Source: Candidatus Poribacteria bacterium (GTDB taxonomy: Bacteria; Poribacteria; WGA-4E; PCPOR2b). From it: DNA of 64,000 nt. Below, one piece after another: positions 1 to 64,000 of the stretch. The notes beneath the pieces are model-generated. The model saw nothing but the letters and a program-made list of their open reading frames with translations, was not told the origin of the DNA and searched no databases. The stretch spans positions 3,108,770-3,172,769 of the forward strand of contig CBDCUX010000005.1 of assembly GCA_965222805.1 (NCBI GenBank). Reading direction: 5' to 3'. The position numbers and the translations under genes are program-made. Position 1 is the first letter of the stretch. Each line of letters opens with the position of its first letter.

Positions 1-171
1 TTCAATTTCATCTGGGGCGTAATCTGAAACTGAATTCCCATTATCAACTTGTCCCATCCGCTCAATTGCGTCGCCATTATAGAGCATCGCTTCGGTGAGT
101 GAAGTCTTGCCTGTGCTCGAATGCCCAATAATACCGATATTCCGAATCTGTTCCGTCTGATATTCCTTCAT
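1..171 (-). CDS. Translation elongation factor G-like GTPase, N-terminal part only (gene continues past window start)
   Basis: Minus-strand translation from the ATG at 171..169 gives MKEYQTEQIRNIGIIGHSSTGKTSLTEAMLY...GNSVSDYAPDEIE. This matches the EF-G/EF-G2 G1 region (GHxxxGKT). An AGGAG RBS lies 8 nt upstream. Confidence 0.6.
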   Translation of the reverse strand, partial: MKEYQTEQIRNIGIIGHSSTGKTSLTEAMLYNGDAIERMGQVDNGNSVSDYAPDEIE

Positions 172-742
172 CAAAAAGCTCCTTACGGTGTCAGTTCAAC
201 CAAAAACATCGCAGAAATATGCCATCAAGCAGGTCTGTAAAGTTTTTGTTTGTACGAGTTGAATCTGATGTCACTGCTACTCGCTTCCTCTAGAGGTCCT
301 TTCGCGTCGTTTACCTTTGACCCCTTCAGGGGAGCTAAGGACGAACACCTCACACACCCGAATCAAGCAGAGGGATTGGCAGTTACCTTCAAACTTTCCA
401 AAATCTCCTCGATTGAGAAAGAGAGTAACCCATTAAGGTGTTACCTACTAAATTGCGACCTGCTGTGGAAATTGCTAAAACGTTGGTGATTGTAGCACAG
501 CCCTATACGAAATGCAAGCAAAAAGAATTCGATCAATTTTTCCCTTTACAACATCACCAACTTTGCTCTATACTTGTGCGAGTATACGACGGCGTAAACT
601 CCTGATACTCCTACTGATAGAGGTCTGGAATTCTCAAGATGTCGGAGGTATTGGATGAGTATTGAGGGAGGCTGGGAGGGGGCAAAAACTTCTGCCGTGC
701 GGTACGAGACAATTTTGATGTTCCATTAAATTGGAGTCCTAC

Positions 743-883
743 ATGAAAGGCATCTTCAGCGTTCTAATCTGTTTACTCTTTCCCATCGCTTGGGGGGCAC
801 TCATTAACTGGATCTTTACCTTTCTCGAACGTCGTACGGGCCGTTCAACTCCCCCCAACCCTAGAATTGATTATCACATTTGA
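743..883 (+). CDS. Possible small hydrophobic protein (46 aa) upstream of TauE gene
   Basis: ATG preceded by GGAG. The product MKGIFSVLICLLFPIAWGALINWIFTFLERR... is a single TM-like helix. It is below the ORF-track size cutoff, so this is speculative. Confidence 0.2.
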   Translation: MKGIFSVLICLLFPIAWGALINWIFTFLERRTGRSTPPNPRIDYHI

Positions 884-897
884 ATCCACCGCGCTAG

Positions 898-1800
898 ATG
901 AACATCGATATCAGTGGCATACCTGTTAATATTTTGGGATTGATTAGTTTAGGGTGTATCAGCGGTTTCCTGTCGGGTTTTTTCGGGATTGGCGGGGGAC
1001 CGCTAATCACGCCGATCCTTAATATCTTATTTGGCCTTCCCTTCCCAATTTGCATCGGGAGTACGCTTTCTCGGACAGCTGGCACCTCTTTCTCTACCGC
1101 ATTGCGGTATTGGAAGTTCGGTAACATTGATGCAAAGCTGGCGTTAATGATTGTTGGGGGCAATTTTGTCGGCATTGAACTGGGGGTATATCTGCTGGAC
1201 TGGTTGGATAAGCTTGGAGAGATTAGTGTTGGAAAGCAATCAATTCCAGCACTTCAGTTTTACTTGCAATGGGTCTTCTTCGGGGTGCTTATTACGGTTT
1301 CAGGGTTGATTTTGATAGAATCGCTGATCCACAGAGGGAAAAGCGATCACAAACAGCCATTCGGCTTACTTCGAGGGCTCCCCGTCCCACCTTATGTTTC
1401 CTTTCCTATCAGCGACGTTCGCCAAATCTCACTCCCGGCGGTCGTTTACTCAGCACTCTTTATCGGGGTTTTCACAGGATTGCTCGGGATTGGCGGCGGC
1501 ATCCTCTTTGTGCCGTTGCTGATCTATGGGTATGGCGTCGAGACGCATGCGGCAGTTGGCACGGCTTCGCTTATCGTGTTTTTTTCTGCTGTTTATGGGA
1601 CTGTTACTCATGCAATGCGGGGTAACGTTGATTTATGGCTGGTTGTGTTTTTGCTGATTGGATCTACAATCTGTGCACAGGTAGGGGTAATTGCGAATCA
1701 GAGGATACAGGGCGATTCAATCCGCTTCTGTTTTGCGTTTATCGTTTTGATTGTGGCGGGGATGATTGGCTTCAATCTTCTACGCGCGATCTACGGATAG
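898..1800 (+). CDS. TauE/SafE (DUF81) family sulfite/anion exporter, membrane protein
   Basis: 300-aa polytopic protein with two internal-repeat halves, each carrying the family-typical GxGGG motif (FFGIGGGPLITP and LLGIGGGILFVP). Confidence 0.7.
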   Translation: MNIDISGIPVNILGLISLGCISGFLSGFFGIGGGPLITPILNILFGLPFPICIGSTLSRTAGTSFSTALRYWKFGNIDAKLALMIVGGNFVGIELGVYLLDWLDKLGEISVGKQSIPALQFYLQWVFFGVLITVSGLILIESLIHRGKSDHKQPFGLLRGLPVPPYVSFPISDVRQISLPAVVYSALFIGVFTGLLGIGGGILFVPLLIYGYGVETHAAVGTASLIVFFSAVYGTVTHAMRGNVDLWLVVFLLIGSTICAQVGVIANQRIQGDSIRFCFAFIVLIVAGMIGFNLLRAIYG

Positions 1801-1833
1801 TTTAAATATCAACAATTGCCCTATGTTTCAATC

Positions 1834-4800
1834 CTACGAACACCCGCTCGTCGCGCCGCAATTCAAACAGCGATAACAGGTGCCGTTCCGTACCATGATT
1901 GTCCCACACTCATGACAAGGGGGTGCATCTGACTGCATCGCTGCGACGCGTTTTTCGCGTGCCTCTAGTCGCTGAGCGTTCTCCTCCTGATTGAGGTCAT
2001 CACCATAAGGGTGCAGCTGCTGTGGGTCGACAAGCCGATCACCGAGGTTTCCGTCTCCCTCGGCAAGCACTTCGCTTTGAGGCAGGAATTTCAGTCCAAT
2101 CCACCGGAATACATAGTCAATGATTGACTTGGCTATCGGGATATCCTTATTGTTGGTGAATCCTTCAGGCTCAAACCGGACATGGCTGAACTTACTGACC
2201 AGCGACTCCAGCGGAACACCATATTGTAAGGAGATAGAGGTCATCGTCGCGATAGTATCCATCAATCCAGAGATGACTGAACCTTCCTTCGACATTTTGA
2301 GAAACACTTCGCCGGGGCTGCCATCTTCGTAAAATCCAACGGTGATGTAGCCTTCATGGCCCGCAATGCTGAATTTATGGGTAATTGAAGAGCGTTCGTT
2401 GGGCAGACGACGGCGGATTGGTCGTGCTTCCGGTTCCTCCTCTTCTGCTTCTGCTCTCGTCGTGCTGAGAGGTTGCGACAGTTTGGATCCATCCCGATAG
2501 AGCGCCACTGCCTTCAACCCCAGTTTCCACGCCTCAACATAAAGGTTCTCGACCTCTTCAACCGTTGTTTCGTGCGGCATGTTGATGGTTTTGGATATCG
2601 ATCCACTCAGAAATGGCTGTGTCGCGGCGACCATGCGAACATGTGCCATCGGCTCAATGTAACGCTGACCATAATTCCCGCATTTATTGGCACAATCAAA
2701 GATGGGCAGGTGTTCAGCTTTCAGATGCGGTGCACCTTCGATGGTCATCATACCACAAATTACCTTGCTTGCTTCTTCAATTTGCTGCTGCGTAAATCCC
2801 AATTCACTTAAGAAATCAAAATTTGGCGCGTTATATTGCTCCGGACCAAATCCGAGACGCGCCATCCCTTCCTCTCCAACGGTGTAGGCATTAAACGCAT
2901 GCGTCAACTCAAAGACAGAGGGTAACGTCGCTTCAATTTGCCCGATTTCCTCGTCAGTCAAACCCTTCTGTTTAAGTGAGACATTATTGATATGTGACGA
3001 ACCGATTAGCGAGGAAGTACCTTGCACATAGGTCACAATATCATCAATCTCTTCATCCGTATAACTGAGCTTTTTCAATGCCCGTGGCACCGATTGGTTG
3101 ATAATTTTAAAGTAACCGCCTCCTGCCAACTTCTTGAATTTCACGAGCGCGAATTCAGGTTCAACGCCGGTCGTATCGCATTCCATTAGCAGCCCTATGG
3201 TACCGGTAGGTGCTAGCACTGTCGCTTGTGCATTCCGATAGCCATACTGCCTCCCCATCTCAACCGCGTCATCCCACGTTTGTTGTGCGGCCTTCAAAAG
3301 GTGAGGCGGGCAAACATCCGGGCTAATGCGATAGGCTGCGTCACGATGTTTACTCATCACATGCAGCATCGACTCACGGTTCTTATTGAAACTGGGGAAG
3401 GGACCTTTGACCGCAGCCATTTCAGCGGATGTTCTATAAGCCTCACCACAGAGAATTGCGGTGAGTGCACCGGCGATGGCATATCCCTCTTCGCTATCAT
3501 AGGGGATACTGTTGACCATCAACAGGGTTCCCAGATTGGCATATCCCAATCCGAGTGGTCGATAGTCGTGGCTATTTTGAGCAATTGAGGCGGTTGGATA
3601 GGAGGAGAAATCCACAAGGATTTCCTGACTGATGAAGAAGATTCGGCAGGCATGCTTGAACCCTTCGACATCAAAGTTTCCATCTTCATCGACGAATTTG
3701 AGTAGATTGATAGAAGCGAGATTACATGCGGAGTCATCAAGGAACATATATTCTGAACATGGATTACTGCTATAAATTCGATCGGTATTAGCGCAAGTAT
3801 GCCAGTCGTTGATTATCGTGTCAAACTGCACCCCCGGATCCGCACAAGCCCAAGCAGCTTCGGAGATTTGACGCATGAGATCTTTGGCTTCAAATGTTTC
3901 GCAGATTTCGCCCGTTGTACGAAACGTCGTATGCCATTTTTCACCGCGTAGATAGGCATTCATGAATTCGTCCGTGATCCGGATAGAGTTATTTGAGTTT
4001 TGCCCTGAAACGGTCTTATACGCTTCCCCATTGAAATCAGAGGGATAACCAGCGGAGACGAGTGCCGCCACCTTCTTTTCCTCGTTTACCTTCCAATTGA
4101 TGAAATCAACGATTTCCGGGTGATCCATATCGAGGCATACCATCTTTGCAGCGCGTCTGGTAGTCCCTCCAGATTTGGTCGCCCCTGCTCCACGGTCAAA
4201 AACCTCAAGAAAAGACATCAGTCCACTGCTCGTACCACCACCGGAGAGTTTTTCCTGCCGTCCTCGAATTTTGAAAAAGTTCGTTCCAGTTCCCGAACCG
4301 TACTTAAAGACACGCGCCTCATTTTTGATCAACTCGAAAATCGACATTAGGTCATCGTCAACAGATTGTATGAAGCATGCGCTGCATTGTGGATGGTCGT
4401 AGTTATTTTCAGTCTGGGCCGCACTGTTTTTTTCAAAATCCCAATACCAATTGCCTGTCCCACCTGTAATTCCATATTGATGATATAGTCCACAATTAAA
4501 CCAGACTGGCGAATTGAATGCGCCGCGTTGCGTGACCAGCAGATCTGTCAACTCCATCTCAAAGGCATCAGCGTCCTCCGGTGTGGCAAAGTAACCGCCA
4601 AAGGCTTCGCCGGCATCGCGGATGGTATGAGCGACACGTTGGATGAGTTGACGAACACTTGTTTCGCTCTCCATTTCAGGCACGCCCGCTTTACGGAAAT
4701 ATTTGGACACCGCAATATCCGCTGCCAATTGGGACCAGTTCGATGGGACCTCAACCTCGTTTTTCTCGAAGATAGCCTCGCCTTTTTCGTTATAGATTAC

Positions 4801-4989
4801 CGAGCTTCGAGATTCCCACTCAATTGTATCGAATGGATGCACATCGGGCGTGGTATATCGTCGATCGATTTCCAAGCCCCGTTTCTGTGCAGTTTCTTCA
4901 AGAGAAGAGGGTTTGATGTCAGCAGTTTCATCCGATGGTGCCACGGCCATCGAATCCTGATTAACACCAAAATCGTTGGTTTGGGACAT
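1834..4989 (-). CDS. nrdJ: Class II (adenosylcobalamin-dependent) ribonucleotide reductase NrdJ
   Basis: ~1050-aa monomeric RNR with active-site Cys motifs (NPCSEYMF, ACNLASINL) and a C-terminal zinc-ribbon (CHECGTIMVRNGTCYRCLNCG). The true start is likely the ATG at 4989 (MSQTNDF) with an AAAGGA RBS; the first M in the ORF track is a TTG. Confidence 0.85.
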   Translation of the reverse strand: MSQTNDFGVNQDSMAVAPSDETADIKPSSLEETAQKRGLEIDRRYTTPDVHPFDTIEWESRSSVIYNEKGEAIFEKNEVEVPSNWSQLAADIAVSKYFRKAGVPEMESETSVRQLIQRVAHTIRDAGEAFGGYFATPEDADAFEMELTDLLVTQRGAFNSPVWFNCGLYHQYGITGGTGNWYWDFEKNSAAQTENNYDHPQCSACFIQSVDDDLMSIFELIKNEARVFKYGSGTGTNFFKIRGRQEKLSGGGTSSGLMSFLEVFDRGAGATKSGGTTRRAAKMVCLDMDHPEIVDFINWKVNEEKKVAALVSAGYPSDFNGEAYKTVSGQNSNNSIRITDEFMNAYLRGEKWHTTFRTTGEICETFEAKDLMRQISEAAWACADPGVQFDTIINDWHTCANTDRIYSSNPCSEYMFLDDSACNLASINLLKFVDEDGNFDVEGFKHACRIFFISQEILVDFSSYPTASIAQNSHDYRPLGLGYANLGTLLMVNSIPYDSEEGYAIAGALTAILCGEAYRTSAEMAAVKGPFPSFNKNRESMLHVMSKHRDAAYRISPDVCPPHLLKAAQQTWDDAVEMGRQYGYRNAQATVLAPTGTIGLLMECDTTGVEPEFALVKFKKLAGGGYFKIINQSVPRALKKLSYTDEEIDDIVTYVQGTSSLIGSSHINNVSLKQKGLTDEEIGQIEATLPSVFELTHAFNAYTVGEEGMARLGFGPEQYNAPNFDFLSELGFTQQQIEEASKVICGMMTIEGAPHLKAEHLPIFDCANKCGNYGQRYIEPMAHVRMVAATQPFLSGSISKTINMPHETTVEEVENLYVEAWKLGLKAVALYRDGSKLSQPLSTTRAEAEEEEPEARPIRRRLPNERSSITHKFSIAGHEGYITVGFYEDGSPGEVFLKMSKEGSVISGLMDTIATMTSISLQYGVPLESLVSKFSHVRFEPEGFTNNKDIPIAKSIIDYVFRWIGLKFLPQSEVLAEGDGNLGDRLVDPQQLHPYGDDLNQEENAQRLEAREKRVAAMQSDAPPCHECGTIMVRNGTCYRCLNCGATSGCS

Positions 4990-5119
4990 GTTGATTCCTT
5001 TCAATTATAATTGCTATAAACAGACTGGCAGATTTAGCGACTCATCTGTAATTCGTTTGTAATTTGTTTAATAATACCCCATGATTCAACGCTCTTCTTG
5101 AATTAGAGGTTTCATTAAT

Positions 5120-5575
5120 CTAATCCTCAGGTTCCAACTGACGGAGCTCGTTTTCAAAATCTGCCGCATCCTTGAAATCACGGTAAACAGAAGCAAACCG
5201 AATATATGCAACACTATCCAAATTTTTGAGAGAGTCCATAACAATTTCACCAATGATATGACTCTCAACCTCGGATCTGTGCATGCTGATAAGTTGTTGT
5301 TCGACATCCCCAATCAGGCGATCAACGGTTTCCTGACTAATCGAGCGTTTTTCACACGCCTTCATGATATTGCGTTTTAGTTTTTGCCGATCGAAAGCCT
5401 CGCGGCGCTGGTCTTTCTTAAGAATAAAAAGATCTAAAACTTCAGCTCGCTCATACGTTGTAAACCGCTTTGAGCAGTGGAGACACGCTCGGCGTCTACG
5501 GATGGCAGTTCCTCCATCGGTATCACGTTTGTCGATGACTCTTATGCTTGAACCGTTGCAGTATGGACATTTCAT
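5120..5575 (-). CDS. nrdR: Transcriptional repressor NrdR (zinc ribbon + ATP-cone)
   Basis: MKCPYCNGSSIRVIDKRDTDGGTAIRRRRACLHCSKRFTTYERAE... shows the canonical NrdR zinc-ribbon and ATP-cone. It lies immediately upstream of nrdJ on the same strand. Confidence 0.9.
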   Translation of the reverse strand: MKCPYCNGSSIRVIDKRDTDGGTAIRRRRACLHCSKRFTTYERAEVLDLFILKKDQRREAFDRQKLKRNIMKACEKRSISQETVDRLIGDVEQQLISMHRSEVESHIIGEIVMDSLKNLDSVAYIRFASVYRDFKDAADFENELRQLEPED

Positions 5576-5577
5576 AG

Positions 5578-5626
5578 AGCACCAATATGTTGTGTATAAT
5601 TTCTTTTACCATACAATATGTGCGAT
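5578..5626 (-). promoter_or_regulatory. Two candidate NrdR boxes (AT-rich 15-16 nt palindromes) directly upstream of the nrdR start
   Basis: The sequences caccaatatgttgtg (5580..5594) and accatacaatatgtgcg (5608..5624) resemble the NrdR-box consensus acaCwAtATaTwGtgt. Box 1 abuts the nrdR start codon. Confidence 0.4.
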
Positions 5627-6047
5627 AGGGGCTAATATAATAAACGATTATTATTAATCTGTCAATAGTTTTTTAACATAATTTTACCAGTTTTTTTTGA
5701 AAATTAGCAGCCGAGCTTCAAACGGATAATTCTTGCCGAACTTTGCGAAGATGTGGCACAATAAGGCGACCAATAAAACTTGCCTTGAATTGGCAAATAC
5801 GACGGCTTGAGTTTTTAACAGCAAGGAACAACGATCGTTGTTCCCTACAGTTTCTGTTACACGATTTCTGAACATAAACCTTAGTCTGGATCTGCCAATC
5901 CAAGTGGTGCGGGTGCGAGCAGTATAGAAATTGAGAGAATAAGAAGCGTAGATTTTCGTGTTCTCGATGTCATTCGATGAAAATCACTAAACAAAGGGAA
6001 GTTTGAGTCGTCGAAAGCGCACCAACATACATTGGAAAGAGCTATCT

Positions 6048-7406
6048 ATGAAGAAATCGAGGTATGACCTAACCCAAGGGAGCATTTTCAAGAACCTTAT
6101 ACACCTTGCCTGGCCAATTGCTCTCAGCAATATTCTGCAGGATTCTTTCAGTGTGGTAGATATGATTTTTGTCGGAAAGCTGGGAGCTGAAGCGATTTCC
6201 GCCGTTGATATGAGCTCGAATCTTCAGCGGTTGATTAGTGTACTTTCACTTGGCGTCTCAATGGGAACGGTTGTCCTGGTTTCTCAATCGATCGGTGCAA
6301 AACAGCAAGAACAAGGGGAGAATATTGCAATGCAGGCGCTCATTTTGAGCGTTGTATGCCCCCTTGCGATTGCGTGTATAGGCTTCCCACTCGCTGAAAT
6401 TGGACTGCGGTTACTCGGAGCAGAGGAAGAGGTGGTAAGATTAGGTGTACCTTACTTGCGCATCACACTGCTTGGTGGTATCATGATGTTCATGTCGATG
6501 ACGTTAGGTTCCATTTTCAGAGCGAGTGGGGATTCAATGACACCGATGGTCGTTATGATTGTTTCAACGGTCTTAAACATCGTCCTGGATCCTTTGCTGA
6601 TATTTGGCATTTGGAAGTTCCCGCGTCTAGGTGTTGCGGGATCCGCGTATGCAAGTGTGATCGGCAGGAGCGCTGGGGTTGTGATTTTCCTCTACCTCTG
6701 TTTCATCGGACGCAGTATCATCTCGTTGAAGCACGTTAAGCGGCGTATCGACCTATCAGTAATGGGTCAAATTTTGCGTCTCGGAATTTTTAGTTCGATG
6801 CAGGGATTTCTGAGACACGCCTCCCGGTTGGGATTCATTCGAGTTGTGGCGATTTATGGAACGAACGCCGTGGCTGCCTACGCCATCTGTATGCGTCTCC
6901 GTATCCTCGTGATGCACTTGGGTTTCGGATTCGCAAACGCAGTCGCGCCGATGGTGGGACAGAATATAGGGGCAGGTCAAATCGACAGGGCAGAGAAAGC
7001 TGCCAATCTTGCCGGTGGATTGGCAACGGTGCTTATGGCTGTGCTCGGCAGCTTATTATTTTTCTTTCCCCATTTGTTCATCAGTATATTTACCGGACAA
7101 ACGGAAGTTATCACTACCGGGGCAGTTTACCTCCGTTACTTATCAGCTACTTTTGCATTTATCGCAATTTCTATCGTATTTGGTCGTGCGCTCAACGGTG
7201 CAGGGGACACCGTTTCCCCGATGGTGATGACATTCATCTGTCAACTCGGTATTGGATTGTTGCTGGTGATCTCGCTTTCCTATTTAGTAGGAATTAAGGG
7301 AGTCTGGATTGGCATCGCATTATCAAATGTTGTACAAGGCGTGTTGATGTGGTTGTGGTTTAGACGAGGAACATGGAAGACCAAAAAGCTGGTGGGTAAG
7401 AAATGA
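6048..7406 (+). CDS. MATE family multidrug/oligosaccharidyl-lipid efflux transporter
   Basis: 12-TM protein with two-fold internal repeat and MATE-like N-terminus (MKKSRYDLTQGSIFKNLIHLAWPIALSNILQ). Start taken at the ATG at 6048; the upstream M in the ORF track is a TTG. Confidence 0.8.
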   Translation: MKKSRYDLTQGSIFKNLIHLAWPIALSNILQDSFSVVDMIFVGKLGAEAISAVDMSSNLQRLISVLSLGVSMGTVVLVSQSIGAKQQEQGENIAMQALILSVVCPLAIACIGFPLAEIGLRLLGAEEEVVRLGVPYLRITLLGGIMMFMSMTLGSIFRASGDSMTPMVVMIVSTVLNIVLDPLLIFGIWKFPRLGVAGSAYASVIGRSAGVVIFLYLCFIGRSIISLKHVKRRIDLSVMGQILRLGIFSSMQGFLRHASRLGFIRVVAIYGTNAVAAYAICMRLRILVMHLGFGFANAVAPMVGQNIGAGQIDRAEKAANLAGGLATVLMAVLGSLLFFFPHLFISIFTGQTEVITTGAVYLRYLSATFAFIAISIVFGRALNGAGDTVSPMVMTFICQLGIGLLLVISLSYLVGIKGVWIGIALSNVVQGVLMWLWFRRGTWKTKKLVGKK

Positions 7407-7461
7407 TGTTAGCAGTGCCTTAATGGATTCAGGCAGTAAGCGCTTACAGGCGGACAGCATA

Positions 7462-7929
7462 CTAGCCCTGCCAGATTTCAAATATTTGTATAACTTCGTT
7501 CGCAAGAAGCTGCTGTGCAATCATCTCAAGTTTGGCTTGATTTAGGGATCCGTGTATCCGGTACTTCTGCCCTGTTTGTGCGGCTTGGATATCTAGAATT
7601 CCCATATCGCGCACCCCCTTGAGAACACTATCACCAACGGCATCTGTTACCCCTGGTTTCAACCGCACCTCGATGGTCCATACGGAATGTCTTAGGTTAT
7701 GATTGTCAGAATGGTTATAGACATAATTCTGTGTCACCGGATCAGCAAGGAGTTCCGCACACACACGCTCGATTGCATCTGAATTAATATCGCCTTCGAT
7801 CCAATAGATTTGAACGGTGTGCACGGATTCCACACCGGCAAGCCCGAGATCGGCGATATCTTGAAGGATACCCTGTCCGATAGCATCCGGCGTTTCGGGT
7901 TTGTAACTAACTTCAATTTTCCATTTCAA
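7462..7929 (-). CDS. purS: Tandem PurS-PurS fusion (phosphoribosylformylglycinamidine synthase PurS subunit, duplicated)
   Basis: 155 aa made of two ~75-aa halves, each PurS-like (KWKIEVSYKPETPDAIGQGILQ... and WTIEVRLKPGVTDAVGDSVLKG...). TTG start with an AGGAAA RBS. Confidence 0.55.
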   Translation of the reverse strand: MKWKIEVSYKPETPDAIGQGILQDIADLGLAGVESVHTVQIYWIEGDINSDAIERVCAELLADPVTQNYVYNHSDNHNLRHSVWTIEVRLKPGVTDAVGDSVLKGVRDMGILDIQAAQTGQKYRIHGSLNQAKLEMIAQQLLANEVIQIFEIWQG

Positions 7930-7976
7930 TTTTCGATTTTCCTATCGTGATTTCAATAAACTATAAGGACTAAAAC

Positions 7977-8240
7977 GTGCCAACGGAAGAAGCCAGTGCC
8001 CGAACGCTGTTGGTTATTGTCAGCGTCATCGGAATTATTTTTACAATTGTAATGATCATCCTTTTCTTCAACGCAGCCCCTGCCCGTTCCGACATTCCAG
8101 ATCACCAGACTTACACAGATCCAGCGGCTTGTCTAAAGTGTCATCTTCGTGGAACAGAGGAATCGCCAACCATGCCACATCTCAACGTCGGTAACTGCCA
8201 TATCTGCCACGGGGTGGCGCAGGAAAAAGAGTCGAAATAA
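7977..8240 (+). CDS. Small membrane-anchored diheme c-type cytochrome
   Basis: N-terminal TM helix (LLVIVSVIGIIFTIVMIILFF) followed by two CxxCH motifs (CLKCH, CHICH). Confidence 0.45.
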   Translation: MPTEEASARTLLVIVSVIGIIFTIVMIILFFNAAPARSDIPDHQTYTDPAACLKCHLRGTEESPTMPHLNVGNCHICHGVAQEKESK

Positions 8241-8258
8241 CAAAACATCCTTATTTCC

Positions 8259-8783
8259 CTAGCGTCCGACCTCCCATGCTAGATGCTGCAACTCCGGTCC
8301 GATCAGTTTTTCCCACGCTAGCTGTACCGCAGCCGTTGAGCCGGGCGTCGAGATAACGATTTTCCCTTGGTACACGCCGGCGGTAGCACGCGATAACATC
8401 GCTGCCGCTCCGACTTGGTCGTAGCTAAACATTCGGAAGAGCTCACCAAAACCGGGTAGGGTTTTCTCTAAGGCTTGATCCAACACATCAAAGGTTGTAT
8501 CGCGTGGGGCGATGCCTGTGCCTCCGTTAAAAAGAATCATACGAGCGTCGCTTGCTGCAAATTCGTCCAGCACAGCTTTGACCTGATCCGGTTCATCTTT
8601 AATGATGCGATATCCCACGACCTGGTTTCCATCAGCCGCCAATTGTTCACGGAGGAATGCTGCGTTTTTATCTGTTTCCGGTGTACGTGTATCACTGACG
8701 GTAACGATTGCTACGAGCACCGGACCGTGTTCCGCAGCCATCTCCCGATGCTCCGCGGTGCTCACCGAAGTTTGTTCTGCCAT
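8259..8783 (-). CDS. Molybdenum cofactor biosynthesis protein MogA/MoaB family
   Basis: MoaB/MogA fold motifs ([12 protein letters not shown]..., GGTGIAPRD). ATG at 8783 with a GAGGAG RBS. Confidence 0.75.
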
Positions 8784-8877
8784 TTCTATTCTCCTCAAAA
8801 TTGGATACTGCGAAATTTATTTGAAAAATCCGATTGGTATAGGATATGCGAAACGTGATATATTGTCAAGATTAAAT

Positions 8878-9176
8878 GAGGGGTGTGCATACGTAGATAT
8901 CTTGATCATAATCGCATAATTTGAGCAGATTAATCCTAGTAGCTGTATATATACATTGCGCTCCGCTGGAGCGCGGGCATCCGCTGTATCGGCATTCTAT
9001 AGACATATCGCTCCTCTGGAGCGAAGATAGCCGTCGGGTCGTTGGGTTTTTTGGGTATTTGGTTTGCTGAAGATACGCCGGCTCGGTAGCTGCTTTGTTT
9101 GCTTATCCGTGTTTTCTGTGTAATCTGCTGAATCCGTGATTCAGACAATAATCATGCACACCCCTCAGATTAAATA
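8878..9176 (+). mobile_element. MITE-like non-autonomous element, copy A (~300 bp, 14-bp terminal inverted repeats tgaggggtgtgcat / atgcacacccctca)
   Basis: Near-identical to copy B at 12279..12577 (>95% identity). Carries internal palindromes (cgctccgctggagcg, gctcctctggagc, ctgaatccgtgattcag). No transposase is encoded. Confidence 0.6.
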
Positions 9177-9297
9177 GAAACTCGATCTGGGGTTGATGCA
9201 GTCAGCGCAATCGTGATACAATGGGCAAAACAGCTTTTGAAATTAAAAAGTGTTGAGGGCAAATTTACCAACGTCAAATTAAGACAAGGAGTATGAT

Positions 9298-10200
9298 ATG
9301 GTTCCTCTTATCAGCAACATCGGCTATGGTCTATTAGGTGCCTGCCAACTTCCACGTTTCTGGTGGAAAGTTACTCTCAGAAAAGCGGGCCTGCTCGACG
9401 CCGAATATCCCGACTGTAGCGGCGGGCTTGACACATTGATCCTCGAAGTTTTAGATTTAGATAAAGAAACGACGCTCTCCTACCTGCGAGATAACATGCC
9501 GAACTATCTCGAATTTGAGGCATGGGTTCTTCAGCAAAAGGGCGGAGCAATTGAACAAAAGGTAGTGGCAGATTGGAACGAACAGCTCCGGTCCCGCGAT
9601 CACCGTCCAGCGAAAATCGAAGAGACATATAATGACATCGGGCTTCCCGATGATGCCGGTATCACATCCGCTGTGATTTTGAACAATTTACAGGATTGGC
9701 AGCTCTTCTATGAGCGTGACTTGGACGACGATTTCACGGGAATCGGTGGTCGCGTTGTGCCACTGATTGCAAATATCGATTACGGTGCCTTGGAGGTCTG
9801 TCAGTTGCCCCGGACCTGGCTCAAAATTCTGCTGAGAGCGAAAGGTCGACTCCATCCGGACTATCCGGATATGACCGAAAATGGCTTGGACCCGCGAGTC
9901 TTACGTGTGCTCGGAATCGAGCCCGCCGATGCCGTCGCCTACATTCGTGAAAACCTCCCCAGCTACCCTCAGTTTGAGGCGTGGGTGTTAGAACAGAATG
10001 GCGGTGAAATTGACCGGGAAAAAGCTGATGAATGGAACACCTTTATCCGCAACCGTATCCATAGGGACGAGAAACGGATAGAGATTCACGCGACTGTCGG
10101 GCGCGAAGATGACGGCACACTGACCTCTGCGGTGCTCCTCAACCATATTGAGGATTGGCATCTCGCCCACGCGGATCTCATGAAGGCATTAGCGGTGTGA
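9298..10200 (+). CDS. Hypothetical protein made of two tandem ~150-aa homologous domains
   Basis: The two halves align (VPLISNIGYGLLGACQLPRFWWKV...FEAWVLQQKGGAIEQ vs VPLIANIDYGALEVCQLPRTWLKI...FEAWVLEQNGGEIDR). Good RBS (AAGGAG). Confidence 0.6.
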   Translation: MVPLISNIGYGLLGACQLPRFWWKVTLRKAGLLDAEYPDCSGGLDTLILEVLDLDKETTLSYLRDNMPNYLEFEAWVLQQKGGAIEQKVVADWNEQLRSRDHRPAKIEETYNDIGLPDDAGITSAVILNNLQDWQLFYERDLDDDFTGIGGRVVPLIANIDYGALEVCQLPRTWLKILLRAKGRLHPDYPDMTENGLDPRVLRVLGIEPADAVAYIRENLPSYPQFEAWVLEQNGGEIDREKADEWNTFIRNRIHRDEKRIEIHATVGREDDGTLTSAVLLNHIEDWHLAHADLMKALAV

Positions 10201-10248
10201 TGAAACACGCATCTGGCTGTGATGCAGGTTTTGGATCTCTGAGAGTAT

Positions 10249-11049
10249 TTATCTTTCGCGTGCTTTGATCAGTGCGCTCACACGGTTTGCATCAACTCCG
10301 TTTGTTGTAACACCACCACCTTTAATTGAGGTGCCAACGATAACGCCATCTGCGCACTGCAAAACTTCGGTGAGGTTATCGACCGTTACACCGCTTCCAG
10401 CGAAGACACTAGCTTGTGGAACCGCTGATTTCACAGATTTTAATTCACTAAGATCTGCACCTCTGCCCGTTGCGGTTCCCGTAACGATCAACGCGTCCGC
10501 AAGTCCGCGATGATACGTGTCCTCCGCACTCGCGAGGATATCGAACCGCGCAAGTGGCACCGCATGTTTCACGGCAATGTCGGCGAAAATTTTAACCTCA
10601 CTTTTGAGGGCGGATCGGTAGCGCAAGGTTTCGTGTGCCTTCCCTTGGATAATACCTTGGTCGGTGAGCATTGCGCCGGTGTGCACGTTGGCACGGATAA
10701 AGTTTGCGTTTGTAACCGTTGCGATTGCTATCGCCGATTTTGCGTCGTTACGCAGGACGTTGAGTCCGATCGGTGTTTTCGGATGGCGTTCTCGAATTTC
10801 GTTCGCAATGAGTGTTAGTGCTGCAACGGTATGGGGCTCGACACTATCCGGACAGAAGGGCACATCCCCATAATTTTCAACGATAACCCCGTCGATTCCG
10901 TTATCAATTAGTGCTCTTGCGTCTGAAAGGGCACGGGTGCGAATTTCATGGAGAGATTGGGTTGATTGGGGGCTGCCGATTAGCGGGGGTAGATGAATCA
11001 CGCCGATGATCGGTCTGGGATGATTAAAAAGCTGATTGGTTCCTTGCAT
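10249..11049 (-). CDS. BtpA/SgcQ family TIM-barrel protein
   Basis: N-terminus IIGVIHLPPLIGSP...GIDGVIVENYGDVPF is typical of the BtpA/SgcQ family. Confidence 0.6.
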   Translation of the reverse strand: MQGTNQLFNHPRPIIGVIHLPPLIGSPQSTQSLHEIRTRALSDARALIDNGIDGVIVENYGDVPFCPDSVEPHTVAALTLIANEIRERHPKTPIGLNVLRNDAKSAIAIATVTNANFIRANVHTGAMLTDQGIIQGKAHETLRYRSALKSEVKIFADIAVKHAVPLARFDILASAEDTYHRGLADALIVTGTATGRGADLSELKSVKSAVPQASVFAGSGVTVDNLTEVLQCADGVIVGTSIKGGGVTTNGVDANRVSALIKARER

Positions 11050-11167
11050 ATCCCGAAAATCTTTCGCTCGCAGGAAGATCTTACCCAGCTAGCACCGATG
11101 AAGTCCTAGACAACTTCGGCTAACTTCATATCAACTACGCCTGTCTCCTCTGGACTAATCGAGACTA

Positions 11168-11974
11168 TTACTGCAGATGGGACAACATTGCCAGCGGCGT
11201 TGTTGCAAGCAGACCCGCATCAATGGGAAGTAGCACGCCGGAAATCCAACGGGATTCATCGCTAGCGAGAAATAGCCCTGCCCACGCAATATCCCAAGCG
11301 GTGCCTTCTGTCCCCAAAGGACCTGATCGACGGCGGAGATCACGCAGTTCATCCGAGATGGTAGTCGTCATTGGGGCGTAAATGTGTCCCGGGGCGATGC
11401 AGTTGACCCGAATGTTATCCCGTCCGTGATGTACCGCCATATTGTGCGTCAAGGAGATCGCACCGCCTTTCGATACAGCGTAGGGGATGTTCTGCCAGAT
11501 ATTTGCTCGCAGTCCATCAATTGAAGCGATATTGATAATCGAACCACCACCTGCCTCAATCATCTTAGGAATGGCGTGCTTAGATGCCAGCATCATACCC
11601 TTGAGATTAACTGCCATCACATCATCCCAGACATCTGGATCTACATCAACGACCGTCCCTGCCCCGCCGATGGCGGCACTATTGAACAGGATATGCAACT
11701 CACCGTATCGCGCAACGGCTGCTTCAGCCATCGCTTGACAGTCATCATTTTGGGAGACATCGGCGACGAAAATTGACGCCTCCCCGCCTTCTTCCTCAAT
11801 AGCAGCAAGAGTTTTCTCCGCATTTGAGAGATTTCGGTCTACCAGCAAGACCTTGGCACCCTGCCTAGTAAAGAGGATTGATGTCGCCCGTCCAACGCCA
11901 TCCACCGGGGTACGGCTCCCCGCTCCGGTAACAATGACAACTTTGCCTGCTAACCGTGTCCCACTGTTTTCCAT
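11168..11974 (-). CDS. Short-chain dehydrogenase/reductase (SDR) family oxidoreductase
   Basis: TGAGSRTPVDGVGRA Rossmann motif, a NSAAIGG region and a catalytic YxxxK context. Confidence 0.8.
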   Translation of the reverse strand: MENSGTRLAGKVVIVTGAGSRTPVDGVGRATSILFTRQGAKVLLVDRNLSNAEKTLAAIEEEGGEASIFVADVSQNDDCQAMAEAAVARYGELHILFNSAAIGGAGTVVDVDPDVWDDVMAVNLKGMMLASKHAIPKMIEAGGGSIINIASIDGLRANIWQNIPYAVSKGGAISLTHNMAVHHGRDNIRVNCIAPGHIYAPMTTTISDELRDLRRRSGPLGTEGTAWDIAWAGLFLASDESRWISGVLLPIDAGLLATTPLAMLSHLQ

Positions 11975-12278
11975 TATTGCTTGACTTCCTTTGATTTTAT
12001 TTTCAATCTATTGAATCTTGTTTAGCGCATATAGGGCAAGCGTGCTGCCTCCCTCTACACTATAGAATGGGAAGGTTTCACCTCAAGGCGTCTATCATAC
12101 AGATGATTGGGTATCACGTCAACGGAAAAATTACGCCGCCCAATACCCTCGTCGATGAACCGCTTGACAAGTCGAGGAGTTATGAACAATAATGAGTTAG
12201 AAATGTGTTAGACACACTTACAAACATGCAACATGTGAACAGATATTGTATCTTCTCGTCGATAATCCAGTATATAAA

Positions 12279-12577
12279 CTGAGGGGTGTGCATACGTAGA
12301 TATCTTGGTCATAATCGCATAATTTGAGCAGAGTAATCCTATTAGCTGGATATATACATTGCGCTCCGCTGGAGCGCGAGCATTGGCTGTATCGGCATTC
12401 TATAGACATATCGCTCCTCTGGAGCGAAGATAGCCGTCGGGTCGGTGGGTTTTTGGGTATTTGGTTTGCTGAAGGTACGCCGGCTCGGTAGCTGCTTTGT
12501 TTGCTTATCCGTGTTTTCTGTGTAATCTGCTGAATCCGTGATTCAGACAATAATCATGTACACCCCTCAGATTAAAT
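12279..12577 (+). mobile_element. MITE-like element, copy B (direct orientation relative to copy A)
   Basis: Same TIRs and internal palindromes as copy A. The ORF-track peptides MSESRIQQITQKTRISKQSSYRAGV... inside both copies are repeat artefacts. Confidence 0.6.
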
Positions 12578-12589
12578 GAGGGAATTACT

Positions 12590-13312
12590 ATGAAAATATT
12601 GCTGACAGGTGCAGCCGGCTTTGTGGGACGCGCTGCAGTCGATATCTTGAGCCAAGACCATGAAGTGACTGCTTTTGACATTCGCCCGGTGGTTGACTAC
12701 GACAACGCCGTTCAAGGTGATGTACTTGACTATACAACGCTTGAAGCCGTAATGGCAGACCATGATGCAGTTGTCAATACGATTATGGCACCCAATAGTA
12801 GTTACGGTATGGACGGTCCGGGCTTTGATATTAATGTACGGGGTATGTTCAACCTTCTTGAAGCTGCGCGTGTATGCCAGATCCAGCGATTCGTCCATAC
12901 ATCCAGTGGGGCGGTCCATGGAGGTTATCCGGAGGACACTTTCCTCACGTATGATCTATATCCGCTCAAAGCCTCCAGTTCCTATGATCTTTCTAAGGCA
13001 CTTCAGGAAGAGCTCGCCCGAAATTATCACGAACAACACGGTCTGTCCATCGCATGTATTCGACCGTGGGGCATCATTGATTCAGATGAAATGGTGACGA
13101 CCGATGGCCATCCTGTCAACGACTATTATTATGGCACGATTGATAGACGAGATGTTGCGTCCGCGCTAAAATGTGCCCTAGAGACACCGGATATTAGCTA
13201 CGATTGTTTTTATATATTTTCCACACCGGGGGGCTATAAAAAAGGAGACGTGGCACGGACAGAAAAGCTGCTGGGTTGGGAGCCGGTTTATCGATTTGAT
13301 GCGGACCTTTAA
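12590..13312 (+). CDS. NAD(P)-dependent epimerase/dehydratase-like short SDR
   Basis: MKILLTGAAGFVGRA Rossmann fold. Paralogous to the product of 36224..36982. Confidence 0.7.
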   Translation: MKILLTGAAGFVGRAAVDILSQDHEVTAFDIRPVVDYDNAVQGDVLDYTTLEAVMADHDAVVNTIMAPNSSYGMDGPGFDINVRGMFNLLEAARVCQIQRFVHTSSGAVHGGYPEDTFLTYDLYPLKASSSYDLSKALQEELARNYHEQHGLSIACIRPWGIIDSDEMVTTDGHPVNDYYYGTIDRRDVASALKCALETPDISYDCFYIFSTPGGYKKGDVARTEKLLGWEPVYRFDADL

Positions 13313-13603
13313 TCTAAGCCCGGCAAGGAGTCGCTTGAATTAAAAAACCCTTGAAATCTGGTGAGGGTTGTGAGAAAATCATTGGTATCTAAGGCACGAA
13401 TTTAGAACCTGTTTTAAAAAGCAAGGAATGATCCCACGGTGCTATGGATTTGTCAATCCACAGCGCGCCACATCGCAAGGTAGGTGTTGGGGTTCCCAAC
13501 CCATCGGGCTTGGAAACCAAGCCCCTACGATTGACCTGACACGGTTTGCTGAATATGGTGATAATATGCCGTTGAATAGTGGACGCCCTTCTGGGTTGTG
13601 GAA

Positions 13604-13635
13604 GAAACCGAGTTTTGAAGAAAAAACTCGGTTTC
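13604..13635. other. Perfect 13-bp stem / 6-nt loop hairpin (gaaaccgagtttt-gaagaa-aaaactcggtttc) in intergenic region
   Basis: Seen directly. There is no U-tract after it on either strand, so it is not a canonical intrinsic terminator. Confidence 0.4.
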
Positions 13636-13729
13636 AGGGCAAATCACTTTATCCAAAATGACTTTTCAAACAGGCTCTTAGGGTTGTTTTACTAACAACA
13701 AATACCAAATTTAGTTTGGAGGGATGTAA

Positions 13730-14752
13730 ATGGGCAACATAGCAACAAACAACTTGGGAAGTACAGGGGTTCCCTTAACCCAATTAGGTTTCGGCGGGGC
13801 ACCGCTAGGAGATCTCTTTGAGATTATCAGCGAAACGCAAGCGCAGACAACCCTGCAAGGGGCATGGGATGCCGGTTTGCGCTATTTCGACACGGCACCG
13901 TTCTACGGCTACGGGAAGAGTGAGCATCGTTTCGGACATTTTCTCCGCCAACAGCCACGTAATGAATTTGTGCTTTCTACCAAAATCGGACGTGTGCTAC
14001 GAGCGACGCGTGACCCCGATAATTTCGACCAAGGGATGTGGGCTGGGGGACTGCCTTTCGATCTTTATTTTGACTATAGCTACGATGGGATCATGCGTTC
14101 CTTTGAAGACAGTCTTCAGCGGCTCAGTTTGAATTCTGTCGATCTCCTTCTTATCCACGATCTCGACCACCTATTTCACGTGAACGATACACGGATTAAC
14201 GCTCACATGATCCAGCTCGGCACTAGCGGTTGGCGTGCACTTGAGGAACTTCGTTCCAGCGGGCAGATCAAAGGGGTGGGGGCTGGCGTGAACGCATTGG
14301 GCACCATCCCGCGCTTTTTGGAGATGGTGGACCTCGATTTCTTTATCGTTGCGATGCCGTATACGTTGTTAGATCAGGATGTTTTAGACGCTGAATTTCC
14401 ACAGTGCGAGGAACGCGGCGTTGGTGTGGTAATTGGCGCGGTATTCGCCTCTGGCATTCTGGCGACAGGCGCGACGGAAAATGCGTATTACGCGTATGCC
14501 CCAGCACCCCCTGAGATATTGGAAAAAACGCGGCGCATTCAAGCTGTCTGCGATCGACATAGTGTGCCGCTACGAGCAGCGGCGTTACAGTTTCCGCTAG
14601 CGCACCCAATCGTCGCTGCAGCGATTCCGGGTGGTCTCACCCCAGAGCACGTTCAATCGAATGTCGAAATATTTGAACATCCCATCCCTGCGGATCTTTG
14701 GAGCGAGCTAAAGGCGGAAGGGCTGCTGCGTGAAGACGCACCCACCCCCTAA
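13730..14752 (+). CDS. Aldo/keto reductase family oxidoreductase
   Basis: LGFGGAPLGDLF...FDTAPFYGYGKSE are hallmark AKR motifs. RBS GGAGGG. Confidence 0.85.
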   Translation: MGNIATNNLGSTGVPLTQLGFGGAPLGDLFEIISETQAQTTLQGAWDAGLRYFDTAPFYGYGKSEHRFGHFLRQQPRNEFVLSTKIGRVLRATRDPDNFDQGMWAGGLPFDLYFDYSYDGIMRSFEDSLQRLSLNSVDLLLIHDLDHLFHVNDTRINAHMIQLGTSGWRALEELRSSGQIKGVGAGVNALGTIPRFLEMVDLDFFIVAMPYTLLDQDVLDAEFPQCEERGVGVVIGAVFASGILATGATENAYYAYAPAPPEILEKTRRIQAVCDRHSVPLRAAALQFPLAHPIVAAAIPGGLTPEHVQSNVEIFEHPIPADLWSELKAEGLLREDAPTP

Positions 14753-14892
14753 GTTTTTGTCAATTATATCTTGGCTTCCCACAAAAGTGAGTGGTAGAGT
14801 CGTTCGTTAGTCGATTGTAACTGGTCAATCATTCACCTTTCCTCTCATACACAGGCTAGATAAATCGGGCAGGTTGTGTTGCTGCGTAAGTT

Positions 14893-15768
14893 CTATACTT
14901 GCTGCTCTGTTGAGAGAATCCGAAACGGTGGATTGGAGGTTTCCCATTCTTGTAGTGATCGATAGAGTTGGGTTGATAAGAAATAAACGTATTCATACCC
15001 GGCTCTCAGAATTCTCTCAAGATCTTCCGGTTTGACTTCATTAGCATTATTTGTACCTAAAACACTGCGTAAACCAAATGACAGAATACAGACTAAATCA
15101 TGCCCACAGCAAATATCCCAAGAGTTGTGTTTTGGATCTGTGAGTTCATCAATCTTATTCTGCAAATCATTATCACTAAGATCATGTCTGAGCGACTTGT
15201 TTTTGACTTCTGGAATCAATTTACTGATATTGATATGCAGTGTATTACGGTCAATAAACTCCCTGAAACTAATACCTTCAAATTTCAGAGAGAGATTGTT
15301 TCGTTGAGAAACCCATCTTAAGTATCCAATCGGGCCAGCAGCAGTCAGCAGCGCTTGACGAACGTCCATTTTACTGTTTTCGATAAAACTGGCTATTTTC
15401 TTTTCAGAGCCAAATTCGTCAAGTAACTTTTCCAATGAAGGAGACTCAAGAAGCATCGTTTCTAAGTCATGTGTATCAGTTATAAACAGATTTGGACATG
15501 TTGGGTCCAGTTCCTCAAGTCGCCAAAAATCAGCATCAACGATGGCCACAACTCCCTCAACGTCAGCATCTTCGAGAATTTTGAGTGCTGCTAGCGCATT
15601 ATCTTTGTTATGTGCTGGCGTAATTTTGGTCTGCTTGGAGTCAACAAGGCGTTTGTAAACTCGGAAATCGGCGGTCTGACCTTCAACAATCAAGAAGGTC
15701 CCCCGGAATTGAGTGCGAGCCATTCGGATTCCGTTGGCAACATCATCTGCTGTGATGTAATTCCTCAT
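14893..15768 (-). CDS. DUF4435/OLD-family TOPRIM-like nuclease, PARIS AriB-like
   Basis: 291 aa. A TOPRIM-type glutamate (FLIVEGQTADF) and a DxD motif (VAIVDADF) lie ~50 aa apart. Its start ATG overlaps the upstream ATPase stop (ATGA). The region is low-GC (~38-40%). Confidence 0.55.
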   Translation of the reverse strand: MRNYITADDVANGIRMARTQFRGTFLIVEGQTADFRVYKRLVDSKQTKITPAHNKDNALAALKILEDADVEGVVAIVDADFWRLEELDPTCPNLFITDTHDLETMLLESPSLEKLLDEFGSEKKIASFIENSKMDVRQALLTAAGPIGYLRWVSQRNNLSLKFEGISFREFIDRNTLHINISKLIPEVKNKSLRHDLSDNDLQNKIDELTDPKHNSWDICCGHDLVCILSFGLRSVLGTNNANEVKPEDLERILRAGYEYVYFLSTQLYRSLQEWETSNPPFRILSTEQQV

Positions 15769-17150
15769 GAAGTCTCTGGTCCTTTCAATTCAACAGTCAG
15801 ATCCCAGCGATCATGAATAATTTGAGGTGAATGGGTCGCGATGAGCACGTCAAAGGAAGCAAGTTGAGTTATCTTTTGTAAATCTTGCAAAAATTGTTGC
15901 TGCCACGCGACATGTAATGAGAGTTCAGGTTCGTCAATGAGGATGAGGGAATTAGGGCGTACTTCGAACAGCAATTGGTACAACAGAACTAATTCATGTT
16001 GTTCGCCAGAAGATAACGAGGTTACAGGAAGAGGCTTATCGCCCCTAGTTAAAAAAGAAAATCCTTCTTGTCTCGAAATCGTCATTCTATTGTATCGGAA
16101 GCGTTCATTTATGATTTGCTTGAAGAGATCAATTTTATTCGTAATTTCATCAAGCACACTTAGTTTTTCTTCTACATCTTGAACGTAAACAGATAAAACT
16201 TCCTCTGTGTTTTTACTGATTTGTTGGATTGGCAGATCCATATCTCGTTCTTTATCTAAAAGTCCTACCTCCTCGAGTCTAGAACGCTTCTCTTCCAGTT
16301 CGTCTAGTTTGTTTTTAATTTCATCTTCGGTAAGTTCAGAATGCCCCATCTGCTGCACTAACCGAGCTGGAAATGTTCTGTCCAACGATTGAGATAAAGC
16401 CGCCGATTCTGCCAGTTTTTCTTGAATCTTTTCGGCTAACTCCTTTGAATATTCTTTGACAGTTGGCACCCATGCTATCATTGGCGGTCTGCTGTGAACA
16501 AATCTGTTTCTGGTCATTCTTCGACTAGAAATATTCAATAGTCGTTGCGTTTCAATGAGATGAATTTTGGTCGATTCTTTAACTTGAATCCACCAGCCTG
16601 GTTCTTTAAGCCTGAATGGTAAACGAGGTCCAAAACGATCTATAACTTCATCAAGATATAGAATCTCACCATCGTCGGCTATCCATTGCCTGGTTTCTAT
16701 CCGTTCTAAGCCCGTCACCTCTTCTATCATTGACAAAGGAGTCACATCTTCATTGATCTGGCCTAAGATGAAGGAATCTGTTTGTCCACTGTTCTCCAAA
16801 AAGTTGATGATGATTGGTGTTTTTGGCAGATGTGCACGTTTTTCAGTCACATTATCATCGGGATCCAGATTATCCCATAAAATCATTTGTTGAGTGCTGG
16901 ACTCAGATATTTCATCAATCCATATTGCACTCCCTTCCTCAAATCGAACCTCAAATTTACGAAAAGGGATGCTACGAAATTGTGCAAATCTACTGTTAAA
17001 TAAGCCGTTAAGCATCTGTAGCAAAATTGTTTTTCCAAAACCATTTGGACCGTGAATAATTGTTATGCGTTCTTCAGTATTCAACGATATCGTATGGTCA
17101 AATATTCCAAACAGACCTTCAACGATTATTTCTGTAATCCGCATTTTCAT
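15765..17150 (-). CDS. ABC/SMC-like AAA15/AAA21-type ATPase, PARIS AriA-like
   Basis: Walker A GPNGFGKT near the N-terminus, a long E/K/L-rich helical insert, then C-terminal Walker B LILIDEPELSLH and an ATHSPQI switch. Start taken at the ATG at 17150 (MKMRITEI) with a GAGGTG RBS. Confidence 0.6.
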   Translation of the reverse strand: MKMRITEIIVEGLFGIFDHTISLNTEERITIIHGPNGFGKTILLQMLNGLFNSRFAQFRSIPFRKFEVRFEEGSAIWIDEISESSTQQMILWDNLDPDDNVTEKRAHLPKTPIIINFLENSGQTDSFILGQINEDVTPLSMIEEVTGLERIETRQWIADDGEILYLDEVIDRFGPRLPFRLKEPGWWIQVKESTKIHLIETQRLLNISSRRMTRNRFVHSRPPMIAWVPTVKEYSKELAEKIQEKLAESAALSQSLDRTFPARLVQQMGHSELTEDEIKNKLDELEEKRSRLEEVGLLDKERDMDLPIQQISKNTEEVLSVYVQDVEEKLSVLDEITNKIDLFKQIINERFRYNRMTISRQEGFSFLTRGDKPLPVTSLSSGEQHELVLLYQLLFEVRPNSLILIDEPELSLHVAWQQQFLQDLQKITQLASFDVLIATHSPQIIHDRWDLTVELKGPETS

Positions 17151-17268
17151 CACCTCAACGAATGAGCTACTAATGGTAAAGTAATTTTAGAGTAGGTTCG
17201 CGCTATGTTTCGACAAAGAACACTCCAAAGTACATGCTTTTCTTGATTCGTGAACATACATATGTATA

Positions 17269-17297
17269 ATTATACATTTACCGCACCCAAATTTCAA
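17269..17297 (-). promoter_or_regulatory. Sigma70-like promoter for the ATPase/TOPRIM operon (-35 TTGAAA, 17-nt spacer, -10 TATAAT)
   Basis: The minus strand reads aggTTGAAAtttgggtgcggtaaatgTATAATtatacatatgta. A palindrome tacatatgta lies just downstream. This is ~110 nt upstream of the ATPase start. Confidence 0.35.
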
Positions 17298-17447
17298 CCT
17301 AAGGACAATGGGAGCAATCAAAGATATATCAATGGCTTGCTCCCACTCACATGAAGGATTTTGGTATGTAGTCTGAGAGCCACAAGAAGCATCTCCGCGG
17401 CGATGCGATAATTCCCTCCTCGTCCGCCTTCTGTGAAATTCGAGACA

Positions 17448-18914
17448 TCAACTGAACCGAATCGAATAGAGGTCTGCATCCTTCAACAGAAATCGTAGAC
17501 GGATGGGCTGCCCCGACAGCTGGCTCACATCAGTTCCATGCTTCCAAGTTACTATCCGTTCGAGGTCATCACCGAAGACTTCTGGGCAATCGTCCAATCC
17601 AAAGCCGGGGATGGCATCGCCTGACGCATCCTGAATTTCGATCTGAACGCTACCCACCCCAGAAGTTGAGAAGTTAATGATGAGACGATCTCCTTTAAAG
17701 GTTAGAGGCTTTGTTACGAATTCCCCACCGCTCAACGGCGCCTGCATTGAGACAAATCCATCAATTCGGAGCGTATAACGCCGCCAGCGACAATCGTCCC
17801 CTTGATGCGAGTCTTCACTCGCATAGACGGAAATCTCGTCGGGTGCACCGTCAATGTGCGATTTTGTCTCGACCAATCCCCAATTCTGATAGTTATCGCC
17901 GTAGAACCAGTTACCTCTCAACCGTAAGCCGGGACGGATAAACGATTCGGGCCAGATGTTGAAATGATCCCCATCTCGACTGCTCATGAACATTCCATCG
18001 GTCACGGCTGTCCCCTCACGCTCGGACACATGACCGCGGAGGCGGCGATACTCAAGCTCTGGCAAGGCTTTCGTCGATTCCGTCCACCCGCGATCGGTGT
18101 ATCGGGTTGGAAAGCCGAGGAAGATATGTGGGGCGCGATAGTATGGGATAATCTGATTCGTGTATAGCTCGCTGACACGGCTGGGCGAGTATTCCAGCCA
18201 CTCAGGCTCAGACCAGTTGAGGAAGTCGTTCGATGTCCCGGTGCGGATGTCGCGTCCCTCACGGAAATCGCGATGGTATTCACGGTATTCGCCGCGTACC
18301 GTATCCCAAAAGGCGAGGTTCTGCGAGTCAAACGCACCTTTGGTGATTACAGGTTCATCGTTCATGAGGGACCAGTGGATACCATCAGGAGATTTGAACG
18401 CATATAACGCTCTATCACCTGAGCCGAGTGCCTTGTACTTTTCGTCCGGCTTGCAATCGGGATTTTCGTCCTTAAAAGGCGCGAAGTTGTGTGATCCAAT
18501 CCCTTCCCAGATGATGTTGTTCCGCTTCCCACCATCGAACGCAATCAAGCCAAGTTCTGGCTTTGTCCAGTGTATCCCATCGCGGCTTTCAGCGTAGCAA
18601 ACTACCTGCGGGTGGGGATCGTCAAAGCCCTCAGTTGTATAAATGACGTGACTTCCTCGGTAATACATCCGGTAAAGATCGCCATCTTGAAACACAGTTT
18701 TATAGCCGCAGGTGCTACCCTCCCACGGATTATCGTAAACACAAGCAACGTCTTGAGGTTGGGGATGGTGTAACCGTTGCGTTGCACCAGATATTTCATC
18801 AATCAGATAATCGTCAACGAACAGTTCCAGCCGATCGCCGATGTCAATGGGTGAAACCGCTTGTGTAATTACATCTCTTGATAGCGTAAGCATTGCGGAA
18901 GCGATAGATATCAT
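17448..18914 (-). CDS. Secreted hypothetical protein (possible glycoside-hydrolase/BNR-like fold)
   Basis: 488-503 aa. The second ATG (MISIASAMLTLS) has an AGGAGG RBS and a signal-peptide-like N-terminus. No confident family assignment. Confidence 0.55.
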   Translation of the reverse strand: MISIASAMLTLSRDVITQAVSPIDIGDRLELFVDDYLIDEISGATQRLHHPQPQDVACVYDNPWEGSTCGYKTVFQDGDLYRMYYRGSHVIYTTEGFDDPHPQVVCYAESRDGIHWTKPELGLIAFDGGKRNNIIWEGIGSHNFAPFKDENPDCKPDEKYKALGSGDRALYAFKSPDGIHWSLMNDEPVITKGAFDSQNLAFWDTVRGEYREYHRDFREGRDIRTGTSNDFLNWSEPEWLEYSPSRVSELYTNQIIPYYRAPHIFLGFPTRYTDRGWTESTKALPELEYRRLRGHVSEREGTAVTDGMFMSSRDGDHFNIWPESFIRPGLRLRGNWFYGDNYQNWGLVETKSHIDGAPDEISVYASEDSHQGDDCRWRRYTLRIDGFVSMQAPLSGGEFVTKPLTFKGDRLIINFSTSGVGSVQIEIQDASGDAIPGFGLDDCPEVFGDDLERIVTWKHGTDVSQLSGQPIRLRFLLKDADLYSIRFS

Positions 18915-19263
18915 TGGTAAATACCCTCCTTGTTGATTTTCGATGATTCCGTAGGTCATTCATTGGTGTCCCGACGTGCTGTCAGTTCACCGGACATTGT
19001 AACAGGAACACGCCGAAAAAGGGATCGAAAAGCGAAACCTCTGTCACGATCCAGCCTAAGAACAACCGTTTTTTCCACAAAGATCTTTGCTGTTGACCTA
19101 GGTATAGCAAAGGGGTAAAATGGCTATTGTATATCTCCAAAGTAGGCGCGGAAAATCCAACCGCGGATTTGACAGATGGTGTAGATTTGTCTGATTCTCC
19201 TTACCGCCTGTCCCGTCCGTGAAATCCGCCAATCCCCGAACAGATTTTTTATAGGAGTGTAAT

Positions 19264-20037
19264 ATGTCCACTATCAAACGACCCGCACCTGAAATCATCG
19301 AAGCATTGTCTGAGTTGGGAACCGATGCCGTGACCTCCACCATGGAAGCGTTGGGTGTGCGCCGAACCTTTATGGAGGGTCCCATCGCTCGTGTGCCCGG
19401 GAGTAAAATCGTTGGACCCGCACTGACACTCCGCTTCACACCACAGCGCGAAGATCAGATGCGGGGCTATCAGATACCGGGGGCATCCGCTGAAGAATCG
19501 GAACCGGAAGGTGAGGAGGCCGGTGAGAAAACCTCTGCCTTGTGGGAGGTGATGTTTGAAGTGCAAACTGGGGATGTGATTGTGGTTGATGGCAGAGGCG
19601 ATCTCGCCACCGGCTGCTTCGGAGAGATGTTGATGACCTACTTCCAAGCGCAGGGCGGGGCTGGTGTCGTCATAGACGCCGGCATCCGGGATTCTGTGCC
19701 GATCTTTCAAGAACTGAAGGTGCCGGTCTGGTCAACGGCTGTGACCACCGGCGGGGCGGGGCATCTGAACCTCTTTCCCGCTGACTTCAACCTCCCCATC
19801 GGTTGCGGCAAGGTTTTGGTCAATCCCGGTGACATTATCATGGCGGACGATGGTGGGGCTATCGTTGTGCCGCCTCGGCTGATACCTCGCATCCTCGACA
19901 TCGCCGGTGAGCGTGAGGAGCATGAGGTCTTTGTCCGTATGAGACTACGGGAGGGCGGGGATCTGCGGAAATATTATCCGTTCAACGACGAAGGTCGAAA
20001 AGAGTATGAGGAGTGGTTGGCTGCTCAGAAGGGGTGA
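19264..20037 (+). CDS. RraA family protein (RNase E regulator / 4-hydroxy-4-methyl-2-oxoglutarate aldolase-like)
   Basis: RraA-like GDVIVVDGRGDLATGCFGEMLMTY and a GAGVVIDAGIRD core. Confidence 0.7.
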   Translation: MSTIKRPAPEIIEALSELGTDAVTSTMEALGVRRTFMEGPIARVPGSKIVGPALTLRFTPQREDQMRGYQIPGASAEESEPEGEEAGEKTSALWEVMFEVQTGDVIVVDGRGDLATGCFGEMLMTYFQAQGGAGVVIDAGIRDSVPIFQELKVPVWSTAVTTGGAGHLNLFPADFNLPIGCGKVLVNPGDIIMADDGGAIVVPPRLIPRILDIAGEREEHEVFVRMRLREGGDLRKYYPFNDEGRKEYEEWLAAQKG

Positions 20038-20101
20038 GTTGGTAGGAGGTCAAATTGAAGGAAGGTGTTCGTGGCTTTCCGTTTTTAATGAGAGGAAAAC
20101 T

Positions 20102-22858
20102 ATGAATATTTTTAGGGTCTACTGCTTGTGCGCTTTTATCGCACTCTGTAACTGGGGCGGTGTTGCGTTCGCTCAAGTTGTCGAGATACCCGACCCGAAC
20201 CTCAAGCAGGCCGTCCGAGAAGCGCTCACACTGAACGATCAAATCCCAATTACCCAGCAAGAAATGTTAAAACTTGAACGGTTGGAAGCACCAGATAGAC
20301 AGATAGGGGATTTAACAGGACTAGCGTATGCCCTCAATTTGAAATGGATACGCCTTCAGAGAAATAACATAAGTGACATTAAGCCATTATCTGAATTGAA
20401 TCGGTTAGAAGGTGTAGGACTCTGGGTAAATCCTATTTCCGATTTGTCTCCATTAGCAAATCTTACCAATTTAAGATTCCTTGATCTTGCAATTTGCCAT
20501 ATTTCAGACCTTACTCCGCTTACCAATTTAACGCAGCTAGAATGGCTGACACTTGAGTGGCAAAGAAACGACAGAATAGCAGACATCAAGCCACTAGCAA
20601 ATTTAACAAAACTCCGCCATTTGAGGTTGAATGGTAATCGGATTGTTGATATAAGTCCCCTTGCCAATCTAGTCAACCTCGAAATGCTTAGACTCGATAA
20701 TAACCAGATTATTGATGTCAGCTCACTTGCAAACTTAATCATGTTGAAAGAATTGTGGATTGACAACAACCGGATCGTCGATATCAGTTCACTTGCTAAT
20801 TTAACACAGCTTACCGATTTGACACTTGCTAACAATGCAATAGCAGACTTTCAACCGCTCTTTGGATTGAATCTTCAAAATGTAGATATGGACATCCATA
20901 AGTTACAGGAATTTGCCTCAATTGATGTGAAGATACCCGATTTAAATTTAGAACGCGCCGTCCGAGAGGAACTAGGTCTGCAGGCCGAAACACCTCTTAC
21001 ACAGTTAGTAATGAACCAGTTAACGCGGCTAGATGCCCCGGAGAAACAGATAAAAGATTTAACAGGACTAGAACACGCTACTAATTTGAAATGGATCGAT
21101 GTTCATCAAAATAACATAAGCGTCCTCAAGCCATTGGCTAAACTAACTCAGTTAGAACGCTTAGGACTCTGGGTAAATCCTATTTCCGATTTATCTCCGC
21201 TAGCTAATCTCACTCAATTAAGAGGTCTTGACCTCGGCGGTTGTGACATTTCAGACATTACTCCACTTGCCAACCTAACGCAGCTGGAATGGCTAACCCT
21301 CCCTTGGAATTATTTGATTGAAGACATCACCCCATTGGGGAATCTAACGCAACTCACTCGATTAAATCTGAGTGGCAATCGGATTGTTGATATTACCCCT
21401 CTTGCCAATTTAACTATGTTGGACGAACTGCGAATCGATAACAATCGAATTGTCGATTATAGTCCACTTGATGGACTATCCTTGATCCGCCTTGACCGCG
21501 ATGAGGTTTGTGAATTACCGGATCTCCCTATTGCAGGACGCATTAAAAATCGGAGTTTCCCCTCTATTTTCCAAGCGTGGGGTGGAGAAATCATAAACCG
21601 ACCCACATTGTCCCGCGAAGGTGGACTGGTACATCACGATTTGTATTGGCATGGTCCGGGCTTGTTTGGTCTCCATTGGCAAGAGACTTCGCAAGGTTAT
21701 CAACTCACGGGCAATATTGAGCAAGCAGAGCAAAAACGGGACATGCTGCTTGCCAAAAATCCCAATATGCTTTTCTTCGCTGAGATTCGCCTAAGAGATG
21801 CAGGTTATACCCAGTATCCTGAAGATTGGCCCTACTGGTTAAGGGATGAGGAAGGGAATTTGGTTGGAAATGCAGACTTAATTGACTCGGTTTTCCTAAT
21901 TGACTTCACGCTACAAGGAGCACAAGACATCGTTGTGCAACAGGCGATTGCTGTGGCGAAATGTGGATTGTTTGACGGAATTTTCTTTGATTGGTGGAAC
22001 GAGAACAGGCTCACCCTTGCAAATTTTGACTGGTCAGAGCATTACAGCACACCAGAAGAAGAACTGCAGATAAAACTCTCGTTGATTCAGCGCATCCGTG
22101 TCATGGTCCCTGATGATTTTCTAATCATAGGCAATAATAATCAGTACAGACTTCCAATAACCGGCCCCTACATGAATGGCAGTTTCATGGAATCTTTCCA
22201 AGACTACGGGGGCGGTTATACCCCTGCGCGACTGGCGGAGATTGAAAGTAACCTCCTGTGGTTAGAAGAAAACCTAAAAGAACCCCAAATCAACTGCCTT
22301 GAAGGATGGGGCATCCCGACCGAACCGCCAAATAGCCCGAATAATAAAAGATGGATGCGTCTCTTTACTACAATGAGCCTCACTCTCTCCAACGGATATG
22401 TGCTTTATAACATCGGTTGGGACCGAAGTAAACCTGACCCACCCAATCACAATCATTACTGGTATTCATTTTGGGACGCCGATCTCGGACAACCTGTGAG
22501 TCCGACCGCTCAACCGTATCAGAACGTCGAAGGGGTGTATATCAGGGAGTTCACCAATGGTTGGGCGGTGTATAATCGGAGTGGGCAAGCACAAGCCATC
22601 ACACTGCCGTCATCTGCGAGCTCCGTATCTGATAGGGGAAACAACGCTGCGTCCCTGACTCACCTGCTCCCCGACCTTGATGGTGAAATCTATCTCGCGA
22701 CCCGAAGTTTCGCTGATGTCAACAACGATGGTGCCGTCAATATCTTGGATTTAGTGATGGTTGCTAATGGCTTTGGTCAATCCGCCCCGGACCCCAACGG
22801 TGATGGCGTGGTCAATATCCTTGATTTAGTCTTTGTCGCCCAGCAGTTTAGTCAGTAG
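20102..22858 (+). CDS. Secreted leucine-rich-repeat (internalin-like) protein with C-terminal double dockerin module
   Basis: Signal peptide, then two blocks of ~22-aa LRRs (LxxLxxLxLxxNxIxDIxPLAxL). The C-terminus DVNNDGAVNILDLVMVANGFGQSAPDPNGDGVVNILDLVFVAQQF is a dockerin type-I duplicated Ca-binding repeat. Confidence 0.75.
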   Translation: MNIFRVYCLCAFIALCNWGGVAFAQVVEIPDPNLKQAVREALTLNDQIPITQQEMLKLERLEAPDRQIGDLTGLAYALNLKWIRLQRNNISDIKPLSELNRLEGVGLWVNPISDLSPLANLTNLRFLDLAICHISDLTPLTNLTQLEWLTLEWQRNDRIADIKPLANLTKLRHLRLNGNRIVDISPLANLVNLEMLRLDNNQIIDVSSLANLIMLKELWIDNNRIVDISSLANLTQLTDLTLANNAIADFQPLFGLNLQNVDMDIHKLQEFASIDVKIPDLNLERAVREELGLQAETPLTQLVMNQLTRLDAPEKQIKDLTGLEHATNLKWIDVHQNNISVLKPLAKLTQLERLGLWVNPISDLSPLANLTQLRGLDLGGCDISDITPLANLTQLEWLTLPWNYLIEDITPLGNLTQLTRLNLSGNRIVDITPLANLTMLDELRIDNNRIVDYSPLDGLSLIRLDRDEVCELPDLPIAGRIKNRSFPSIFQAWGGEIINRPTLSREGGLVHHDLYWHGPGLFGLHWQETSQGYQLTGNIEQAEQKRDMLLAKNPNMLFFAEIRLRDAGYTQYPEDWPYWLRDEEGNLVGNADLIDSVFLIDFTLQGAQDIVVQQAIAVAKCGLFDGIFFDWWNENRLTLANFDWSEHYSTPEEELQIKLSLIQRIRVMVPDDFLIIGNNNQYRLPITGPYMNGSFMESFQDYGGGYTPARLAEIESNLLWLEENLKEPQINCLEGWGIPTEPPNSPNNKRWMRLFTTMSLTLSNGYVLYNIGWDRSKPDPPNHNHYWYSFWDADLGQPVSPTAQPYQNVEGVYIREFTNGWAVYNRSGQAQAITLPSSASSVSDRGNNAASLTHLLPDLDGEIYLATRSFADVNNDGAVNILDLVMVANGFGQSAPDPNGDGVVNILDLVFVAQQFSQ

Positions 22859-22873
22859 CACCATTAGAGGTTA

Positions 22874-22903
22874 CGGCACGCGGAGCGTGCCTACTACTTT
22901 TAT
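22874..22903 (+). terminator. Rho-independent terminator after the first LRR gene
   Basis: The hairpin ggcacgc-gga-gcgtgcc is followed by the T-rich tract tactacttttatt. Confidence 0.45.
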
Positions 22904-23002
22904 TGCGTTGGGTTTCACTATCGTTCACCCCAACCTACGGGCTGATAAATTGTCTGAATCAGGATTTTCAGGATTTAAGGATTAACAAGATAAGGAGTGC
23001 CC

Positions 23003-25411
23003 ATGAAATTAACGTTTGCACGTTTCACTCATCATGTTTCACGCTGTCTTTTCATTCTCTTCATCGTGGCAATCCTTCTCATCCCCCATGCCTCTGCTCA
23101 AGTTGTAGAGATCCCCGACCCGAACCTCAGACAAGCTATCCGAGAAACCCTACAACTTCCAGATGGTGTTCCTATCACAGAGCAGGATATGCTAGGATTA
23201 ACGGGCTTCGCTGCTGAGGATGCGGGAATCGAAAATATCACCGGTTTAGAATATGCTCATAATCTAAGAAGTCTATTTCTTCGGAACAATCCTATTGAGG
23301 ATGTCATGCCGCTTGCGAATCTCACACAACTTGAGCTTCTGCACCTCATTAGCGTTCCCATGGAAGATCTGACTTTCCTTAAAGATCTCACGGAATTAAG
23401 GGAACTTTATTTGGCTTATTGTCAGATAACAGACATCACGCCGATTCAGAATCTGACAAAACTGGTCCTTCTAGATCTCAGGGTGAATCGGATTATGGAT
23501 GTCGGTCCGCTTGCAAATTTAGCTTTGTTGCAAACACTGTGGATTGACAGAAATCGGATTACCGATTTTAGTCCACTTTTAGGGCTTTCTCTGACAGATT
23601 TTCAGTATGATGAGGTATGTGCAATTCCAGACCCTCCGATTCGAGATCGCATCTCCAATCGGAATTTGCCATCTATTGTCCAAGGGTGGGACAATGAAAT
23701 ACTGAATCTGCCTGCGTTATCGTATCAGGACCGTCTCGTTTATCATGATCTGATTTGGTCTGATTTCCTTTTTGACCTCCGTTTTCGACAGACCCCCCCA
23801 TGGTCTGAATTGATAGGGGATGTCAAATACGCAATAGCAGAACGAGAGAAACTACTTGCGAAGAATCCCAATATGATTTTCCTTCGAGAAATACGGTTAC
23901 ATACAGCAAATCCGAGTCATTATCCAGAGGATTGGCCCTATTGGCTAAGAGACGCAGATGGAAACCGTATATCGGGGGATAACGTTCTTGCGAATCAATA
24001 TTTGGTTGATTACAGGCTAAAAGAGACTCAAGATATTCTGGTTCAACAAGCGATTTCGGTGGCAAAGTGTGGTCTATATGACGGCATCATCTTTGATGTT
24101 TGGAGCGAAGTTCTGGTTTTAATTCAAGATCCTGGTATGCCGACCTATCAAGAACACACACCGGAATATGCTCAGGAGGTTGAGATAGAGCGCACGGCAC
24201 GGACCTCCATTCTACGCCGGATTCGTGAGGCGGTGCCGGACGATTTTCTCATTATATGCAACAATTGGCGCGAGATGCCGTTTTCAGCCCCATATATCAA
24301 TGGCAGTTTTATGGAGACCTTCCGTGACCTCGACATAGGTTATTCAGATGCGAGGCTTGCTGCGATTGAAGATGCGCTCGTTTGGCACGAAGCAAATGTG
24401 AGATCCCCCCAAACTAACATCTTGCGGGCGGAGGGGATTCCGACCGAACCGTTCGATAGTTCAAACAATCGCCGGTGGATGCGTTTATTTACCACGATGA
24501 GTTTCATCTTTTCTGATGGATATGTTTTGTACACTATTGGAGGATTTAGTCATAAACACTACTGGTATTCGTTTTGGGATGCGGATCTCGGTCAACCTGT
24601 CGGTCCCACTGCACAACGCTATCAAGAGGATATTGAGAGCTTGTATATCAGAGAGTTCACGAATGGCTGGGCGGTTTATAACCGGAGTGGGACAGCGCAG
24701 GAGATTTCGCTCACGGAGGAGGCCATGGGCGTGTCTAGTAATCAGGCAGGAAGAACGCATCAGCTAGCAGATTTGGACGGTGAAATCTATCTCAGGGCAG
24801 GCACAAGACCTGCCCCTACAGATCTAAATGGGGATGGTATTGTGAACGTTCTTGACCTGATTTTGGTCGCCCAACACTTCGGCACGACTAAGGGCGACAT
24901 TAATGGAGATGGGATTACTAACATCTTAGATTTAATCCTAGTTGCGCAACATCTCGGTGAAACAAGCACCCCTGCTGCACCTGCTGCGCTTCACGTTTCT
25001 CTCAGTCCGGAAACTGTTCAGAAGTGGATAGATATGGCGCACGCTCAAAACGACGGGTCAGTTATCTTTGCCCAAGGCATAGCGATGCTTGAAAGGCTGC
25101 TTGCGTTAATGATTCCAGACAAGACCGTGCTCCGCGCAAACTACCCGAATCCATTTAATCCAGAGACTTGGATCCCGTATCATCTTGCTAGCGAGACAGA
25201 AGTGCGGATTAGCATCTATGACCTCCGAGGTGTGTTGGTACGCCAATTCAATATAGGGCATCAAAAGGCGGGATACTACACCGATCGGAGGAAGGCAGCG
25301 TATTGGGATGGTCGTAACGAAATCAGGGAACCGGTGAGCAGTGGTATATACTTCTACACATTGACCACTGACGATTACACCGGAACCCGTAGGATGGTTA
25401 TCCTCAAATAG
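23003..25411 (+). CDS. Secreted LRR protein paralog with dockerin module and C-terminal T9SS/FlgD-Ig-like sorting domain
   Basis: Same N-terminal signal peptide and AQVVEIPDPNL motif as the paralog. Dockerin repeats TDLNGDGIVNVLDLILVAQHFG...DINGDGITNILDLILVAQHLG. C-terminal NYPNPFNPETWIPYHL...ISIYDLRGVLVRQF...GIYFYTLT...RRMVILK matches the Por secretion tail. Confidence 0.75.
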   Translation: MKLTFARFTHHVSRCLFILFIVAILLIPHASAQVVEIPDPNLRQAIRETLQLPDGVPITEQDMLGLTGFAAEDAGIENITGLEYAHNLRSLFLRNNPIEDVMPLANLTQLELLHLISVPMEDLTFLKDLTELRELYLAYCQITDITPIQNLTKLVLLDLRVNRIMDVGPLANLALLQTLWIDRNRITDFSPLLGLSLTDFQYDEVCAIPDPPIRDRISNRNLPSIVQGWDNEILNLPALSYQDRLVYHDLIWSDFLFDLRFRQTPPWSELIGDVKYAIAEREKLLAKNPNMIFLREIRLHTANPSHYPEDWPYWLRDADGNRISGDNVLANQYLVDYRLKETQDILVQQAISVAKCGLYDGIIFDVWSEVLVLIQDPGMPTYQEHTPEYAQEVEIERTARTSILRRIREAVPDDFLIICNNWREMPFSAPYINGSFMETFRDLDIGYSDARLAAIEDALVWHEANVRSPQTNILRAEGIPTEPFDSSNNRRWMRLFTTMSFIFSDGYVLYTIGGFSHKHYWYSFWDADLGQPVGPTAQRYQEDIESLYIREFTNGWAVYNRSGTAQEISLTEEAMGVSSNQAGRTHQLADLDGEIYLRAGTRPAPTDLNGDGIVNVLDLILVAQHFGTTKGDINGDGITNILDLILVAQHLGETSTPAAPAALHVSLSPETVQKWIDMAHAQNDGSVIFAQGIAMLERLLALMIPDKTVLRANYPNPFNPETWIPYHLASETEVRISIYDLRGVLVRQFNIGHQKAGYYTDRRKAAYWDGRNEIREPVSSGIYFYTLTTDDYTGTRRMVILK

Positions 25412-25467
25412 AACTATTGCGGTGAATAGATAGCAAATATGATACAATAAATCGATTTGGAGGGTAA

Positions 25468-25755
25468 ATGATGATCTTAGCACGTTCCTCACCGGTTTAG
25501 AACATGCTATCAATTTGACATTCCTAGTACTCTCTGAAAATGAGATTCGAGACCTCACACTCCTGGCCGGACTCCTCAACCTTGAAGCACTTGATATCTG
25601 GAAGTGTCGTTGACGTCAACCGCGATGGGAAAGTCAACATCTTGGATCTGGTGCAGGTCGCCAATGGGTTCGGCACATCCACCCCAGACCCAAATGGTAA
25701 TGGGGTGGTCAACATTCTTGATTCGGTGTTTGTTGCCCAGCAGTTCAACCAATAA
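25468..25755 (+). pseudogene. Truncated, frameshifted remnant of a third LRR-dockerin paralog
   Basis: A short LRR fragment (LSENEIRDLTLLAGLLNLEALDI) ends in a stop and is followed in the +1 frame by a complete dockerin module (DVNRDGKVNILDLVQVANGFGTSTPDPNGNGVVNILD). Confidence 0.5.
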
Positions 25756-25840
25756 AGCGTTATCAAGTTTGGAAAACTGATGCAGCATCGGGGGTATCCA
25801 CGAACCTGAACCTAAATAATAGATAGAGAAAGGAGACGCT

Positions 25841-26965
25841 ATGCTCTCAACACACAACATGGGCGGAGTATCCATTCAGCCTGATGAGCTGCAAGCGATG
25901 CAGGCGAACGACTACATCCTCCACGCTCGCGACAATAGATTAGAGAAGGTTCCTGTGGAGAAGATCCGGCTGCCGCGGGATCCGGAGGGACACACCCAGC
26001 GGCTGTGCCTAGCACAGGCACCGAATGGGACGATCTATGCCGCCCAACATACGCTGCTTCACAGGTCAACTGACGGTGGCAAAACGTGGGAGCACCTCCG
26101 GCGGGATCCCGATATATGCAGCGGCTGGCGGGTGGCGTTCAACAACGAGGGTGCCATGTTAAACGTCAAACCCGCGGTCAACGGCACGCCGCCGACCGTG
26201 TGGGAGTCGCACGACGAAGGCGAGACATGGCAGCAAATCGGACAGATTGACCCCGGTACGCCGGATGTGCTGTCGCTGGGTTTTAGTATGACCCGTCTGG
26301 ACGACGGTACGCTGTTAGTGCCGGTGCTGGTGGGGGCGGACAGGATTGGGAATCGCAAAGCGGCTGAAATAACGCCCGCTGTATGTCGCATCTACCGTTC
26401 ACAGGACGGTGGACATATATGGTCAGAGTATTCTGTCCTTGGTGAGTGGTGCTGTGAAGTTAACGTTGCCCAACTGCCCACGGGTAGACTGTTGGCGGCG
26501 ATCCGCTATCAGCGCCCCAGTCTATCCGATGATCCCCCAGATCTGTTGGAACGGACGGGTGCCCTCGCAGCCGGTCACACATTCCCATACAAGCACGTGT
26601 TCGTCGCCCATTCGGACGATGTAGGTGAAACATGGACATCGCCGCGACAACTCGCCACGGTGCTAGGTCAGTGCTACGGATACGGTGTTGGGTTATCGGG
26701 CAATCGTGCGGTGGTGGTTACCGATCACCGATACCCCCGCGAGATGAGCAGCGGCAGGGCGGTAGTGAGCCATGACAGTGGTGAGACGTGGCAAGACGAG
26801 GTGTACTACCTCAGTCATGGTCAGGCGGCTGGCTACGCAGCGACAATCACTTTAGACGGGGAAGAGATGCTGACGCTGACTGGCTCCTGTTATGGCGACG
26901 TGAGTGCTTGGGATAACTGCATTGGCAACACCGACTATGTGATTATTCGTTGGCGGCTAGTTTAG
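25841..26965 (+). CDS. BNR/Asp-box repeat protein (sialidase-like beta-propeller)
   Basis: Asp-box motifs STDGGKTW, SHDEGETW, SQDGGHIW, SDDVGETW and SHDSGETW. Paralog of 28966..30126. Confidence 0.7.
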   Translation: MLSTHNMGGVSIQPDELQAMQANDYILHARDNRLEKVPVEKIRLPRDPEGHTQRLCLAQAPNGTIYAAQHTLLHRSTDGGKTWEHLRRDPDICSGWRVAFNNEGAMLNVKPAVNGTPPTVWESHDEGETWQQIGQIDPGTPDVLSLGFSMTRLDDGTLLVPVLVGADRIGNRKAAEITPAVCRIYRSQDGGHIWSEYSVLGEWCCEVNVAQLPTGRLLAAIRYQRPSLSDDPPDLLERTGALAAGHTFPYKHVFVAHSDDVGETWTSPRQLATVLGQCYGYGVGLSGNRAVVVTDHRYPREMSSGRAVVSHDSGETWQDEVYYLSHGQAAGYAATITLDGEEMLTLTGSCYGDVSAWDNCIGNTDYVIIRWRLV

Positions 26966-26973
26966 GCAAGCAC

Positions 26974-27010
26974 GGGCGGGGTAACCCCGCCCCTACGATT
27001 TCTTTTCGCG
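26974..27010 (+). terminator. Rho-independent terminator after the BNR gene
   Basis: The hairpin gggcgggg-taa-ccccgccc is followed by ctacgatttcttttcg. Confidence 0.45.
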
Positions 27011-27060
27011 CTTTGCACTTTCTTTTTACATGAACCATCCGAAGAATGTAGGAGGGAAAT

Positions 27061-28620
27061 ATGCCAAAGGCTGATTGGTCAGAAACCAAACGGGCCCGAG
27101 TAGCGGCAGCACAACGTCCTCGGCGTATCATCTTCAACGACGATACACACGAATTGGCACTGGAAGACGCAAATACCCCTGAAGGTTTCCTATCGCATCG
27201 GATTGCGCCGCTTTCCGAAACACAGGTCGGCACCATCTCTTGGTCGGTGCTGTGTGGACAGTTCGATGCCCCTGCCTACGACAGCAAGGTGCAGCCAATC
27301 TACGGTGATGCCCAAGGTGCGCCGGTCAAATATTGGCATAGGGCGACCGAGAACATCAAGACGCTGACGCGAGAGTACCGTTGTCCGCTGCACCTAGTTT
27401 GTGACTTCGCACACGGGCACGACATGGAGGCGTTCGCATCGGTACGCATGAACGACGTGCACGACAGTTTTATGGACGCCAACGCCATGACTGTCTGGAA
27501 ACGCACACACCCGGAGCTCATGGTTGATACCCGCGGAACGCTACCAGAGTTTGAATTGTATATGACCGCGCAAGACTTCTCACACGAAGCGGTGCGCCGA
27601 CGCAAGATCGAAATCATTGAGGAGATCTGTCAGCACTATGACGTGGACGGGTTTGAGTTGGACTATATCCGCCATCCTGTGTTGTTCAGTCGGCGGATGC
27701 GCGGCGAACCGTGCACGACAGAGGAGATTGCCACTATCACATCAATGATGGAAGAGATTCGCAGCCTGACGGACGCAGCAGCGGAGCGGCGTGGCAGACC
27801 GTTGCTTATCACTGTGCGGGTGCCGGACACCTTCGGCACATGTCTTGATAACGGTATGGATGTGGTGACGTGGCTCGAAGAAGATCTGACCGATCTCCTC
27901 ATTATCGGTGGCGGATATGCGCCGTGGTCCCTGCCGGTTGAGACGTGGGTTGAAGCGGCGGGACCGCACGGTGTGCCCGTCTATCCATGCGTGAACTTGG
28001 GTAAGGAGTCGCTGCCGTTGGTGCGTGGATTGGCATCGAACTGGTATCGCGCCGGTGTTGATGGACTCTACTTCTGGAATCTTGGAACGCCATTTGAGTT
28101 CATGACCGGCGACCAGCTGATTGAAACTCGCCGTAGCTGCTACGCCTGCGTGCATGAAGTGGGGGATGCGAACATGTTGGTCGGCAAAGATAAGCTGTTC
28201 AGCGTCGATAGTGATACAGGCGGCATCCTGCCCTACTACGCACACCTATCCGCGCCTCGTCCGCTGCCGCTCGAATCGAAACGCGCTACTCTGCGTACCG
28301 GCGTGATTGGCCGCCTACCGCTGATCGTGGGTGACGATGTGGCATTGTATCCGCCGACAAGGGCAACCTTGACCGTTGGGTTCGATGACCCCTCTTGGAA
28401 GAACGCGTTGCTAGTTCGGTTAAACGGTGAGGCGCTGACCGACGGTCAATTTGCCTCCGCCATGGAGGGTCGGATGGATTGTCAGCTTGCATACGATGTG
28501 CGAGTGCCGCCGCTGCGGAGGGGTAAAAACATCGTGGAACTAGCGGCTCGGAACGATGTCGTTCTTCCTGAGAGTATCGTCACGATCCTTGGTCTGGATT
28601 TGACACTTAAGTATGGGTGA
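27061..28620 (+). CDS. Hypothetical protein (519 aa), possibly glycoside-hydrolase-like TIM barrel
   Basis: Strong RBS (AGGAGG). Sits between two BNR paralogs. No confident family match from sequence alone. Confidence 0.55.
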   Translation: MPKADWSETKRARVAAAQRPRRIIFNDDTHELALEDANTPEGFLSHRIAPLSETQVGTISWSVLCGQFDAPAYDSKVQPIYGDAQGAPVKYWHRATENIKTLTREYRCPLHLVCDFAHGHDMEAFASVRMNDVHDSFMDANAMTVWKRTHPELMVDTRGTLPEFELYMTAQDFSHEAVRRRKIEIIEEICQHYDVDGFELDYIRHPVLFSRRMRGEPCTTEEIATITSMMEEIRSLTDAAAERRGRPLLITVRVPDTFGTCLDNGMDVVTWLEEDLTDLLIIGGGYAPWSLPVETWVEAAGPHGVPVYPCVNLGKESLPLVRGLASNWYRAGVDGLYFWNLGTPFEFMTGDQLIETRRSCYACVHEVGDANMLVGKDKLFSVDSDTGGILPYYAHLSAPRPLPLESKRATLRTGVIGRLPLIVGDDVALYPPTRATLTVGFDDPSWKNALLVRLNGEALTDGQFASAMEGRMDCQLAYDVRVPPLRRGKNIVELAARNDVVLPESIVTILGLDLTLKYG

Positions 28621-28965
28621 CAAGAGATAGTGCATCATAATAACCATACAGTGCTAGCTTGCACCTGTTGATACGATCGCCGGTCAAAGACCGAGAGTGA
28701 AACGTGAAAACAATTGGTTCATTGATTCATTGGTGCATTAGTTCATTAATGTAACACAAACTGCTATTTATCAAACGCATATTACACATGCCGCCTCGCC
28801 CCGATAAGATCGGGAGATTCGGCTATGGGTCGGGCAAGATGCCCAACCTACGGGTATGTGTGCAGTGGATTTGTCAATCCACTGCGAGCGGTAATTTTCT
28901 CGCTTTAGCTTTTATTCACTTACTTACCCTATAAGTGGCAACTTGCACTACAATGGAGGATTAAG

Positions 28966-30126
28966 ATGATGGAAGTAATCGTTAAACCGAACCTGCGCAC
29001 AAATCGACTCGGCGGGGTCGACGTGCCATCGGCGGAAGTACTTAAGCAGATGCACGATAGTCAATACATCCTACACGCTGCTGGCGGAAAACTCACCCGC
29101 ATTCCGGTGGAAAAGACCCTGCTGCCTCACAGCGATGACATGAGCCCTCAAGGTACGCACGTGGACGTAGGACCGGACGGCACGGTATACGTAAAGCAGT
29201 CCCAAGTCCTGTGTAAATCCACGGACGGGGGGCGCACATGGACATCGCGATCCCTGACAGGTATGAAGAATACACCGGGAGGGCACTGGCGCGTGCTGCG
29301 CGATGGCACGTTCATCGGCGTCCACTGCTCGACGGGACCGGAGGCACGTGACCCAGCGGTTGTGTGGGCGTCCCAAGACGAGGGTATAACGTGGACGAAG
29401 CGGGCAGCGATTCCGGTCGAGATGAATCTCCCCGACGGCAGACCCTACACCGAACGGTACACGCACCGCGGGCTGAATCGACTTCAGGATGACACGCTGC
29501 TATGGACGGTGGACATCCGAAATACACCAACCACCATGAATGGCTGTTACACCTTCCGCTCAACGGATGGGGGTCATACTTGGCAGGGTCCCACTCTGAT
29601 GATTGATTGGGGTTCAGAGGGTGCAGCCGTGTTGACCCCATCGGGTCGTGTGTTCGCGACAATGCGCTATCAGCGTCCTCCCCTGCCATCCGATACCGAG
29701 GAAATGATGCGCCCAATGGAGGGTTCCGACGCGGGCAGAGGCTTCAAGAACGTCTTTGTGATGGACTCTGGGGATGATGGTCAAACGTGGAGTCCACCGC
29801 GTATGTTATGCACAATGTACGGTCAAACCTTCGGCTATCCCGCAGTCCAGAGCGATGGAACAGCGGTCGTTATACATGACACACGCTACGGGCCCGGACC
29901 GCCTGGATCTCGCGCGATGATTAGCCGAGACGAAGGCATAACTTGGCTGGACGAAGTCTACTATCTCGATTCAACGACCTTCACCGGCAGCTACAGTGCT
30001 AGTATGGTGTTTGCGGATGATACGATTCTGTCAATCTGTGGCTCCAGCCAAGCACCCGGATCGTGGGATGAGGTCAGAGACAACACCGATATTTACGCTA
30101 TTCTCTGGCAACCGGTGGAAGGGTAA
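28966..30126 (+). CDS. BNR/Asp-box repeat protein paralog
   Basis: STDGGRTW, SQDEGITW, STDGGHTW, GDDGQTW and SRDEGITW. The N-terminal region aligns with that of 25841..26965. Confidence 0.7.
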   Translation: MMEVIVKPNLRTNRLGGVDVPSAEVLKQMHDSQYILHAAGGKLTRIPVEKTLLPHSDDMSPQGTHVDVGPDGTVYVKQSQVLCKSTDGGRTWTSRSLTGMKNTPGGHWRVLRDGTFIGVHCSTGPEARDPAVVWASQDEGITWTKRAAIPVEMNLPDGRPYTERYTHRGLNRLQDDTLLWTVDIRNTPTTMNGCYTFRSTDGGHTWQGPTLMIDWGSEGAAVLTPSGRVFATMRYQRPPLPSDTEEMMRPMEGSDAGRGFKNVFVMDSGDDGQTWSPPRMLCTMYGQTFGYPAVQSDGTAVVIHDTRYGPGPPGSRAMISRDEGITWLDEVYYLDSTTFTGSYSASMVFADDTILSICGSSQAPGSWDEVRDNTDIYAILWQPVEG

Positions 30127-30280
30127 GTCACCCAAGTCTCGACCTATGGCAGAGGTATAAACTAGCTATAAAGGTGGGGTATGCCTTCAGGAGTGATTGT
30201 AATGGCAGCTCCGATTCTGAATTATACCTGCGGACAGCAGTAATAGGTCCCTTGATTTTCGATTAAAGGAGGATAGCGCG

Positions 30281-30973
30281 ATGCGAAAACCCGATTTTGC
30301 CCGGACAGATCTCAGTCAGTTGGTAGATAAGGATCTGCAATTCTTAATCGAGAATTTCCCGAAGCCGGGACGGAGTTATGAGGAGATTGCTCAACTGATT
30401 CATCAGCTGCCGACGACTCTTGACTCAATGCTAAACAGCGAATCCCTGTTCAACAAGATTCGCGATCGAAGTCTGTTGATATTAGAGATTTCGCCGTTTC
30501 TATTCTTCAGTGTGCTCTTGCGGCGCAGTCTAATGGATCAGCGAATCTTGGGAGATAAAAAGGTTATCAACTATATCGCGAATCTCCTCAGTCTTTTCGT
30601 TAAAACAGACCGATTGTATCGCATTCATCGGAACGATAAACAGACCCACCACTATCTGACAGACATGATTCAAGAGGCAGCAAACGCAGATACCCGTCGC
30701 CAGTTCCTTATCTACTCGCACATTGGCAACTACTCCCTTTACCTCACAGGGCTCTTTCCACAGTGGATCGAATATCGCCATCGTTATAAAAACCGTCCGG
30801 TGAGTGCACAATTTTATATTGATTTTGGGCGCGAATACTATGATCGTGCGTCAGGACATTCGATGGCACGGGAATATGAACTTGGTGAAGTCTTTTTCCG
30901 TTTGTCGATTATGTTTGAAGTCTATAAAGAGGCGCTCAACCATCTCGCGAAACAGTATTTGGTTTCGTCATGA
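30281..30973 (+). CDS. Hypothetical protein (230 aa)
   Basis: Good RBS (AAGGAGG). No recognisable domain. Confidence 0.5.
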   Translation: MRKPDFARTDLSQLVDKDLQFLIENFPKPGRSYEEIAQLIHQLPTTLDSMLNSESLFNKIRDRSLLILEISPFLFFSVLLRRSLMDQRILGDKKVINYIANLLSLFVKTDRLYRIHRNDKQTHHYLTDMIQEAANADTRRQFLIYSHIGNYSLYLTGLFPQWIEYRHRYKNRPVSAQFYIDFGREYYDRASGHSMAREYELGEVFFRLSIMFEVYKEALNHLAKQYLVSS

Positions 30974-31029
30974 GCAAGGGAGATGGAAGGGCTAGAACAA
31001 ACGGAAGAAAGTCAGGAGGTATAACATAT

Positions 31030-31911
31030 ATGGATAAGGTAGATGTACACGTGCACGTATTTGCCAAGTTGAGCGACGAATACCCCCGCGAAGTCAGTGG
31101 TTTGGCACCAGCGGACAAAGAAGCGACTGCCGAGCAGCTCCTGCGAGAGATGGACGCAGCGGGTATAGATAAGACGGTGTTGATCGATATGGGAGGCACC
31201 CGGATTGAAGAGCATAGGTATGTGACCCACTGTGTCCAGAGGTGGCCCGACCGTTTCACCGCCACCGGGTTGGTAGATGGAAACGATCCGGATCTGCCAG
31301 CACGCCTTAAGGAGTTAGTTGATGCTACCGGCATTGAGGGCATCCGTATCGGCGATTTGGGCGATCCGAACGCCACACACGTTGAGGACCTGAAGGCTTA
31401 CCCTCTGTTTCAGTGTGCCGACGAGTTGGGTATCAACATCAATATCTACACAGGTGGCACCAATATCGGTTGCGTTGAGATGCTGGCAGGAACCTTTCCT
31501 AACGTCAACATCTCTCTAGACCACCTCGGTGTAATGCCAGGCACTCCTAGCGCGGTAGATCGTTGGGGACGACCCCGTTTTGACGATGAGCCGTTGCCGC
31601 CGGCGACCTATCCGCGGGTTATTGACATGGCGCAATTTCCCAACGTGTACATTAAGGTTTCCGGGGAGTATGCTTTTTCCAAAAAACCTTGGCCCTACGA
31701 AGACATGAAACCGATGGTCGAGGGAATCTACGAAATCTACGGACCGGAACGCATGATGTGGTGTACAGACTCTCCGTGGATTCTTGAGGAGCCGGGCTAC
31801 CAGAAACTGGTGGATCTCATCGATTTTCATCTGCCCTCTATCAGCAAAGACGAAAAAGACAAAATCATGGGGGGCACTGCACTGAAGATTTGGTTCAAAA
31901 AGGGTAATTGA
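31030..31911 (+). CDS. Amidohydrolase-2 family metal-dependent TIM-barrel hydrolase
   Basis: N-terminal VDVHVHVF metal-binding motif. AGGAGG RBS in front of the ATG at 31030. Confidence 0.7.
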   Translation: MDKVDVHVHVFAKLSDEYPREVSGLAPADKEATAEQLLREMDAAGIDKTVLIDMGGTRIEEHRYVTHCVQRWPDRFTATGLVDGNDPDLPARLKELVDATGIEGIRIGDLGDPNATHVEDLKAYPLFQCADELGININIYTGGTNIGCVEMLAGTFPNVNISLDHLGVMPGTPSAVDRWGRPRFDDEPLPPATYPRVIDMAQFPNVYIKVSGEYAFSKKPWPYEDMKPMVEGIYEIYGPERMMWCTDSPWILEEPGYQKLVDLIDFHLPSISKDEKDKIMGGTALKIWFKKGN

Positions 31912-32127
31912 GAAGGTGAGGCGAGTAGAATCGAGCTAGGACAGTGGACGTTCGCGTAGGCGTCGGTTCGTCGGGCGGTGTGGACCCTCCCTAATGAAAC
32001 AAGGTAGGGAGGTAACCTGTGTCCACGATTAGATTGCCATTGTCATGTGCATTAGGAAATAGGACATGATTTTCGCAATCAAAGGGCGTAAGTACTGCAC
32101 AAAATTTATTTCCAACCAATTGCTGAC

Positions 32128-32913
32128 CTATTTGAGAAGCACTCTAGGGATACGAGAACCGGGGTATTCCTGATTCGGATCGCGGTTGGCAATGATCTCA
32201 GGAATTTCGTCCTCCCAATCGTCGGGAATTGTCATGGGACGCTTGTGCCACGCTAAGATTAGGGTTCGTCGCTCGTCTGTCAGGTTCCGGTGCGCTGAAT
32301 GCAGAACGCGGGCGTCTGCCAAGACGAGTGCCCCCGCTGAGACGAAGACATTTTCCTGATCCGGATGATCGCTGAACATGATCGGGTGGTCCTCTTCAAT
32401 AAATCGAGCCCCTTGTTCGTGTGCGGGGACGAGTTGATCGTGCAGCGGAACGCGATTGAGATGGGTGCCGGGGATAACTTTGAGGCAGCCGTTTTCAATC
32501 GTTGTATCGGTCAGGTAGTAGGATAGAAACATGGTCTGGGGCCAGGGCGAACAACTCATTGGATCATTCCACAACATCCAATCCTGATGCCAATAGAGCG
32601 CGGGTTCCTCAGGATCTTTAGTCAGGATGATAATCCCGCCGGTGCTCTCGAAATCTCCAAATCCCATTTGTTCAAGTGCCCGATGCGATGGTTGCCAATC
32701 CAACAGTTTCTGGATGATTGGGTTGTCCACACCTCGGACACCGACATGTTGCCCTTGATACCTCACGTCAGGTGGCGGTTCATGCCCAGCGATCAAGCGC
32801 TCCGATTCTTCTCGGAGTTCCTGTAGGAAGTCTTCGGTCAAGATATCATCTACAGCGCAGTAGCCATCCCGCATCATTTGTTCCCGCTTTTGTAACGCTA
32901 CTTCTGGGGTCAT
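32128..32913 (-). CDS. Phytanoyl-CoA dioxygenase (PhyH) family Fe(II)/2OG oxygenase
   Basis: WHQDW...VIPGTHL...H facial-triad context. AAGGAG RBS. Confidence 0.7.
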   Translation of the reverse strand: MTPEVALQKREQMMRDGYCAVDDILTEDFLQELREESERLIAGHEPPPDVRYQGQHVGVRGVDNPIIQKLLDWQPSHRALEQMGFGDFESTGGIIILTKDPEEPALYWHQDWMLWNDPMSCSPWPQTMFLSYYLTDTTIENGCLKVIPGTHLNRVPLHDQLVPAHEQGARFIEEDHPIMFSDHPDQENVFVSAGALVLADARVLHSAHRNLTDERRTLILAWHKRPMTIPDDWEDEIPEIIANRDPNQEYPGSRIPRVLLK

Positions 32914-32992
32914 ACCGTTCTCCTTTGCGTAGTTTTGACTCTAATCGATAGGAATATCACCCAACTGCTGGATTTATCGCAAGGCATAAGAT

Positions 32993-34174
32993 TCAAGCCC
33001 GTCCATGATGCGACTCAGCCGGTGCACGATACTCTACCTGCAGATGTGGGGTATTCAGACGTTGATGGTCTTGTATCCGGGAAGTCAAGCAACTCTCCAG
33101 CATCCCACTGACAACCAAGGTGCGCTCTGCTGGGTAAGGGGCAGCCCCGGTCATAATCATCTCCACAATCTTGGCAACTAAGCAGGCGGAGTAGGTCACG
33201 TTGGGTGTTGGGGTCAGGAAAAATTGCGTAGACACTGGATCTGGTACGCCCTTCAGGCGCGCGGCGAAGCAGTAGTCTCTGACTGCGCCGTTGAGCATCA
33301 GTAGTGTGGTTTGGAGTCCATCGTTGCGTTCGATAAAATAGGCTGCTGGATTTTCGACCAGTTTCTGGAGTTCGCCGGTGCCGAGCAGATCCTGAGTCCG
33401 TCCATCTTCCTCGGTCAGTCCACACGGGCTGTCGCACCGAGAGAGTGCTGACTCCAAAAGTTCCTTTGACCAACGTCCAGCCTCGCCTGCCTCCCACACC
33501 GCATCGCCTTCGATTAATTGCACCACCTTGACTCCGGTCTCACCACCTTTGCGGCGTTCGACCATGCACTGCATGGCTTCTAGGGCGTGATAATCCATCG
33601 GGTCAGAACCACCGACACCTATCATCAAGGCACTCTCAATCTCGCAATCAAGCGGCAACTCGACATCTGGCAGGCGCCAAGTTACTGGTAGGGACGAGCC
33701 GGCGAGGATTGGGAATCCCAAGCGATGACCGTCGTCCACCATCTCCTGTGCTTTCTCGAAATTGTAGGAGAGATGTTTGTCATTATATATTGGAACAGCA
33801 CGTCCGTCCTCCTCGAAAACCTTGACACACTCCTTGAAAAATTCGTAGCGTGGATAGAGAACCTGACCTTTCTCATTTCTTGGGTAATCACCATGCTCAC
33901 CTATGAGCAACACAGCATCGACTGCGAGCTTGTCGCCACCACAGCGAAGTGCTTCAGAAATCGTTGGGTAAACGGAAAAACTGAACTCGCGGGCGCGGTC
34001 AGTGGATTGGTCTCCTTCGGGCTTCTGATCTATATAAAGAGAAACGACCTGGGTATCGGGACGATGCCAGCGACCTTCATAAGGATAGCCGACGATGAAG
34101 CGGTCAGCAAAGTGTTGGGCATGTGACAGGTAACGATAGATGGTGGCAATCACGGCGATGCGTTTCGGTGCCAT
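32993..34174 (-). CDS. Conserved hypothetical protein, tandem paralog A (393 aa)
   Basis: Aligns along its full length with the upstream paralog (KIAAIVTEYRKYSHGQHIVDRF vs RIAVIATIYRYLSHAQHFADRF; VLLIGEHGxYP; QCMVERRxGGExGVK). AAGGAG RBS. Confidence 0.6.
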   Translation of the reverse strand: MAPKRIAVIATIYRYLSHAQHFADRFIVGYPYEGRWHRPDTQVVSLYIDQKPEGDQSTDRAREFSFSVYPTISEALRCGGDKLAVDAVLLIGEHGDYPRNEKGQVLYPRYEFFKECVKVFEEDGRAVPIYNDKHLSYNFEKAQEMVDDGHRLGFPILAGSSLPVTWRLPDVELPLDCEIESALMIGVGGSDPMDYHALEAMQCMVERRKGGETGVKVVQLIEGDAVWEAGEAGRWSKELLESALSRCDSPCGLTEEDGRTQDLLGTGELQKLVENPAAYFIERNDGLQTTLLMLNGAVRDYCFAARLKGVPDPVSTQFFLTPTPNVTYSACLVAKIVEMIMTGAAPYPAERTLVVSGMLESCLTSRIQDHQRLNTPHLQVEYRAPAESHHGRA

Positions 34175-34195
34175 TTACGTGTTTCTCCTTTGAAA

Positions 34196-35389
34196 TCAGG
34201 TTCTCCAGAAAGTCGATTCTTTCGTCGGTTGATAAGAGATATTTAGGTGTGGCGTCTCCTGCCGCGTCTGATCTTGAAAGAGGCTATCAACCCCGGCAGC
34301 AACCAACCCTGTAGTGAGCAGCGTGCGCTCGACCGGATAGGTCGCTGTCCCGCTCAGAAACATCTTTTCAACATTGTTGACCTGCGGCGAGAAAAAGTTG
34401 GCAAGGGTTGTGCGGACTGGAGGCATCGGCAGGTACATCTGTGTGGATAGTGGGGCATCCTGACCTTCGAGGTGAGCGGCGAAGTTGAAATCCTGTACCA
34501 GTCCGTTCATAAGAATCATGGTCGCTTTGAGACCGTCCAAATGTTCGTACTGATAGGCGATTGGGTCTTCAACCAATTGCTTCATTTCGTCCAAGGTTGG
34601 GAAGATGTTGTTGAACCCCTGCCGTGAGGGAGTGAGGGTGTGACTACGGGAGAGTGCGGCTTCAAACAGTTCACGCGACCACAGTTCCTCGTGATGCGCC
34701 TCCCAGAATTTGTCACCGCGGTAGGCTTGCAGCCACTTGACACCTTTTTCGCCGCCTTCGCGACGTTCTACCATGCACTGGATGGTCTCTAAGGCGTGGA
34801 AGTCGTAGCTGTCGACGCCCCCGATTGCGATACATAGTGCTTCCCGAACACGGGCACCCAACGGCATATCAATGGACGGGGTGCGCCAAGTCACCGGCAG
34901 GGACGATCCGGACATGAACGCAAAGTCCATCTCTTGAGAAATATCATACATCTCCCGTGCCCAATCCCAATTCCAAGAGAGATGCTTGTCGTTGAAGATG
35001 GACGCAGTTTTGCCGGTAGTTTTGTAGACTGAGACAATCTGCTTGAATAGCTCGTAGCGTGGGTAGAGATGCTGCCCCTTCTCGTTGGTGGGATAGCTGC
35101 CGTGCTCGCCGATGAGCAGGACCCCATCAACGGCGAGATCATCTCCTCCCAAAGTCAGGGTATCAGCGACGGTCGGATAGATTTTCATGTGGGGGAAGCG
35201 TTCCGCACGGTCACTGCTCAGGTCGCCTTCAGGTCGTTGATCGACGTAGAGTGAAACCAGATCCATTGCCGGGTGGTGGTGCCGACTGTTCCAGCCGTAT
35301 CCCTCTAGGAAACGGTCAACGATGTGCTGACCATGGGAATACTTGCGGTACTCTGTAACGATTGCCGCAATTTTGGGGCGTTTGGTCAT
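34196..35389 (-). CDS. Conserved hypothetical protein, tandem paralog B (397 aa)
   Basis: See paralog A. Only 21 nt separate it from the downstream gene, so a likely operon. Confidence 0.6.
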   Translation of the reverse strand: MTKRPKIAAIVTEYRKYSHGQHIVDRFLEGYGWNSRHHHPAMDLVSLYVDQRPEGDLSSDRAERFPHMKIYPTVADTLTLGGDDLAVDGVLLIGEHGSYPTNEKGQHLYPRYELFKQIVSVYKTTGKTASIFNDKHLSWNWDWAREMYDISQEMDFAFMSGSSLPVTWRTPSIDMPLGARVREALCIAIGGVDSYDFHALETIQCMVERREGGEKGVKWLQAYRGDKFWEAHHEELWSRELFEAALSRSHTLTPSRQGFNNIFPTLDEMKQLVEDPIAYQYEHLDGLKATMILMNGLVQDFNFAAHLEGQDAPLSTQMYLPMPPVRTTLANFFSPQVNNVEKMFLSGTATYPVERTLLTTGLVAAGVDSLFQDQTRQETPHLNISYQPTKESTFWRT

Positions 35390-35485
35390 AGTGCGAATAT
35401 CCTTTTATGAAATGCCGACCTTCGTCGGGCGGATATCATCCAACGTGATTCCAAAATAACACCAGATCGGTTGTCAGGCAGCTGG

Positions 35486-35839
35486 CTAAGTATGAAAGAT
35501 AATCAATGTTCGGTCTATCTCAATGAAATCGTACGTTGCAAATGCTTCTACAATTTGCTCAATATTTTGCAAAAACAGCGGTTCTAACTCGCTATTTTTG
35601 ATGTTACCTGTTGAAACCAGAAGCAACTTGTATGGTCTCTGGGCAATCATAAATGAATTGACAAAATCAGCATCCTTGGTGATTACTATCCGCTTTTCAT
35701 CCACTGAAATCTGGTTGATAGCACCATCAGGGGTTCGATTTTCAAGTGGTAAGTCGCGTGTGTGAATGGTATCATAACCAGCTTCTTACAATCGATAAGC
35801 AAGATGCCGCGGCAGGTGGGCATCTACTAAAAACTTCAT
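35486..35839 (-). pseudogene. DUF5615 (PIN-like) toxin gene interrupted by in-frame TAA at codon 18
   Basis: Translation from the ATG at 35839 gives MKFLVDAHLPRHLAYRL*EAGYDTIHTRDLPLENRTPDGAINQISVDEKRIVITKDADF.... The TAA is at 35788..35786 (minus). The ATG overlaps the DUF433 stop (ATGA). Confidence 0.55.
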
Positions 35840-36093
35840 ATCATAGTAGCCTGCATTCGCTGAACCTGAGTCAGTCGCGCTGCAAACGCCAAAGCCGCCA
35901 AGATATCGTTATGTTCTAAGTCGTCATAGTCTGCTAAAATTTCGTCGATAGTCATTTCTGCACTCAACAACTCTAGTATCAATTCAACAGGATAGCGCAA
36001 TCCACGTATGCACGGCTTGCCATGACAGATTTCAGGGTCTATTGTTATACGGTCAGCAAACATTTCAAACGAACCTATTTTGCATGTACTCAT
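35836..36093 (-). CDS. DUF433 family antitoxin-like protein
   Basis: RITIDPEICHGKPCIRGLRYPVELILELL is the DUF433 signature. Classic pairing with DUF5615. Confidence 0.65.
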   Translation of the reverse strand: MSTCKIGSFEMFADRITIDPEICHGKPCIRGLRYPVELILELLSAEMTIDEILADYDDLEHNDILAALAFAARLTQVQRMQATMI

Positions 36094-36223
36094 CGGGATT
36101 CCTCAATTCAACTTTGATTTGAACTGTTAGTTCATCTCAACTTATGAAATAATGCTGGGATTATGATGAGGAGAGACTACACCAATCCACAAAGGAAATC
36201 AAGCGAAAGGAAAACTACCGGCA

Positions 36224-36982
36224 TCACCGATACTGCTCCAGATTCCCCTTGTATTCCAGTCCTAGCACGCTACGTGACCGATCGACGTTGCAGGTCTGAT
36301 CGGCTTCGGGGGTGCCCACAATATGGAAGATATCGAAGCCGATTGTCGTGGACTCTATTCCCAGACGACACGCTTCCGCCAGATCATGCCGACAGACGCA
36401 GCCATTCCGCACCGGTGCCGCCTCGGAGCCTAGTTTCTCTCGACGCCTGTTGATTCCCAATCGACTATCCACAATATAATCCGGACGCAGGACAATAATA
36501 CGTGACCCGTACGCGTCGCAAAACTGCCGACACATCTCCTCCTGCAAACGCTTACAAACCGCGTACTGACTTCCATCGGGTCTTCTGACATCCGCGTTGA
36601 AAAATACTCCCTTGGGGTGCACCGTCTGACATGAACCGATATGCACAACTCGCTTGATACCGCGTTGATGTGCGGATTCCAGCACATTCCACAAACCCTT
36701 CAAATTGACTAGGAACGGCTGCGGATCATCTACGCCGTATCCACCGAAATAGACCGCGAGATGAATAACCGCATCCATTCCCTTTGTGGCGTTGTGCACA
36801 GTGGTGAAATCCACAATATCCCCGTGGATTATCTCTCCGTCCTGCCATTCGTCCTCAATATCCTTCCATTGCTCCCATGCCTCCGGTCCCCGATCAAAGG
36901 CGCGTACCTGATGTTTGCCTTCCAAGTTGGCAAGCGCAGCGCGGCCTACCCAACCGGCTGCGCCGAATACCACAACCTTCAT
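36224..36982 (-). CDS. NAD(P)-dependent epimerase/dehydratase-like short SDR (paralog of 12590..13312)
   Basis: MKVVVFGAAGWVGRA. Confidence 0.7.
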   Translation of the reverse strand: MKVVVFGAAGWVGRAALANLEGKHQVRAFDRGPEAWEQWKDIEDEWQDGEIIHGDIVDFTTVHNATKGMDAVIHLAVYFGGYGVDDPQPFLVNLKGLWNVLESAHQRGIKRVVHIGSCQTVHPKGVFFNADVRRPDGSQYAVCKRLQEEMCRQFCDAYGSRIIVLRPDYIVDSRLGINRRREKLGSEAAPVRNGCVCRHDLAEACRLGIESTTIGFDIFHIVGTPEADQTCNVDRSRSVLGLEYKGNLEQYR

Positions 36983-37004
36983 TCGCCGTATTCCTTTCGT
37001 AATC

Positions 37005-37811
37005 CTATCGGACTATTCTTGATTTCAGTTGGCCCCAAGTGGTTGCCAATTTGCCCTGCGCCTCCACAGCGAAAGGATTCTTTTCAGGTTCAGTGACAAA
37101 CACGTTGTCCACCTCGATTATAGACTCTTGCGTTCCAAAACCGATTCGTCCCTCGCCCTGTATGTTGAAGTCCTTAACGTCAACGAGGACTGGACCGTAA
37201 TTACCCGAAACTGCTGCTGCACCGTTATCTGTAAGGAAAAAACGGTAGCCTTTCTGGTGATTTTCGATTTTAATCCAGTAGTCTACACCTCTATCAAGTT
37301 TCGTTTTCGTCTCAGTTTTTTCAAATTCTTTCACAATATGCCGTATATGCCGAACCACAACGGATCTTTTTCCCTCCTTGTTCAGTTCCCAATAAATGAC
37401 ATGACGACGTAAACTTTCTTGCATCCGAGGCGGCAAAGCGTCTTTAGCAGCAAACCCCGCACCTTCATCGCTATGGAATCGCCAAATGATGAGCGGACTG
37501 GTGCCGGCTGCAAGCTTGACTGTTGAATAGAACCAGTAATCATTCCACTCTTCATTCCAATGCCCATCGGATACCAAGATAAGATTTTTACCATTTCGTT
37601 GGTTCTGTACCAATCTGCCATCTTTAATGACCCACGACCCAGAAGCCGTGTGCCATTTTCCTGTACCGTTCAACTTGTCTTTCGACTTATCAAAAGTATC
37701 TTCAAACAAGATTTTCTGTGCTCGAGCCAAACTTGGTAGGATTAGGATACTCGCCAAAATAGACATTACCACGAGAATCCATCGCTTTTGAGAATTTTGG
37801 TTACGACACAT
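37005..37811 (-). CDS. Secreted protein, DUF1080/LamG-like (3-keto-disaccharide hydrolase-like) domain
   Basis: Signal peptide (ILVVMSILASILILPSLARA). The WVIKDGRLVQ motif resembles the DUF1080 family. Confidence 0.45.
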   Translation of the reverse strand: MCRNQNSQKRWILVVMSILASILILPSLARAQKILFEDTFDKSKDKLNGTGKWHTASGSWVIKDGRLVQNQRNGKNLILVSDGHWNEEWNDYWFYSTVKLAAGTSPLIIWRFHSDEGAGFAAKDALPPRMQESLRRHVIYWELNKEGKRSVVVRHIRHIVKEFEKTETKTKLDRGVDYWIKIENHQKGYRFFLTDNGAAAVSGNYGPVLVDVKDFNIQGEGRIGFGTQESIIEVDNVFVTEPEKNPFAVEAQGKLATTWGQLKSRIVR

Positions 37812-38016
37812 GGTAAATCCTCCTTTTAATTGTACCAGTCAAACAGGCAATCATCATACAAACGCTTCAGAAATCTTCTCATGGAACTCTGTATATTAAA
37901 GTATACCCTATTATCCTTCTAGTTTCCAACATGATCTGAGCGAGATAATCACTTTTGATGAAACTTACCGATTTGGACAGTGTGTTATTTTTCAAATCGT
38001 AAGGGAGGTTCAAAAA

Positions 38017-39516
38017 ATGAAAGTGAATGTACCTCGAACATGCAGCATCGTTCTCATCTGCGTACTCGCCTTTAGCATACTCCAACATGCTGCATCGGCG
38101 GCAGATGAACGACAGACATTGCAAGCACTCAGTAAAAGTTTCGCTGTGCTCGCACAGGACGTTGGAGAAATGGTCGTTGGAATTCAAGCTGAACGGTCAG
38201 ATGAAAATAGAGATAGGGACCATCGCTTTGAAGGGTGGGAACGGTTCGGTCCGGAGAAATTCCGCCGTTGGTTTCGCCAAAACCCGGACCGAGGTGAAAG
38301 GCCGGAAGATTATTTTTTCGACCCTGACCCGTATCGGGGGCAAGAGCGGAGGCGGAATGTGATACCTGAGGATCTGCTCCTAAACGAGATTCGACATGAA
38401 ATCAATTTCGGATCTGGCATCTTACTAGATGAACAGGGGCACATTGCTACTGTTATCGAATTGGTTGGTAATAGCAAGGAGATTACTGTCACCCTTCAGG
38501 ACGGCAGACATCTTGAAGCTGAAGTGGTTGCTTCTGACAAAGGCACCGGGATTACTGTGCTCAAAGTCGATACCGGCGCGCTGCCGACAGCGAAATTCGG
38601 CGACTCGGATGACGTTGCCCTCGGTGAGTTGACCGTTGTCCTGGGATATACCGCGAATCAGGAACCTGCAATTTCTTTGGGAATGATTAGCGGCGTTGGA
38701 CGCAACCCGCATATCGCCGACTATGAAAACTGGCTCGCGCTTGACGCGAATCTGAGTCCCGGTTTGGGAGGCAGTGCCATCGTCAACGCACAAGGCGAAA
38801 TCATCGGCATGCGTGTTAGCGGCTCATCGAACAGCGCGTTTGCCATTCCGATTAACACAGTGAGACAGATTGCAGCAGAACTGATTGAACACGGAACAGT
38901 CACACGCGGCTGGCTTGGCGTTTCGATTCAGGAGATAGATTCCGGTCTAGCGAAGAAATTGGGTTTGGACAAACCGATGGGTACCCTGATCAACCGTGTC
39001 TTCAATGACACACCCGCTGAAGAATCTGGCTTACAAAAAGGTGATATAATCGTCGCTATTAACGGTGAGACGATTAAGAATGTGAATTATCTCCGCGCTG
39101 TGATTGCCATGTATAAGCCGACGACCACCGTCTCGATTTCCATTCTGCGGGATGGTCAGACGCAAGATATCTCTGTGACGCTTAGTGAACGTTCCGCACA
39201 AATTGTTCAACTTACCAACGATTCTGAGGGGCACGTGAATCTTTGGCGAGGACTCTCCGTTCAAAACCTGACAGCGGATCTGGCTGAAAAGCTGGGGCAC
39301 ACTTCGGATGAAGGGGTATTAATTGCTAGTGTGGCACCGGGCAGCGCGGCTGCCAAAGCGAGTCTCAGCAGAGGAGATTTGATTCTTGAGGTGGAGAACC
39401 AAGCCATTCACAGCGTAGAGGAGTTCAAATCGGCGGTGGAAAAGGTGACGGATGAAACCAAAGTCTTGCTACTCGTAAAACATGAGGGGCAAGTACGGTA
39501 TGTCACCGTAAAATGA
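38017..39516 (+). CDS. HtrA/DegP-like trypsin-fold serine protease with two PDZ domains
   Basis: Signal peptide, His (GHIATV) and Asp (DKGTGITVLKV) contexts, and two PDZ segments. The catalytic Ser motif reads GLGGSA instead of GNSGG. Confidence 0.7.
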   Translation: MKVNVPRTCSIVLICVLAFSILQHAASAADERQTLQALSKSFAVLAQDVGEMVVGIQAERSDENRDRDHRFEGWERFGPEKFRRWFRQNPDRGERPEDYFFDPDPYRGQERRRNVIPEDLLLNEIRHEINFGSGILLDEQGHIATVIELVGNSKEITVTLQDGRHLEAEVVASDKGTGITVLKVDTGALPTAKFGDSDDVALGELTVVLGYTANQEPAISLGMISGVGRNPHIADYENWLALDANLSPGLGGSAIVNAQGEIIGMRVSGSSNSAFAIPINTVRQIAAELIEHGTVTRGWLGVSIQEIDSGLAKKLGLDKPMGTLINRVFNDTPAEESGLQKGDIIVAINGETIKNVNYLRAVIAMYKPTTTVSISILRDGQTQDISVTLSERSAQIVQLTNDSEGHVNLWRGLSVQNLTADLAEKLGHTSDEGVLIASVAPGSAAAKASLSRGDLILEVENQAIHSVEEFKSAVEKVTDETKVLLLVKHEGQVRYVTVK

Positions 39517-39831
39517 AAATCAGCTAAAGTTGTTCAAAACCTGAACACCACTGTTAAATATTTGCACAACACTTGACACCTTAATAAAGTTGTGTTCTAA
39601 TTATTACAGGCTTCAGCGAGATGTCAGTGTTGGCACAAAGATTGCGTATTTTGTAATCACATTTGCCTCCAAAAATCGATAGCCGGGTCAGTTTTGGGAA
39701 TTGTGGTTTCCCTGAGTATTTTTGATTCGTTTCGAGGTCTGACTGGCACTCGCCTCGCTTATCAACTGGAATGCTTCCGTTGAAACTACATTCCCATCAA
39801 ACGACTCGGCTTTTTTATTAATTTCCCGCTT

Positions 39832-40731
39832 ATGAATGTATTCATTCAAATCGCTCAAGGCGTTGCTGGGGCGATTCTTATATCCCTTTTCTTCATTCTC
39901 AGATCGAGTTTCGGTGAAGCACGACATACACTCAGTATCATCGGTGCTATCATTATCTTCATCGCGAGCGGCTACATCCTGCGGACACGGCTGATCCGAT
40001 GGGGTAGCCGACAGGTCTGGCTCAAATATCATCAAAGACTTGCATCGTTAGGGTTATCGCTCGTTCTCATCCACTCAGCGGCTCAACCGCTCGCTTGGCA
40101 CTCGTGGTTGGCGTTTACGCTGGCACTGCTCAACCTTGGGACCGGCGTTGGTGTTAGCCTCACTGCACAGCGCACACGACGTATCCTCCTCCGCTGCCAT
40201 CTTGCTCTCGCACCCATTTTGCTGCTGACCGTTGTGCTGCACGGCAGAGAAAAATTAGATCACGATGAATTCTTCCCTCTGACAGAAGTCCATGACGTTC
40301 CATGCGTGACATGCCATACGTCGGAGGCGTTGCTGTTTAGTATAGATCCGTACTTCCAGAGCGATTTAGATAATGAAGGGGTTGTCTCAGAGAACTTGCA
40401 GTGGGAGTTTAATCTTCACGGAACCCCCCTTTCTCGACAGACAACGATTTCAACGAAAGAGGAAGGTAACCACTGGTTGGTAATTGACCCAAAAGATGAA
40501 GAGGAATATACGGTCAAGAAAGCGGATGAGCGGTTAAATGTGCATGCGGACGGGGTGTACGAGGCTTACACCTGCCTTACCTGTCATGTTCATAACACCC
40601 CTGAAATTCAAGAGGCGCACGAGAGTCATGGTGTCAAATCCTACAATGCCTGCTTCGAATGCCATCAGACTGTGATCAATGGAACAAAATACGGAAATCG
40701 AAAGGCGAATTGGGCATATAATGTGTGGTAG
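39832..40731 (+). CDS. Membrane-anchored triheme c-type cytochrome
   Basis: Four predicted TM helices, then three CxxCH motifs (CVTCH, CLTCH, CFECH). Confidence 0.6.
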   Translation: MNVFIQIAQGVAGAILISLFFILRSSFGEARHTLSIIGAIIIFIASGYILRTRLIRWGSRQVWLKYHQRLASLGLSLVLIHSAAQPLAWHSWLAFTLALLNLGTGVGVSLTAQRTRRILLRCHLALAPILLLTVVLHGREKLDHDEFFPLTEVHDVPCVTCHTSEALLFSIDPYFQSDLDNEGVVSENLQWEFNLHGTPLSRQTTISTKEEGNHWLVIDPKDEEEYTVKKADERLNVHADGVYEAYTCLTCHVHNTPEIQEAHESHGVKSYNACFECHQTVINGTKYGNRKANWAYNVW

Positions 40732-40773
40732 GTTGCGAAACAACCGCGCTCAATTAGCGATAAGGAGTAGTGG

Positions 40774-41433
40774 ATGCCCCAAGACTTCAAACCGGTGACG
40801 GTTGGGATATCGGGTGGTTCAGCATCAGGGAAAACAACATTAACGACAGTATTAGCAGAGGAACTCAAAGAATTCTCGCCGGTGATTCTTCACCAAGATT
40901 ACTACTTCAGGGATTGGTCGGAATACCCGCCGGAGGAGCGGGAGAAGGTCATTACCGCGAACCATCCGGATGCAGTTCAGTGGGAGGCGTTGCTTGGGCA
41001 TATCCGTCAACTGATTGCACGCCAACCGATTGAAACCCCACCCAAAGGAACGCGAGCGTTTGTACGCGGCGATGCGCCCGCCACGATTCAGTCGAGCGAT
41101 CTAATCATCGTTGAAGGACATCTTATCCTGTGGGATACAGCGCTTAGAGATTTGATGGATGTCAAACTCTTCGTTGATGTTGAACCGCATGAGCGGGTGC
41201 TGCGTCGTCTGTTGCGGGATGTCGCACAACGCGGTGGCGACCTTGAGGGGGCGGTTGCTTGGTATCGCCGGGATGTTATCCCCAATTTCTCGGTCTACAC
41301 CGAACCGTGTAAGGGGTATGCCGATCTCGTTGTTCCCTTCTTGGATGAGAATCCTGTGGCCTTGCAGACCATCGTCGCAGGATTACGAGAGCGAATTGTA
41401 AATCAACGCACCGAGGTGAAGCCTAAAAGGTGA
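40774..41433 (+). CDS. udk: Uridine kinase / PRK-family nucleoside kinase
   Basis: VGISGGSASGKTTLT P-loop with a Udk-like layout. Confidence 0.75.
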   Translation: MPQDFKPVTVGISGGSASGKTTLTTVLAEELKEFSPVILHQDYYFRDWSEYPPEEREKVITANHPDAVQWEALLGHIRQLIARQPIETPPKGTRAFVRGDAPATIQSSDLIIVEGHLILWDTALRDLMDVKLFVDVEPHERVLRRLLRDVAQRGGDLEGAVAWYRRDVIPNFSVYTEPCKGYADLVVPFLDENPVALQTIVAGLRERIVNQRTEVKPKR

Positions 41434-41488
41434 AATTGAGATGTGAGGAGCAAAAGAAATGCAGACGTGTGTGACTGATTAACAGATG

Positions 41489-43624
41489 CTATTCAATCGC
41501 TCCAATTGTTGCGGCTTGCGGTGCACGGGTTGGAATTCTTTGATGCTCTCGCTTATCTTCTGGCACATAACCGGAGTAATCTGAAATTTTACCGTGCGTT
41601 AGTGCATAGATGGCAACGTTAGTCATAAAACGGTAGACGCTGGGCGAGTAGTGCACAGGACGGCTTGGCAGACTGACTGCCTCCATCGCGCACATATAGT
41701 CTCGACGAATAACCAGCACAGAAAGTTTGTCACCAATAAAAATGCCTTCAAGAAAATTCCGCGATGGAAGAGAAAGGTGCGGTGAAAAACGGGCAATGGT
41801 CCTCCCGGGTTGGTAAATATCAAAGCCAATGGGTGGTCCACCCATTTGATAGAAGTTGTGATAAATTTCATGGCTGTTGGGAATGCGTCCCACAGAATAT
41901 TCTGGCATGATGTGCCGCATATTAGCTAGAAACAGATGGGTCATTGATCGAGCGGCACCATGGAAACCGCAGTCATCAAAAATGAGGAGACCTTCTTTTT
42001 CGACCAGATATCGCCGCAACGAGACCGCTTCCGATTGAGAGAATTGACTATCCTTACGCCTAGTATCCAATTGTTTTAGAGCTGTTGATTTAGCAACAAG
42101 AGCGGGATCATGTCCAGTCATGATGAGCATCGGCGATTTCATCACATTGGCGTCAGTCAATTTCAGTGCTCCACCCTCGACGTTCATGTCTGTTCGGATT
42201 CGCGTCTTTTCATTGAGCCACTTCGTAAATGCGTTAAGCGCGGAAGCATCTGCCCACCAATCAGAGAGGTCGTGGCGAAGGCGTGTAAAACGGAAGACAC
42301 CACGAATATTGCGACCCTTACCAACCACACGGCCTCCCGGCTCGCCGTGGGGCAGGGGTGGCACTTCAAGATTACCGAGCATAACGCCATCAACCACCTC
42401 GTTCAAGGCATCCCGAACGGCTCCAACCTCCTCAACCATCGCAAGCTCCGACGACAACTTGAACACATCAACGATCCTGACCTGCACAGTCCCCCCAGAA
42501 ATCCCACGACCACTACCTCCAATCCCACGACTCATGCGCCCACCGTTTTTACCTATGCCTGTGACGACGGGTGAAGACAATGCCAGCGCATCGGGTGCAT
42601 CAGAAACGGGGGCATCTGTATGGGTTACGACCTGAGGCATAGGGGCATGGGAGTTGACCACTTTCGGCACATTGGGGTTGATAGGGGCATTAAGTTTCAA
42701 GGCTTGATTTGAGAACGCGGAGATGGTCTGCGGTTGGACAGTGGCGGTACGAACGACAGCGGCATTTGTCGCTCGCGGTTGGATTTTAACCAGTTCAACG
42801 ATGACCGTGTTTTCGATTGGTGCCTCTGGCTTTTGAGCGGGTTTGATGACGGGTTTGCGAACTTGCGGTTTGGGCGACGTCTTCGCTGGTTGCAAGATTT
42901 CAACACCCATCAAATCCTTGAATGGTTGGCTTTGCGTTACCAGATACCCTCCAATGATACCGGCAAGGCACAGATGGATTGTGAAAGAGATAAACCAAGA
43001 ACGCGAAACAGTTGACATAATCTTCAGTCCTCCCGGTATTGACGTCTCCCAGTGTTTCCAGCAAACACTAAATACGCTGAGAGAATGCTTGACCTTCTGG
43101 GCGATGCGTTGTTTGGCGCGATGCAGCCGGCTAGCGATGGCACGATGTGACAACCCGTGTTTCTCTGAGATTTCATCATAGCTGAAATGGTCAACGTAGA
43201 AATCGTAAGCGACCGCTCCATCCATAGCAGGCAGTGAATCAATCGCCTTCAAGATTGTCCGGTTCAACTCTTTTTTTATTAGGAATTGTTCTGGCGTCGC
43301 CTCAACAGAAGATAGATTTAAAATTGGATCCCCATTCCTCTGGCAAGATTTTGACATTTCCTTCTGCTGGTGAATCCATGTCACGCAGACATTCTTCACA
43401 ATTTGCGACAGCCAACCGGCGAACCGACTGGCATCGCGCAGTTTTGGGAGATTTTGATACGCTTTGATAAACACTTCTTGCGTTAGATCTTCGGCATCCT
43501 GCGGATTCTGTACGAGAAGTCGCGCCCGGGCCTAGACCACCGGCTGATATTTCTGGACTAGGGTGTCGAAAGCCCGTGGATTGTCCGTGAGCGTTTGATG
43601 AATAAGATCTCAATCCGTTGGCAT
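41489..43624 (-). pseudogene. ECF sigma factor fused to TM segment and large extracytoplasmic C-terminal domain; sigma region 2 interrupted by in-frame TGA and TAG
   Basis: From the ATG at 43624 (GGAGA RBS) the frame reads MPTD*DLIHQTLTDNPRAFDTLVQKYQPVV*ARARLLVQNPQDAEDLTQEVFIKAYQNL..., with TGA at 43612..43610 and TAG at 43534..43532. It then runs 661 codons without interruption through region 4 (HGLSHRAIASRLHRAKQRI), a TM helix and a C-terminal domain. Confidence 0.55.
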
Positions 43625-43889
43625 ACCCAATCTCCTAGGGCGCGTTGACGAATTAAGACGCTGACCTGTATGTGACAACAAAGCTGTGATTTATTTGGTA
43701 GCTCAGTCCCGGCTCAATGACAAATAAACACCGTAAAAAAATTAGAGTCTATCCTGATCCTTGGGGCAAAGGTTCAAGGATTTATTGAACGGTTGAACCA
43801 AGGAATCAAGGAACTCCACCGCCAGACAGATTTTCTCACGCATCTAGCGATAGAAGACATCTCAATAACTATTTTTGTAATTCAGGTCC

Positions 43890-43917
43890 CAGAGGCTTTA
43901 CGCAGCGAAAGCCTCTG
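43890..43917. other. 10-bp stem hairpin cagaggcttt-acgcagcg-aaagcctctg overlapping third copy of tgtcaatccac motif
   Basis: Seen directly. Located downstream of the minus-strand FGE gene. Confidence 0.4.
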
Positions 43918-44000
43918 TCAATCCACATAAGAGTCGCTGTATTCCTGAGGGTCCGAGTGGAGACTCGCAGGAAACTCTCGCCGACGTGCCATGACCCGCC

Positions 44001-44999
44001 TCATGATACGCGAGAGGTCACATCCTTCCGGAAATTCTCGACAATTTGTTCGATGGGACCTCCTGAGATGGGATTGATTCTTGGACTATTAGCATAGAAC
44101 TTCGCATCGTACGCATCAAGGCACCATTCCCAAACATTGCCCGCCATATCATACAAACCGTAACCATTGGGCGGAAAACGTCCAACGGGAGCTGTGGTTC
44201 CCCACTGATCTCTATCTGCTGTCCCCGCATAATTGGCCTCATTATGGGTAATTTTATCTCCCCACGGATAGCGCGCTCCGACCAACCCACCGCGTGCTGC
44301 ATACTCCCACTCGGCTTCGGTGGGAAGTCGTTTTCCCGCCTATTGTGCATAAGCCATCGCATCATGCCAAGAAACCCCGAAGACCGGATAGCTGGGTTTG
44401 TGGAGACCGTAACGCGGATCTCTATGCCCTGTTTTTTCCATAAATTGCTGATACATAGCGTTGGCCACCTCGGTTACATCGATATAAAACGCATCCACGA
44501 AAACAGTATGGACAGGTGCTTCGTGGGGGAAGCCCTCGTTAAGGATACGTTCTCTTTTGAAGAGATCTTCGTCAAAGAAAGCATTGCCCATCTGAAATTC
44601 TCCAGCGGGGATTAGGCGCATAGTTGCCCCATCCGTTTCCGAAACAATCTCCGTCTTAATTGCGACAGTGATGGCTTTTTGCTGCGTCGCAATGACAGAT
44701 GTGGAAGCATTATCTCGGATAGTCAAGGTGATGAGATATTCACCCTCGGTTCTGTACGTATGCTCCGCAACGAGGTTATGACTGTAGGGTGTCTGCTGCC
44801 CATCTCCCCAGTCCTATTTGACGGAAATATCGTCAGAGACCCGTTGGAATTGGCTGGCATCACCTTTGATATGTGCGTTTTCTAAAATTTCGGCATCCGA
44901 CGTAAAAACGACAAGCTGAGGTTCGATCGGGGTTTGGTCCCGAGTTAGGGTTTCTGGTTCATCTTCCCCACAACCAGATACGAACATGATTAAGCCCAT
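44001..44999 (-). pseudogene. Lipoprotein with PKD-like domain and formylglycine-generating-enzyme (FGE/SUMF1) domain, interrupted by two in-frame TAG codons
   Basis: ORFs 44814..45278, 44340..44726 and 44001..44285 share one frame. They read ...MGLIMFVSGCGED...DISVK*DWGDGQQTPYSHN...[39 protein letters not shown]..., with TAG at 44816..44814 and 44342..44340. The FGE motif [15 protein letters not shown] continues across the second TAG. The start (ATG 44999 or TTG 45002) is uncertain. Confidence 0.55.
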
Positions 45000-45863
45000 C
45001 AATGTCAGCGTGATAAGAGCTAACGTCTTAGAGGGTGTTGACGCATTAAGGGACCGCGATGTATGCGGCAACAATGTGGAGAAACGCAACGAAAGTCTCG
45101 ACGAGCTTGTCGTAGCGCGTCGCAATTTATCTAAACGATTTGATTCGGTTAATGAATTTCCCCATCCGATTTCGCCGTTTATAGGGTGCTTTGTAATAAT
45201 TGAAAACATTGACACGATTTTTCTTTGGCAGAATGACAACTTGCATCGGGTTGTTTTTAAGCTTTTTCCGGAGTTCATTGCTATCGTCTCCCTTATGTCT
45301 CACCAGGTTTCAAATCCAATGATTCAAAGACACGTTTTGAAAAACCACCTCAAAACCCTTCTCAGCGGGGATTTGCCCTAGTGTGAAAACATTGGTAGGA
45401 CCATTTTACATGATTCGATTCAATTCGTCAATGGGCTCTAATGCAATCACATTACTCACATTATTATATAGACACGAATTCCTACTGGGAGTTCTCAAGT
45501 TTTTTCGTCGAATCTGGATTAATCCTGTAATAGTCGGGGTAATGGCAGACACTATCAGGTTCGGGATAAAATCTCACCGGATGCTGAAGCTTTAGCCGGT
45601 ATCGGGTAGAATAGGCTTCAAGCGTCTACTATCGTGTGGACCGCTACAAATCTGGGTAACCTCCCTAAAGATCTCCTGAATCACATTTTCTTTTGATGGA
45701 CTCTACCCTCTCCTCTGTGTTAAAATACGAAATGCCATCTTTCAATCCAATCTTTAAACTGGAGCAGTGAGTAGGTGGGCAGTGAGTTCACAGGTCTACG
45801 GGGATTGAACCCCAGATTGTGTTTGACGCATTACTTACTACATTTCCGTCAGAGAGGAAAGCG

Positions 45864-47048
45864 ATGGATGAAAAAAGGCAATACCGACATCGAGGGTTGA
45901 CAATCTGCACACTCGGCGGGGTAGGACACGGCAAAACGACACTGACCGCAGGGATAATCAAGGTGGTTTCACGGATAGGCTCCACACAGACGGATGCGGC
46001 TGACTTTGCACCGCAGCAACCGACGCATCACTCACTAGGACAGCAGACTTACGTCAGTTATAGAGCGGTTGATTATGAAACAAGTGGTAGGCATTACACC
46101 CATATTGACGGACTGAGTCACAGGGATAATGTCAAGATGTTGATTGGTGGTTCGCCGGGGATTCGCGGAGCAATTTTGGTGGTGAGTGCAGTTGATGGCG
46201 TAACAGCGGAAGCCGAAGCCGAGATCCGGCTTGCGAGTCAAGCTTGTGTGCCCGCGGTTGTCACCTTCCTAAATAAGGCAGAAAAGGTCAAAGATCCGGA
46301 ATTAATTGAGATTTGCGAGATGGAGATTCGTGAGATACTCACAGATTGCGGCTATGCGGAAGACCAATCGCCGGTCATCATTGGCGACGCGGCGAAGGCA
46401 TTTAGCTATAAGGGGCAAAATCTTAATTCAGATCACTGGAAACCGATTGTCGATCTCATCTTCGCGATGAATCGTTGTATGCCGCAGCCGTTGAATCCAC
46501 TTGAACTGCCGTTGCTGATGCCGATTCGCAAGGTTATTGACAATCCCAAAGACACCTCGACGTTATACGGTCAGGTGGTGCAGGGCGGTCTCGCTGTCGG
46601 GCACCCGGTTGATGTTGTCGGCAAAGGGGACCGCATCAAGACCCGTTGTGTAGGCTTGCGACACGACGACGCGGGTGAAAGCGCAGAAGACGAGGTCCAA
46701 GTCGATGCAGAGATGGGGTGGATTACACCGGGGCAAGTTGTTTCACAACCGAAGCGCATCAGATCTCACACGGACTTTGAGGCGGCGGTTTATGTGATGA
46801 ACCAAGAGGAGTGCGGAACGCATATTCCCCTCGTTGGGAACGATAAACCGGAGATTCATCTCTGGACAATCGACGTTACGGGCCATCTCCACCTTTCGTC
46901 CGAGGTTGCGATTGTCAATCCGGGTGAACACGCGACCGTGCGAATTTCCCTTGATGTACCGATGGCAATAGAAATCGGCACGCGGTTCGAGATTAAGAAG
47001 ATGGAGGTGAAGATTGGAATGGGGGTTGTAACAGAAATTATAGAGTAG
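45864..47048 (+). CDS. Divergent EF-Tu-like GTPase with degenerate G motifs
   Basis: Collinear with EF-Tu along its full length (G1 [35 protein letters not shown] vs [37 protein letters not shown] vs FLNKCD). Domains II/III are recognisable. GAGGAAA RBS. Confidence 0.6.
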   Translation: [394 protein letters not shown]

Positions 47049-47095
47049 CAATGTATCCGATCCGCCAGAGCCGCAACACCACAAAGGAAGTAATT

Positions 47096-48337
47096 ATGCA
47101 GAAAATATACAACTACATTGAACAGGGCAGTTCACTGCTTTGCGATTCGGTGAAAGAATTGGTTAGGATTCCCACTGTGAACCCGCCCGGCACAAACTAC
47201 GCAGAAATCGTGCAGCTGCTTCAGGAACGGTGCGAGGCACTCGGTATGAGTACACAGATTGTGCCGGTCCCTCAAGCCGAAGCGCAGGCGGTTGTACCGC
47301 ACGCTGACAATTATCCGCGCATGAACCTGCTCGCGAGGTGGGATGTTGGGGCAGAAAAAACCGTCCATTTCAATGCCCACTACGATGTCGTTCCGGTCTC
47401 CGGCGATTGGCATTTCGATCCGTTTAAGCCAGAGATTGTCGGGGATTGGCTTTACGGTAGGGGAGCGGACGACATGAAAGACTCTATCGCTGCACTGTTG
47501 TTCGCGATTGCAGCATTGCAAGAGAGCGGCGTCAAGCCCGCTTTCAATATCGAATGTTCCCTCACCTGCGACGAAGAGACCGGTGGTGAGTTAGGGGCAG
47601 GGTACGTGGTACGCAATGGGTTGGTTCAGGCGGATTACGTTGTCAACTGCGAAGGCGGATCTGTTCTTAACGTGGGTGTGGGGCACAACGGCGTGTTATG
47701 GCTGGAAGTGAAAGTCCACGGTAAGGCAGCGCACGCCGCCAATCCGGACAAGGGATTAAACGCCTTTGAAAAGGCAGCCACTCTCGTCACGGGGATCCAA
47801 CCTTTCAAGCATCAGTTAAAAGCATCAGATCGTGTCTTCAAAACCTTTTCGGGGAGTGACCGACATCCCACGATCAACATCGGCGGCATCTTTCACGGCA
47901 CGGAGGGGGATAAGGTGAATACCGTTCCCGCACAGGTAACCTTCTCCATAGATCGGAGAATCCTCCCCAACGAACGTTTGGCAACGGCGGAAGCGGAGCT
48001 GCGCGGGACGATTCAGGAGGTCTGTCAGTCCGATACAGAATTGAAAGCAGACGTGGCTTCAATATTGCGGATTGAACCGTGCGTTGTGGAGCCAGAACAC
48101 GATTTTCCCCAAGCGTTTGCACGCGCAGTGCGTAGCATACGCCGTCAGCCGACTAAATTCAGCACGACGAGCGGCTTTACCGACCTGCATTTCTTTGTCG
48201 AAGAGGGTGGAATGCCGGGTGTCGGTTATGGGCCAAATGGGCAGGGCGCTCACGGTATGAACGAGCGGGTCAGTGTATCAGATCTGGTTAAGACTGCAAA
48301 GGTGTACGCAACATTCATGGCGAGGGGAGTTTCGTAA
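47096..48337 (+). CDS. M20 family metallopeptidase (ArgE/DapE/acetylornithine deacetylase-like)
   Basis: HYDVVP, GRGADDMK and metal-binding Glu/His contexts. Confidence 0.75.
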   Translation: MQKIYNYIEQGSSLLCDSVKELVRIPTVNPPGTNYAEIVQLLQERCEALGMSTQIVPVPQAEAQAVVPHADNYPRMNLLARWDVGAEKTVHFNAHYDVVPVSGDWHFDPFKPEIVGDWLYGRGADDMKDSIAALLFAIAALQESGVKPAFNIECSLTCDEETGGELGAGYVVRNGLVQADYVVNCEGGSVLNVGVGHNGVLWLEVKVHGKAAHAANPDKGLNAFEKAATLVTGIQPFKHQLKASDRVFKTFSGSDRHPTINIGGIFHGTEGDKVNTVPAQVTFSIDRRILPNERLATAEAELRGTIQEVCQSDTELKADVASILRIEPCVVEPEHDFPQAFARAVRSIRRQPTKFSTTSGFTDLHFFVEEGGMPGVGYGPNGQGAHGMNERVSVSDLVKTAKVYATFMARGVS

Positions 48338-48374
48338 ATAACGCCAGAAATAGGGACAGCAAGGAGGAGATCCA

Positions 48375-49175
48375 ATGATAGTCAACATTCCACTCATCGC
48401 CTCTGGGGCAAGTGGGTTCACCGATGATGAGGTACTGCGATTGACGACCCTTCGGCAGGTGCCTAGAACAACCGGGCGTAACGGCTGGCGGGTCGTCGAA
48501 GAGGAGGTCGCCTGGCCTCCGCCCGAGACAGCGATTATTATCGTGGATATGTGGAACAAACACTGGTCATGGGGCGCGACGGAGCGGGTGAATATCATGG
48601 CACCACGAATGAATGTCGTGATTAACACTGCCAGGGATCGGGGGGTACAGATTATTCACGCCCCATCAGATACGATGGATTTTTACGATGGACACCCTGC
48701 GAGGAGTTGGGTCCTTGATGTCCCGCATGTAGAAATGCCCGACCCGATTGAGCATCCAGATCCACCCCAACCGGTTGATTCATCGGATGGCGGTTTGGAT
48801 ACCGGCGAGGAAAGCGGCTTCAAGGCGTGGCATCGTCAACACCCGGAGATTGAGGTTAAGGATGGCGATGCCATCAGCGACAACGGTCAAGAGGTATATA
48901 ATATCCTCGTGCAGAAGGGGATAAAGAATCTACTCTACATGGGCGTCCACACCAATATGTGTGTGCTAGGCAGATCTTTCGCGATTAAAGCGATGGTTCG
49001 GTCAGGGCAGTTCAACGTTGCGTTAGTTCGGGATCTCACGGACGCAATGTATAATCCGTTCAAGCCCCCTTATGTCAGCCACGAAGAGGGGACGCAACTA
49101 ATCATCGCGTATATAGAGAAGTTTTGGTGTCCGACAATAACGAGTGGCGATTTAACCGCAAATGCGTCTCAGTAG
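48375..49175 (+). CDS. Isochorismatase-like cysteine hydrolase family protein
   Basis: IIIVDMWNKHW and GVHTNMCV (catalytic Cys context). Confidence 0.5.
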   Translation: MIVNIPLIASGASGFTDDEVLRLTTLRQVPRTTGRNGWRVVEEEVAWPPPETAIIIVDMWNKHWSWGATERVNIMAPRMNVVINTARDRGVQIIHAPSDTMDFYDGHPARSWVLDVPHVEMPDPIEHPDPPQPVDSSDGGLDTGEESGFKAWHRQHPEIEVKDGDAISDNGQEVYNILVQKGIKNLLYMGVHTNMCVLGRSFAIKAMVRSGQFNVALVRDLTDAMYNPFKPPYVSHEEGTQLIIAYIEKFWCPTITSGDLTANASQ

Positions 49176-49267
49176 TTCATGTATACTGAGCCGGTCCCCC
49201 AAATTCTCTAGTTTGCCCTTACTGCACATACTAATTCAGTTTAACACGATATGGCTGCGAGCAAAAC

Positions 49268-50641
49268 ATGAAGCAGATATGTTTATGGTCGATGTTATTC
49301 AGTGCATTCCTCCTATTTGGCACTATGCCAGCCGGTGCCACAGAGAATATCCCTATTACGATTACTCCTCAAGGTCAGTTTGCGCCGCGGGGGGTCAGTG
49401 ATGGCGTTGGTGGAACGGTTGTTATCTGGGAGGACTTCCGCACCGGGAAGGATTGGGATGTTTACGCTCAACGGCTCGACGTCGATGGTATCCCCTTATG
49501 GTCTGAGGGCGGCGTGGCGATTTGTGAGAGAAAACGGGATCAGCGGTGGTTGCGGATGGTGCGAAACGAGGCACGCATAATCATCGCTTGGACAGATCAG
49601 CGCGCACCGGGGAATTGGGATGTCTACGCGCAAATAATTGACCTATCGGGAAATAAGCTGATGCCTGACGGGGATGTTCCCGTATGTACAGATCCGGCAG
49701 ACCAATCTGATATAGAAATTCTGAGCGATGGATCAGGCGGTGCAATTATCGTTTGGAAAGACCGACGTCAACACCCTGACTTTCATGATCTTTATGTTCA
49801 GCGGATTGACGGGAACGGTCAACCGATGTGGGAGCTCAATGGTATATCAGTTTTCTTATCCGAAGCACTTCAGAGCACGCCCCGGCTGGTCTCTGGCGGG
49901 GGAGATAGTTTCTACGTCGTCTGGTGGGAGGTCGTCGGCTACGAACAGTGGAATATCGTAGCGCACCGAATAGGCATGGACGGCAAACACCTTTGGAAAG
50001 AGCCAACCGTCATTTCACCGATGGAAGGATTACAGGGTGAGCCGCGTACTGTGAGCGATGGACAGGGTGGGTTTATCGTTGCCTGGCAGATTTATGAGAA
50101 CTTTATAAACGATGATTTCTATGCGCAGCGGATAGATCCATCGGGAAACAAGGTTTGGGAGGAGAATGGTGCGCCGATCTGCGATGCGGAAGGGATTCAA
50201 AAAAATCTCACAATTACGAGCGATGGGTATGGAGGAGCCGTAGCGGCTTGGCGTGATGAGCGGGATGTCTTTTCGGATCTTTACGTTCAGCGAATCGGTG
50301 CTGATGGCACCCCGCGGTGGAAACGCAATGGCATCCCGCTGTGCATCGCCGGAGGGTATCAGGACAAGCCGTTCTTGACCCGATGTGGCGAAGACGAATT
50401 TTTTGTTGCGTGGCTGGATTTTCGAGAAGATTACGACGATAAGAGCAGTGACAACATCTACGGTCAGAAGATCAATTTAGAGGGGAAAACCCTTTGGGCT
50501 GAAAACGGAATCCCGCTATGCACGGCGGACGGTGTGCAGCAACCCCCCTATGCTGTAGCATCCGAGTCGGGACAATTGAGCGTTGTGTGGAGCAATGCCC
50601 GCAGCGATATTGGTGATATTTATATGCACCATGTCAAATGA
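49268..50641 (+). CDS. Secreted repeat protein with ~7 tandem ~50-aa repeats (putative beta-propeller), unknown family
   Basis: Signal peptide. The recurring unit is VxW.D.R....D(V/L)YAQRID..G...W..NG(I/V)P(L/V)C. Confidence 0.6.
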   Translation: MKQICLWSMLFSAFLLFGTMPAGATENIPITITPQGQFAPRGVSDGVGGTVVIWEDFRTGKDWDVYAQRLDVDGIPLWSEGGVAICERKRDQRWLRMVRNEARIIIAWTDQRAPGNWDVYAQIIDLSGNKLMPDGDVPVCTDPADQSDIEILSDGSGGAIIVWKDRRQHPDFHDLYVQRIDGNGQPMWELNGISVFLSEALQSTPRLVSGGGDSFYVVWWEVVGYEQWNIVAHRIGMDGKHLWKEPTVISPMEGLQGEPRTVSDGQGGFIVAWQIYENFINDDFYAQRIDPSGNKVWEENGAPICDAEGIQKNLTITSDGYGGAVAAWRDERDVFSDLYVQRIGADGTPRWKRNGIPLCIAGGYQDKPFLTRCGEDEFFVAWLDFREDYDDKSSDNIYGQKINLEGKTLWAENGIPLCTADGVQQPPYAVASESGQLSVVWSNARSDIGDIYMHHVK

Positions 50642-50670
50642 ATCAGAGATTTAACTCTGTGTAATTGCTT

Positions 50671-51726
50671 ATGCGTTTATGGTACGTTATATCGGATATC
50701 CACGGCAACTACCGTGCTTTTCGTAACCTGCTTCTGCATGCACAACTCATTGATGACAGCGATCAATGGATCGGTGGAGAAGCACGTCTATTTCTCCTCG
50801 GAGATTACGTCACAAGCGGTCCTGATTCCAAACAGATCATCGATCTGATCCGCACGTTGGAATATCAGGTTCCCGATCGGGTTACCGCGCTTCTCGGAAA
50901 CCACGAACTCTTCTTGCTGCGTGCCGTTCACGACAAAGATTATCGCCAGAAATGGTTGGCAAATCCTGAACACTGGCAGACGATTGCTTCATGGGCGGAG
51001 GCAAGCGAGGAATTGAACAATTCGTTGCAGCGTCTGCAAATTGATCCGCTCTCGACGCAGACAATCGCAGAGATTTATCAAGCGATAGCGAAATCAGATC
51101 TGGATTCAGATTCGCTGCTTCAGCGTGCAACACAGGGGTGGCGGCTTAATCACCCCGCTCCGACACGCCGAAAGTCCTCGACCTTTACCTCAGACGTTTG
51201 GAATGCGTGGCATCTGTTTCTTCGTATCATTGAGGGAGATGGGACGTTAGAATGGGTTGAGGAGCTGCCGGTTGCTTATCGGGCAGAGGAGTGGGGCTTT
51301 TTTCACGCCGGACCGCCGGTTGGGTTTAATGGCAGTATCGACGACTTGAATAAGCGATTTGATGTTCTACGGCGGGGTGGTAGATATGATCACCCGCTAT
51401 TAGCGCCCGATCGCTCGTTGACCAGTCCGGTTGGCACACGTCGCTGGTGGGCGGACCTACCACAGGTGGAACTGTTATTCAATCAGTTTGAGATTGAACG
51501 GTGTGCTTTTGGGCACGATCCGAAGGCAATTGAACCGCGCGGGATACTTGGAAGTGTTTGGAACAGAGCGGTGAGCACTGACCCGCATATGCGTGGGAAT
51601 ATCGAAGGCATGATTCGGATCTGTGGTCCTTGTGCGGCTGTCATTTATACCGATGTAGCGATTTCGATTCTTCAGGACATCTACCCACAACGTACGTTTC
51701 TCACAGTGAACACGCTAATCGGTTGA
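50671..51726 (+). CDS. Calcineurin-like metallophosphoesterase
   Basis: VISDIHGN and LGDYV...GNHE motifs. Confidence 0.65.
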   Translation: MRLWYVISDIHGNYRAFRNLLLHAQLIDDSDQWIGGEARLFLLGDYVTSGPDSKQIIDLIRTLEYQVPDRVTALLGNHELFLLRAVHDKDYRQKWLANPEHWQTIASWAEASEELNNSLQRLQIDPLSTQTIAEIYQAIAKSDLDSDSLLQRATQGWRLNHPAPTRRKSSTFTSDVWNAWHLFLRIIEGDGTLEWVEELPVAYRAEEWGFFHAGPPVGFNGSIDDLNKRFDVLRRGGRYDHPLLAPDRSLTSPVGTRRWWADLPQVELLFNQFEIERCAFGHDPKAIEPRGILGSVWNRAVSTDPHMRGNIEGMIRICGPCAAVIYTDVAISILQDIYPQRTFLTVNTLIG

Positions 51727-51776
51727 TTATTCAGAGTTCGGAAGGGAATTCTAACAATCTTTGGTGCGACTAGGTA

Positions 51777-52445
51777 ATGATCGAAGTTGAAGCAAAATTT
51801 CAGGCAACATCGCCACAAGTGCTCGATCAGATTCGATTACAGAAACAGGTGGCGGGTTATACACTTTCGGATCAGCGGAACACTCCACAACAGGATATCT
51901 ATCTCGACACAACGACCGGACTACTAACACGAAATGGTGCTGCTTTGCGGATCAGGCAGAAGACATCTGCCTCCGGACTCATCGAGGAAAGAACACAACT
52001 CGTTACGTTCAAAGCCCAGACCGAAGAGATGTATACGTATACAGAACTCGAAGTACCTATTACTGACCAACAGGCGCAAGCACTCTTGAGCGGAAACCTT
52101 GAGAAGGTTCACGTTGAGCCTGTCGAAGCAGCTGTGAAATATTTAAACGGAGAGTCCGTAGTCCCGGTGCTGTATGTTGAAAACACCCGTGAAACGTGGG
52201 GCTTAAATGCTGATGCGGGGTGTGTCGAAGTTTGTCTTGATGAGGTACGGTATACCAACAAGGATAGAACACAATCTGTTCAGGAGTATGGCGTTGAATT
52301 AGAACTCAAAACTGGCGAACCTGTATTCTTACAACAGATTGCTGACACATTATCTCAACAGTATGATCTGGTCCCGACCTTCCAATCGAAATATGAGCGA
52401 GGCGCAACACTCCTGAATGTGTTCTGTGTCAAGGCAAAGGATTAG
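51777..52445 (+). CDS. CYTH domain protein (triphosphate tunnel metalloenzyme)
   Basis: N-terminal IEVEAKF (the ExExK signature). Confidence 0.55.
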   Translation: MIEVEAKFQATSPQVLDQIRLQKQVAGYTLSDQRNTPQQDIYLDTTTGLLTRNGAALRIRQKTSASGLIEERTQLVTFKAQTEEMYTYTELEVPITDQQAQALLSGNLEKVHVEPVEAAVKYLNGESVVPVLYVENTRETWGLNADAGCVEVCLDEVRYTNKDRTQSVQEYGVELELKTGEPVFLQQIADTLSQQYDLVPTFQSKYERGATLLNVFCVKAKD

Positions 52446-52466
52446 AAAAGGGAGGTTATCAATCGT

Positions 52467-52937
52467 ATGGCGAAAGCACGGACTGTCAAAGATATTGCGC
52501 CGGAAAAAAGCCTTGAAGAGTGCGCGCGAAAGATTATCACGACCCGACTCCATGAGATGATATCTTTCAAGGAGGGAGCAATTGATGGGACAGATATCGA
52601 GTACGTTCACGACATGCGAGTCGCCTCCCGCCGGCTACGCGCTGCGATGCGAAACTTTGCCGATTGCTTTACCCCAAAAAAAGAGTTCCGCGGGCACCTC
52701 AAACGGGTTGAGCGGATTACGAGTACACTGGGAGACGTGCGTGATTTAGATGTGTTGATTGATCGTTTTCAAAAAGACGCACAAACGGTTCCAGTAGATG
52801 CACAGATTGGCCTTCAAAACTTGATAAAACATCTGCAGAGAGAGCGGGAAGTGCGACGGGTACCAATGTTTACGATGTTTGAAGCGCTCGACCAGAATAA
52901 TTTCGAGAAGAAGTTCTTGAAATTCTTTGAGGTATAG
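52467..52937 (+). CDS. CHAD domain protein (N-terminal half-domain)
   Basis: HDMRVASRRLRAAMRNF. Confidence 0.5.
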   Translation: MAKARTVKDIAPEKSLEECARKIITTRLHEMISFKEGAIDGTDIEYVHDMRVASRRLRAAMRNFADCFTPKKEFRGHLKRVERITSTLGDVRDLDVLIDRFQKDAQTVPVDAQIGLQNLIKHLQREREVRRVPMFTMFEALDQNNFEKKFLKFFEV

Positions 52938-52939
52938 AG

Positions 52940-53476
52940 ATGGCAAAAGCGTGGAAAGTGAGGGGGATTCACCCACAACTGAGCTATGGTTGGAATGCAC
53001 AAGTTATCCTCGCCGTAAAGATTCAGGAGGTATACTCGCGGGCGGAATCTATTCGCAACCCGGATAAGGTCAAGGAACTCCACAACCTGCGAATCTCAAT
53101 AAAGCGGCTCCGTTACTCGATGGAGTTTTTCGGCATCAACTACGGTGAGAAACTCCAAGATTTCTTGAAGGTATTGGCAGATTTGCAGGAACAGTTGGGC
53201 GATATCCACGATTGCGATGTCGTTGAAACCGTTCTGACGGATTATCTGCAATCACTTCCGGACCGAGGGGACACAGGGACCGATGCAATTGGGATTAATA
53301 CCCTTCTGCTCCGCTACCGTGAGATGCGAGTGACAAAGTATAAGGCGTTTTTGCGGCGGTGGGATGCGCTTGAGGCGGCAGATTTCAAGATCCAACTCCT
53401 TAAAACCGTTACAGGTGAATCGGGAGAACCGTCGGTCCAAATGGGTGCGGCAGACAACTCACCCACTCAATCGTAG
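52940..53476 (+). CDS. CHAD domain protein (second half-domain)
   Basis: HNLRISIKRLRYSMEFF. Starts 2 nt after the previous stop in another frame and has its own GAGG RBS. Confidence 0.5.
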   Translation: MAKAWKVRGIHPQLSYGWNAQVILAVKIQEVYSRAESIRNPDKVKELHNLRISIKRLRYSMEFFGINYGEKLQDFLKVLADLQEQLGDIHDCDVVETVLTDYLQSLPDRGDTGTDAIGINTLLLRYREMRVTKYKAFLRRWDALEAADFKIQLLKTVTGESGEPSVQMGAADNSPTQS

Positions 53477-53528
53477 CCGAATTTAAGAAGCAGACCACCC
53501 AGTTCAGCGGGTAAAGGAGACCCAGAAA

Positions 53529-54506
53529 ATGGCGGAAAATGACGATTATGTAGTCGGGGTAGATATGGGAGGCACGAAGATCTTGGCTGCCGTTATTGAT
53601 GCTGAGGGCGAAATTGTTCAGCAAGCCAAAAGAGCGACAAAACCGAAGAAGGGGCCGGATGCAGTGATTAAACGGATTACACGATGCATCCAAGCAGCGA
53701 TTGACGGTGCTGAACTTAACCCTTCTCAGATTCGTGCAATCGGTATCGGGTCGCCGGGTCCACTTGATCCGGAGACAGGTGTTATTATCTTCGCACCTAA
53801 CCTCGGCTGGTCAAACGTGCCGCTCAAAGCAAAACTAGAAGCAAACCTTAGCATCCCTACCTTCGTCGATAATGATGTCAATGTGGGGACACTCGGCGAA
53901 TATGCCTTCGGTGCCGGACAAGGGGTAAAAAGCCTGGTCGGAATTTTTGTTGGCACAGGAATCGGCGGTGGCATTATCTTAGATGGGAAACTCTACCACG
54001 GTGTGAACAAAACCGCTGGGGAAGTCGGTCACATGATTGTGGAAGCGAAGGGGCCCCGGTGTGGTTGTGGCAACTTCGGTTGTTTAGAAGCGGTTGCCAG
54101 CCGTACTGCAATTACTAGAGACCTTCAGAAGGCTATTCTAAAAAAAGGGAAGCAAAGCAAACTCACCGAGCTGAATGGTGGAAACCTCGACTTGATTCGG
54201 AGTAAAGCCATCGCTAGGGCTGTCAAGCACGGCGACAAACCGACGATTAAGGTAGTGCAACGTGCTGCGAAATATCTGGGGATTAGTGTGGCTTCGATCG
54301 TCCATTTCTTGAACCCTGAAATGGTTGTGCTGGGCGGGGGCGTTATCGAAGCGATGGGTGATAGTTTGTTAGATCCAATCCGGCACGCGGCGGCGGAATA
54401 TGCGTTGCCCACAACAATGGACGGCGTTCAGATTGTCGCAGCAACGCTTGGCGATAACGCAGGTGTGATTGGGGCCTCCGTTTTAGCACGTGAGCGGTTA
54501 TCATAA
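53529..54506 (+). CDS. ROK family sugar kinase (glucokinase/N-acetylglucosamine kinase-like)
   Basis: VGVDMGGTKILAAV and a CGCGNFGCLEA zinc motif. Confidence 0.8.
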   Translation: MAENDDYVVGVDMGGTKILAAVIDAEGEIVQQAKRATKPKKGPDAVIKRITRCIQAAIDGAELNPSQIRAIGIGSPGPLDPETGVIIFAPNLGWSNVPLKAKLEANLSIPTFVDNDVNVGTLGEYAFGAGQGVKSLVGIFVGTGIGGGIILDGKLYHGVNKTAGEVGHMIVEAKGPRCGCGNFGCLEAVASRTAITRDLQKAILKKGKQSKLTELNGGNLDLIRSKAIARAVKHGDKPTIKVVQRAAKYLGISVASIVHFLNPEMVVLGGGVIEAMGDSLLDPIRHAAAEYALPTTMDGVQIVAATLGDNAGVIGASVLARERLS

Positions 54507-54548
54507 ACCCTAAAACGGGAGAACTTATCAATAGAGCGAGGAAAACAG

Positions 54549-54956
54549 ATGCCATATAAAATCTACCCCACTGCCGCCTCTGATGCCTCAACGGCGTTTC
54601 AGATTGAACTTGATTCGCACGCCATCGAGGCGATGGATGAGATTGAGAACAGTGGGGCACAAGGGGCAGCACGCGAGGAGATTTTGCGCAAGCACCTCAG
54701 CACAGACTATGACAAAGGCTACCGGGGAACTGCTTATGGACTTCACGGGATCTCGGAAGGCTTGACGCCAGCGCGGCTCGCTGAAATGCTTGAAGAACAT
54801 GGTGAGTCCTTTGACCCCTGTGCAGAGCGAGAAACATTCGATCATAGCATGATGGTCAATGTGGAATCCGAGTTGGATTCGCAGCTGGAATTTATTCCCG
54901 ATCGGATTTTCGATGCCATCGTGGAGACCTACAAGCAGGAGCTGCTCAACAGTTAA
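54549..54956 (+). CDS. Hypothetical protein (135 aa)
   Basis: ORF with a GAGG RBS. No recognisable domain. Confidence 0.4.
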   Translation: MPYKIYPTAASDASTAFQIELDSHAIEAMDEIENSGAQGAAREEILRKHLSTDYDKGYRGTAYGLHGISEGLTPARLAEMLEEHGESFDPCAERETFDHSMMVNVESELDSQLEFIPDRIFDAIVETYKQELLNS

Positions 54957-55043
54957 GATTGCCAGAGGCTAAATATGTTACACAATGGCTGGTGAAACAG
55001 ATGAAACGCAACGGGTAACATTATCGAACTAGGAGCGTGTATC

Positions 55044-55553
55044 ATGATTTTAGAAAATTGGGTGGTATCGGTATCAAAATTCAAAAGGGCACTTCTCACA
55101 ATCACCGACCATCTGGTGACACGGGTGAACCTTGAACCGCTTGAAGATGATGACGGGGCGGTAGGTGTCAAAGCTGTGTGGGAGGGTGAACGTGGCGAAA
55201 ACACCTTAGAAGTAGACTCGCCATCTTTGAAGGGCAACATTAAAACAGAAGGGACTGCGGCACCAACGGTCGAATACTGGCATAAGGGGGACAAACGCGG
55301 GATTGCGTTGCGAAATCCGAGAAGTATCTCCTGTGAGTTCGACGAGGAAACGTTTAGGAAGATTGAGACGGGCAAAGCGGCAGGGATTGCAGTCGCTGCC
55401 GGTGCCGCAGTTGGATTGGTTGGCTGGTGCGTCGTAGTGCTTATGGGTCGGGCGGCCCTCGTCAAACAGGAAGCAGAGCCCTCTTCACCGCGCGAACTTG
55501 GATCCAATCCTGCTAGTGGAGATTCGCGGATGGGTAGGACCCCTAAAACGTGA
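55044..55553 (+). CDS. Hypothetical protein with C-terminal TM helix (169 aa)
   Basis: ORF. Hydrophobic AAGIAVAAGAAVGLVGWCVVVLMG segment. Confidence 0.4.
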   Translation: MILENWVVSVSKFKRALLTITDHLVTRVNLEPLEDDDGAVGVKAVWEGERGENTLEVDSPSLKGNIKTEGTAAPTVEYWHKGDKRGIALRNPRSISCEFDEETFRKIETGKAAGIAVAAGAAVGLVGWCVVVLMGRAALVKQEAEPSSPRELGSNPASGDSRMGRTPKT

Positions 55554-55611
55554 AATGTGATAAGTGAAGAGGTGGTCAGCTAGGGCTTACTGATGTGGTT
55601 GTAGACTGCCG

Positions 55612-56634
55612 TTAGAAATCGTTGCGCACTTTCACAGTTTGCCCAGTCGAAAGGGATTCTTGGGCTGCTAAGGCAACGGCGACAACCCGCGCACCGTCTC
55701 GGACGGAAGGCGTGGGTTCTTTGTCTTCTACAATCCAGTGTGCCATTTTGTAAAAGTACAGCAGCAGTTCATTTGCATGCCCTTCGATGAGACGTTCCTT
55801 GTTAGCTGGCGGGTCGGCATTCAAGGTCTCACGTTCAAACACACCGTCCATACCGAGATCTAAACCGGTTAAGGTGCCTTTTGTACCGTAGAGCACCAAC
55901 CGCTGGTGTGCATCCGGCGGTGAGTTGACCGCGCTGCATATCACAGAGACGCGTCCAAGCGCACCACTGGCGAACTTAAGATTGAGAATCCACGTATCTT
56001 CTATAGGATAGCTTGGGATAACACCGCTGTTCAGAGCGAAGGCATGTACGGTGTCAATATCTCCAGCAAACCACCGCACGCAATCGATGGCGTGAGCGCC
56101 TCCGCCAAAGAGAAAATCTTGCGGTGCCGTAACCCGCCACGGCGTGATTCGACAGACCCCGCGGATATCATGGACATAACCGGTATCGATCAACGTTACT
56201 TTCCCTAACTTGCCTTCATCAAAGGCGCGACGCGCGGCAACGATCTTCGGAAGGTGGCGCCAGGTCATCGCTGCAACGAATTTAAGTCCTGTGCTATCCA
56301 CCAGGTGGACCAACCGCTCACAATCCGCCATAGTTGTCACCATCGGTTTGGTGCATATGACATGTTTTCCAGCCTCCAGCGCCGCCGCCACATGTTCGGC
56401 GTGCAGGTGGTCGGGGGTGAAAACGCCGACAACATCGACCTCAGGCCGCGACAGCAGCTCGTGATAGTCCTCGGTGACAAATCCGATCCCATAATCCTCA
56501 TACGCGAGTTTTAGAAGTGCTGGATCTTTGTCCGCCACCGCGCACACCTTTATTGGGCTATCAGATTTCTGATTCAAAGGTAGGGCACCCTTACCGACTC
56601 CTAACCCGATGATGCCCAATCCGAGCGTTGACAT
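55612..56634 (-). CDS. Gfo/Idh/MocA family NAD(P)-dependent oxidoreductase
   Basis: N-terminal Rossmann fold (LGIIGLGVGKGALP) and C-terminal alpha/beta domain. Confidence 0.8.
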   Translation of the reverse strand: MSTLGLGIIGLGVGKGALPLNQKSDSPIKVCAVADKDPALLKLAYEDYGIGFVTEDYHELLSRPEVDVVGVFTPDHLHAEHVAAALEAGKHVICTKPMVTTMADCERLVHLVDSTGLKFVAAMTWRHLPKIVAARRAFDEGKLGKVTLIDTGYVHDIRGVCRITPWRVTAPQDFLFGGGAHAIDCVRWFAGDIDTVHAFALNSGVIPSYPIEDTWILNLKFASGALGRVSVICSAVNSPPDAHQRLVLYGTKGTLTGLDLGMDGVFERETLNADPPANKERLIEGHANELLLYFYKMAHWIVEDKEPTPSVRDGARVVAVALAAQESLSTGQTVKVRNDF

Positions 56635-56731
56635 TTTGATATCCTTTTAAATCGGTTTTTTCCCTGCCTGAGCGACGTGTCGGGATTCGGAAATCCCTCC
56701 TACCGGAGAACTAAATGCCCCTACTCCCCAG

Positions 56732-57877
56732 CTACGCCTCCTTGACTTTTTCCTTGAACGCATCAATTGCCCTCTCCAGTTCGTCATCTTCGACGCTATG
56801 GTGGACAAAAAAGCTCCACGCGCCGTGGGTCGATTTCTCGGCGTTTGGACACAAACCGGGGACATATTGCACGTAGTTAGGCAATGGTACGCCGACGGAA
56901 GTCTGCCGCATCGCTTGCATGCGCTGATACTCTATTTCGATGTAGTTAATCTCACCCCTGCACCCTAATGATTCGGGTCCCCATACCGGATATACCCAGT
57001 AGTTGGGTTGGGTCTCTGGATACACATACGCCAGCCGCACACCCGGAACGTTACAGAGCTCGGTTTCAATCTTTTCAACAAGCTCCCGCCGCCGGGCGTT
57101 GAACCGGTCAATTTTTTCCAACTGTGCGAACGCCACCGCGCCCTGAAGTTCGCTGAAGCGGAAATCGTGGCCAAACGAGAAGTGTCCTCGCGTTGGCAAA
57201 CCGTTGACAGGTTTTGCTTCGGGCCGATCCAAGTCGTATAGATACCACGGCATCCCGGAGTTTGAGAACTCCGTGGCTCGTTTATAGAGCTCGGTATCGT
57301 CCGTAGCAATCATTCCCCCCTCGCCCGATGTGATATGCTTCGATTGCTGCATGGAGAAGCAGGCGACATCACCAATAGCGCCGACCTTGTGTCCCTTGTA
57401 GTAGGCATCATAAGCCTGCGAGCAGTCTTCGATAACCTTCAGGTTATGTTTCTTGGCAACAGCCATAATCTCGTTCATCATCGCCGGCTGACCGTTCAGA
57501 TGGACAACCACCACAGCGCGTGTCCGCGGCGTAATGCGTTCTTCAATTCCCTCCGCGGAAATGATTTGTGTCCTAGGGTCTACATCGGCAAACACAGGCA
57601 CGCAGCCAATTGCAACGACTGGAAAAGACACGAAAATCGGTGCGACAGCCGGGCAGATAATCTCGTCGCCCGCGTCCAAGCCCAAGCTAGCATAAGCCGT
57701 TGTATTGGCACTGGTGCCAGAGTTTACGGCGTGAACATATTTCCGTCCGAGACGCGCCCCAAATGCCTCCTCAAATCTCGGAACAAAATTGCTTCGCCCC
57801 CACCGCCATGCGTCTTGGCTTTCGATGACCTCTCGTAGATAGGTCAGTTCCTCTTCTCCAAAGCAGTTTCTTGGCAT
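56732..57877 (-). CDS. DegT/DnrJ/EryC1/StrS family PLP-dependent sugar aminotransferase
   Basis: VHAVNSGTSAN... with Lys in the SFSxxK context. Confidence 0.8.
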   Translation of the reverse strand: MPRNCFGEEELTYLREVIESQDAWRWGRSNFVPRFEEAFGARLGRKYVHAVNSGTSANTTAYASLGLDAGDEIICPAVAPIFVSFPVVAIGCVPVFADVDPRTQIISAEGIEERITPRTRAVVVVHLNGQPAMMNEIMAVAKKHNLKVIEDCSQAYDAYYKGHKVGAIGDVACFSMQQSKHITSGEGGMIATDDTELYKRATEFSNSGMPWYLYDLDRPEAKPVNGLPTRGHFSFGHDFRFSELQGAVAFAQLEKIDRFNARRRELVEKIETELCNVPGVRLAYVYPETQPNYWVYPVWGPESLGCRGEINYIEIEYQRMQAMRQTSVGVPLPNYVQYVPGLCPNAEKSTHGAWSFFVHHSVEDDELERAIDAFKEKVKEA

Positions 57878-58325
57878 GTCGATCCCCCTCCTTTTATGCA
57901 GGTGCTATTACGCGGATAGTTGTGTTAGTGAGCAGATAGTGGTCTTTCATTTCAATTATGACGTGATATTCCTTCACAGACTCTATCAGAATGCCTCCTT
58001 CTAGTCAACCCAAAATTGTTAGTAGGGGAATCGCATCCGTTATGGAAATTAGGCAGTTGAGGAATCAGCACCTAGGGTTAACCGCTGTCGTGGCGTAGAG
58101 ACTGACCTCGATGGCATCGGGGCGACCTAACCCACGGGCGATCACAGGTTAGGAAACCTGTGGCTACGAGTAGATTTCCATTGTCCTATGCCAAAGCCCT
58201 ACACAATATGGACATGCGATTGTCCTGAAATTGTTAGACCTTACTGTTGATCTAACACGCAAACCGTGATAGGATGGAGCCAATATTATCCATTTAGTGA
58301 GATCTGATTAAGCAAGGAGTTTGTT

Positions 58326-59624
58326 ATGGCTAAAATCGCCTTCCTCGGTGCAGGAAGTTTCGGATTCGGTAGACGACTGATTGGGGATCTCCTCTCATTT
58401 CCAGAATTAGTAGATTCAACCATCCACCTTGTGGACCCCGATAGCGAACGGTTGGAGTTGACACACACCTATGTGCAACGCATCGTGCGTGAGTTGAACC
58501 TACCCACACAGATTACCGCGTCAACAGAGCGTAAGCCAGCGTTGGATGGTGCTAATTATGTCATTGTCTCCATTCGGGTGGGAGCTAACATGGGACCAGA
58601 AGCGTTGGACGTGCAAATCCCACTTGATGTCGGTGGACTTCGGCAGACTGTCTCCGATACCGTTGGGATCGGCGGACTGATGAAGGGATTGCGCACGATC
58701 CCTGCCATGCTCGACATCGCTCGTGATATGGAGAGGCTCTGTCCAGATGCCCCAATGCTCAATTACACCAATCCGATGGCGATGATTATGTGGGCGGTGT
58801 TGGAGGCAACGAGTATCTCCGGCGTGGGACTTTGCCATAGCGTGCAGGGTACCAGCAAGCAGCTGGCGAATTATATGGGCGTGGATTATGACAACCTCCG
58901 CTATCTTGTTGCAGGGATTAATCACATGGCGTGGTTTTTGGAACTTTCGCAAGATAGCGAAACACTCTACCCGCGACTGAACGCCTGCCTTGAAGATCCT
59001 GAGATTGTCGCCCGCGACCCGGTGCGCTTTGAAATCCTGAAGCATTTCGGGCGGTTTGTTACTGAGTCCTCGCGCCACATGGCAGAGTATGTACCTTACT
59101 TCATGCAACACACCGACGAGATGGCGCGGTTGGACGTTGAAAATCGAACCGCCGAAAGCTTTGCCAATCAACATACAGATCGGGAGGAACGAATCGCACA
59201 GGCAAAGCGTGAAGCGGAATCGGCACCGATTGAACTGAGCCGCTCCCACGAATATGCAGCGGTCATTATTCACGCAATGGAGACGGATACCCCTGCCTAC
59301 ATTTACGGGAATGTGCTCAATACTAATCTCATCACCAATCTTCCCACTGGCTGCTGCGTCGAAGTGCCGACACTCGTTAATCGCGCCGGGTTGCAGCCGT
59401 GTTATGTCGGCGAGTTACCGCCTCAATGTGCGGCGCTTTGTCAGACCAATATCAATATGCAAGGATTGACGGTGCGAGCTATCTTGGAAGAGAACCGAGA
59501 ATATGCCTATCACGCGGGATTGGTTGACCCAAACACGGTCTCACAATTAACGTTGTCGGAGATTCGCACGACGATTGATCGACTGTTGGATGCACAGGGA
59601 GAATTTATGCCGCCGCTCGGTTAG
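58326..59624 (+). CDS. Glycoside hydrolase family 4 (NAD+/Mn2+-dependent glucosidase)
   Basis: MAKIAFLGAGSFGFG N-terminal Rossmann fold. ~430-aa GH4 length and motifs. Confidence 0.8.
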   Translation: MAKIAFLGAGSFGFGRRLIGDLLSFPELVDSTIHLVDPDSERLELTHTYVQRIVRELNLPTQITASTERKPALDGANYVIVSIRVGANMGPEALDVQIPLDVGGLRQTVSDTVGIGGLMKGLRTIPAMLDIARDMERLCPDAPMLNYTNPMAMIMWAVLEATSISGVGLCHSVQGTSKQLANYMGVDYDNLRYLVAGINHMAWFLELSQDSETLYPRLNACLEDPEIVARDPVRFEILKHFGRFVTESSRHMAEYVPYFMQHTDEMARLDVENRTAESFANQHTDREERIAQAKREAESAPIELSRSHEYAAVIIHAMETDTPAYIYGNVLNTNLITNLPTGCCVEVPTLVNRAGLQPCYVGELPPQCAALCQTNINMQGLTVRAILEENREYAYHAGLVDPNTVSQLTLSEIRTTIDRLLDAQGEFMPPLG

Positions 59625-59719
59625 TAGGAAGTCGGGATTCGGAGATTCCCCCTCCAGAAGAACTATGGTAGATTTTAGAATTACTTAGACTCTCCCAATG
59701 CACAGCCAACCCCCTAAAT

Positions 59720-59892
59720 CCCCCTTATCAGGGGGACTTGATAATTAACCCCCCAACTCCCCTGACAAGGGGACTCCCTCTGATAAGGGGGCAGGGGGGT
59801 TAGGGGATCCTCTCCCTTGTCTTTCCCCTCAACCCCCCTGTCAAGGGGGGCAAGAAACCGCCCTCCTTGCCATCCCCCCTTATCATGGGGGG
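59720..59892. repeat. Array of five GC-clamped short hairpins (C4-6 / 6-7 nt loop ttatca|tgacaa|tgataa|tgtcaa / G4-6)
   Basis: Units at 59720..59735, 59759..59772, 59776..59791, 59833..59850 and 59874..59892, seen directly. There are no unique spacers, so this is not a CRISPR array. Confidence 0.5.
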
Positions 59893-60072
59893 TTCAGAGG
59901 GGTTCAGGGGGACTTTGGAAACTTCCCGGAGGTCAGAGTTATTGGAAAATGTCTACTTATTTCTCTAATTCACCATAAATGCCCCTATGTAACTCCATTT
60001 CTCTATTGACTCGACGGTGGACTTCAACCAAAATAGAGCGATATTATCTTATAGGAAAGGTAGCTTGTCACA

Positions 60073-60915
60073 ATGATCGAGGAACTTTTTATCAGTTATC
60101 CCTTCACGGAGCGGGATGGTTTTACCTCTGGGATTGAGGGTCCCGCTTGCGACGCCGATGGCAATCTTTATGCTGTCAACTACGCGCGTCAGCACACGAT
60201 TGGGAAGGTTACTCCGGCAGGAAAATGTAGCGTATTCGTCGAACTGCCCAACGGTAGCATTGGAAACGGTATCCGTTTCAACAGCGCAGGTTCCATGCTT
60301 ATCGCCGACTATACTAACCACAACATCCTCAAGGTTGATATGGAGACACAGGAGAGTAGCATCTATGCCCATGAACCAACCATGAATCAGCCAAACGATA
60401 TCGCCATCGGCTCTAACGATATCGTCTACGCCAGCGATCCGAATTGGGCGGAATCAACGGGGCAGATCTGGCGCATAGACACAGATGGCACAGTCACGCT
60501 GCTTGAGGCGGATATGGGGACCACCAACGGTATTGAAGTCAGTCCCGATGAGAACACCCTTTACGTCAATGAAAGCGTCCAGCGTAACATCTGGGCGTAC
60601 GATCTATCCACTACTGGAGAGGTTAGCAACAAGCGATTGCTGATTCAGTTCCCCGATTTTGGGTTTGATGGTATGCGCTGCGATATTGAAGGCAACCTCT
60701 ACGTGACGCGTCACGGCAAGGGCACGATCGCTAAAATCTCTCCTCAAGGTGAGATACTGATAGAGACTGAACTTGCCGGAAAGGACTGCACCAACCTTGC
60801 CTTCGGCGGTCCTGATGGGCGCACCTGCTATGTTACACTTGCTGACCGGGGAAATGTCGAGTATTTCCGCACAGATTTGCCGGGCCGAACCTGGCAGCTT
60901 TTTCAGAGGAGTTAA
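60073..60915 (+). CDS. SMP-30/gluconolactonase/LRE-like beta-propeller lactonase
   Basis: SGL-family motifs (GPACDADGNLYAVN, EGNLYVT). Confidence 0.7.
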   Translation: MIEELFISYPFTERDGFTSGIEGPACDADGNLYAVNYARQHTIGKVTPAGKCSVFVELPNGSIGNGIRFNSAGSMLIADYTNHNILKVDMETQESSIYAHEPTMNQPNDIAIGSNDIVYASDPNWAESTGQIWRIDTDGTVTLLEADMGTTNGIEVSPDENTLYVNESVQRNIWAYDLSTTGEVSNKRLLIQFPDFGFDGMRCDIEGNLYVTRHGKGTIAKISPQGEILIETELAGKDCTNLAFGGPDGRTCYVTLADRGNVEYFRTDLPGRTWQLFQRS

Positions 60916-61524
60916 ATGCGTAATCTATGGATAGGCGGCATCCTTCTGTTGATGCTGCTGAATATTAATCAAGGGCTTATGGCGAAGGAAGGCGACGAAT
61001 TAATTGGGGAACTGGCTCCGGAATGGGGGACGCTGAAGTGGATGAATTCGCAGCCGCTCAAGTTGAGCGAGTTAGCGGACAAAGTCGTTCTCATTCGTTG
61101 GTGGACGGAGACATGCCCATTTTGTAGCAGTAGTGCGCCCGCGCTGAACGAATTTCACGACATTTTCAAGGAGAAGGGTTTAGTCGTGGTTGGGATGTAC
61201 CATCCGAAACCACCCGGTCCGCGTCGTCAGAAGGCACTTGAGAAGGCGGTGAAACGGCTTGGCTTTGAATTCCCGATTGCCTTGGATATGGATTGGAGCA
61301 GATTGAGACGTTATTGGCTGTCTAATAGCAGACACCGATGGACTTCGGTCAGCTTTCTTATTGATAAGCGGGGAAAAATTCGTTATATCCATCCGGGCGG
61401 TGAGTATTACAAAGGAGAGGACGAAACACAAACAGAAGCCCAACGGGATTATGACGAATTGAAAGGGTTGATTGAAAAACTGATTGCAGAACCATCTCGG
61501 TCTAAAGCTCAGTCGTCGAATTAG
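60916..61524 (+). CDS. Thioredoxin-fold TlpA/redoxin-like thiol-disulfide oxidoreductase
   Basis: Signal/TM N-terminus and a WTETCPFC active site. The start abuts the previous stop (TAAATG). Confidence 0.7.
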   Translation: MRNLWIGGILLLMLLNINQGLMAKEGDELIGELAPEWGTLKWMNSQPLKLSELADKVVLIRWWTETCPFCSSSAPALNEFHDIFKEKGLVVVGMYHPKPPGPRRQKALEKAVKRLGFEFPIALDMDWSRLRRYWLSNSRHRWTSVSFLIDKRGKIRYIHPGGEYYKGEDETQTEAQRDYDELKGLIEKLIAEPSRSKAQSSN

Positions 61525-61563
61525 TATGCACCGTCAGATGAAGACAGACCTTCCGCCGACGGT

Positions 61564-64000
61564 TTACTCATCCAGCGAAAGCCGGAACACTCCCCTTGCC
61601 TGTGTACCAATGTAGAACGTTGTGCCATCGTATGCCAGTGCCATGACATTGCGCTGCGTCGGGGCGATTCGCTCCCACGAATCCGATTCCCGCGTCAAGC
61701 GGAAGATCCCATGAGAGTTTGTCCCATAGAGCGTTGTGCCATCGACAAGCTGCATCTCAATGTACCCATCGGGCAATCCGGCGTCAATTGACCTCCATGT
61801 CTCGCCACCGTCTATTGAGCGAAAAACCCCATCACCGGACTTTGCATAAATTGTCTCACCGACGAAGACTAGATTATAGAGATCGGTTCGGAAAGTCTGT
61901 GCAAATCGCTGCTTCCAATTTGGTAGGTTTTGACTCACATCCGCCCACGAATTTCCCTCATCAACCGAACGTAACAGTCTCCGATTCATTGAGCTGATGT
62001 AAACAGTGCTGCCTGACACAGCTAATGGTTGCCAGCCCAAAAAATCCTGCGGTCTGAGCTGTGTCCACAAGTCCTCTCCCACTCTCCAGCGGTAAAGCCG
62101 TGCTCCATCGCCCATTTGTCCAACGATATAGAACGTTTCTCCGCTAACCGTTAATTCATTAACACCGTAGATTATGTCATTGGCAGACTGCATATTCGTC
62201 TGAATCGGCACCCATGAGTTTTCGTCGTCTGCCAAGCGGTAAACTCCAGCAGATGATAGGTTCTGCATGCTGTAGTTGGTTTCATTTGTCGCTGCATAGA
62301 GTTTTCCTCCCGAAACCGTCAGTGTCCCCCCATCGCTAGCAACCAACCCATCATTCGCTGTCGCCCATGAATTCCCGCCATCCACTGATTTGACGATACC
62401 ATCGCCCGTTATTATAGTGTAGAGAGCGTTTCTGAAAAATACGAGGTTCTCAATATGTGTATTGATGATCCCGGTGTTGGTTTTCGTCCACGATTCCCCG
62501 CTATCCGTCGAGCGGAACACCCCATTGGAGGTGCCGACGTAAAGCGTCTTCTCAGATAACACTGCTACGGAAAAGATGTATTGATTGGTCAAGTTGGTGT
62601 TGAACATCGTCCATGAGTTACCGGCATCGGTTGAGCGAAACACCTGACCGTCGGGTGAACCTGAATCAATGCAGAAGACCGTGTTTCCCAGCACCACCAA
62701 TTCGCCATCAAACTCCTGCATCGCTTTGGGCTTGATTGACTTCCACCAACTGCCCATATCCGTTGAGCGGAAAAGCCCATCATCGGCTGTTGCTGCGTAG
62801 ACGATTTCGCCAGAGACGACAAAGGCCGCAATATCTGACTCGGCGGTGGTTTTTTTCCATGGATCCTCAATGGCGAGTCTTGTCCATGACTTCTCGCCAG
62901 CTCTGAGGCGGAAAACGTAACGCCGCATTTGTGCGAAAAGCGTCGTTCCGCTTGCAAACAAGATGGGGCCCCCTCGGCCGGTCAAGCCGCTATCAATTTG
63001 CGTCCACGACTTGCCGTTATCATTAAAAAAGAAAACACTCTCCTCTGTACTTCGCCCAATATAAAGTGTGTCACCAATAAACGCAACCCCCGAGATACCT
63101 ATCTCGCCCTGAAAGTGAGCTAACTGCTGCCACGAGTCGCCGCCATTGGTCGAATAGAAAAGACCGTCGTTTGTGCCGGCGTAGAGGGTATTTGCATCCT
63201 GTGTCAGCACGAGGGTGCTGGGAAGTGTGTTTTCCTGAGAAACCGGCAAGCCTTCGCTGGCGGGGGCCCATGTGTCGCCGCCGTCGGTTGAACGGAAAAT
63301 GCCTGCTTCCTGCGTCCCGGCGAAAAGCGTTCCTTCCGGTGTCGCGTGAAGGGTTGTAATTGTTCCACCGTAGGGTCCGTTAGTTTGCGTCCAGCCAATA
63401 TTATCCGATTCTACATCGTTCTGTGAATCCGACGTAGCCTCCCACACCGAACCATCCTCCCGATTTCCATTTCCTGATCTTCTTCCACTCAACCCCTCTG
63501 ACTGATTAACCCGCGAGAACTTCAATGGAGGCATTTCAATTATCGGGGCATCAACGATTTCAACCATCATCGCTGATTCGGGCGCGTCAAAACTATAAGG
63601 CAACTGAAATGTCCCAGTTTGTCTAATCCCCAAGCTGATAAGCAACGCGACCACAATCAACGAAGCTGCAGCAATCCACGGTGCAAGTGGTTTACTTGTT
63701 GTCGGTGCAGAATTCAGTGAGCCGTTGGGGATTCGACGCATAATCTCTTGCGTCACAGTCGGTGGAAGTTGGAAGCCTCTCAAGGTTTCTTCAATCATTG
63801 TCAATTCCTCCTTTAAGCGAATTCGGGCGCGATAGAGTCGGTCTCTGATGGCACCGCACGATGTACCGATGAACCGTCCAATCTCCTCACAGGTCATCCC
63901 CGCCATATAGTAAAGCGTCAAGACGGTTCGCTCACTTTCGGGGAGACTTTCGAGCGCACTGTGTACCTCCTCACGGGCCCGTGCATCGGCATACTTTGTC
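61564..64000 (-). CDS. ECF sigma factor (region 4 visible) fused to TM helix and BNR/Asp-box beta-propeller; 5' end beyond window
   Basis: In-frame upstream of the listed ORF, region 4 reads ...ALESLPESERTVLTLYYMAGMTCEEIGRFIGTSCGAIRDRLYRARIRL. A TM helix follows (WIAAASLIVVALLISLGI), then repeated S(T/V)DGGxxW Asp-boxes. Confidence 0.6.
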   Translation of the reverse strand, partial: TKYADARAREEVHSALESLPESERTVLTLYYMAGMTCEEIGRFIGTSCGAIRDRLYRARIRLKEELTMIEETLRGFQLPPTVTQEIMRRIPNGSLNSAPTTSKPLAPWIAAASLIVVALLISLGIRQTGTFQLPYSFDAPESAMMVEIVDAPIIEMPPLKFSRVNQSEGLSGRRSGNGNREDGSVWEATSDSQNDVESDNIGWTQTNGPYGGTITTLHATPEGTLFAGTQEAGIFRSTDGGDTWAPASEGLPVSQENTLPSTLVLTQDANTLYAGTNDGLFYSTNGGDSWQQLAHFQGEIGISGVAFIGDTLYIGRSTEESVFFFNDNGKSWTQIDSGLTGRGGPILFASGTTLFAQMRRYVFRLRAGEKSWTRLAIEDPWKKTTAESDIAAFVVSGEIVYAATADDGLFRSTDMGSWWKSIKPKAMQEFDGELVVLGNTVFCIDSGSPDGQVFRSTDAGNSWTMFNTNLTNQYIFSVAVLSEKTLYVGTSNGVFRSTDSGESWTKTNTGIINTHIENLVFFRNALYTIITGDGIVKSVDGGNSWATANDGLVASDGGTLTVSGGKLYAATNETNYSMQNLSSAGVYRLADDENSWVPIQTNMQSANDIIYGVNELTVSGETFYIVGQMGDGARLYRWRVGEDLWTQLRPQDFLGWQPLAVSGSTVYISSMNRRLLRSVDEGNSWADVSQNLPNWKQRFAQTFRTDLYNLVFVGETIYAKSGDGVFRSIDGGETWRSIDAGLPDGYIEMQLVDGTTLYGTNSHGIFRLTRESDSWERIAPTQRNVMALAYDGTTFYIGTQARGVFRLSLDE

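Follow-up and report, generated by a model that had tools for sequence, protein, structure and literature searches.

The PARIS (phage anti-restriction induced system) of E. coli B185, whose structures are available as PDB entries 8UX9 and 8V45-8V49 (Rousset 2022, Burman 2024, Deep 2024), belongs to a group of systems present in 5.2% of genomes (PMC9122126) and assigned to class 4 in the OLD-family scheme (PMC11464382). The trigger of PARIS in E. coli is the DNA mimic Ocr (PMC11464382, PMC12409363), while the nearest structural analogue reported for the catalytic site of AriB is RNase M5 (PMC12409363). The MacSyFinder rule published for PARIS specifies adjacent genes with an AAA_15 match of at least 32 bits or an AAA_21 match of at least 27 bits, together with a DUF4435 match of at least 27 bits (PMC9122126). 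The locus described here, contained within a 64-kb stretch of DNA (the window) from a Candidatus Poribacteria chromosome, is very probably an intact two-gene PARIS module comprising an AriA ATPase and an AriB nuclease. Candidatus Poribacteria is an uncultured phylum of sponge symbionts, and its appearance as a PARIS host is one of the new points here. In its overall character the pair is an ordinary PARIS system, not a new kind of system; its unusual trait is that a cassette, either present or absent, occupies one fixed chromosomal site, and that its two genes have different evolutionary histories. The features of the locus are as follows:

13730-14752, plus strand: aldo/keto reductase (AKR) gene, the left neighbour, a core gene (Pfam Aldo_ket_red on 94%-identical orthologues)
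14767-17430, no strand assigned: inserted cassette of ~2.66 kb, GC 0.406, delimited by alignments of filled and empty sites (junctions approximate, ±3 nt)
14893-15768, minus strand: ariB, predicted DUF4435 Toprim nuclease, 291 aa
15765-15768, minus strand: ATGA overlap, ariA stop TGA and ariB start ATG
15765-17144, minus strand: ariA, ABC-type AAA_15/AAA_21 ATPase, 459 aa
16666-16908, minus strand: ariA hypervariable segment, residues ~80-160
17153-17156, minus strand: putative ribosome-binding site GAGG, 8 nt upstream of ATG 17144, invariant in five loci
17269-17297, minus strand: sigma-70-type promoter-like site, TTGAAA-17-TATAAT, 11 of 12 consensus matches in a scan
17389-17406, minus strand: GCATCGCCGCGGAGATGC, a weak hairpin resembling a terminator, with a T-rich tail behind it, from a pattern scan
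17448-18959, minus strand: 503-aa gene, the right neighbour, a core gene

An earlier note on this DNA had read the two genes as an ABC-type ATPase and a DUF4435/TOPRIM-like protein in the AriA/AriB arrangement of PARIS, a proposal with which the detection rule, the PADLOC names and the fold matches all agree. All the refuting checks listed in that note were carried out, and not one of them spoke against the assignment. The proteins score 78.2 bits against AAA_15, 68.9 bits against AAA_21 and 52.3 bits against DUF4435 (cut-off 27), and the genes are adjacent with a 4-nt overlap, which places the pair within the published definition. AriA and AriB are the top PADLOC models for the pair, the 291-aa protein matching only the AriB and AriAB models (1.4e-25), and neither an HNH nor a helicase domain, nor any other kind of effector domain, was found. 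In Foldseek searches of the PDB, the two predicted models have the AriA and AriB chains of E. coli PARIS as their best solved-structure matches. AriA and AriB matches co-occur on contigs in the homologue searches, and a distant relative in an unrelated genomic context (L085) still has the ariA-ariB pair with the 4-nt overlap. The catalytic residues of the ATPase and Toprim domains are unchanged across family homologues (D78 of AriB in at least 90%).

The longest ariA open reading frame (15765-17153, minus strand, 462 aa) begins at a GTG, and alternative in-frame upstream starts are present at ATG 17150 and GTG 17153. The true start is most likely ATG 17144 (MRITE..., 459 aa), because GAGG lies 8 nt upstream, the upstream ATG is missing in L083 and L084 (where ATAACAATG is in its place) and the MRITE start is the one picked by gene callers in all relatives. 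AriA matches AAA_15 (1.2e-21) and AAA_21 (1e-18) in Pfam and the AriA model in PADLOC (5.7e-26). It contains the Walker A and Walker B motifs named in the earlier note (GPNGFGKT, G32-T39 with K38; LILIDEPE, L400-E405), the signature LSSGEQ (L377-Q382) and the H-loop ATHSP (H438); E405 is the presumed catalytic glutamate. K38, D404-E405, S378-Q382 of the signature and H438 are invariant in 30 homologues. By sequence, the best PDB match (phmmer) is E. coli AriA (8ux9_B/8v45, 1e-16), the runner-up being PtuA (4.5e-7), and the alignment with 8ux9_B takes in LIDEPE and THSP. The AlphaFold model (pLDDT 77) retrieves AriA chains as 16 of its top 18 Foldseek matches in the PDB, including ranks 1-15 (E 1e-17 to 3e-13; best E 1.4e-17, TM-score 0.5-0.6), with the first non-AriA fold at 4e-11. 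The model matches the solved AriA architecture of an ABC head with helical insertion domains.

AriB, which matches DUF4435 in Pfam (8.5e-14) and carries the predicted IVEGQTAD and IVDADF motifs, displays invariant or near-invariant acidic residues at E29, D34, D78, D80, D101 and E103. Across the underlying alignment of 28 homologues E29, D34, D80 and E103 never vary, and at least 90% of the sequences keep D78; K55, H100, E118 and C220-G222-H223-D224 are further invariants. In the AriB model (pLDDT 92) strand 1 ends at E29, strand 3 ends at D78-x-D80, and E103 follows strand 4. The top two Foldseek matches of this model are the AriB chains 8ux9_A and 8v46_D (probability 1.00, over the full length), followed by generic Toprim domains at E > 0.1. 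Identity to the solved E. coli AriB is 13-14% with a TM-score of ~0.5; neither phmmer nor a 28-sequence profile matched AriB in the PDB by sequence, and the fold search alone found it. In an hhalign comparison with a Pseudoalteromonas AriB of the E. coli type the VEGxxxD, DxD/DxE and HxLE motifs line up, an alignment (E = 0.33, probability 0.2) that serves as a residue guide only and not as proof of homology. The residue correspondences of AriB to the E. coli protein, in which E26, D30, D88, E90 and E122 are equivalent to E29, D34, D78, D80 and E103 here, consequently rest on motif order and fold. In AriA, K39 and E393 of the E. coli protein correspond to K38 and E405.

Stop and start codons share nucleotides 15765-15768, the ATGA overlap that had been read from the sequence, and the identical 4-nt overlap is present in all related loci, implying that ariA and ariB are translationally coupled; the arrangement predicts that they are also co-transcribed. 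The likely promoter, already singled out in the earlier note, is located ~118 nt ahead of the start codon of ariA, with transcription predicted to begin near 17262. Its assignment draws on consensus and conservation; in five Poribacteria loci the −35 hexamer is invariant and the −10 hexamer is TATAAT or TATCAT. The hairpin at 17389-17406, which lies on the upstream border of the cassette directly past the end of the 503-aa gene, is nearly invariant across five loci and might insulate the cassette, a role that is tentative because free-energy folding disfavours the hairpin (z = 0.29). No intrinsic terminator was evident after ariB by pattern scan or folding, no structured 5' UTR was found at the locus (fold z-scores −0.8 to +1.3) and an Rfam scan of the window returned no match. 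The low GC content attributed to the pair is borne out. The GC of ariA is 0.395 (GC3 0.346) and that of ariB 0.413 (GC3 0.373), against 0.511 ± 0.034 (GC3 0.538 ± 0.055) for the other 44 window genes, making them the two lowest-GC genes of the 46 (z = −3.4 and −2.9).

The cassette sits between the convergent AKR and 503-aa genes, where it displaces an ancestral spacer of ~90 nt that includes a conserved bidirectional terminator hairpin. The aldo/keto reductase is the left neighbour, as had been suggested, whereas no Pfam or PADLOC match stands behind the label 'secreted hydrolase' given to the 503-aa right neighbour. The cassette junctions in the window and in L001 are identical by alignment, and five more Poribacteria contigs display the same gene order with the pair, giving at least seven contigs overall. 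In 10 Poribacteria species representatives the site is empty, the AKR and 503-aa genes being directly adjacent with no AriA/AriB match. The cassette is thus a non-core insertion, present or absent among related genomes. Of the earlier proposal that the pair is a horizontally acquired islet, the non-core insertion stands and a recent one-off arrival does not, since the same-site, present-or-absent cassette in at least seven Poribacteria contigs is long-standing. The cassette contains no mobility genes, the 64-kb window no tRNA genes, and no relatives of the AriB subfamily were found in a scan of viral contigs. The features of a mobile-element hotspot of the P4/P2 type (integrase, att repeats, tRNA target) are not those of this site, which is flanked by conserved core genes. 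The cassette was found to be bounded by neither direct nor inverted repeats, and a transposon or MITE vehicle was rejected on this ground. One 14-mer that overlaps the stop codon of ariB, TAGNANTTACGCAG, is similar to the insert ends seen at the empty L002 and L009 sites. This 14-mer has 4 matches versus 0.13 expected; as two of these are within paralogous LRR genes, it is not taken as evidence for a vehicle. PADLOC analysis of ten other window ORFs revealed no second defence system, the sole match being a weak one to a protease domain (38017-39516).

Both genes are intact and under purifying selection, with dN/dS values of 0.11-0.28 for ariA and 0.21-0.33 for ariB, which evolves 3-4 times faster than ariA at the protein level. 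The divergence of neither gene tracks that of the flanking genes; relative to the host split, some ariA alleles are younger and one is older. These comparisons employ pairwise dS incongruence instead of topology, because the neighbour-joining tree of the flanks is star-like and lacks support values. The cassette appears to move among Poribacteria lineages through homologous recombination via the conserved flanks. Variation within AriA is concentrated at residues ~80-160, where column entropy is 0.9-1.35 compared with 0.06-0.7 in other columns, and indels among alleles reach 15 residues. Part of this segment, the loop 80-107, has pLDDT < 50 and carries indels between alleles. Of the five comparisons made, those with L001 and L086 give the segment a dN/dS as high as 0.5-0.55; for the C-terminal rest the value is 0.09-0.18 in all five. 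We propose that residues ~80-160 form the trigger-sensing surface. Among individual alleles, the 3' third of ariB is gone from L088, and in L083 a MITE-like element lies between the promoter and ariA.

A tentative reading of the locus as a whole, which we hold to be possible but not favoured, is that in this Poribacteria clade the AKR/503-aa site has long served as an immune locus and is subject to trans-species polymorphism. Alongside many deeply divergent PARIS alleles, an empty one that keeps the ancestral terminator may persist, and species-level lineages may pass alleles to one another by homologous recombination through the flanks. The sensor gene, ariA, and the effector gene, ariB, may be swapped or evolve independently, and diversification may be focused on the AriA loop, as putative trigger sensor, and on the whole of AriB, where it possibly mirrors specificity for tRNA targets or decoys. 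Such a pattern, if true, would resemble that of MHC or R genes, in a bacterial abortive-infection system with no mobile-element vehicle.

Explanations other than PARIS were weighed against these data. That the pair is a selfish, toxin-antitoxin-like addiction module, or a decaying relic that has lost phage defence, is very unlikely, even though the AAA_21 annotation denotes an AbiEii/type IV TA toxin domain, some PDB depositors have named AriA 'antitoxin', and the L088 truncation, the L083 element and the apparent lack of an intrinsic terminator past ariB count in its favour. Against it, both window ORFs are intact and keep all catalytic residues, their dN/dS is well below 1, and promoter and ribosome-binding site are conserved; in E. 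coli PARIS, moreover, loss of either gene is non-toxic (PMC9122126), unlike what a TA system of the classical type would lead one to expect. Less probable still is another defence system of the OLD family that combines an ABC ATPase with a Toprim protein, such as class 1 OLD, Gabija, AbiL or MADS3-4. An ATPase of the AAA_15/21 kind and a nuclease of the Toprim type occur in these systems as well (PMC11464382), and in PADLOC the ATPase additionally matches ATPase-Toprim_I-B and PD-T4-4_A (1e-12 to 4e-14). The nuclease, however, matches DUF4435/AriB alone, with none to Toprim_Old, RloB or DUF4276; ATPase and nuclease are encoded by separate genes with no GajB-like helicase neighbour, and PARIS chains are the best match of both structure models.

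The ATPase on its own discriminates poorly between AriA and the PtuA of Septu (PADLOC 5.7e-26 versus 2.7e-23, the latter value reached by many PtuA HMMs), and the structures that come next after AriA are those of PtuA and retron ATPases. Nevertheless, the reading that the ATPase is a PtuA of Septu-like or retron-effector-like type, joined to a non-canonical partner, is the least probable of the alternatives, and extremely improbable. The partner is a DUF4435 protein, with no HNH PtuB detected by Pfam, PADLOC or NCBIfam; neither a reverse transcriptase nor an ncRNA is present, the Rfam scan of the window being empty, and AriA chains lead over PtuA by more than eight orders of magnitude in Foldseek E-value.

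Read as PARIS, the pair would have an antiphage function, and the steps of the proposed mechanism are drawn from the homologous system of E. coli B185 (PMC11464382, PMC12409363). [quoted passage not shown] Once free, AriB would dimerize and act as a two-metal Toprim RNase that cleaves specific host tRNAs, so that translation would halt and infection abort. The rapid evolution of AriB may reflect adaptation to its tRNA targets or to tRNA decoys of phages.

These data extend PARIS, a mechanistically solved system, to Candidatus Poribacteria with an AriB ~13% identical to the characterized one. The AriB subfamily search returned at least 966 proteins at E ≤ 0.001; named matches include Desulfobacterales and Ktedonobacteraceae, and matches of the partner AriA include Acidobacteria, Cyanobacteria and one Methanosarcinales archaeon. 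This divergent, apparently widespread subfamily is a natural candidate for testing other triggers and other tRNA targets. The standard tools DefenseFinder and PADLOC should detect the Poribacteria pair directly. Filled and empty alleles, together with the mismatch in divergence between ariA, ariB and the flanks, provide clean natural data on the upkeep and exchange of a cassette without a mobile element.

The Poribacteria module shares with E. coli B185 PARIS the ariA-ariB gene order, the length of AriA (464 aa versus 459-462 aa here), its split ABC head with helical insertion, an AriB that is a DUF4435 Toprim protein of ~300 aa, and the Walker A lysine, Walker B glutamate and five Toprim acidic residues. 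It differs in the low identity of AriB (13-14%) and in an AriA alignment confined to the ATPase lobes. Here the loop region of AriA has an acidic or mixed character, in contrast to the basic pore loops that bind Ocr in the E. coli protein, and the Poribacteria trigger therefore probably differs from Ocr. Whereas E. coli PARIS is often carried on satellites and prophages (P4 satellite, prophage hotspot), the module here occupies a fixed site between core genes in an uncultured, sponge-symbiont phylum. The PtuA proteins of Septu and retrons, the next-best neighbours in sequence and structure, are likewise AAA_15/21 ABC ATPases with an inserted helical domain, but the partner of Septu PtuA, with or without a retron, is the HNH protein PtuB, in contrast to the DUF4435 Toprim protein found here. 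The OLD family (class 1 P2 Old and class 2 Gabija GajA) also pairs an ABC ATPase with a Toprim nuclease in phage defence; in these classes, however, the two are fused and the nuclease is a Toprim_Old domain, while here two genes encode the ATPase and a DUF4435-type Toprim. RNase M5 has a comparable Toprim active site with two metals, but is a monomeric housekeeping enzyme of rRNA maturation with no ATPase partner; the Poribacteria pair, by contrast, is dispensable, as empty sites exist.

Two genes on the reverse strand make up the PARIS (phage anti-restriction induced system) pair, and the sequence ATGA at 15765-15768 contains both the ariA stop codon and the overlapping start codon of ariB, bearing out the coupled two-gene arrangement described in an earlier note on this DNA. 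The features are as follows.

15765..17153, minus strand: ariA, encoding the ABC-type ATPase (462 aa counted from GTG)
14893..15768, minus strand: ariB, encoding the DUF4435/Toprim protein (291 aa)
17297..17269, coding (minus) strand: promoter-like site, TTGAAA-17-TATAAT, 11 of 12 consensus matches

Translation of ariA most likely begins at the ATG at 17144 (MRITE..., 459 aa), because GAGG (17156-17153) sits 8 nt 5' of this codon, the alternative ATG is absent from two related loci, and gene callers picked the MRITE start in all relatives. The promoter-like site agrees with the proposed sigma70-type promoter, and its −35 hexamer is invariant across five related loci. Composition marks the pair as foreign. 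The GC and GC3 values of ariA (0.395 and 0.346) and ariB (0.413 and 0.373) are the lowest two among the 46 window genes, as the low-GC claim predicted, compared with means of 0.511 ± 0.034 and 0.538 ± 0.055, respectively, for the other 44.

The ATPase matched the Pfam families AAA_15 (1.2e-21, 78 bits) and AAA_21 (1e-18, 69 bits), and the 291-aa protein matched DUF4435 (8.5e-14, 52 bits), scores at which the published detection rule calls PARIS (PMC9122126). The top PADLOC models were AriA (5.7e-26) and AriB (1.4e-25), respectively, the fused AriAB model being the sole other PADLOC match of the 291-aa protein; no specific NCBIfam model fired on either protein. The best PDB sequence match of AriA was E. 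coli AriA (464 aa, 1e-16), with both ATPase lobes aligned. In its AlphaFold model (pLDDT 77) the ABC head is split, long helices span 228-348 and the loop at 80-107 is disordered; in a Foldseek search of the PDB with this model, AriA chains occupied 16 of the top 18 positions, including ranks 1-15 (E 1e-17 to 3e-13), followed by SMC heads and PtuA at 4e-11 and weaker. No AriB was found in the PDB from the AriB sequence by phmmer or with a 28-sequence profile. In the fold search with the AriB model (pLDDT 92), two E. coli AriB chains ranked first, full-length and with probability 1.00 (TM-score ∼0.5, identity 13-14%), while generic Toprim domains were far behind. The PARIS reading of the earlier note, for which HMM searches and a structure prediction of the 291-aa protein had been proposed as checks, was thus upheld by both. 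Other OLD-family systems have the ATPase in common with the pair, but none of their partners (Toprim_Old fusion, RloB, DUF4276) is present, which leaves such a system highly unlikely. Septu and retron systems also share the ATPase, but with neither HNH nor RT partners encoded here, an ATPase of that type with another partner is scarcely credible.

The catalytic residues of the PARIS proteins are conserved. The Walker A and Walker B motifs noticed earlier are present in AriA and, among 30 homologues, Walker A G35, G37, K38 and T39, the signature L377-SSGEQ, Walker B D404 and E405, and H438 are invariant. Invariant residues in 28 AriB homologues comprise E29, G30, D34, K55, D80, H100, D101, E103, E118 and C220/G222/H223/D224, with D78 at least 90% conserved. 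In the AriB model E29 is placed at the end of strand 1 and D78-x-D80 at the end of strand 3, the predicted positions of these residues being the canonical Toprim arrangement, consistent with the TOPRIM-like glutamate and DxD first recognized by eye. Active residues in the E. coli system are E26, D30, D88, E90 and E122 of AriB, and K39 and E393 of AriA (Burman et al., PMC11464382). Pseudoalteromonas AriB, which matches PDB AriB at 6e-70, served as a bridge; its VEGRxD, CDREF and GHSLEN align onto VEGQTAD, VDADF and THDLET of the window-family profile. This alignment is weak (E = 0.33), and the residue correspondence between the E. coli and window AriB therefore rests on motif order and the fold match.

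Orthologues of the flanking aldo/keto reductase (AKR; 13730-14752, plus strand), 84-95% identical, all derive from Candidatus Poribacteria MAGs, which puts the window in a Poribacteria chromosome. On the other side lies a gene (17448-18959, minus strand) for a conserved 503-aa protein, about 90-97% identical across Poribacteria; since it drew no hit from Pfam or PADLOC, the label of secreted hydrolase in the earlier note is a guess. The site is empty in ten species representatives of the Poribacteria; the two flanking genes are convergent and directly adjacent, no AriA or AriB is encoded there, and the 115-350-nt spacer holds a hairpin (GAGACCGAGTTTTTGnCAAAAACTCGGTCTC, then runs of T) that forms a conserved bidirectional terminator. 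The pair occupies the same site in the window and six Poribacteria contigs (L001, L082, L083, L084, L086/L087 and L088), in the order RraA-like/∼489-aa protein/ariA/ariB/AKR. Alignment shows that both junctions are common to the window and L001, and that the insert (∼14767-17430) stands in place of the ancestral terminator. Between ariB and AKR, now convergent, the sequence (14753-14892) shows no hairpin resembling a terminator, so the two transcripts may run into each other. Nothing points to a mobile vehicle: neither the window nor the related loci have an integrase gene at the cassette, the 64-kb window has no tRNA gene, no repeats bound the cassette, and a scan of viral contigs found no relatives. 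In another organism, represented in a sponge-metagenome assembly, a pair with 61% identity lies in an unrelated sugar-metabolism context and retains the 4-nt overlap.

The empty sites of two Poribacteria genomes (L002 ∼11040-11330; L009 ∼11035-11300) contain an insert of another kind, about 230 nt long, with ends TAGGACTTACGCAG... and ...TGCGTAACTCCTA and several short palindromes inside; a 14-mer matching these ends overlaps the ariB stop (14882-14895), also in L001. The spacer on the far side of AKR (equivalent to 13313-13729) also varies, containing a sulfatase (L082 12104-13711), a TA-like PIN-domain protein and small ORF (L083 12337-13105; L084 12174-14616), with transposases too in L084, or a bare 418-nt gap in the window. 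Elsewhere in the window, tandem paralogues (20006-22858 and 22997-25411) encode leucine-rich-repeat, GHL15 and dockerin proteins, one with an added Por_Secre_tail domain; these genes have internal repeats of 275 and 96 nt and below-average GC (0.45-0.47), and vary in copy number and size between Poribacteria loci. A 499-aa protein (38017-39516, plus strand) weakly matched only the protease part of the PADLOC RT-Protease_XI models (E 1e-9) and, lacking a reverse transcriptase, is probably a mere protease domain.

Divergence between filled loci differs among the genes.

Nei-Gojobori divergence between the window, L001, L082, L083 and L084 (the close window-L082 pair left out), and for window versus L086
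Three flanking genes: dS 0.36-0.60; dN 0.012-0.048; dN/dS 0.03-0.11; versus L086, dS 0.29-0.35, 95-98% aa identity
ariA: dS 0.10-0.23; dN 0.018-0.035; dN/dS 0.11-0.28; versus L086, dS 0.49, 78% aa identity
ariB: dS 0.36-0.59; dN 0.10-0.13; dN/dS 0.21-0.33; versus L086, dS 0.40, 82% aa identity

Among the first five loci ariA is younger than the host split. The L086 flanks are closer to the window than those of the other loci while its ariA is far more diverged, so the genealogy of ariA departs from that of the flanks. The dS of ariB is flank-like, and its protein evolves three to four times faster than the flank proteins. Sliding-window nucleotide identity to L001, L083 and L084 is mostly 90-99% in ariA, mostly 85-93% in the flanks and 77-85% in the 3' half of ariB, and protein identities to the window are discordant (92% AriA/79% AriB in one contig, 75%/82% in another). 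AriA variability peaks at residues ∼80-160, where dN/dS reaches 0.5-0.55 in two of five comparisons, with indels in the disordered loop. In a star-like neighbour-joining tree of the flanks, drawn without support values, filled and empty genomes are interspersed. These data suggest that the insertion is old, with empty and filled alleles coexisting ever since, and that alleles or their parts were swapped between lineages by homologous recombination. That the site is a trans-species, recombining immune locus in which sensor and effector diversify separately is a tentative proposal. The AriA loop hypervariability fits the poorly conserved pore residues reported by Burman et al. (PMC11464382), and within-clade shuffling, operating at a finer scale, does not contradict the between-clade co-evolution of ariA and ariB that they describe.

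PARIS does seem to be decaying at other loci. L088 (6001-6700, same site) lacks the equivalent of 15232-14850, so that ariB is missing its 3' third and with it the invariant CxGHD motif, and its ariA has an 18-aa insertion in the variable region; as its neighbouring genes are also split, either real decay or assembly error could be responsible. In L083 a ∼290-nt MITE-like element (∼8157-8450) lies between the PARIS promoter and ariA, and could affect ariA expression. Related elements of about 290 nt with inverted TGAGGGGTGTGCAT at both ends occur in the window (8877-9167 and 12280-12569; four termini versus 0.56 expected). In the window, however, both genes are intact and under constraint, as are the catalytic residues, the promoter and the RBS, making a selfish or decaying module here quite improbable.

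The window pair comprises two coupled genes with intact catalytic motifs that are under purifying selection and dispensable. If PARIS operates as in E. coli, AriA oligomers would hold AriB sequestered until a trigger encoded by the phage docks on AriA, a step that depends on ATP; AriB, set free, would dimerise and cut particular tRNAs with two metal ions, halting translation and aborting infection. In E. coli AriA a basic pore loop is described as binding the acidic trigger Ocr, whereas the loop here (…LWDNLDPDDNVTEKRAHLPK…) is unlike it, and thus an Ocr-type trigger is not to be assumed. As the locus is called by the standard detection rule it represents a known system, found in 5.2% of genomes (PMC9122126), rather than a new one. 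Its value lies in a distant AriB subfamily from an uncultured sponge-symbiont phylum, and in a clean pattern of presence/absence and allele exchange at a site without mobile-element genes.

What the first reader, a model, noticed from the sequence alone, without database searches (positions are those of the whole stretch)
35786..44816. Five in-frame stop codons (TAA, TGA, 3xTAG) confined to three minus-strand genes within 9 kb, all with conserved domains continuing across the stops
Every other gene in the window is uninterrupted. These three (DUF5615 toxin, ECF-sigma fusion, PKD-FGE lipoprotein) each keep the reading frame and conserved motifs straight through single stop codons, with no frameshifts or indels. 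The pattern is unusual for random decay. It could reflect recent targeted pseudogenisation, sequencing or assembly error, programmed readthrough, or deliberate disruption of a toxin, a regulator and a sulfatase-maturation enzyme.
Basis: seen in the sequence. Interest (0 to 1): 0.6.

Follow-up and report, generated by a model that had tools for sequence, protein, structure and literature searches.

The report
Ordinary nonsense-mutation pseudogenes, sponge symbiont
Three dispensable genes in a sponge-symbiont (Candidatus Poribacteria) genome carry six real premature stop codons made by ordinary single-base mutations, several shared with sister strains, so this is natural gene decay and not sequencing error, recoding or a targeted process.

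Summary
Pfam domains run across every stop.

The window comes from a Candidatus Poribacteria genome. Sister strains about 98% identical and colinear over 21 kb carry sense codons at all six sites: TGG, TGG, CGA, CGA, TAT and CAA. Each stop is therefore one base change, and five of the six are GC>AT transitions.

The stops are not assembly errors:
- Two Logan assemblies of separate sequencing runs reproduce the 2 kb that holds five of them (100% and 99.95% identity).
- Three of the stop alleles also occur in other strains from other samples: toxin TAA in L084, sigma TGA in L085, FGE TAG 44340 in L082.

Substitution density and spectrum in the broken genes match the flanks, so there is no hypermutation. 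Indels are about 1% of substitutions in this lineage, so the absence of frameshifts is expected. No SECIS or other Rfam element is present, and the stops are not conserved among orthologues.

The affected genes are accessory and also break or vanish in relatives. The excess of nonsense changes is modest (p about 0.01-0.04, post hoc).

Verdict: real, ordinary, partly old pseudogenisation. Interest is low.

The parts
35486..35839 (-). DUF5615 / Mut7-C / PIN-like toxin gene of a DUF433-DUF5615 pair, 117 codons, inactivated at codon 18
   Evidence: Pfam DUF5615 3.5e-24 across the stop. The allele is intact in L085, L083 and L007. The start overlaps the antitoxin stop (ATGA) at 35836-35839.
35786..35788 (-). 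Premature TAA (from CAA Gln, C>T)
   Evidence: The same TAA lies on a shared haplotype in L084, from another sample.
35836..36093 (-). DUF433 antitoxin-like partner gene, intact
   Evidence: Pfam DUF433 5.2e-26. The exact protein is on record in the public collection; its 90% cluster has 43 members.
41489..43624 (-). ECF sigma-DUF4159 fusion reading frame (711 codons). The sigma domain is dead. The DUF4159 part is probably still expressed from an internal start.
   Evidence: Pfam and NCBIfam hits. The fusion is intact in L084 at 715 aa. It is a mosaic of a g1-type sigma domain and a g2-type DUF4159.
43610..43612 (-). Premature TGA at sigma codon 5 (from CGA Arg, C>T)
   Evidence: The allele is shared with L085, whose sigma domain differs from the window's only at 43532.
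43532..43534 (-). Premature TAG at sigma codon 31 (from TAT Tyr, T>G). Private to the window lineage.
   Evidence: Reproduced in Logan contigs L080 and L081.
41489..43018 (-). DUF4159 membrane-protein part (509 codons) with its own GGGAGG SD 10 nt upstream of ATG 43016-43018
   Evidence: SD and ATG seen. This stretch is called as a separate 509-aa gene in L079 and L082. Against L079 gene 2 it shows 21 synonymous and 12 missense changes, which indicates purifying selection.
43869..45278 (-). PKD + FGE-fold (SUMF1/EgtB/PvdO-family) lipoprotein pseudogene, 469 codons, three premature stops
   Evidence: Pfam FGE-sulfatase 3.5e-59 and PKD. Intact alleles are P0001, P0122 and P0133 at 97-98% identity. 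The catalytic Cys pair of true FGE is absent.
44814..44816 (-). Premature TAG (from TGG Trp, G>A). Private to the window lineage.
   Evidence: Reproduced in L080 and L081. The resulting 154-aa fragment P0135 is on record from Logan runs.
44340..44342 (-). Premature TAG (from TGG Trp, G>A). Oldest FGE lesion.
   Evidence: The same TAG is in L082, which lacks the window's other private changes and has its own extra stop W403*.
44001..44003 (-). Premature TGA (from CGA Arg in the RGGSW motif, C>T).
   Evidence: Reproduced in L080 and L081.

Best explanation
These are genuine pseudogene alleles produced by ordinary spontaneous point mutations in three accessory genes of a Candidatus Poribacteria sponge symbiont.

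Each premature stop is one base substitution of a 'pre-stop' sense codon: TGG>TAG twice, CGA>TGA twice, CAA>TAA and TAT>TAG. Five of the six are GC>AT transitions, the commonest change in this lineage.

The lesions differ in age. The toxin TAA, the sigma TGA and the FGE TAG at 44340 are alleles shared with other strains. The stops at 44814, 44001 and 43532 were added later on the window's own lineage, after the genes were already dead.

The stops cluster because this stretch holds dispensable, fast-turnover genes. These are a toxin of a toxin-antitoxin pair, one member of a tandem ECF-sigma/DUF4159 paralogue array, and one of many PKD-FGE-fold lipoprotein paralogues.

No frameshifts are seen because small indels are about a hundred times rarer than substitutions in this lineage.

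The DUF4159 half of the sigma fusion probably remains functional, translated from an internal ribosome-binding site. That last step is inferred, not shown.
For: The stops are real:
- Logan contigs from two different runs match the window across 43479-45516 at 100% (L081) and 99.95% (L080). Their only mismatch, at 43472, lies outside all stop codons.
- Fragment proteins P0135 and P0124, which end at the stops, are on record from Logan runs.

The ancestral state was a sense codon:
- L079, L083, L084 and L085 are 97.5-98.3% identical and colinear with the window, and have sense codons at the sites.

Three stop alleles are shared with other strains:
- Toxin TAA in L084.
- Sigma TGA in L085.
- FGE TAG 44340 in L082, which has its own further stop W403*.
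- L083 carries a frameshift in the same FGE gene instead.

There is no hypermutation:
- FGE has 9 of the 118 window-specific substitutions, about 6.4 per kb against 5.5 per kb on average.
- The spectrum and trinucleotide contexts resemble the flanks.

Constraint is relaxed:
- Window-specific FGE changes are 1 synonymous, 5 missense and 3 nonsense.
- Missense changes equal or exceed synonymous ones even among the intact alleles.

Indels are rare:
- Only 2-4 indel events against 344 substitutions versus L085. P(all six hits nonsense) is then about 0.3.

The genes are dispensable in relatives:
- The toxin is absent or a remnant in L002, L010 and L011.
- The sigma domain of this paralogue is missing or a relic in most species.
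- FGE-fold paralogues are very numerous in Poribacteria.
Against: Nonsense changes are somewhat over-represented among the private changes.
- In FGE, 3 of 9 changes are nonsense against an expected 3.9% (P = 0.004).
- After discounting the first, triggering stop, P is about 0.04.
- Window and L082 combined give 3 of 13 post-inactivation changes (P = 0.013, or 0.04 with context-adjusted rates).

All six stops are followed by G (P = 0.0013, post hoc). The seventh natural stop, in L082, is followed by C.

The whole genome could not be examined, so a suppressor tRNA or an unusual genome-wide pseudogene load cannot be excluded directly. No expression data are available.
Confidence: 0.85

Rival explanations
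1. Adaptive, stepwise silencing. Loss of these genes is favoured by selection, and the additional stops were selected rather than neutral. For example, an earlier stop could remove a harmful truncated lipoprotein, or TAG at sigma codon 31 could kill a product reinitiated at GTG codon 29 after the codon-5 TGA.
For: The FGE gene has been inactivated repeatedly and independently: in the window, in L082 with a second stop, and in L083 by frameshift. There is a modest excess of nonsense among private changes. L085's gene is called from the GTG at codon 29, downstream of the shared TGA. Loss of the toxin in a TA pair is commonly tolerated or favoured (established knowledge).
Against: The excess is marginal once the triggering stop and the post hoc choice of this window are taken into account. 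R399*, downstream of W286*, cannot be selected for silencing. dN/dS near 1 among the intact alleles fits relaxed rather than positive selection. No functional data exist.
Confidence: 0.08
2. Programmed readthrough, recoding or suppression. The genes stay functional because the stops are decoded as amino acids.
For: The reading frames and motifs are preserved across the stops with no frameshifts. A divergent EF-Tu paralogue lies next door at 45819-47048.
Against: - Sister strains and orthologues encode ordinary W, R, Y and Q at the sites, not Cys or Lys.
- The stops are not conserved.
- All three stop codons are involved, yet no other gene in the 21 kb compared is affected.
- There is no SECIS or other Rfam hit and no tRNA in the window.
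- Every stop is followed by G, which is not a leaky context in model bacteria (own knowledge).
- The EF-Tu paralogue is present in the same position in strains without stops.
- Window-lineage FGE changes are mostly missense.
Confidence: 0.03
3. Localised enzymatic hypermutation, for example by a DNA cytosine deaminase toxin or through 5mC deamination, aimed at this locus.
For: Five of the six stops are C>T or G>A changes. CpG contexts are mildly enriched among window-specific GC>AT changes, 25 observed against 15.8 expected.
Against: Substitution density in the broken genes equals that of the flanks. The GC>AT to AT>GC ratio is similar to the flanks. The changes fall on both strands and in mixed contexts (CCA, ACG, TCG, GCA). 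The lesions arose at different times on different haplotypes.
Confidence: 0.02
4. Sequencing, assembly or consensus artefact.
For: None found. The general caution is that this is a metagenome-assembled genome.
Against: The 2-kb sequence carrying five of the stops is reproduced in two Logan assemblies of different runs. Three of the stop alleles occur in contigs from other ENA assemblies: ERZ25072076, ERZ25072670 and ERZ25067264. Long-read errors are typically indels, not substitutions (own knowledge).
Confidence: 0.02

Closest known systems
Nonsense-mutation pseudogenes in host-associated bacteria (classic examples: Mycobacterium leprae, Salmonella Typhi, Sodalis; from own knowledge)
   Same: Single-base stops lie in otherwise well-preserved genes. 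Intact orthologues exist in close relatives. Accessory genes are hit preferentially. Inactive alleles segregate among strains.
   Different: Here there is no evidence of genome-wide reduction. The genome is about 6.8 Mb and the rest of the window is intact. The lesions concentrate in one gene-flux locus.
Toxin-antitoxin decay (toxin inactivated, antitoxin retained)
   Same: The DUF433 partner is intact and overlaps the toxin start by ATGA. The DUF5615/PIN-like toxin is truncated at codon 18. Relatives have deleted the toxin or keep only a 25-28-aa remnant.
   Different: The DUF433/DUF5615 pair has not been characterised experimentally as far as the searched literature shows. Toxicity is assumed from the PIN/Mut7-C fold.
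ECF sigma factors with C-terminal extensions or fusions
   Same: Regions 2 and 4 are followed by a transmembrane segment and a large C-terminal domain in one reading frame. The fusion is intact in sister strain L084 at 715 aa.
   Different: The partner domain is DUF4159, of unknown function. In the window the sigma part carries two stops, while the DUF4159 part has its own SD and start and is conserved.
Formylglycine-generating enzyme / SUMF1 family, including GldK/PorK, EgtB and PvdO
   Same: The FGE-sulfatase fold gives E = 3.5e-59. The best solved matches are bacterial and human FGE.
   Different: The Cu-binding cysteine pair (LCHDSYC in S. coelicolor FGE) aligns to HVGESFL, so the catalytic residues are absent. 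Scores fall below every NCBIfam equivalog cut-off. The protein has a PKD domain and a lipobox. It is not a sulfatase maturase.

Membership tests
Pseudogene by nonsense substitution | Close relatives carry an intact gene with a sense codon at each stop position | tested here: met
   TGG, TGG, CGA, CGA, TAT and CAA in L079 and L083-L085 at about 98% DNA identity
Pseudogene by nonsense substitution | The stop is a real allele and not an assembly error | tested here: met
   Two Logan run assemblies are identical across five of the stops. Three alleles are shared with other samples.
Pseudogene by nonsense substitution | Relaxed constraint on the broken gene | tested here: inconclusive
   FGE shows 1 synonymous and 5 missense changes, against 47 and 33 in the neighbours (Fisher p = 0.08). 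The direction is as expected but the counts are small.
Programmed stop-codon recoding (Sec, Pyl, readthrough) | The stop codon is conserved among orthologues, or aligns with Cys or Lys | tested here: not met
   Orthologues have W, R, Y and Q. The stops are absent from sister strains.
Programmed stop-codon recoding (Sec, Pyl, readthrough) | A recoding RNA element (SECIS, PYLIS or similar) or a dedicated tRNA is nearby | tested here: not met
   No Rfam hit at E <= 1 in 34000-47000. No tRNA in the window. The whole genome could not be tested.
True formylglycine-generating enzyme (sulfatase maturase) | FGE-sulfatase fold | tested here: met
   PF03781 at 3.5e-59. PDB FGE hits at 1e-36 to 1e-39.
True formylglycine-generating enzyme (sulfatase maturase) | Catalytic, copper-binding cysteine pair | tested here: not met
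   LCHDSYC of 6muj/2q17 aligns to HVGESFL. This holds in all orthologues aligned.
Type II toxin-antitoxin pair (DUF433 + DUF5615/PIN-like) | Two small adjacent, overlapping genes, one of them with a PIN/Mut7-C nuclease fold | tested here: met
   85-aa DUF433 and 117-codon DUF5615/Mut7-C/PIN_10, with an ATGA overlap
Type II toxin-antitoxin pair (DUF433 + DUF5615/PIN-like) | Demonstrated toxicity and neutralisation | not testable with these tools
   No literature found
ECF sigma factor | Sigma-70 regions 2 and 4 in an uninterrupted ORF | tested here: not met
   The domains are present, but there are stops at codons 5 and 31.
Diversity-generating retroelement target (FGE/CLec-fold variable protein) | A template repeat matching the 3' end of the gene | tested here: not met
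   Self-BLAST of 43400-45900 against the window finds only itself.

The most novel reading that the evidence does not exclude
The stops may not all be neutral debris. Two observations leave this open: a roughly 3-5-fold excess of nonsense among post-inactivation changes, and a G after every stop, which is a strong termination context. Together they could mean that this symbiont silences costly accessory genes stepwise, by selection for additional, efficient premature stops, or that an unrecognised mutational bias towards pre-stop codons operates.
Probability: 0.05. Interest if true: 0.4.

Novelty: already known. Interest (0 to 1): 0.12.

Why it matters
It matters little beyond annotation. The three genes should be flagged as pseudogenes in this Poribacteria genome, and the FGE-like gene should not be counted as a sulfatase maturase.

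The locus is a small, clean example of strain-level gene decay in a sponge symbiont. Lesions of different ages can be ordered by comparing co-occurring strains, which could serve population-genomic studies of accessory-gene turnover.

Tried and rejected
- Exact look-ups of intact window proteins (219, 428, 499 and 252 aa) with the look-up of encoding contigs returned nothing on record. The window's own contig could therefore not be fetched. An exact-sequence look-up showed that it is a 6.76-Mb record.
- An exact scan of JGI metagenomes for the 38-mer around 44341, matching either allele, gave 0 hits.
- Rfam at E <= 1 gave no hits.
- ARAGORN found no tRNA.
- A search for a DGR template repeat found none.
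- Deaminase-type sequence contexts were checked. No dominant context appeared, only a mild CpG enrichment.
- The idea of hypermutation in the broken genes was rejected. The apparent 94% identity to L079 came from a paralogous stretch, and the orthologous part differs by only about 1.4%.
- The CYTH/CHAD and SGL/redoxin same-frame ORF pairs were examined as possible further in-frame stops. They were rejected as separate cistrons or genes.
- Literature searches on Poribacteria pseudogenes, DUF4159 and DUF433/DUF5615 gave nothing relevant.
Full report
**Observation**

Translating the minus strand confirms the five reported stops:
- TAA 35786-35788
- TGA 43610-43612
- TAG 43532-43534
- TAG 44814-44816
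- TAG 44340-44342

The FGE-like frame continues through the RGGSW...GFRC motif to TAG 43869-43871.

With the stops masked, Pfam domains span them:
- DUF5615/Mut7-C/PIN_10 covers residues 1-109 of the 117-codon toxin.
- Sigma70_r2, r4_2 and DUF4159 lie in the 711-codon sigma fusion.
- PKD and FGE-sulfatase (3.5e-59, residues 219-461) lie in the 469-codon lipoprotein.

**Origin and comparators**

A scan of species-representative genomes puts the window in Candidatus Poribacteria, a sponge symbiont. The locus is syntenic in many species. In those species a variable array of sigma-DUF4159 paralogues, with or without an FGE-like gene, sits between an EF-Tu-like gene and a uridine-kinase-type gene.

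A protein search found a 98%-identical intact FGE-like protein, P0001, together with its cluster members. Fetching their contigs gave five close strains from three ENA assemblies: L079, L082, L083, L084 and L085. L083, L084 and L085 are colinear with window 33.9-55.3 kb at 97.5-98.3% identity.

**Are the stops real?**

Yes. Logan assemblies of two separate runs yield about 2-kb contigs that match the window:
- L081 (ERR13602196) is 100% identical to window 43479-45516.
- L080 (ERR13605531) is 99.95% identical to window 43456-45523. Its only mismatch, at 43472, lies outside every stop codon.

All five stops in that interval are therefore reproduced.

Three stop alleles also occur in other strains:
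- The toxin TAA is in L084, on a shared haplotype.
- The sigma TGA at codon 5 is in L085. Its sigma domain differs from the window's only at 43532.
- The FGE TAG at 44340 is in L082. L082 lacks the window's other private changes and has its own second stop, W403*.

L083 has a 1-bp insertion in the same FGE gene instead. That contig has only 9x coverage, so the insertion could be an error.

**What were the codons?**

In the close strains the six sites read TGG, TGG, CGA, CGA, TAT and CAA. More distant orthologues agree. Each stop is a single substitution, and five of the six are GC>AT transitions.

**Is there a special mutational process?**

No.
- The orthologous part of FGE plus the sigma N-terminus differs from L079 by about 1.4%, no more than the flanks.
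- Of 118 window-specific substitutions in 21.4 kb, FGE holds 9, or 6.4 per kb against a mean of 5.5 per kb.
- The spectrum is transition-rich everywhere (58 GC>AT, 43 AT>GC, 17 transversions). Trinucleotide contexts show only a mild CpG enrichment.
- The changes lie on both strands and arose at different times.

**Is the pattern unusual for decay?**

The lack of frameshifts is not unusual. Against L085 there are 344 substitutions but only 2-4 indel events. With an indel:substitution ratio of about 1%, the chance that six inactivating hits are all nonsense is about 0.3.

The share of nonsense is somewhat high. Under the lineage's own spectrum, 3.9% of random changes in FGE would be nonsense. 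Observed are 3 of 9 (P = 0.004), or 2 of 8 after the triggering stop (P = 0.036). Pooling the window and L082 after the shared W286* gives 3 of 13 (P = 0.013, or 0.04 with context-adjusted rates). The window was flagged precisely because it has many stops, so I treat this as marginal.

All six stops are followed by G (P = 0.0013), but the seventh natural stop, in L082, is not. This too is post hoc.

**Why these genes?**

All three are accessory.
- The toxin is deleted or reduced to a 25-28-aa remnant in L002, L010 and L011.
- The paralogue next to the kinase lacks a sigma domain, or keeps only a stop-ridden relic of it, in most species.
- In L079 and L082 the same DUF4159 gene (g2) is a separate 509-aa gene. 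In the window and in L083-L085 a g1-type sigma domain is joined to it.
- In the window the DUF4159 part retains a GGGAGG SD 10 nt upstream of ATG 43016-43018. It shows 21 synonymous against 12 missense differences from L079 g2. I infer that it is still expressed while the sigma domain is dead.
- FGE-fold PKD lipoproteins are highly multiplied in Poribacteria. Even the intact alleles of this one show as many missense as synonymous differences, or more, which suggests weak constraint across the clade.
- The clade also lacks the canonical lipoprotein start Met found in other species.

**Annotation corrections**

The 'FGE' is not a sulfatase maturase. Aligned to S. coelicolor FGE, the catalytic LCHDSYC cysteine pair corresponds to HVGESFL, and no NCBIfam equivalog cut-off is reached. 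There is no DGR template repeat.

**Recoding tests**

- There is no tRNA in the window.
- There is no Rfam element at E <= 1.
- The stops are not conserved among orthologues.
- All three stop codon types are involved, while every other gene in the 21 kb compared is clean.
- The neighbouring divergent EF-Tu paralogue (268 bits against a cut-off of 452) is present in the same position in strains without stops. It is therefore not linked to the stops.

**Verdict**

The explanation is ordinary pseudogenisation by spontaneous point mutations in a gene-flux locus. It is partly old, with alleles shared among strains, and partly recent. Sequencing error, readthrough and targeted mutagenesis are not supported. 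Novelty: already known. Interest: low.

Noticed in passing
window 45819-47048 (+): A divergent EF-Tu paralogue. It aligns full-length to the EF-Tu models but scores 268 bits against a cut-off of 452. It is conserved next to the variable sigma/FGE locus in all Poribacteria loci examined, regardless of the stops.
   Followed up: partly
window 51777-53476 (+): A CYTH domain gene (222 aa) is followed by a CHAD domain split between two cistrons (156 aa covering profile 2-111, 178 aa covering profile 156-227). Each cistron has its own SD and ATG. The same three-part split is present in all five close strains.
   Followed up: partly
window 13401-13682; L079 9442-9729: A roughly 285-bp element is 84% identical between an intergenic site in the window and the EF-Tu-like/FGE spacer of sister strain L079. 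The window lacks it at that spacer. It may be a small mobile intergenic repeat.
   Followed up: partly
window 32993-34174 and 34196-35389 (-): Two tandem paralogous genes (393 and 397 aa, about 47% identical) have no Pfam match. They are conserved at 93-97% across Poribacteria species.
   Followed up: no
window 35785, 43531, 43609, 44000, 44339, 44813 (base after each stop, minus strand): All six premature stops are followed by G. The spectrum-weighted expectation is 0.33 per site, giving P = 0.0013 post hoc. The extra stop in L082 is followed by C.
   Followed up: yes
window 44972-45278 (-): In the window's clade the FGE-like gene lacks the canonical lipoprotein start Met that other species have (M-x-K-T-L-T-L-I...FVSGC). 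The codon is CCC at 45033-45035 and the ORF extends 78-105 codons upstream. The window also has ATG>ATT at 45195.
   Followed up: partly
L079 11574-16554; L082 13026-18030; window 41489-43624: The strains differ by an indel of about 2.9 kb. L079 and L082 have sigma-DUF4159 (g1), a degraded second kinase copy (148 + 68 aa) and DUF4159 (g2). The window and L083-L085 have a g1-type sigma joined to the g2 DUF4159. L082 additionally carries a second, intact PKD-FGE paralogue of 485 aa.
   Followed up: partly
L079 and L085 (ERZ25072670); L082 and L083 (ERZ25067264): Two distinct strains of this Poribacteria species, with different lesions at this locus, co-occur in the same metagenome assembly.
   Followed up: no
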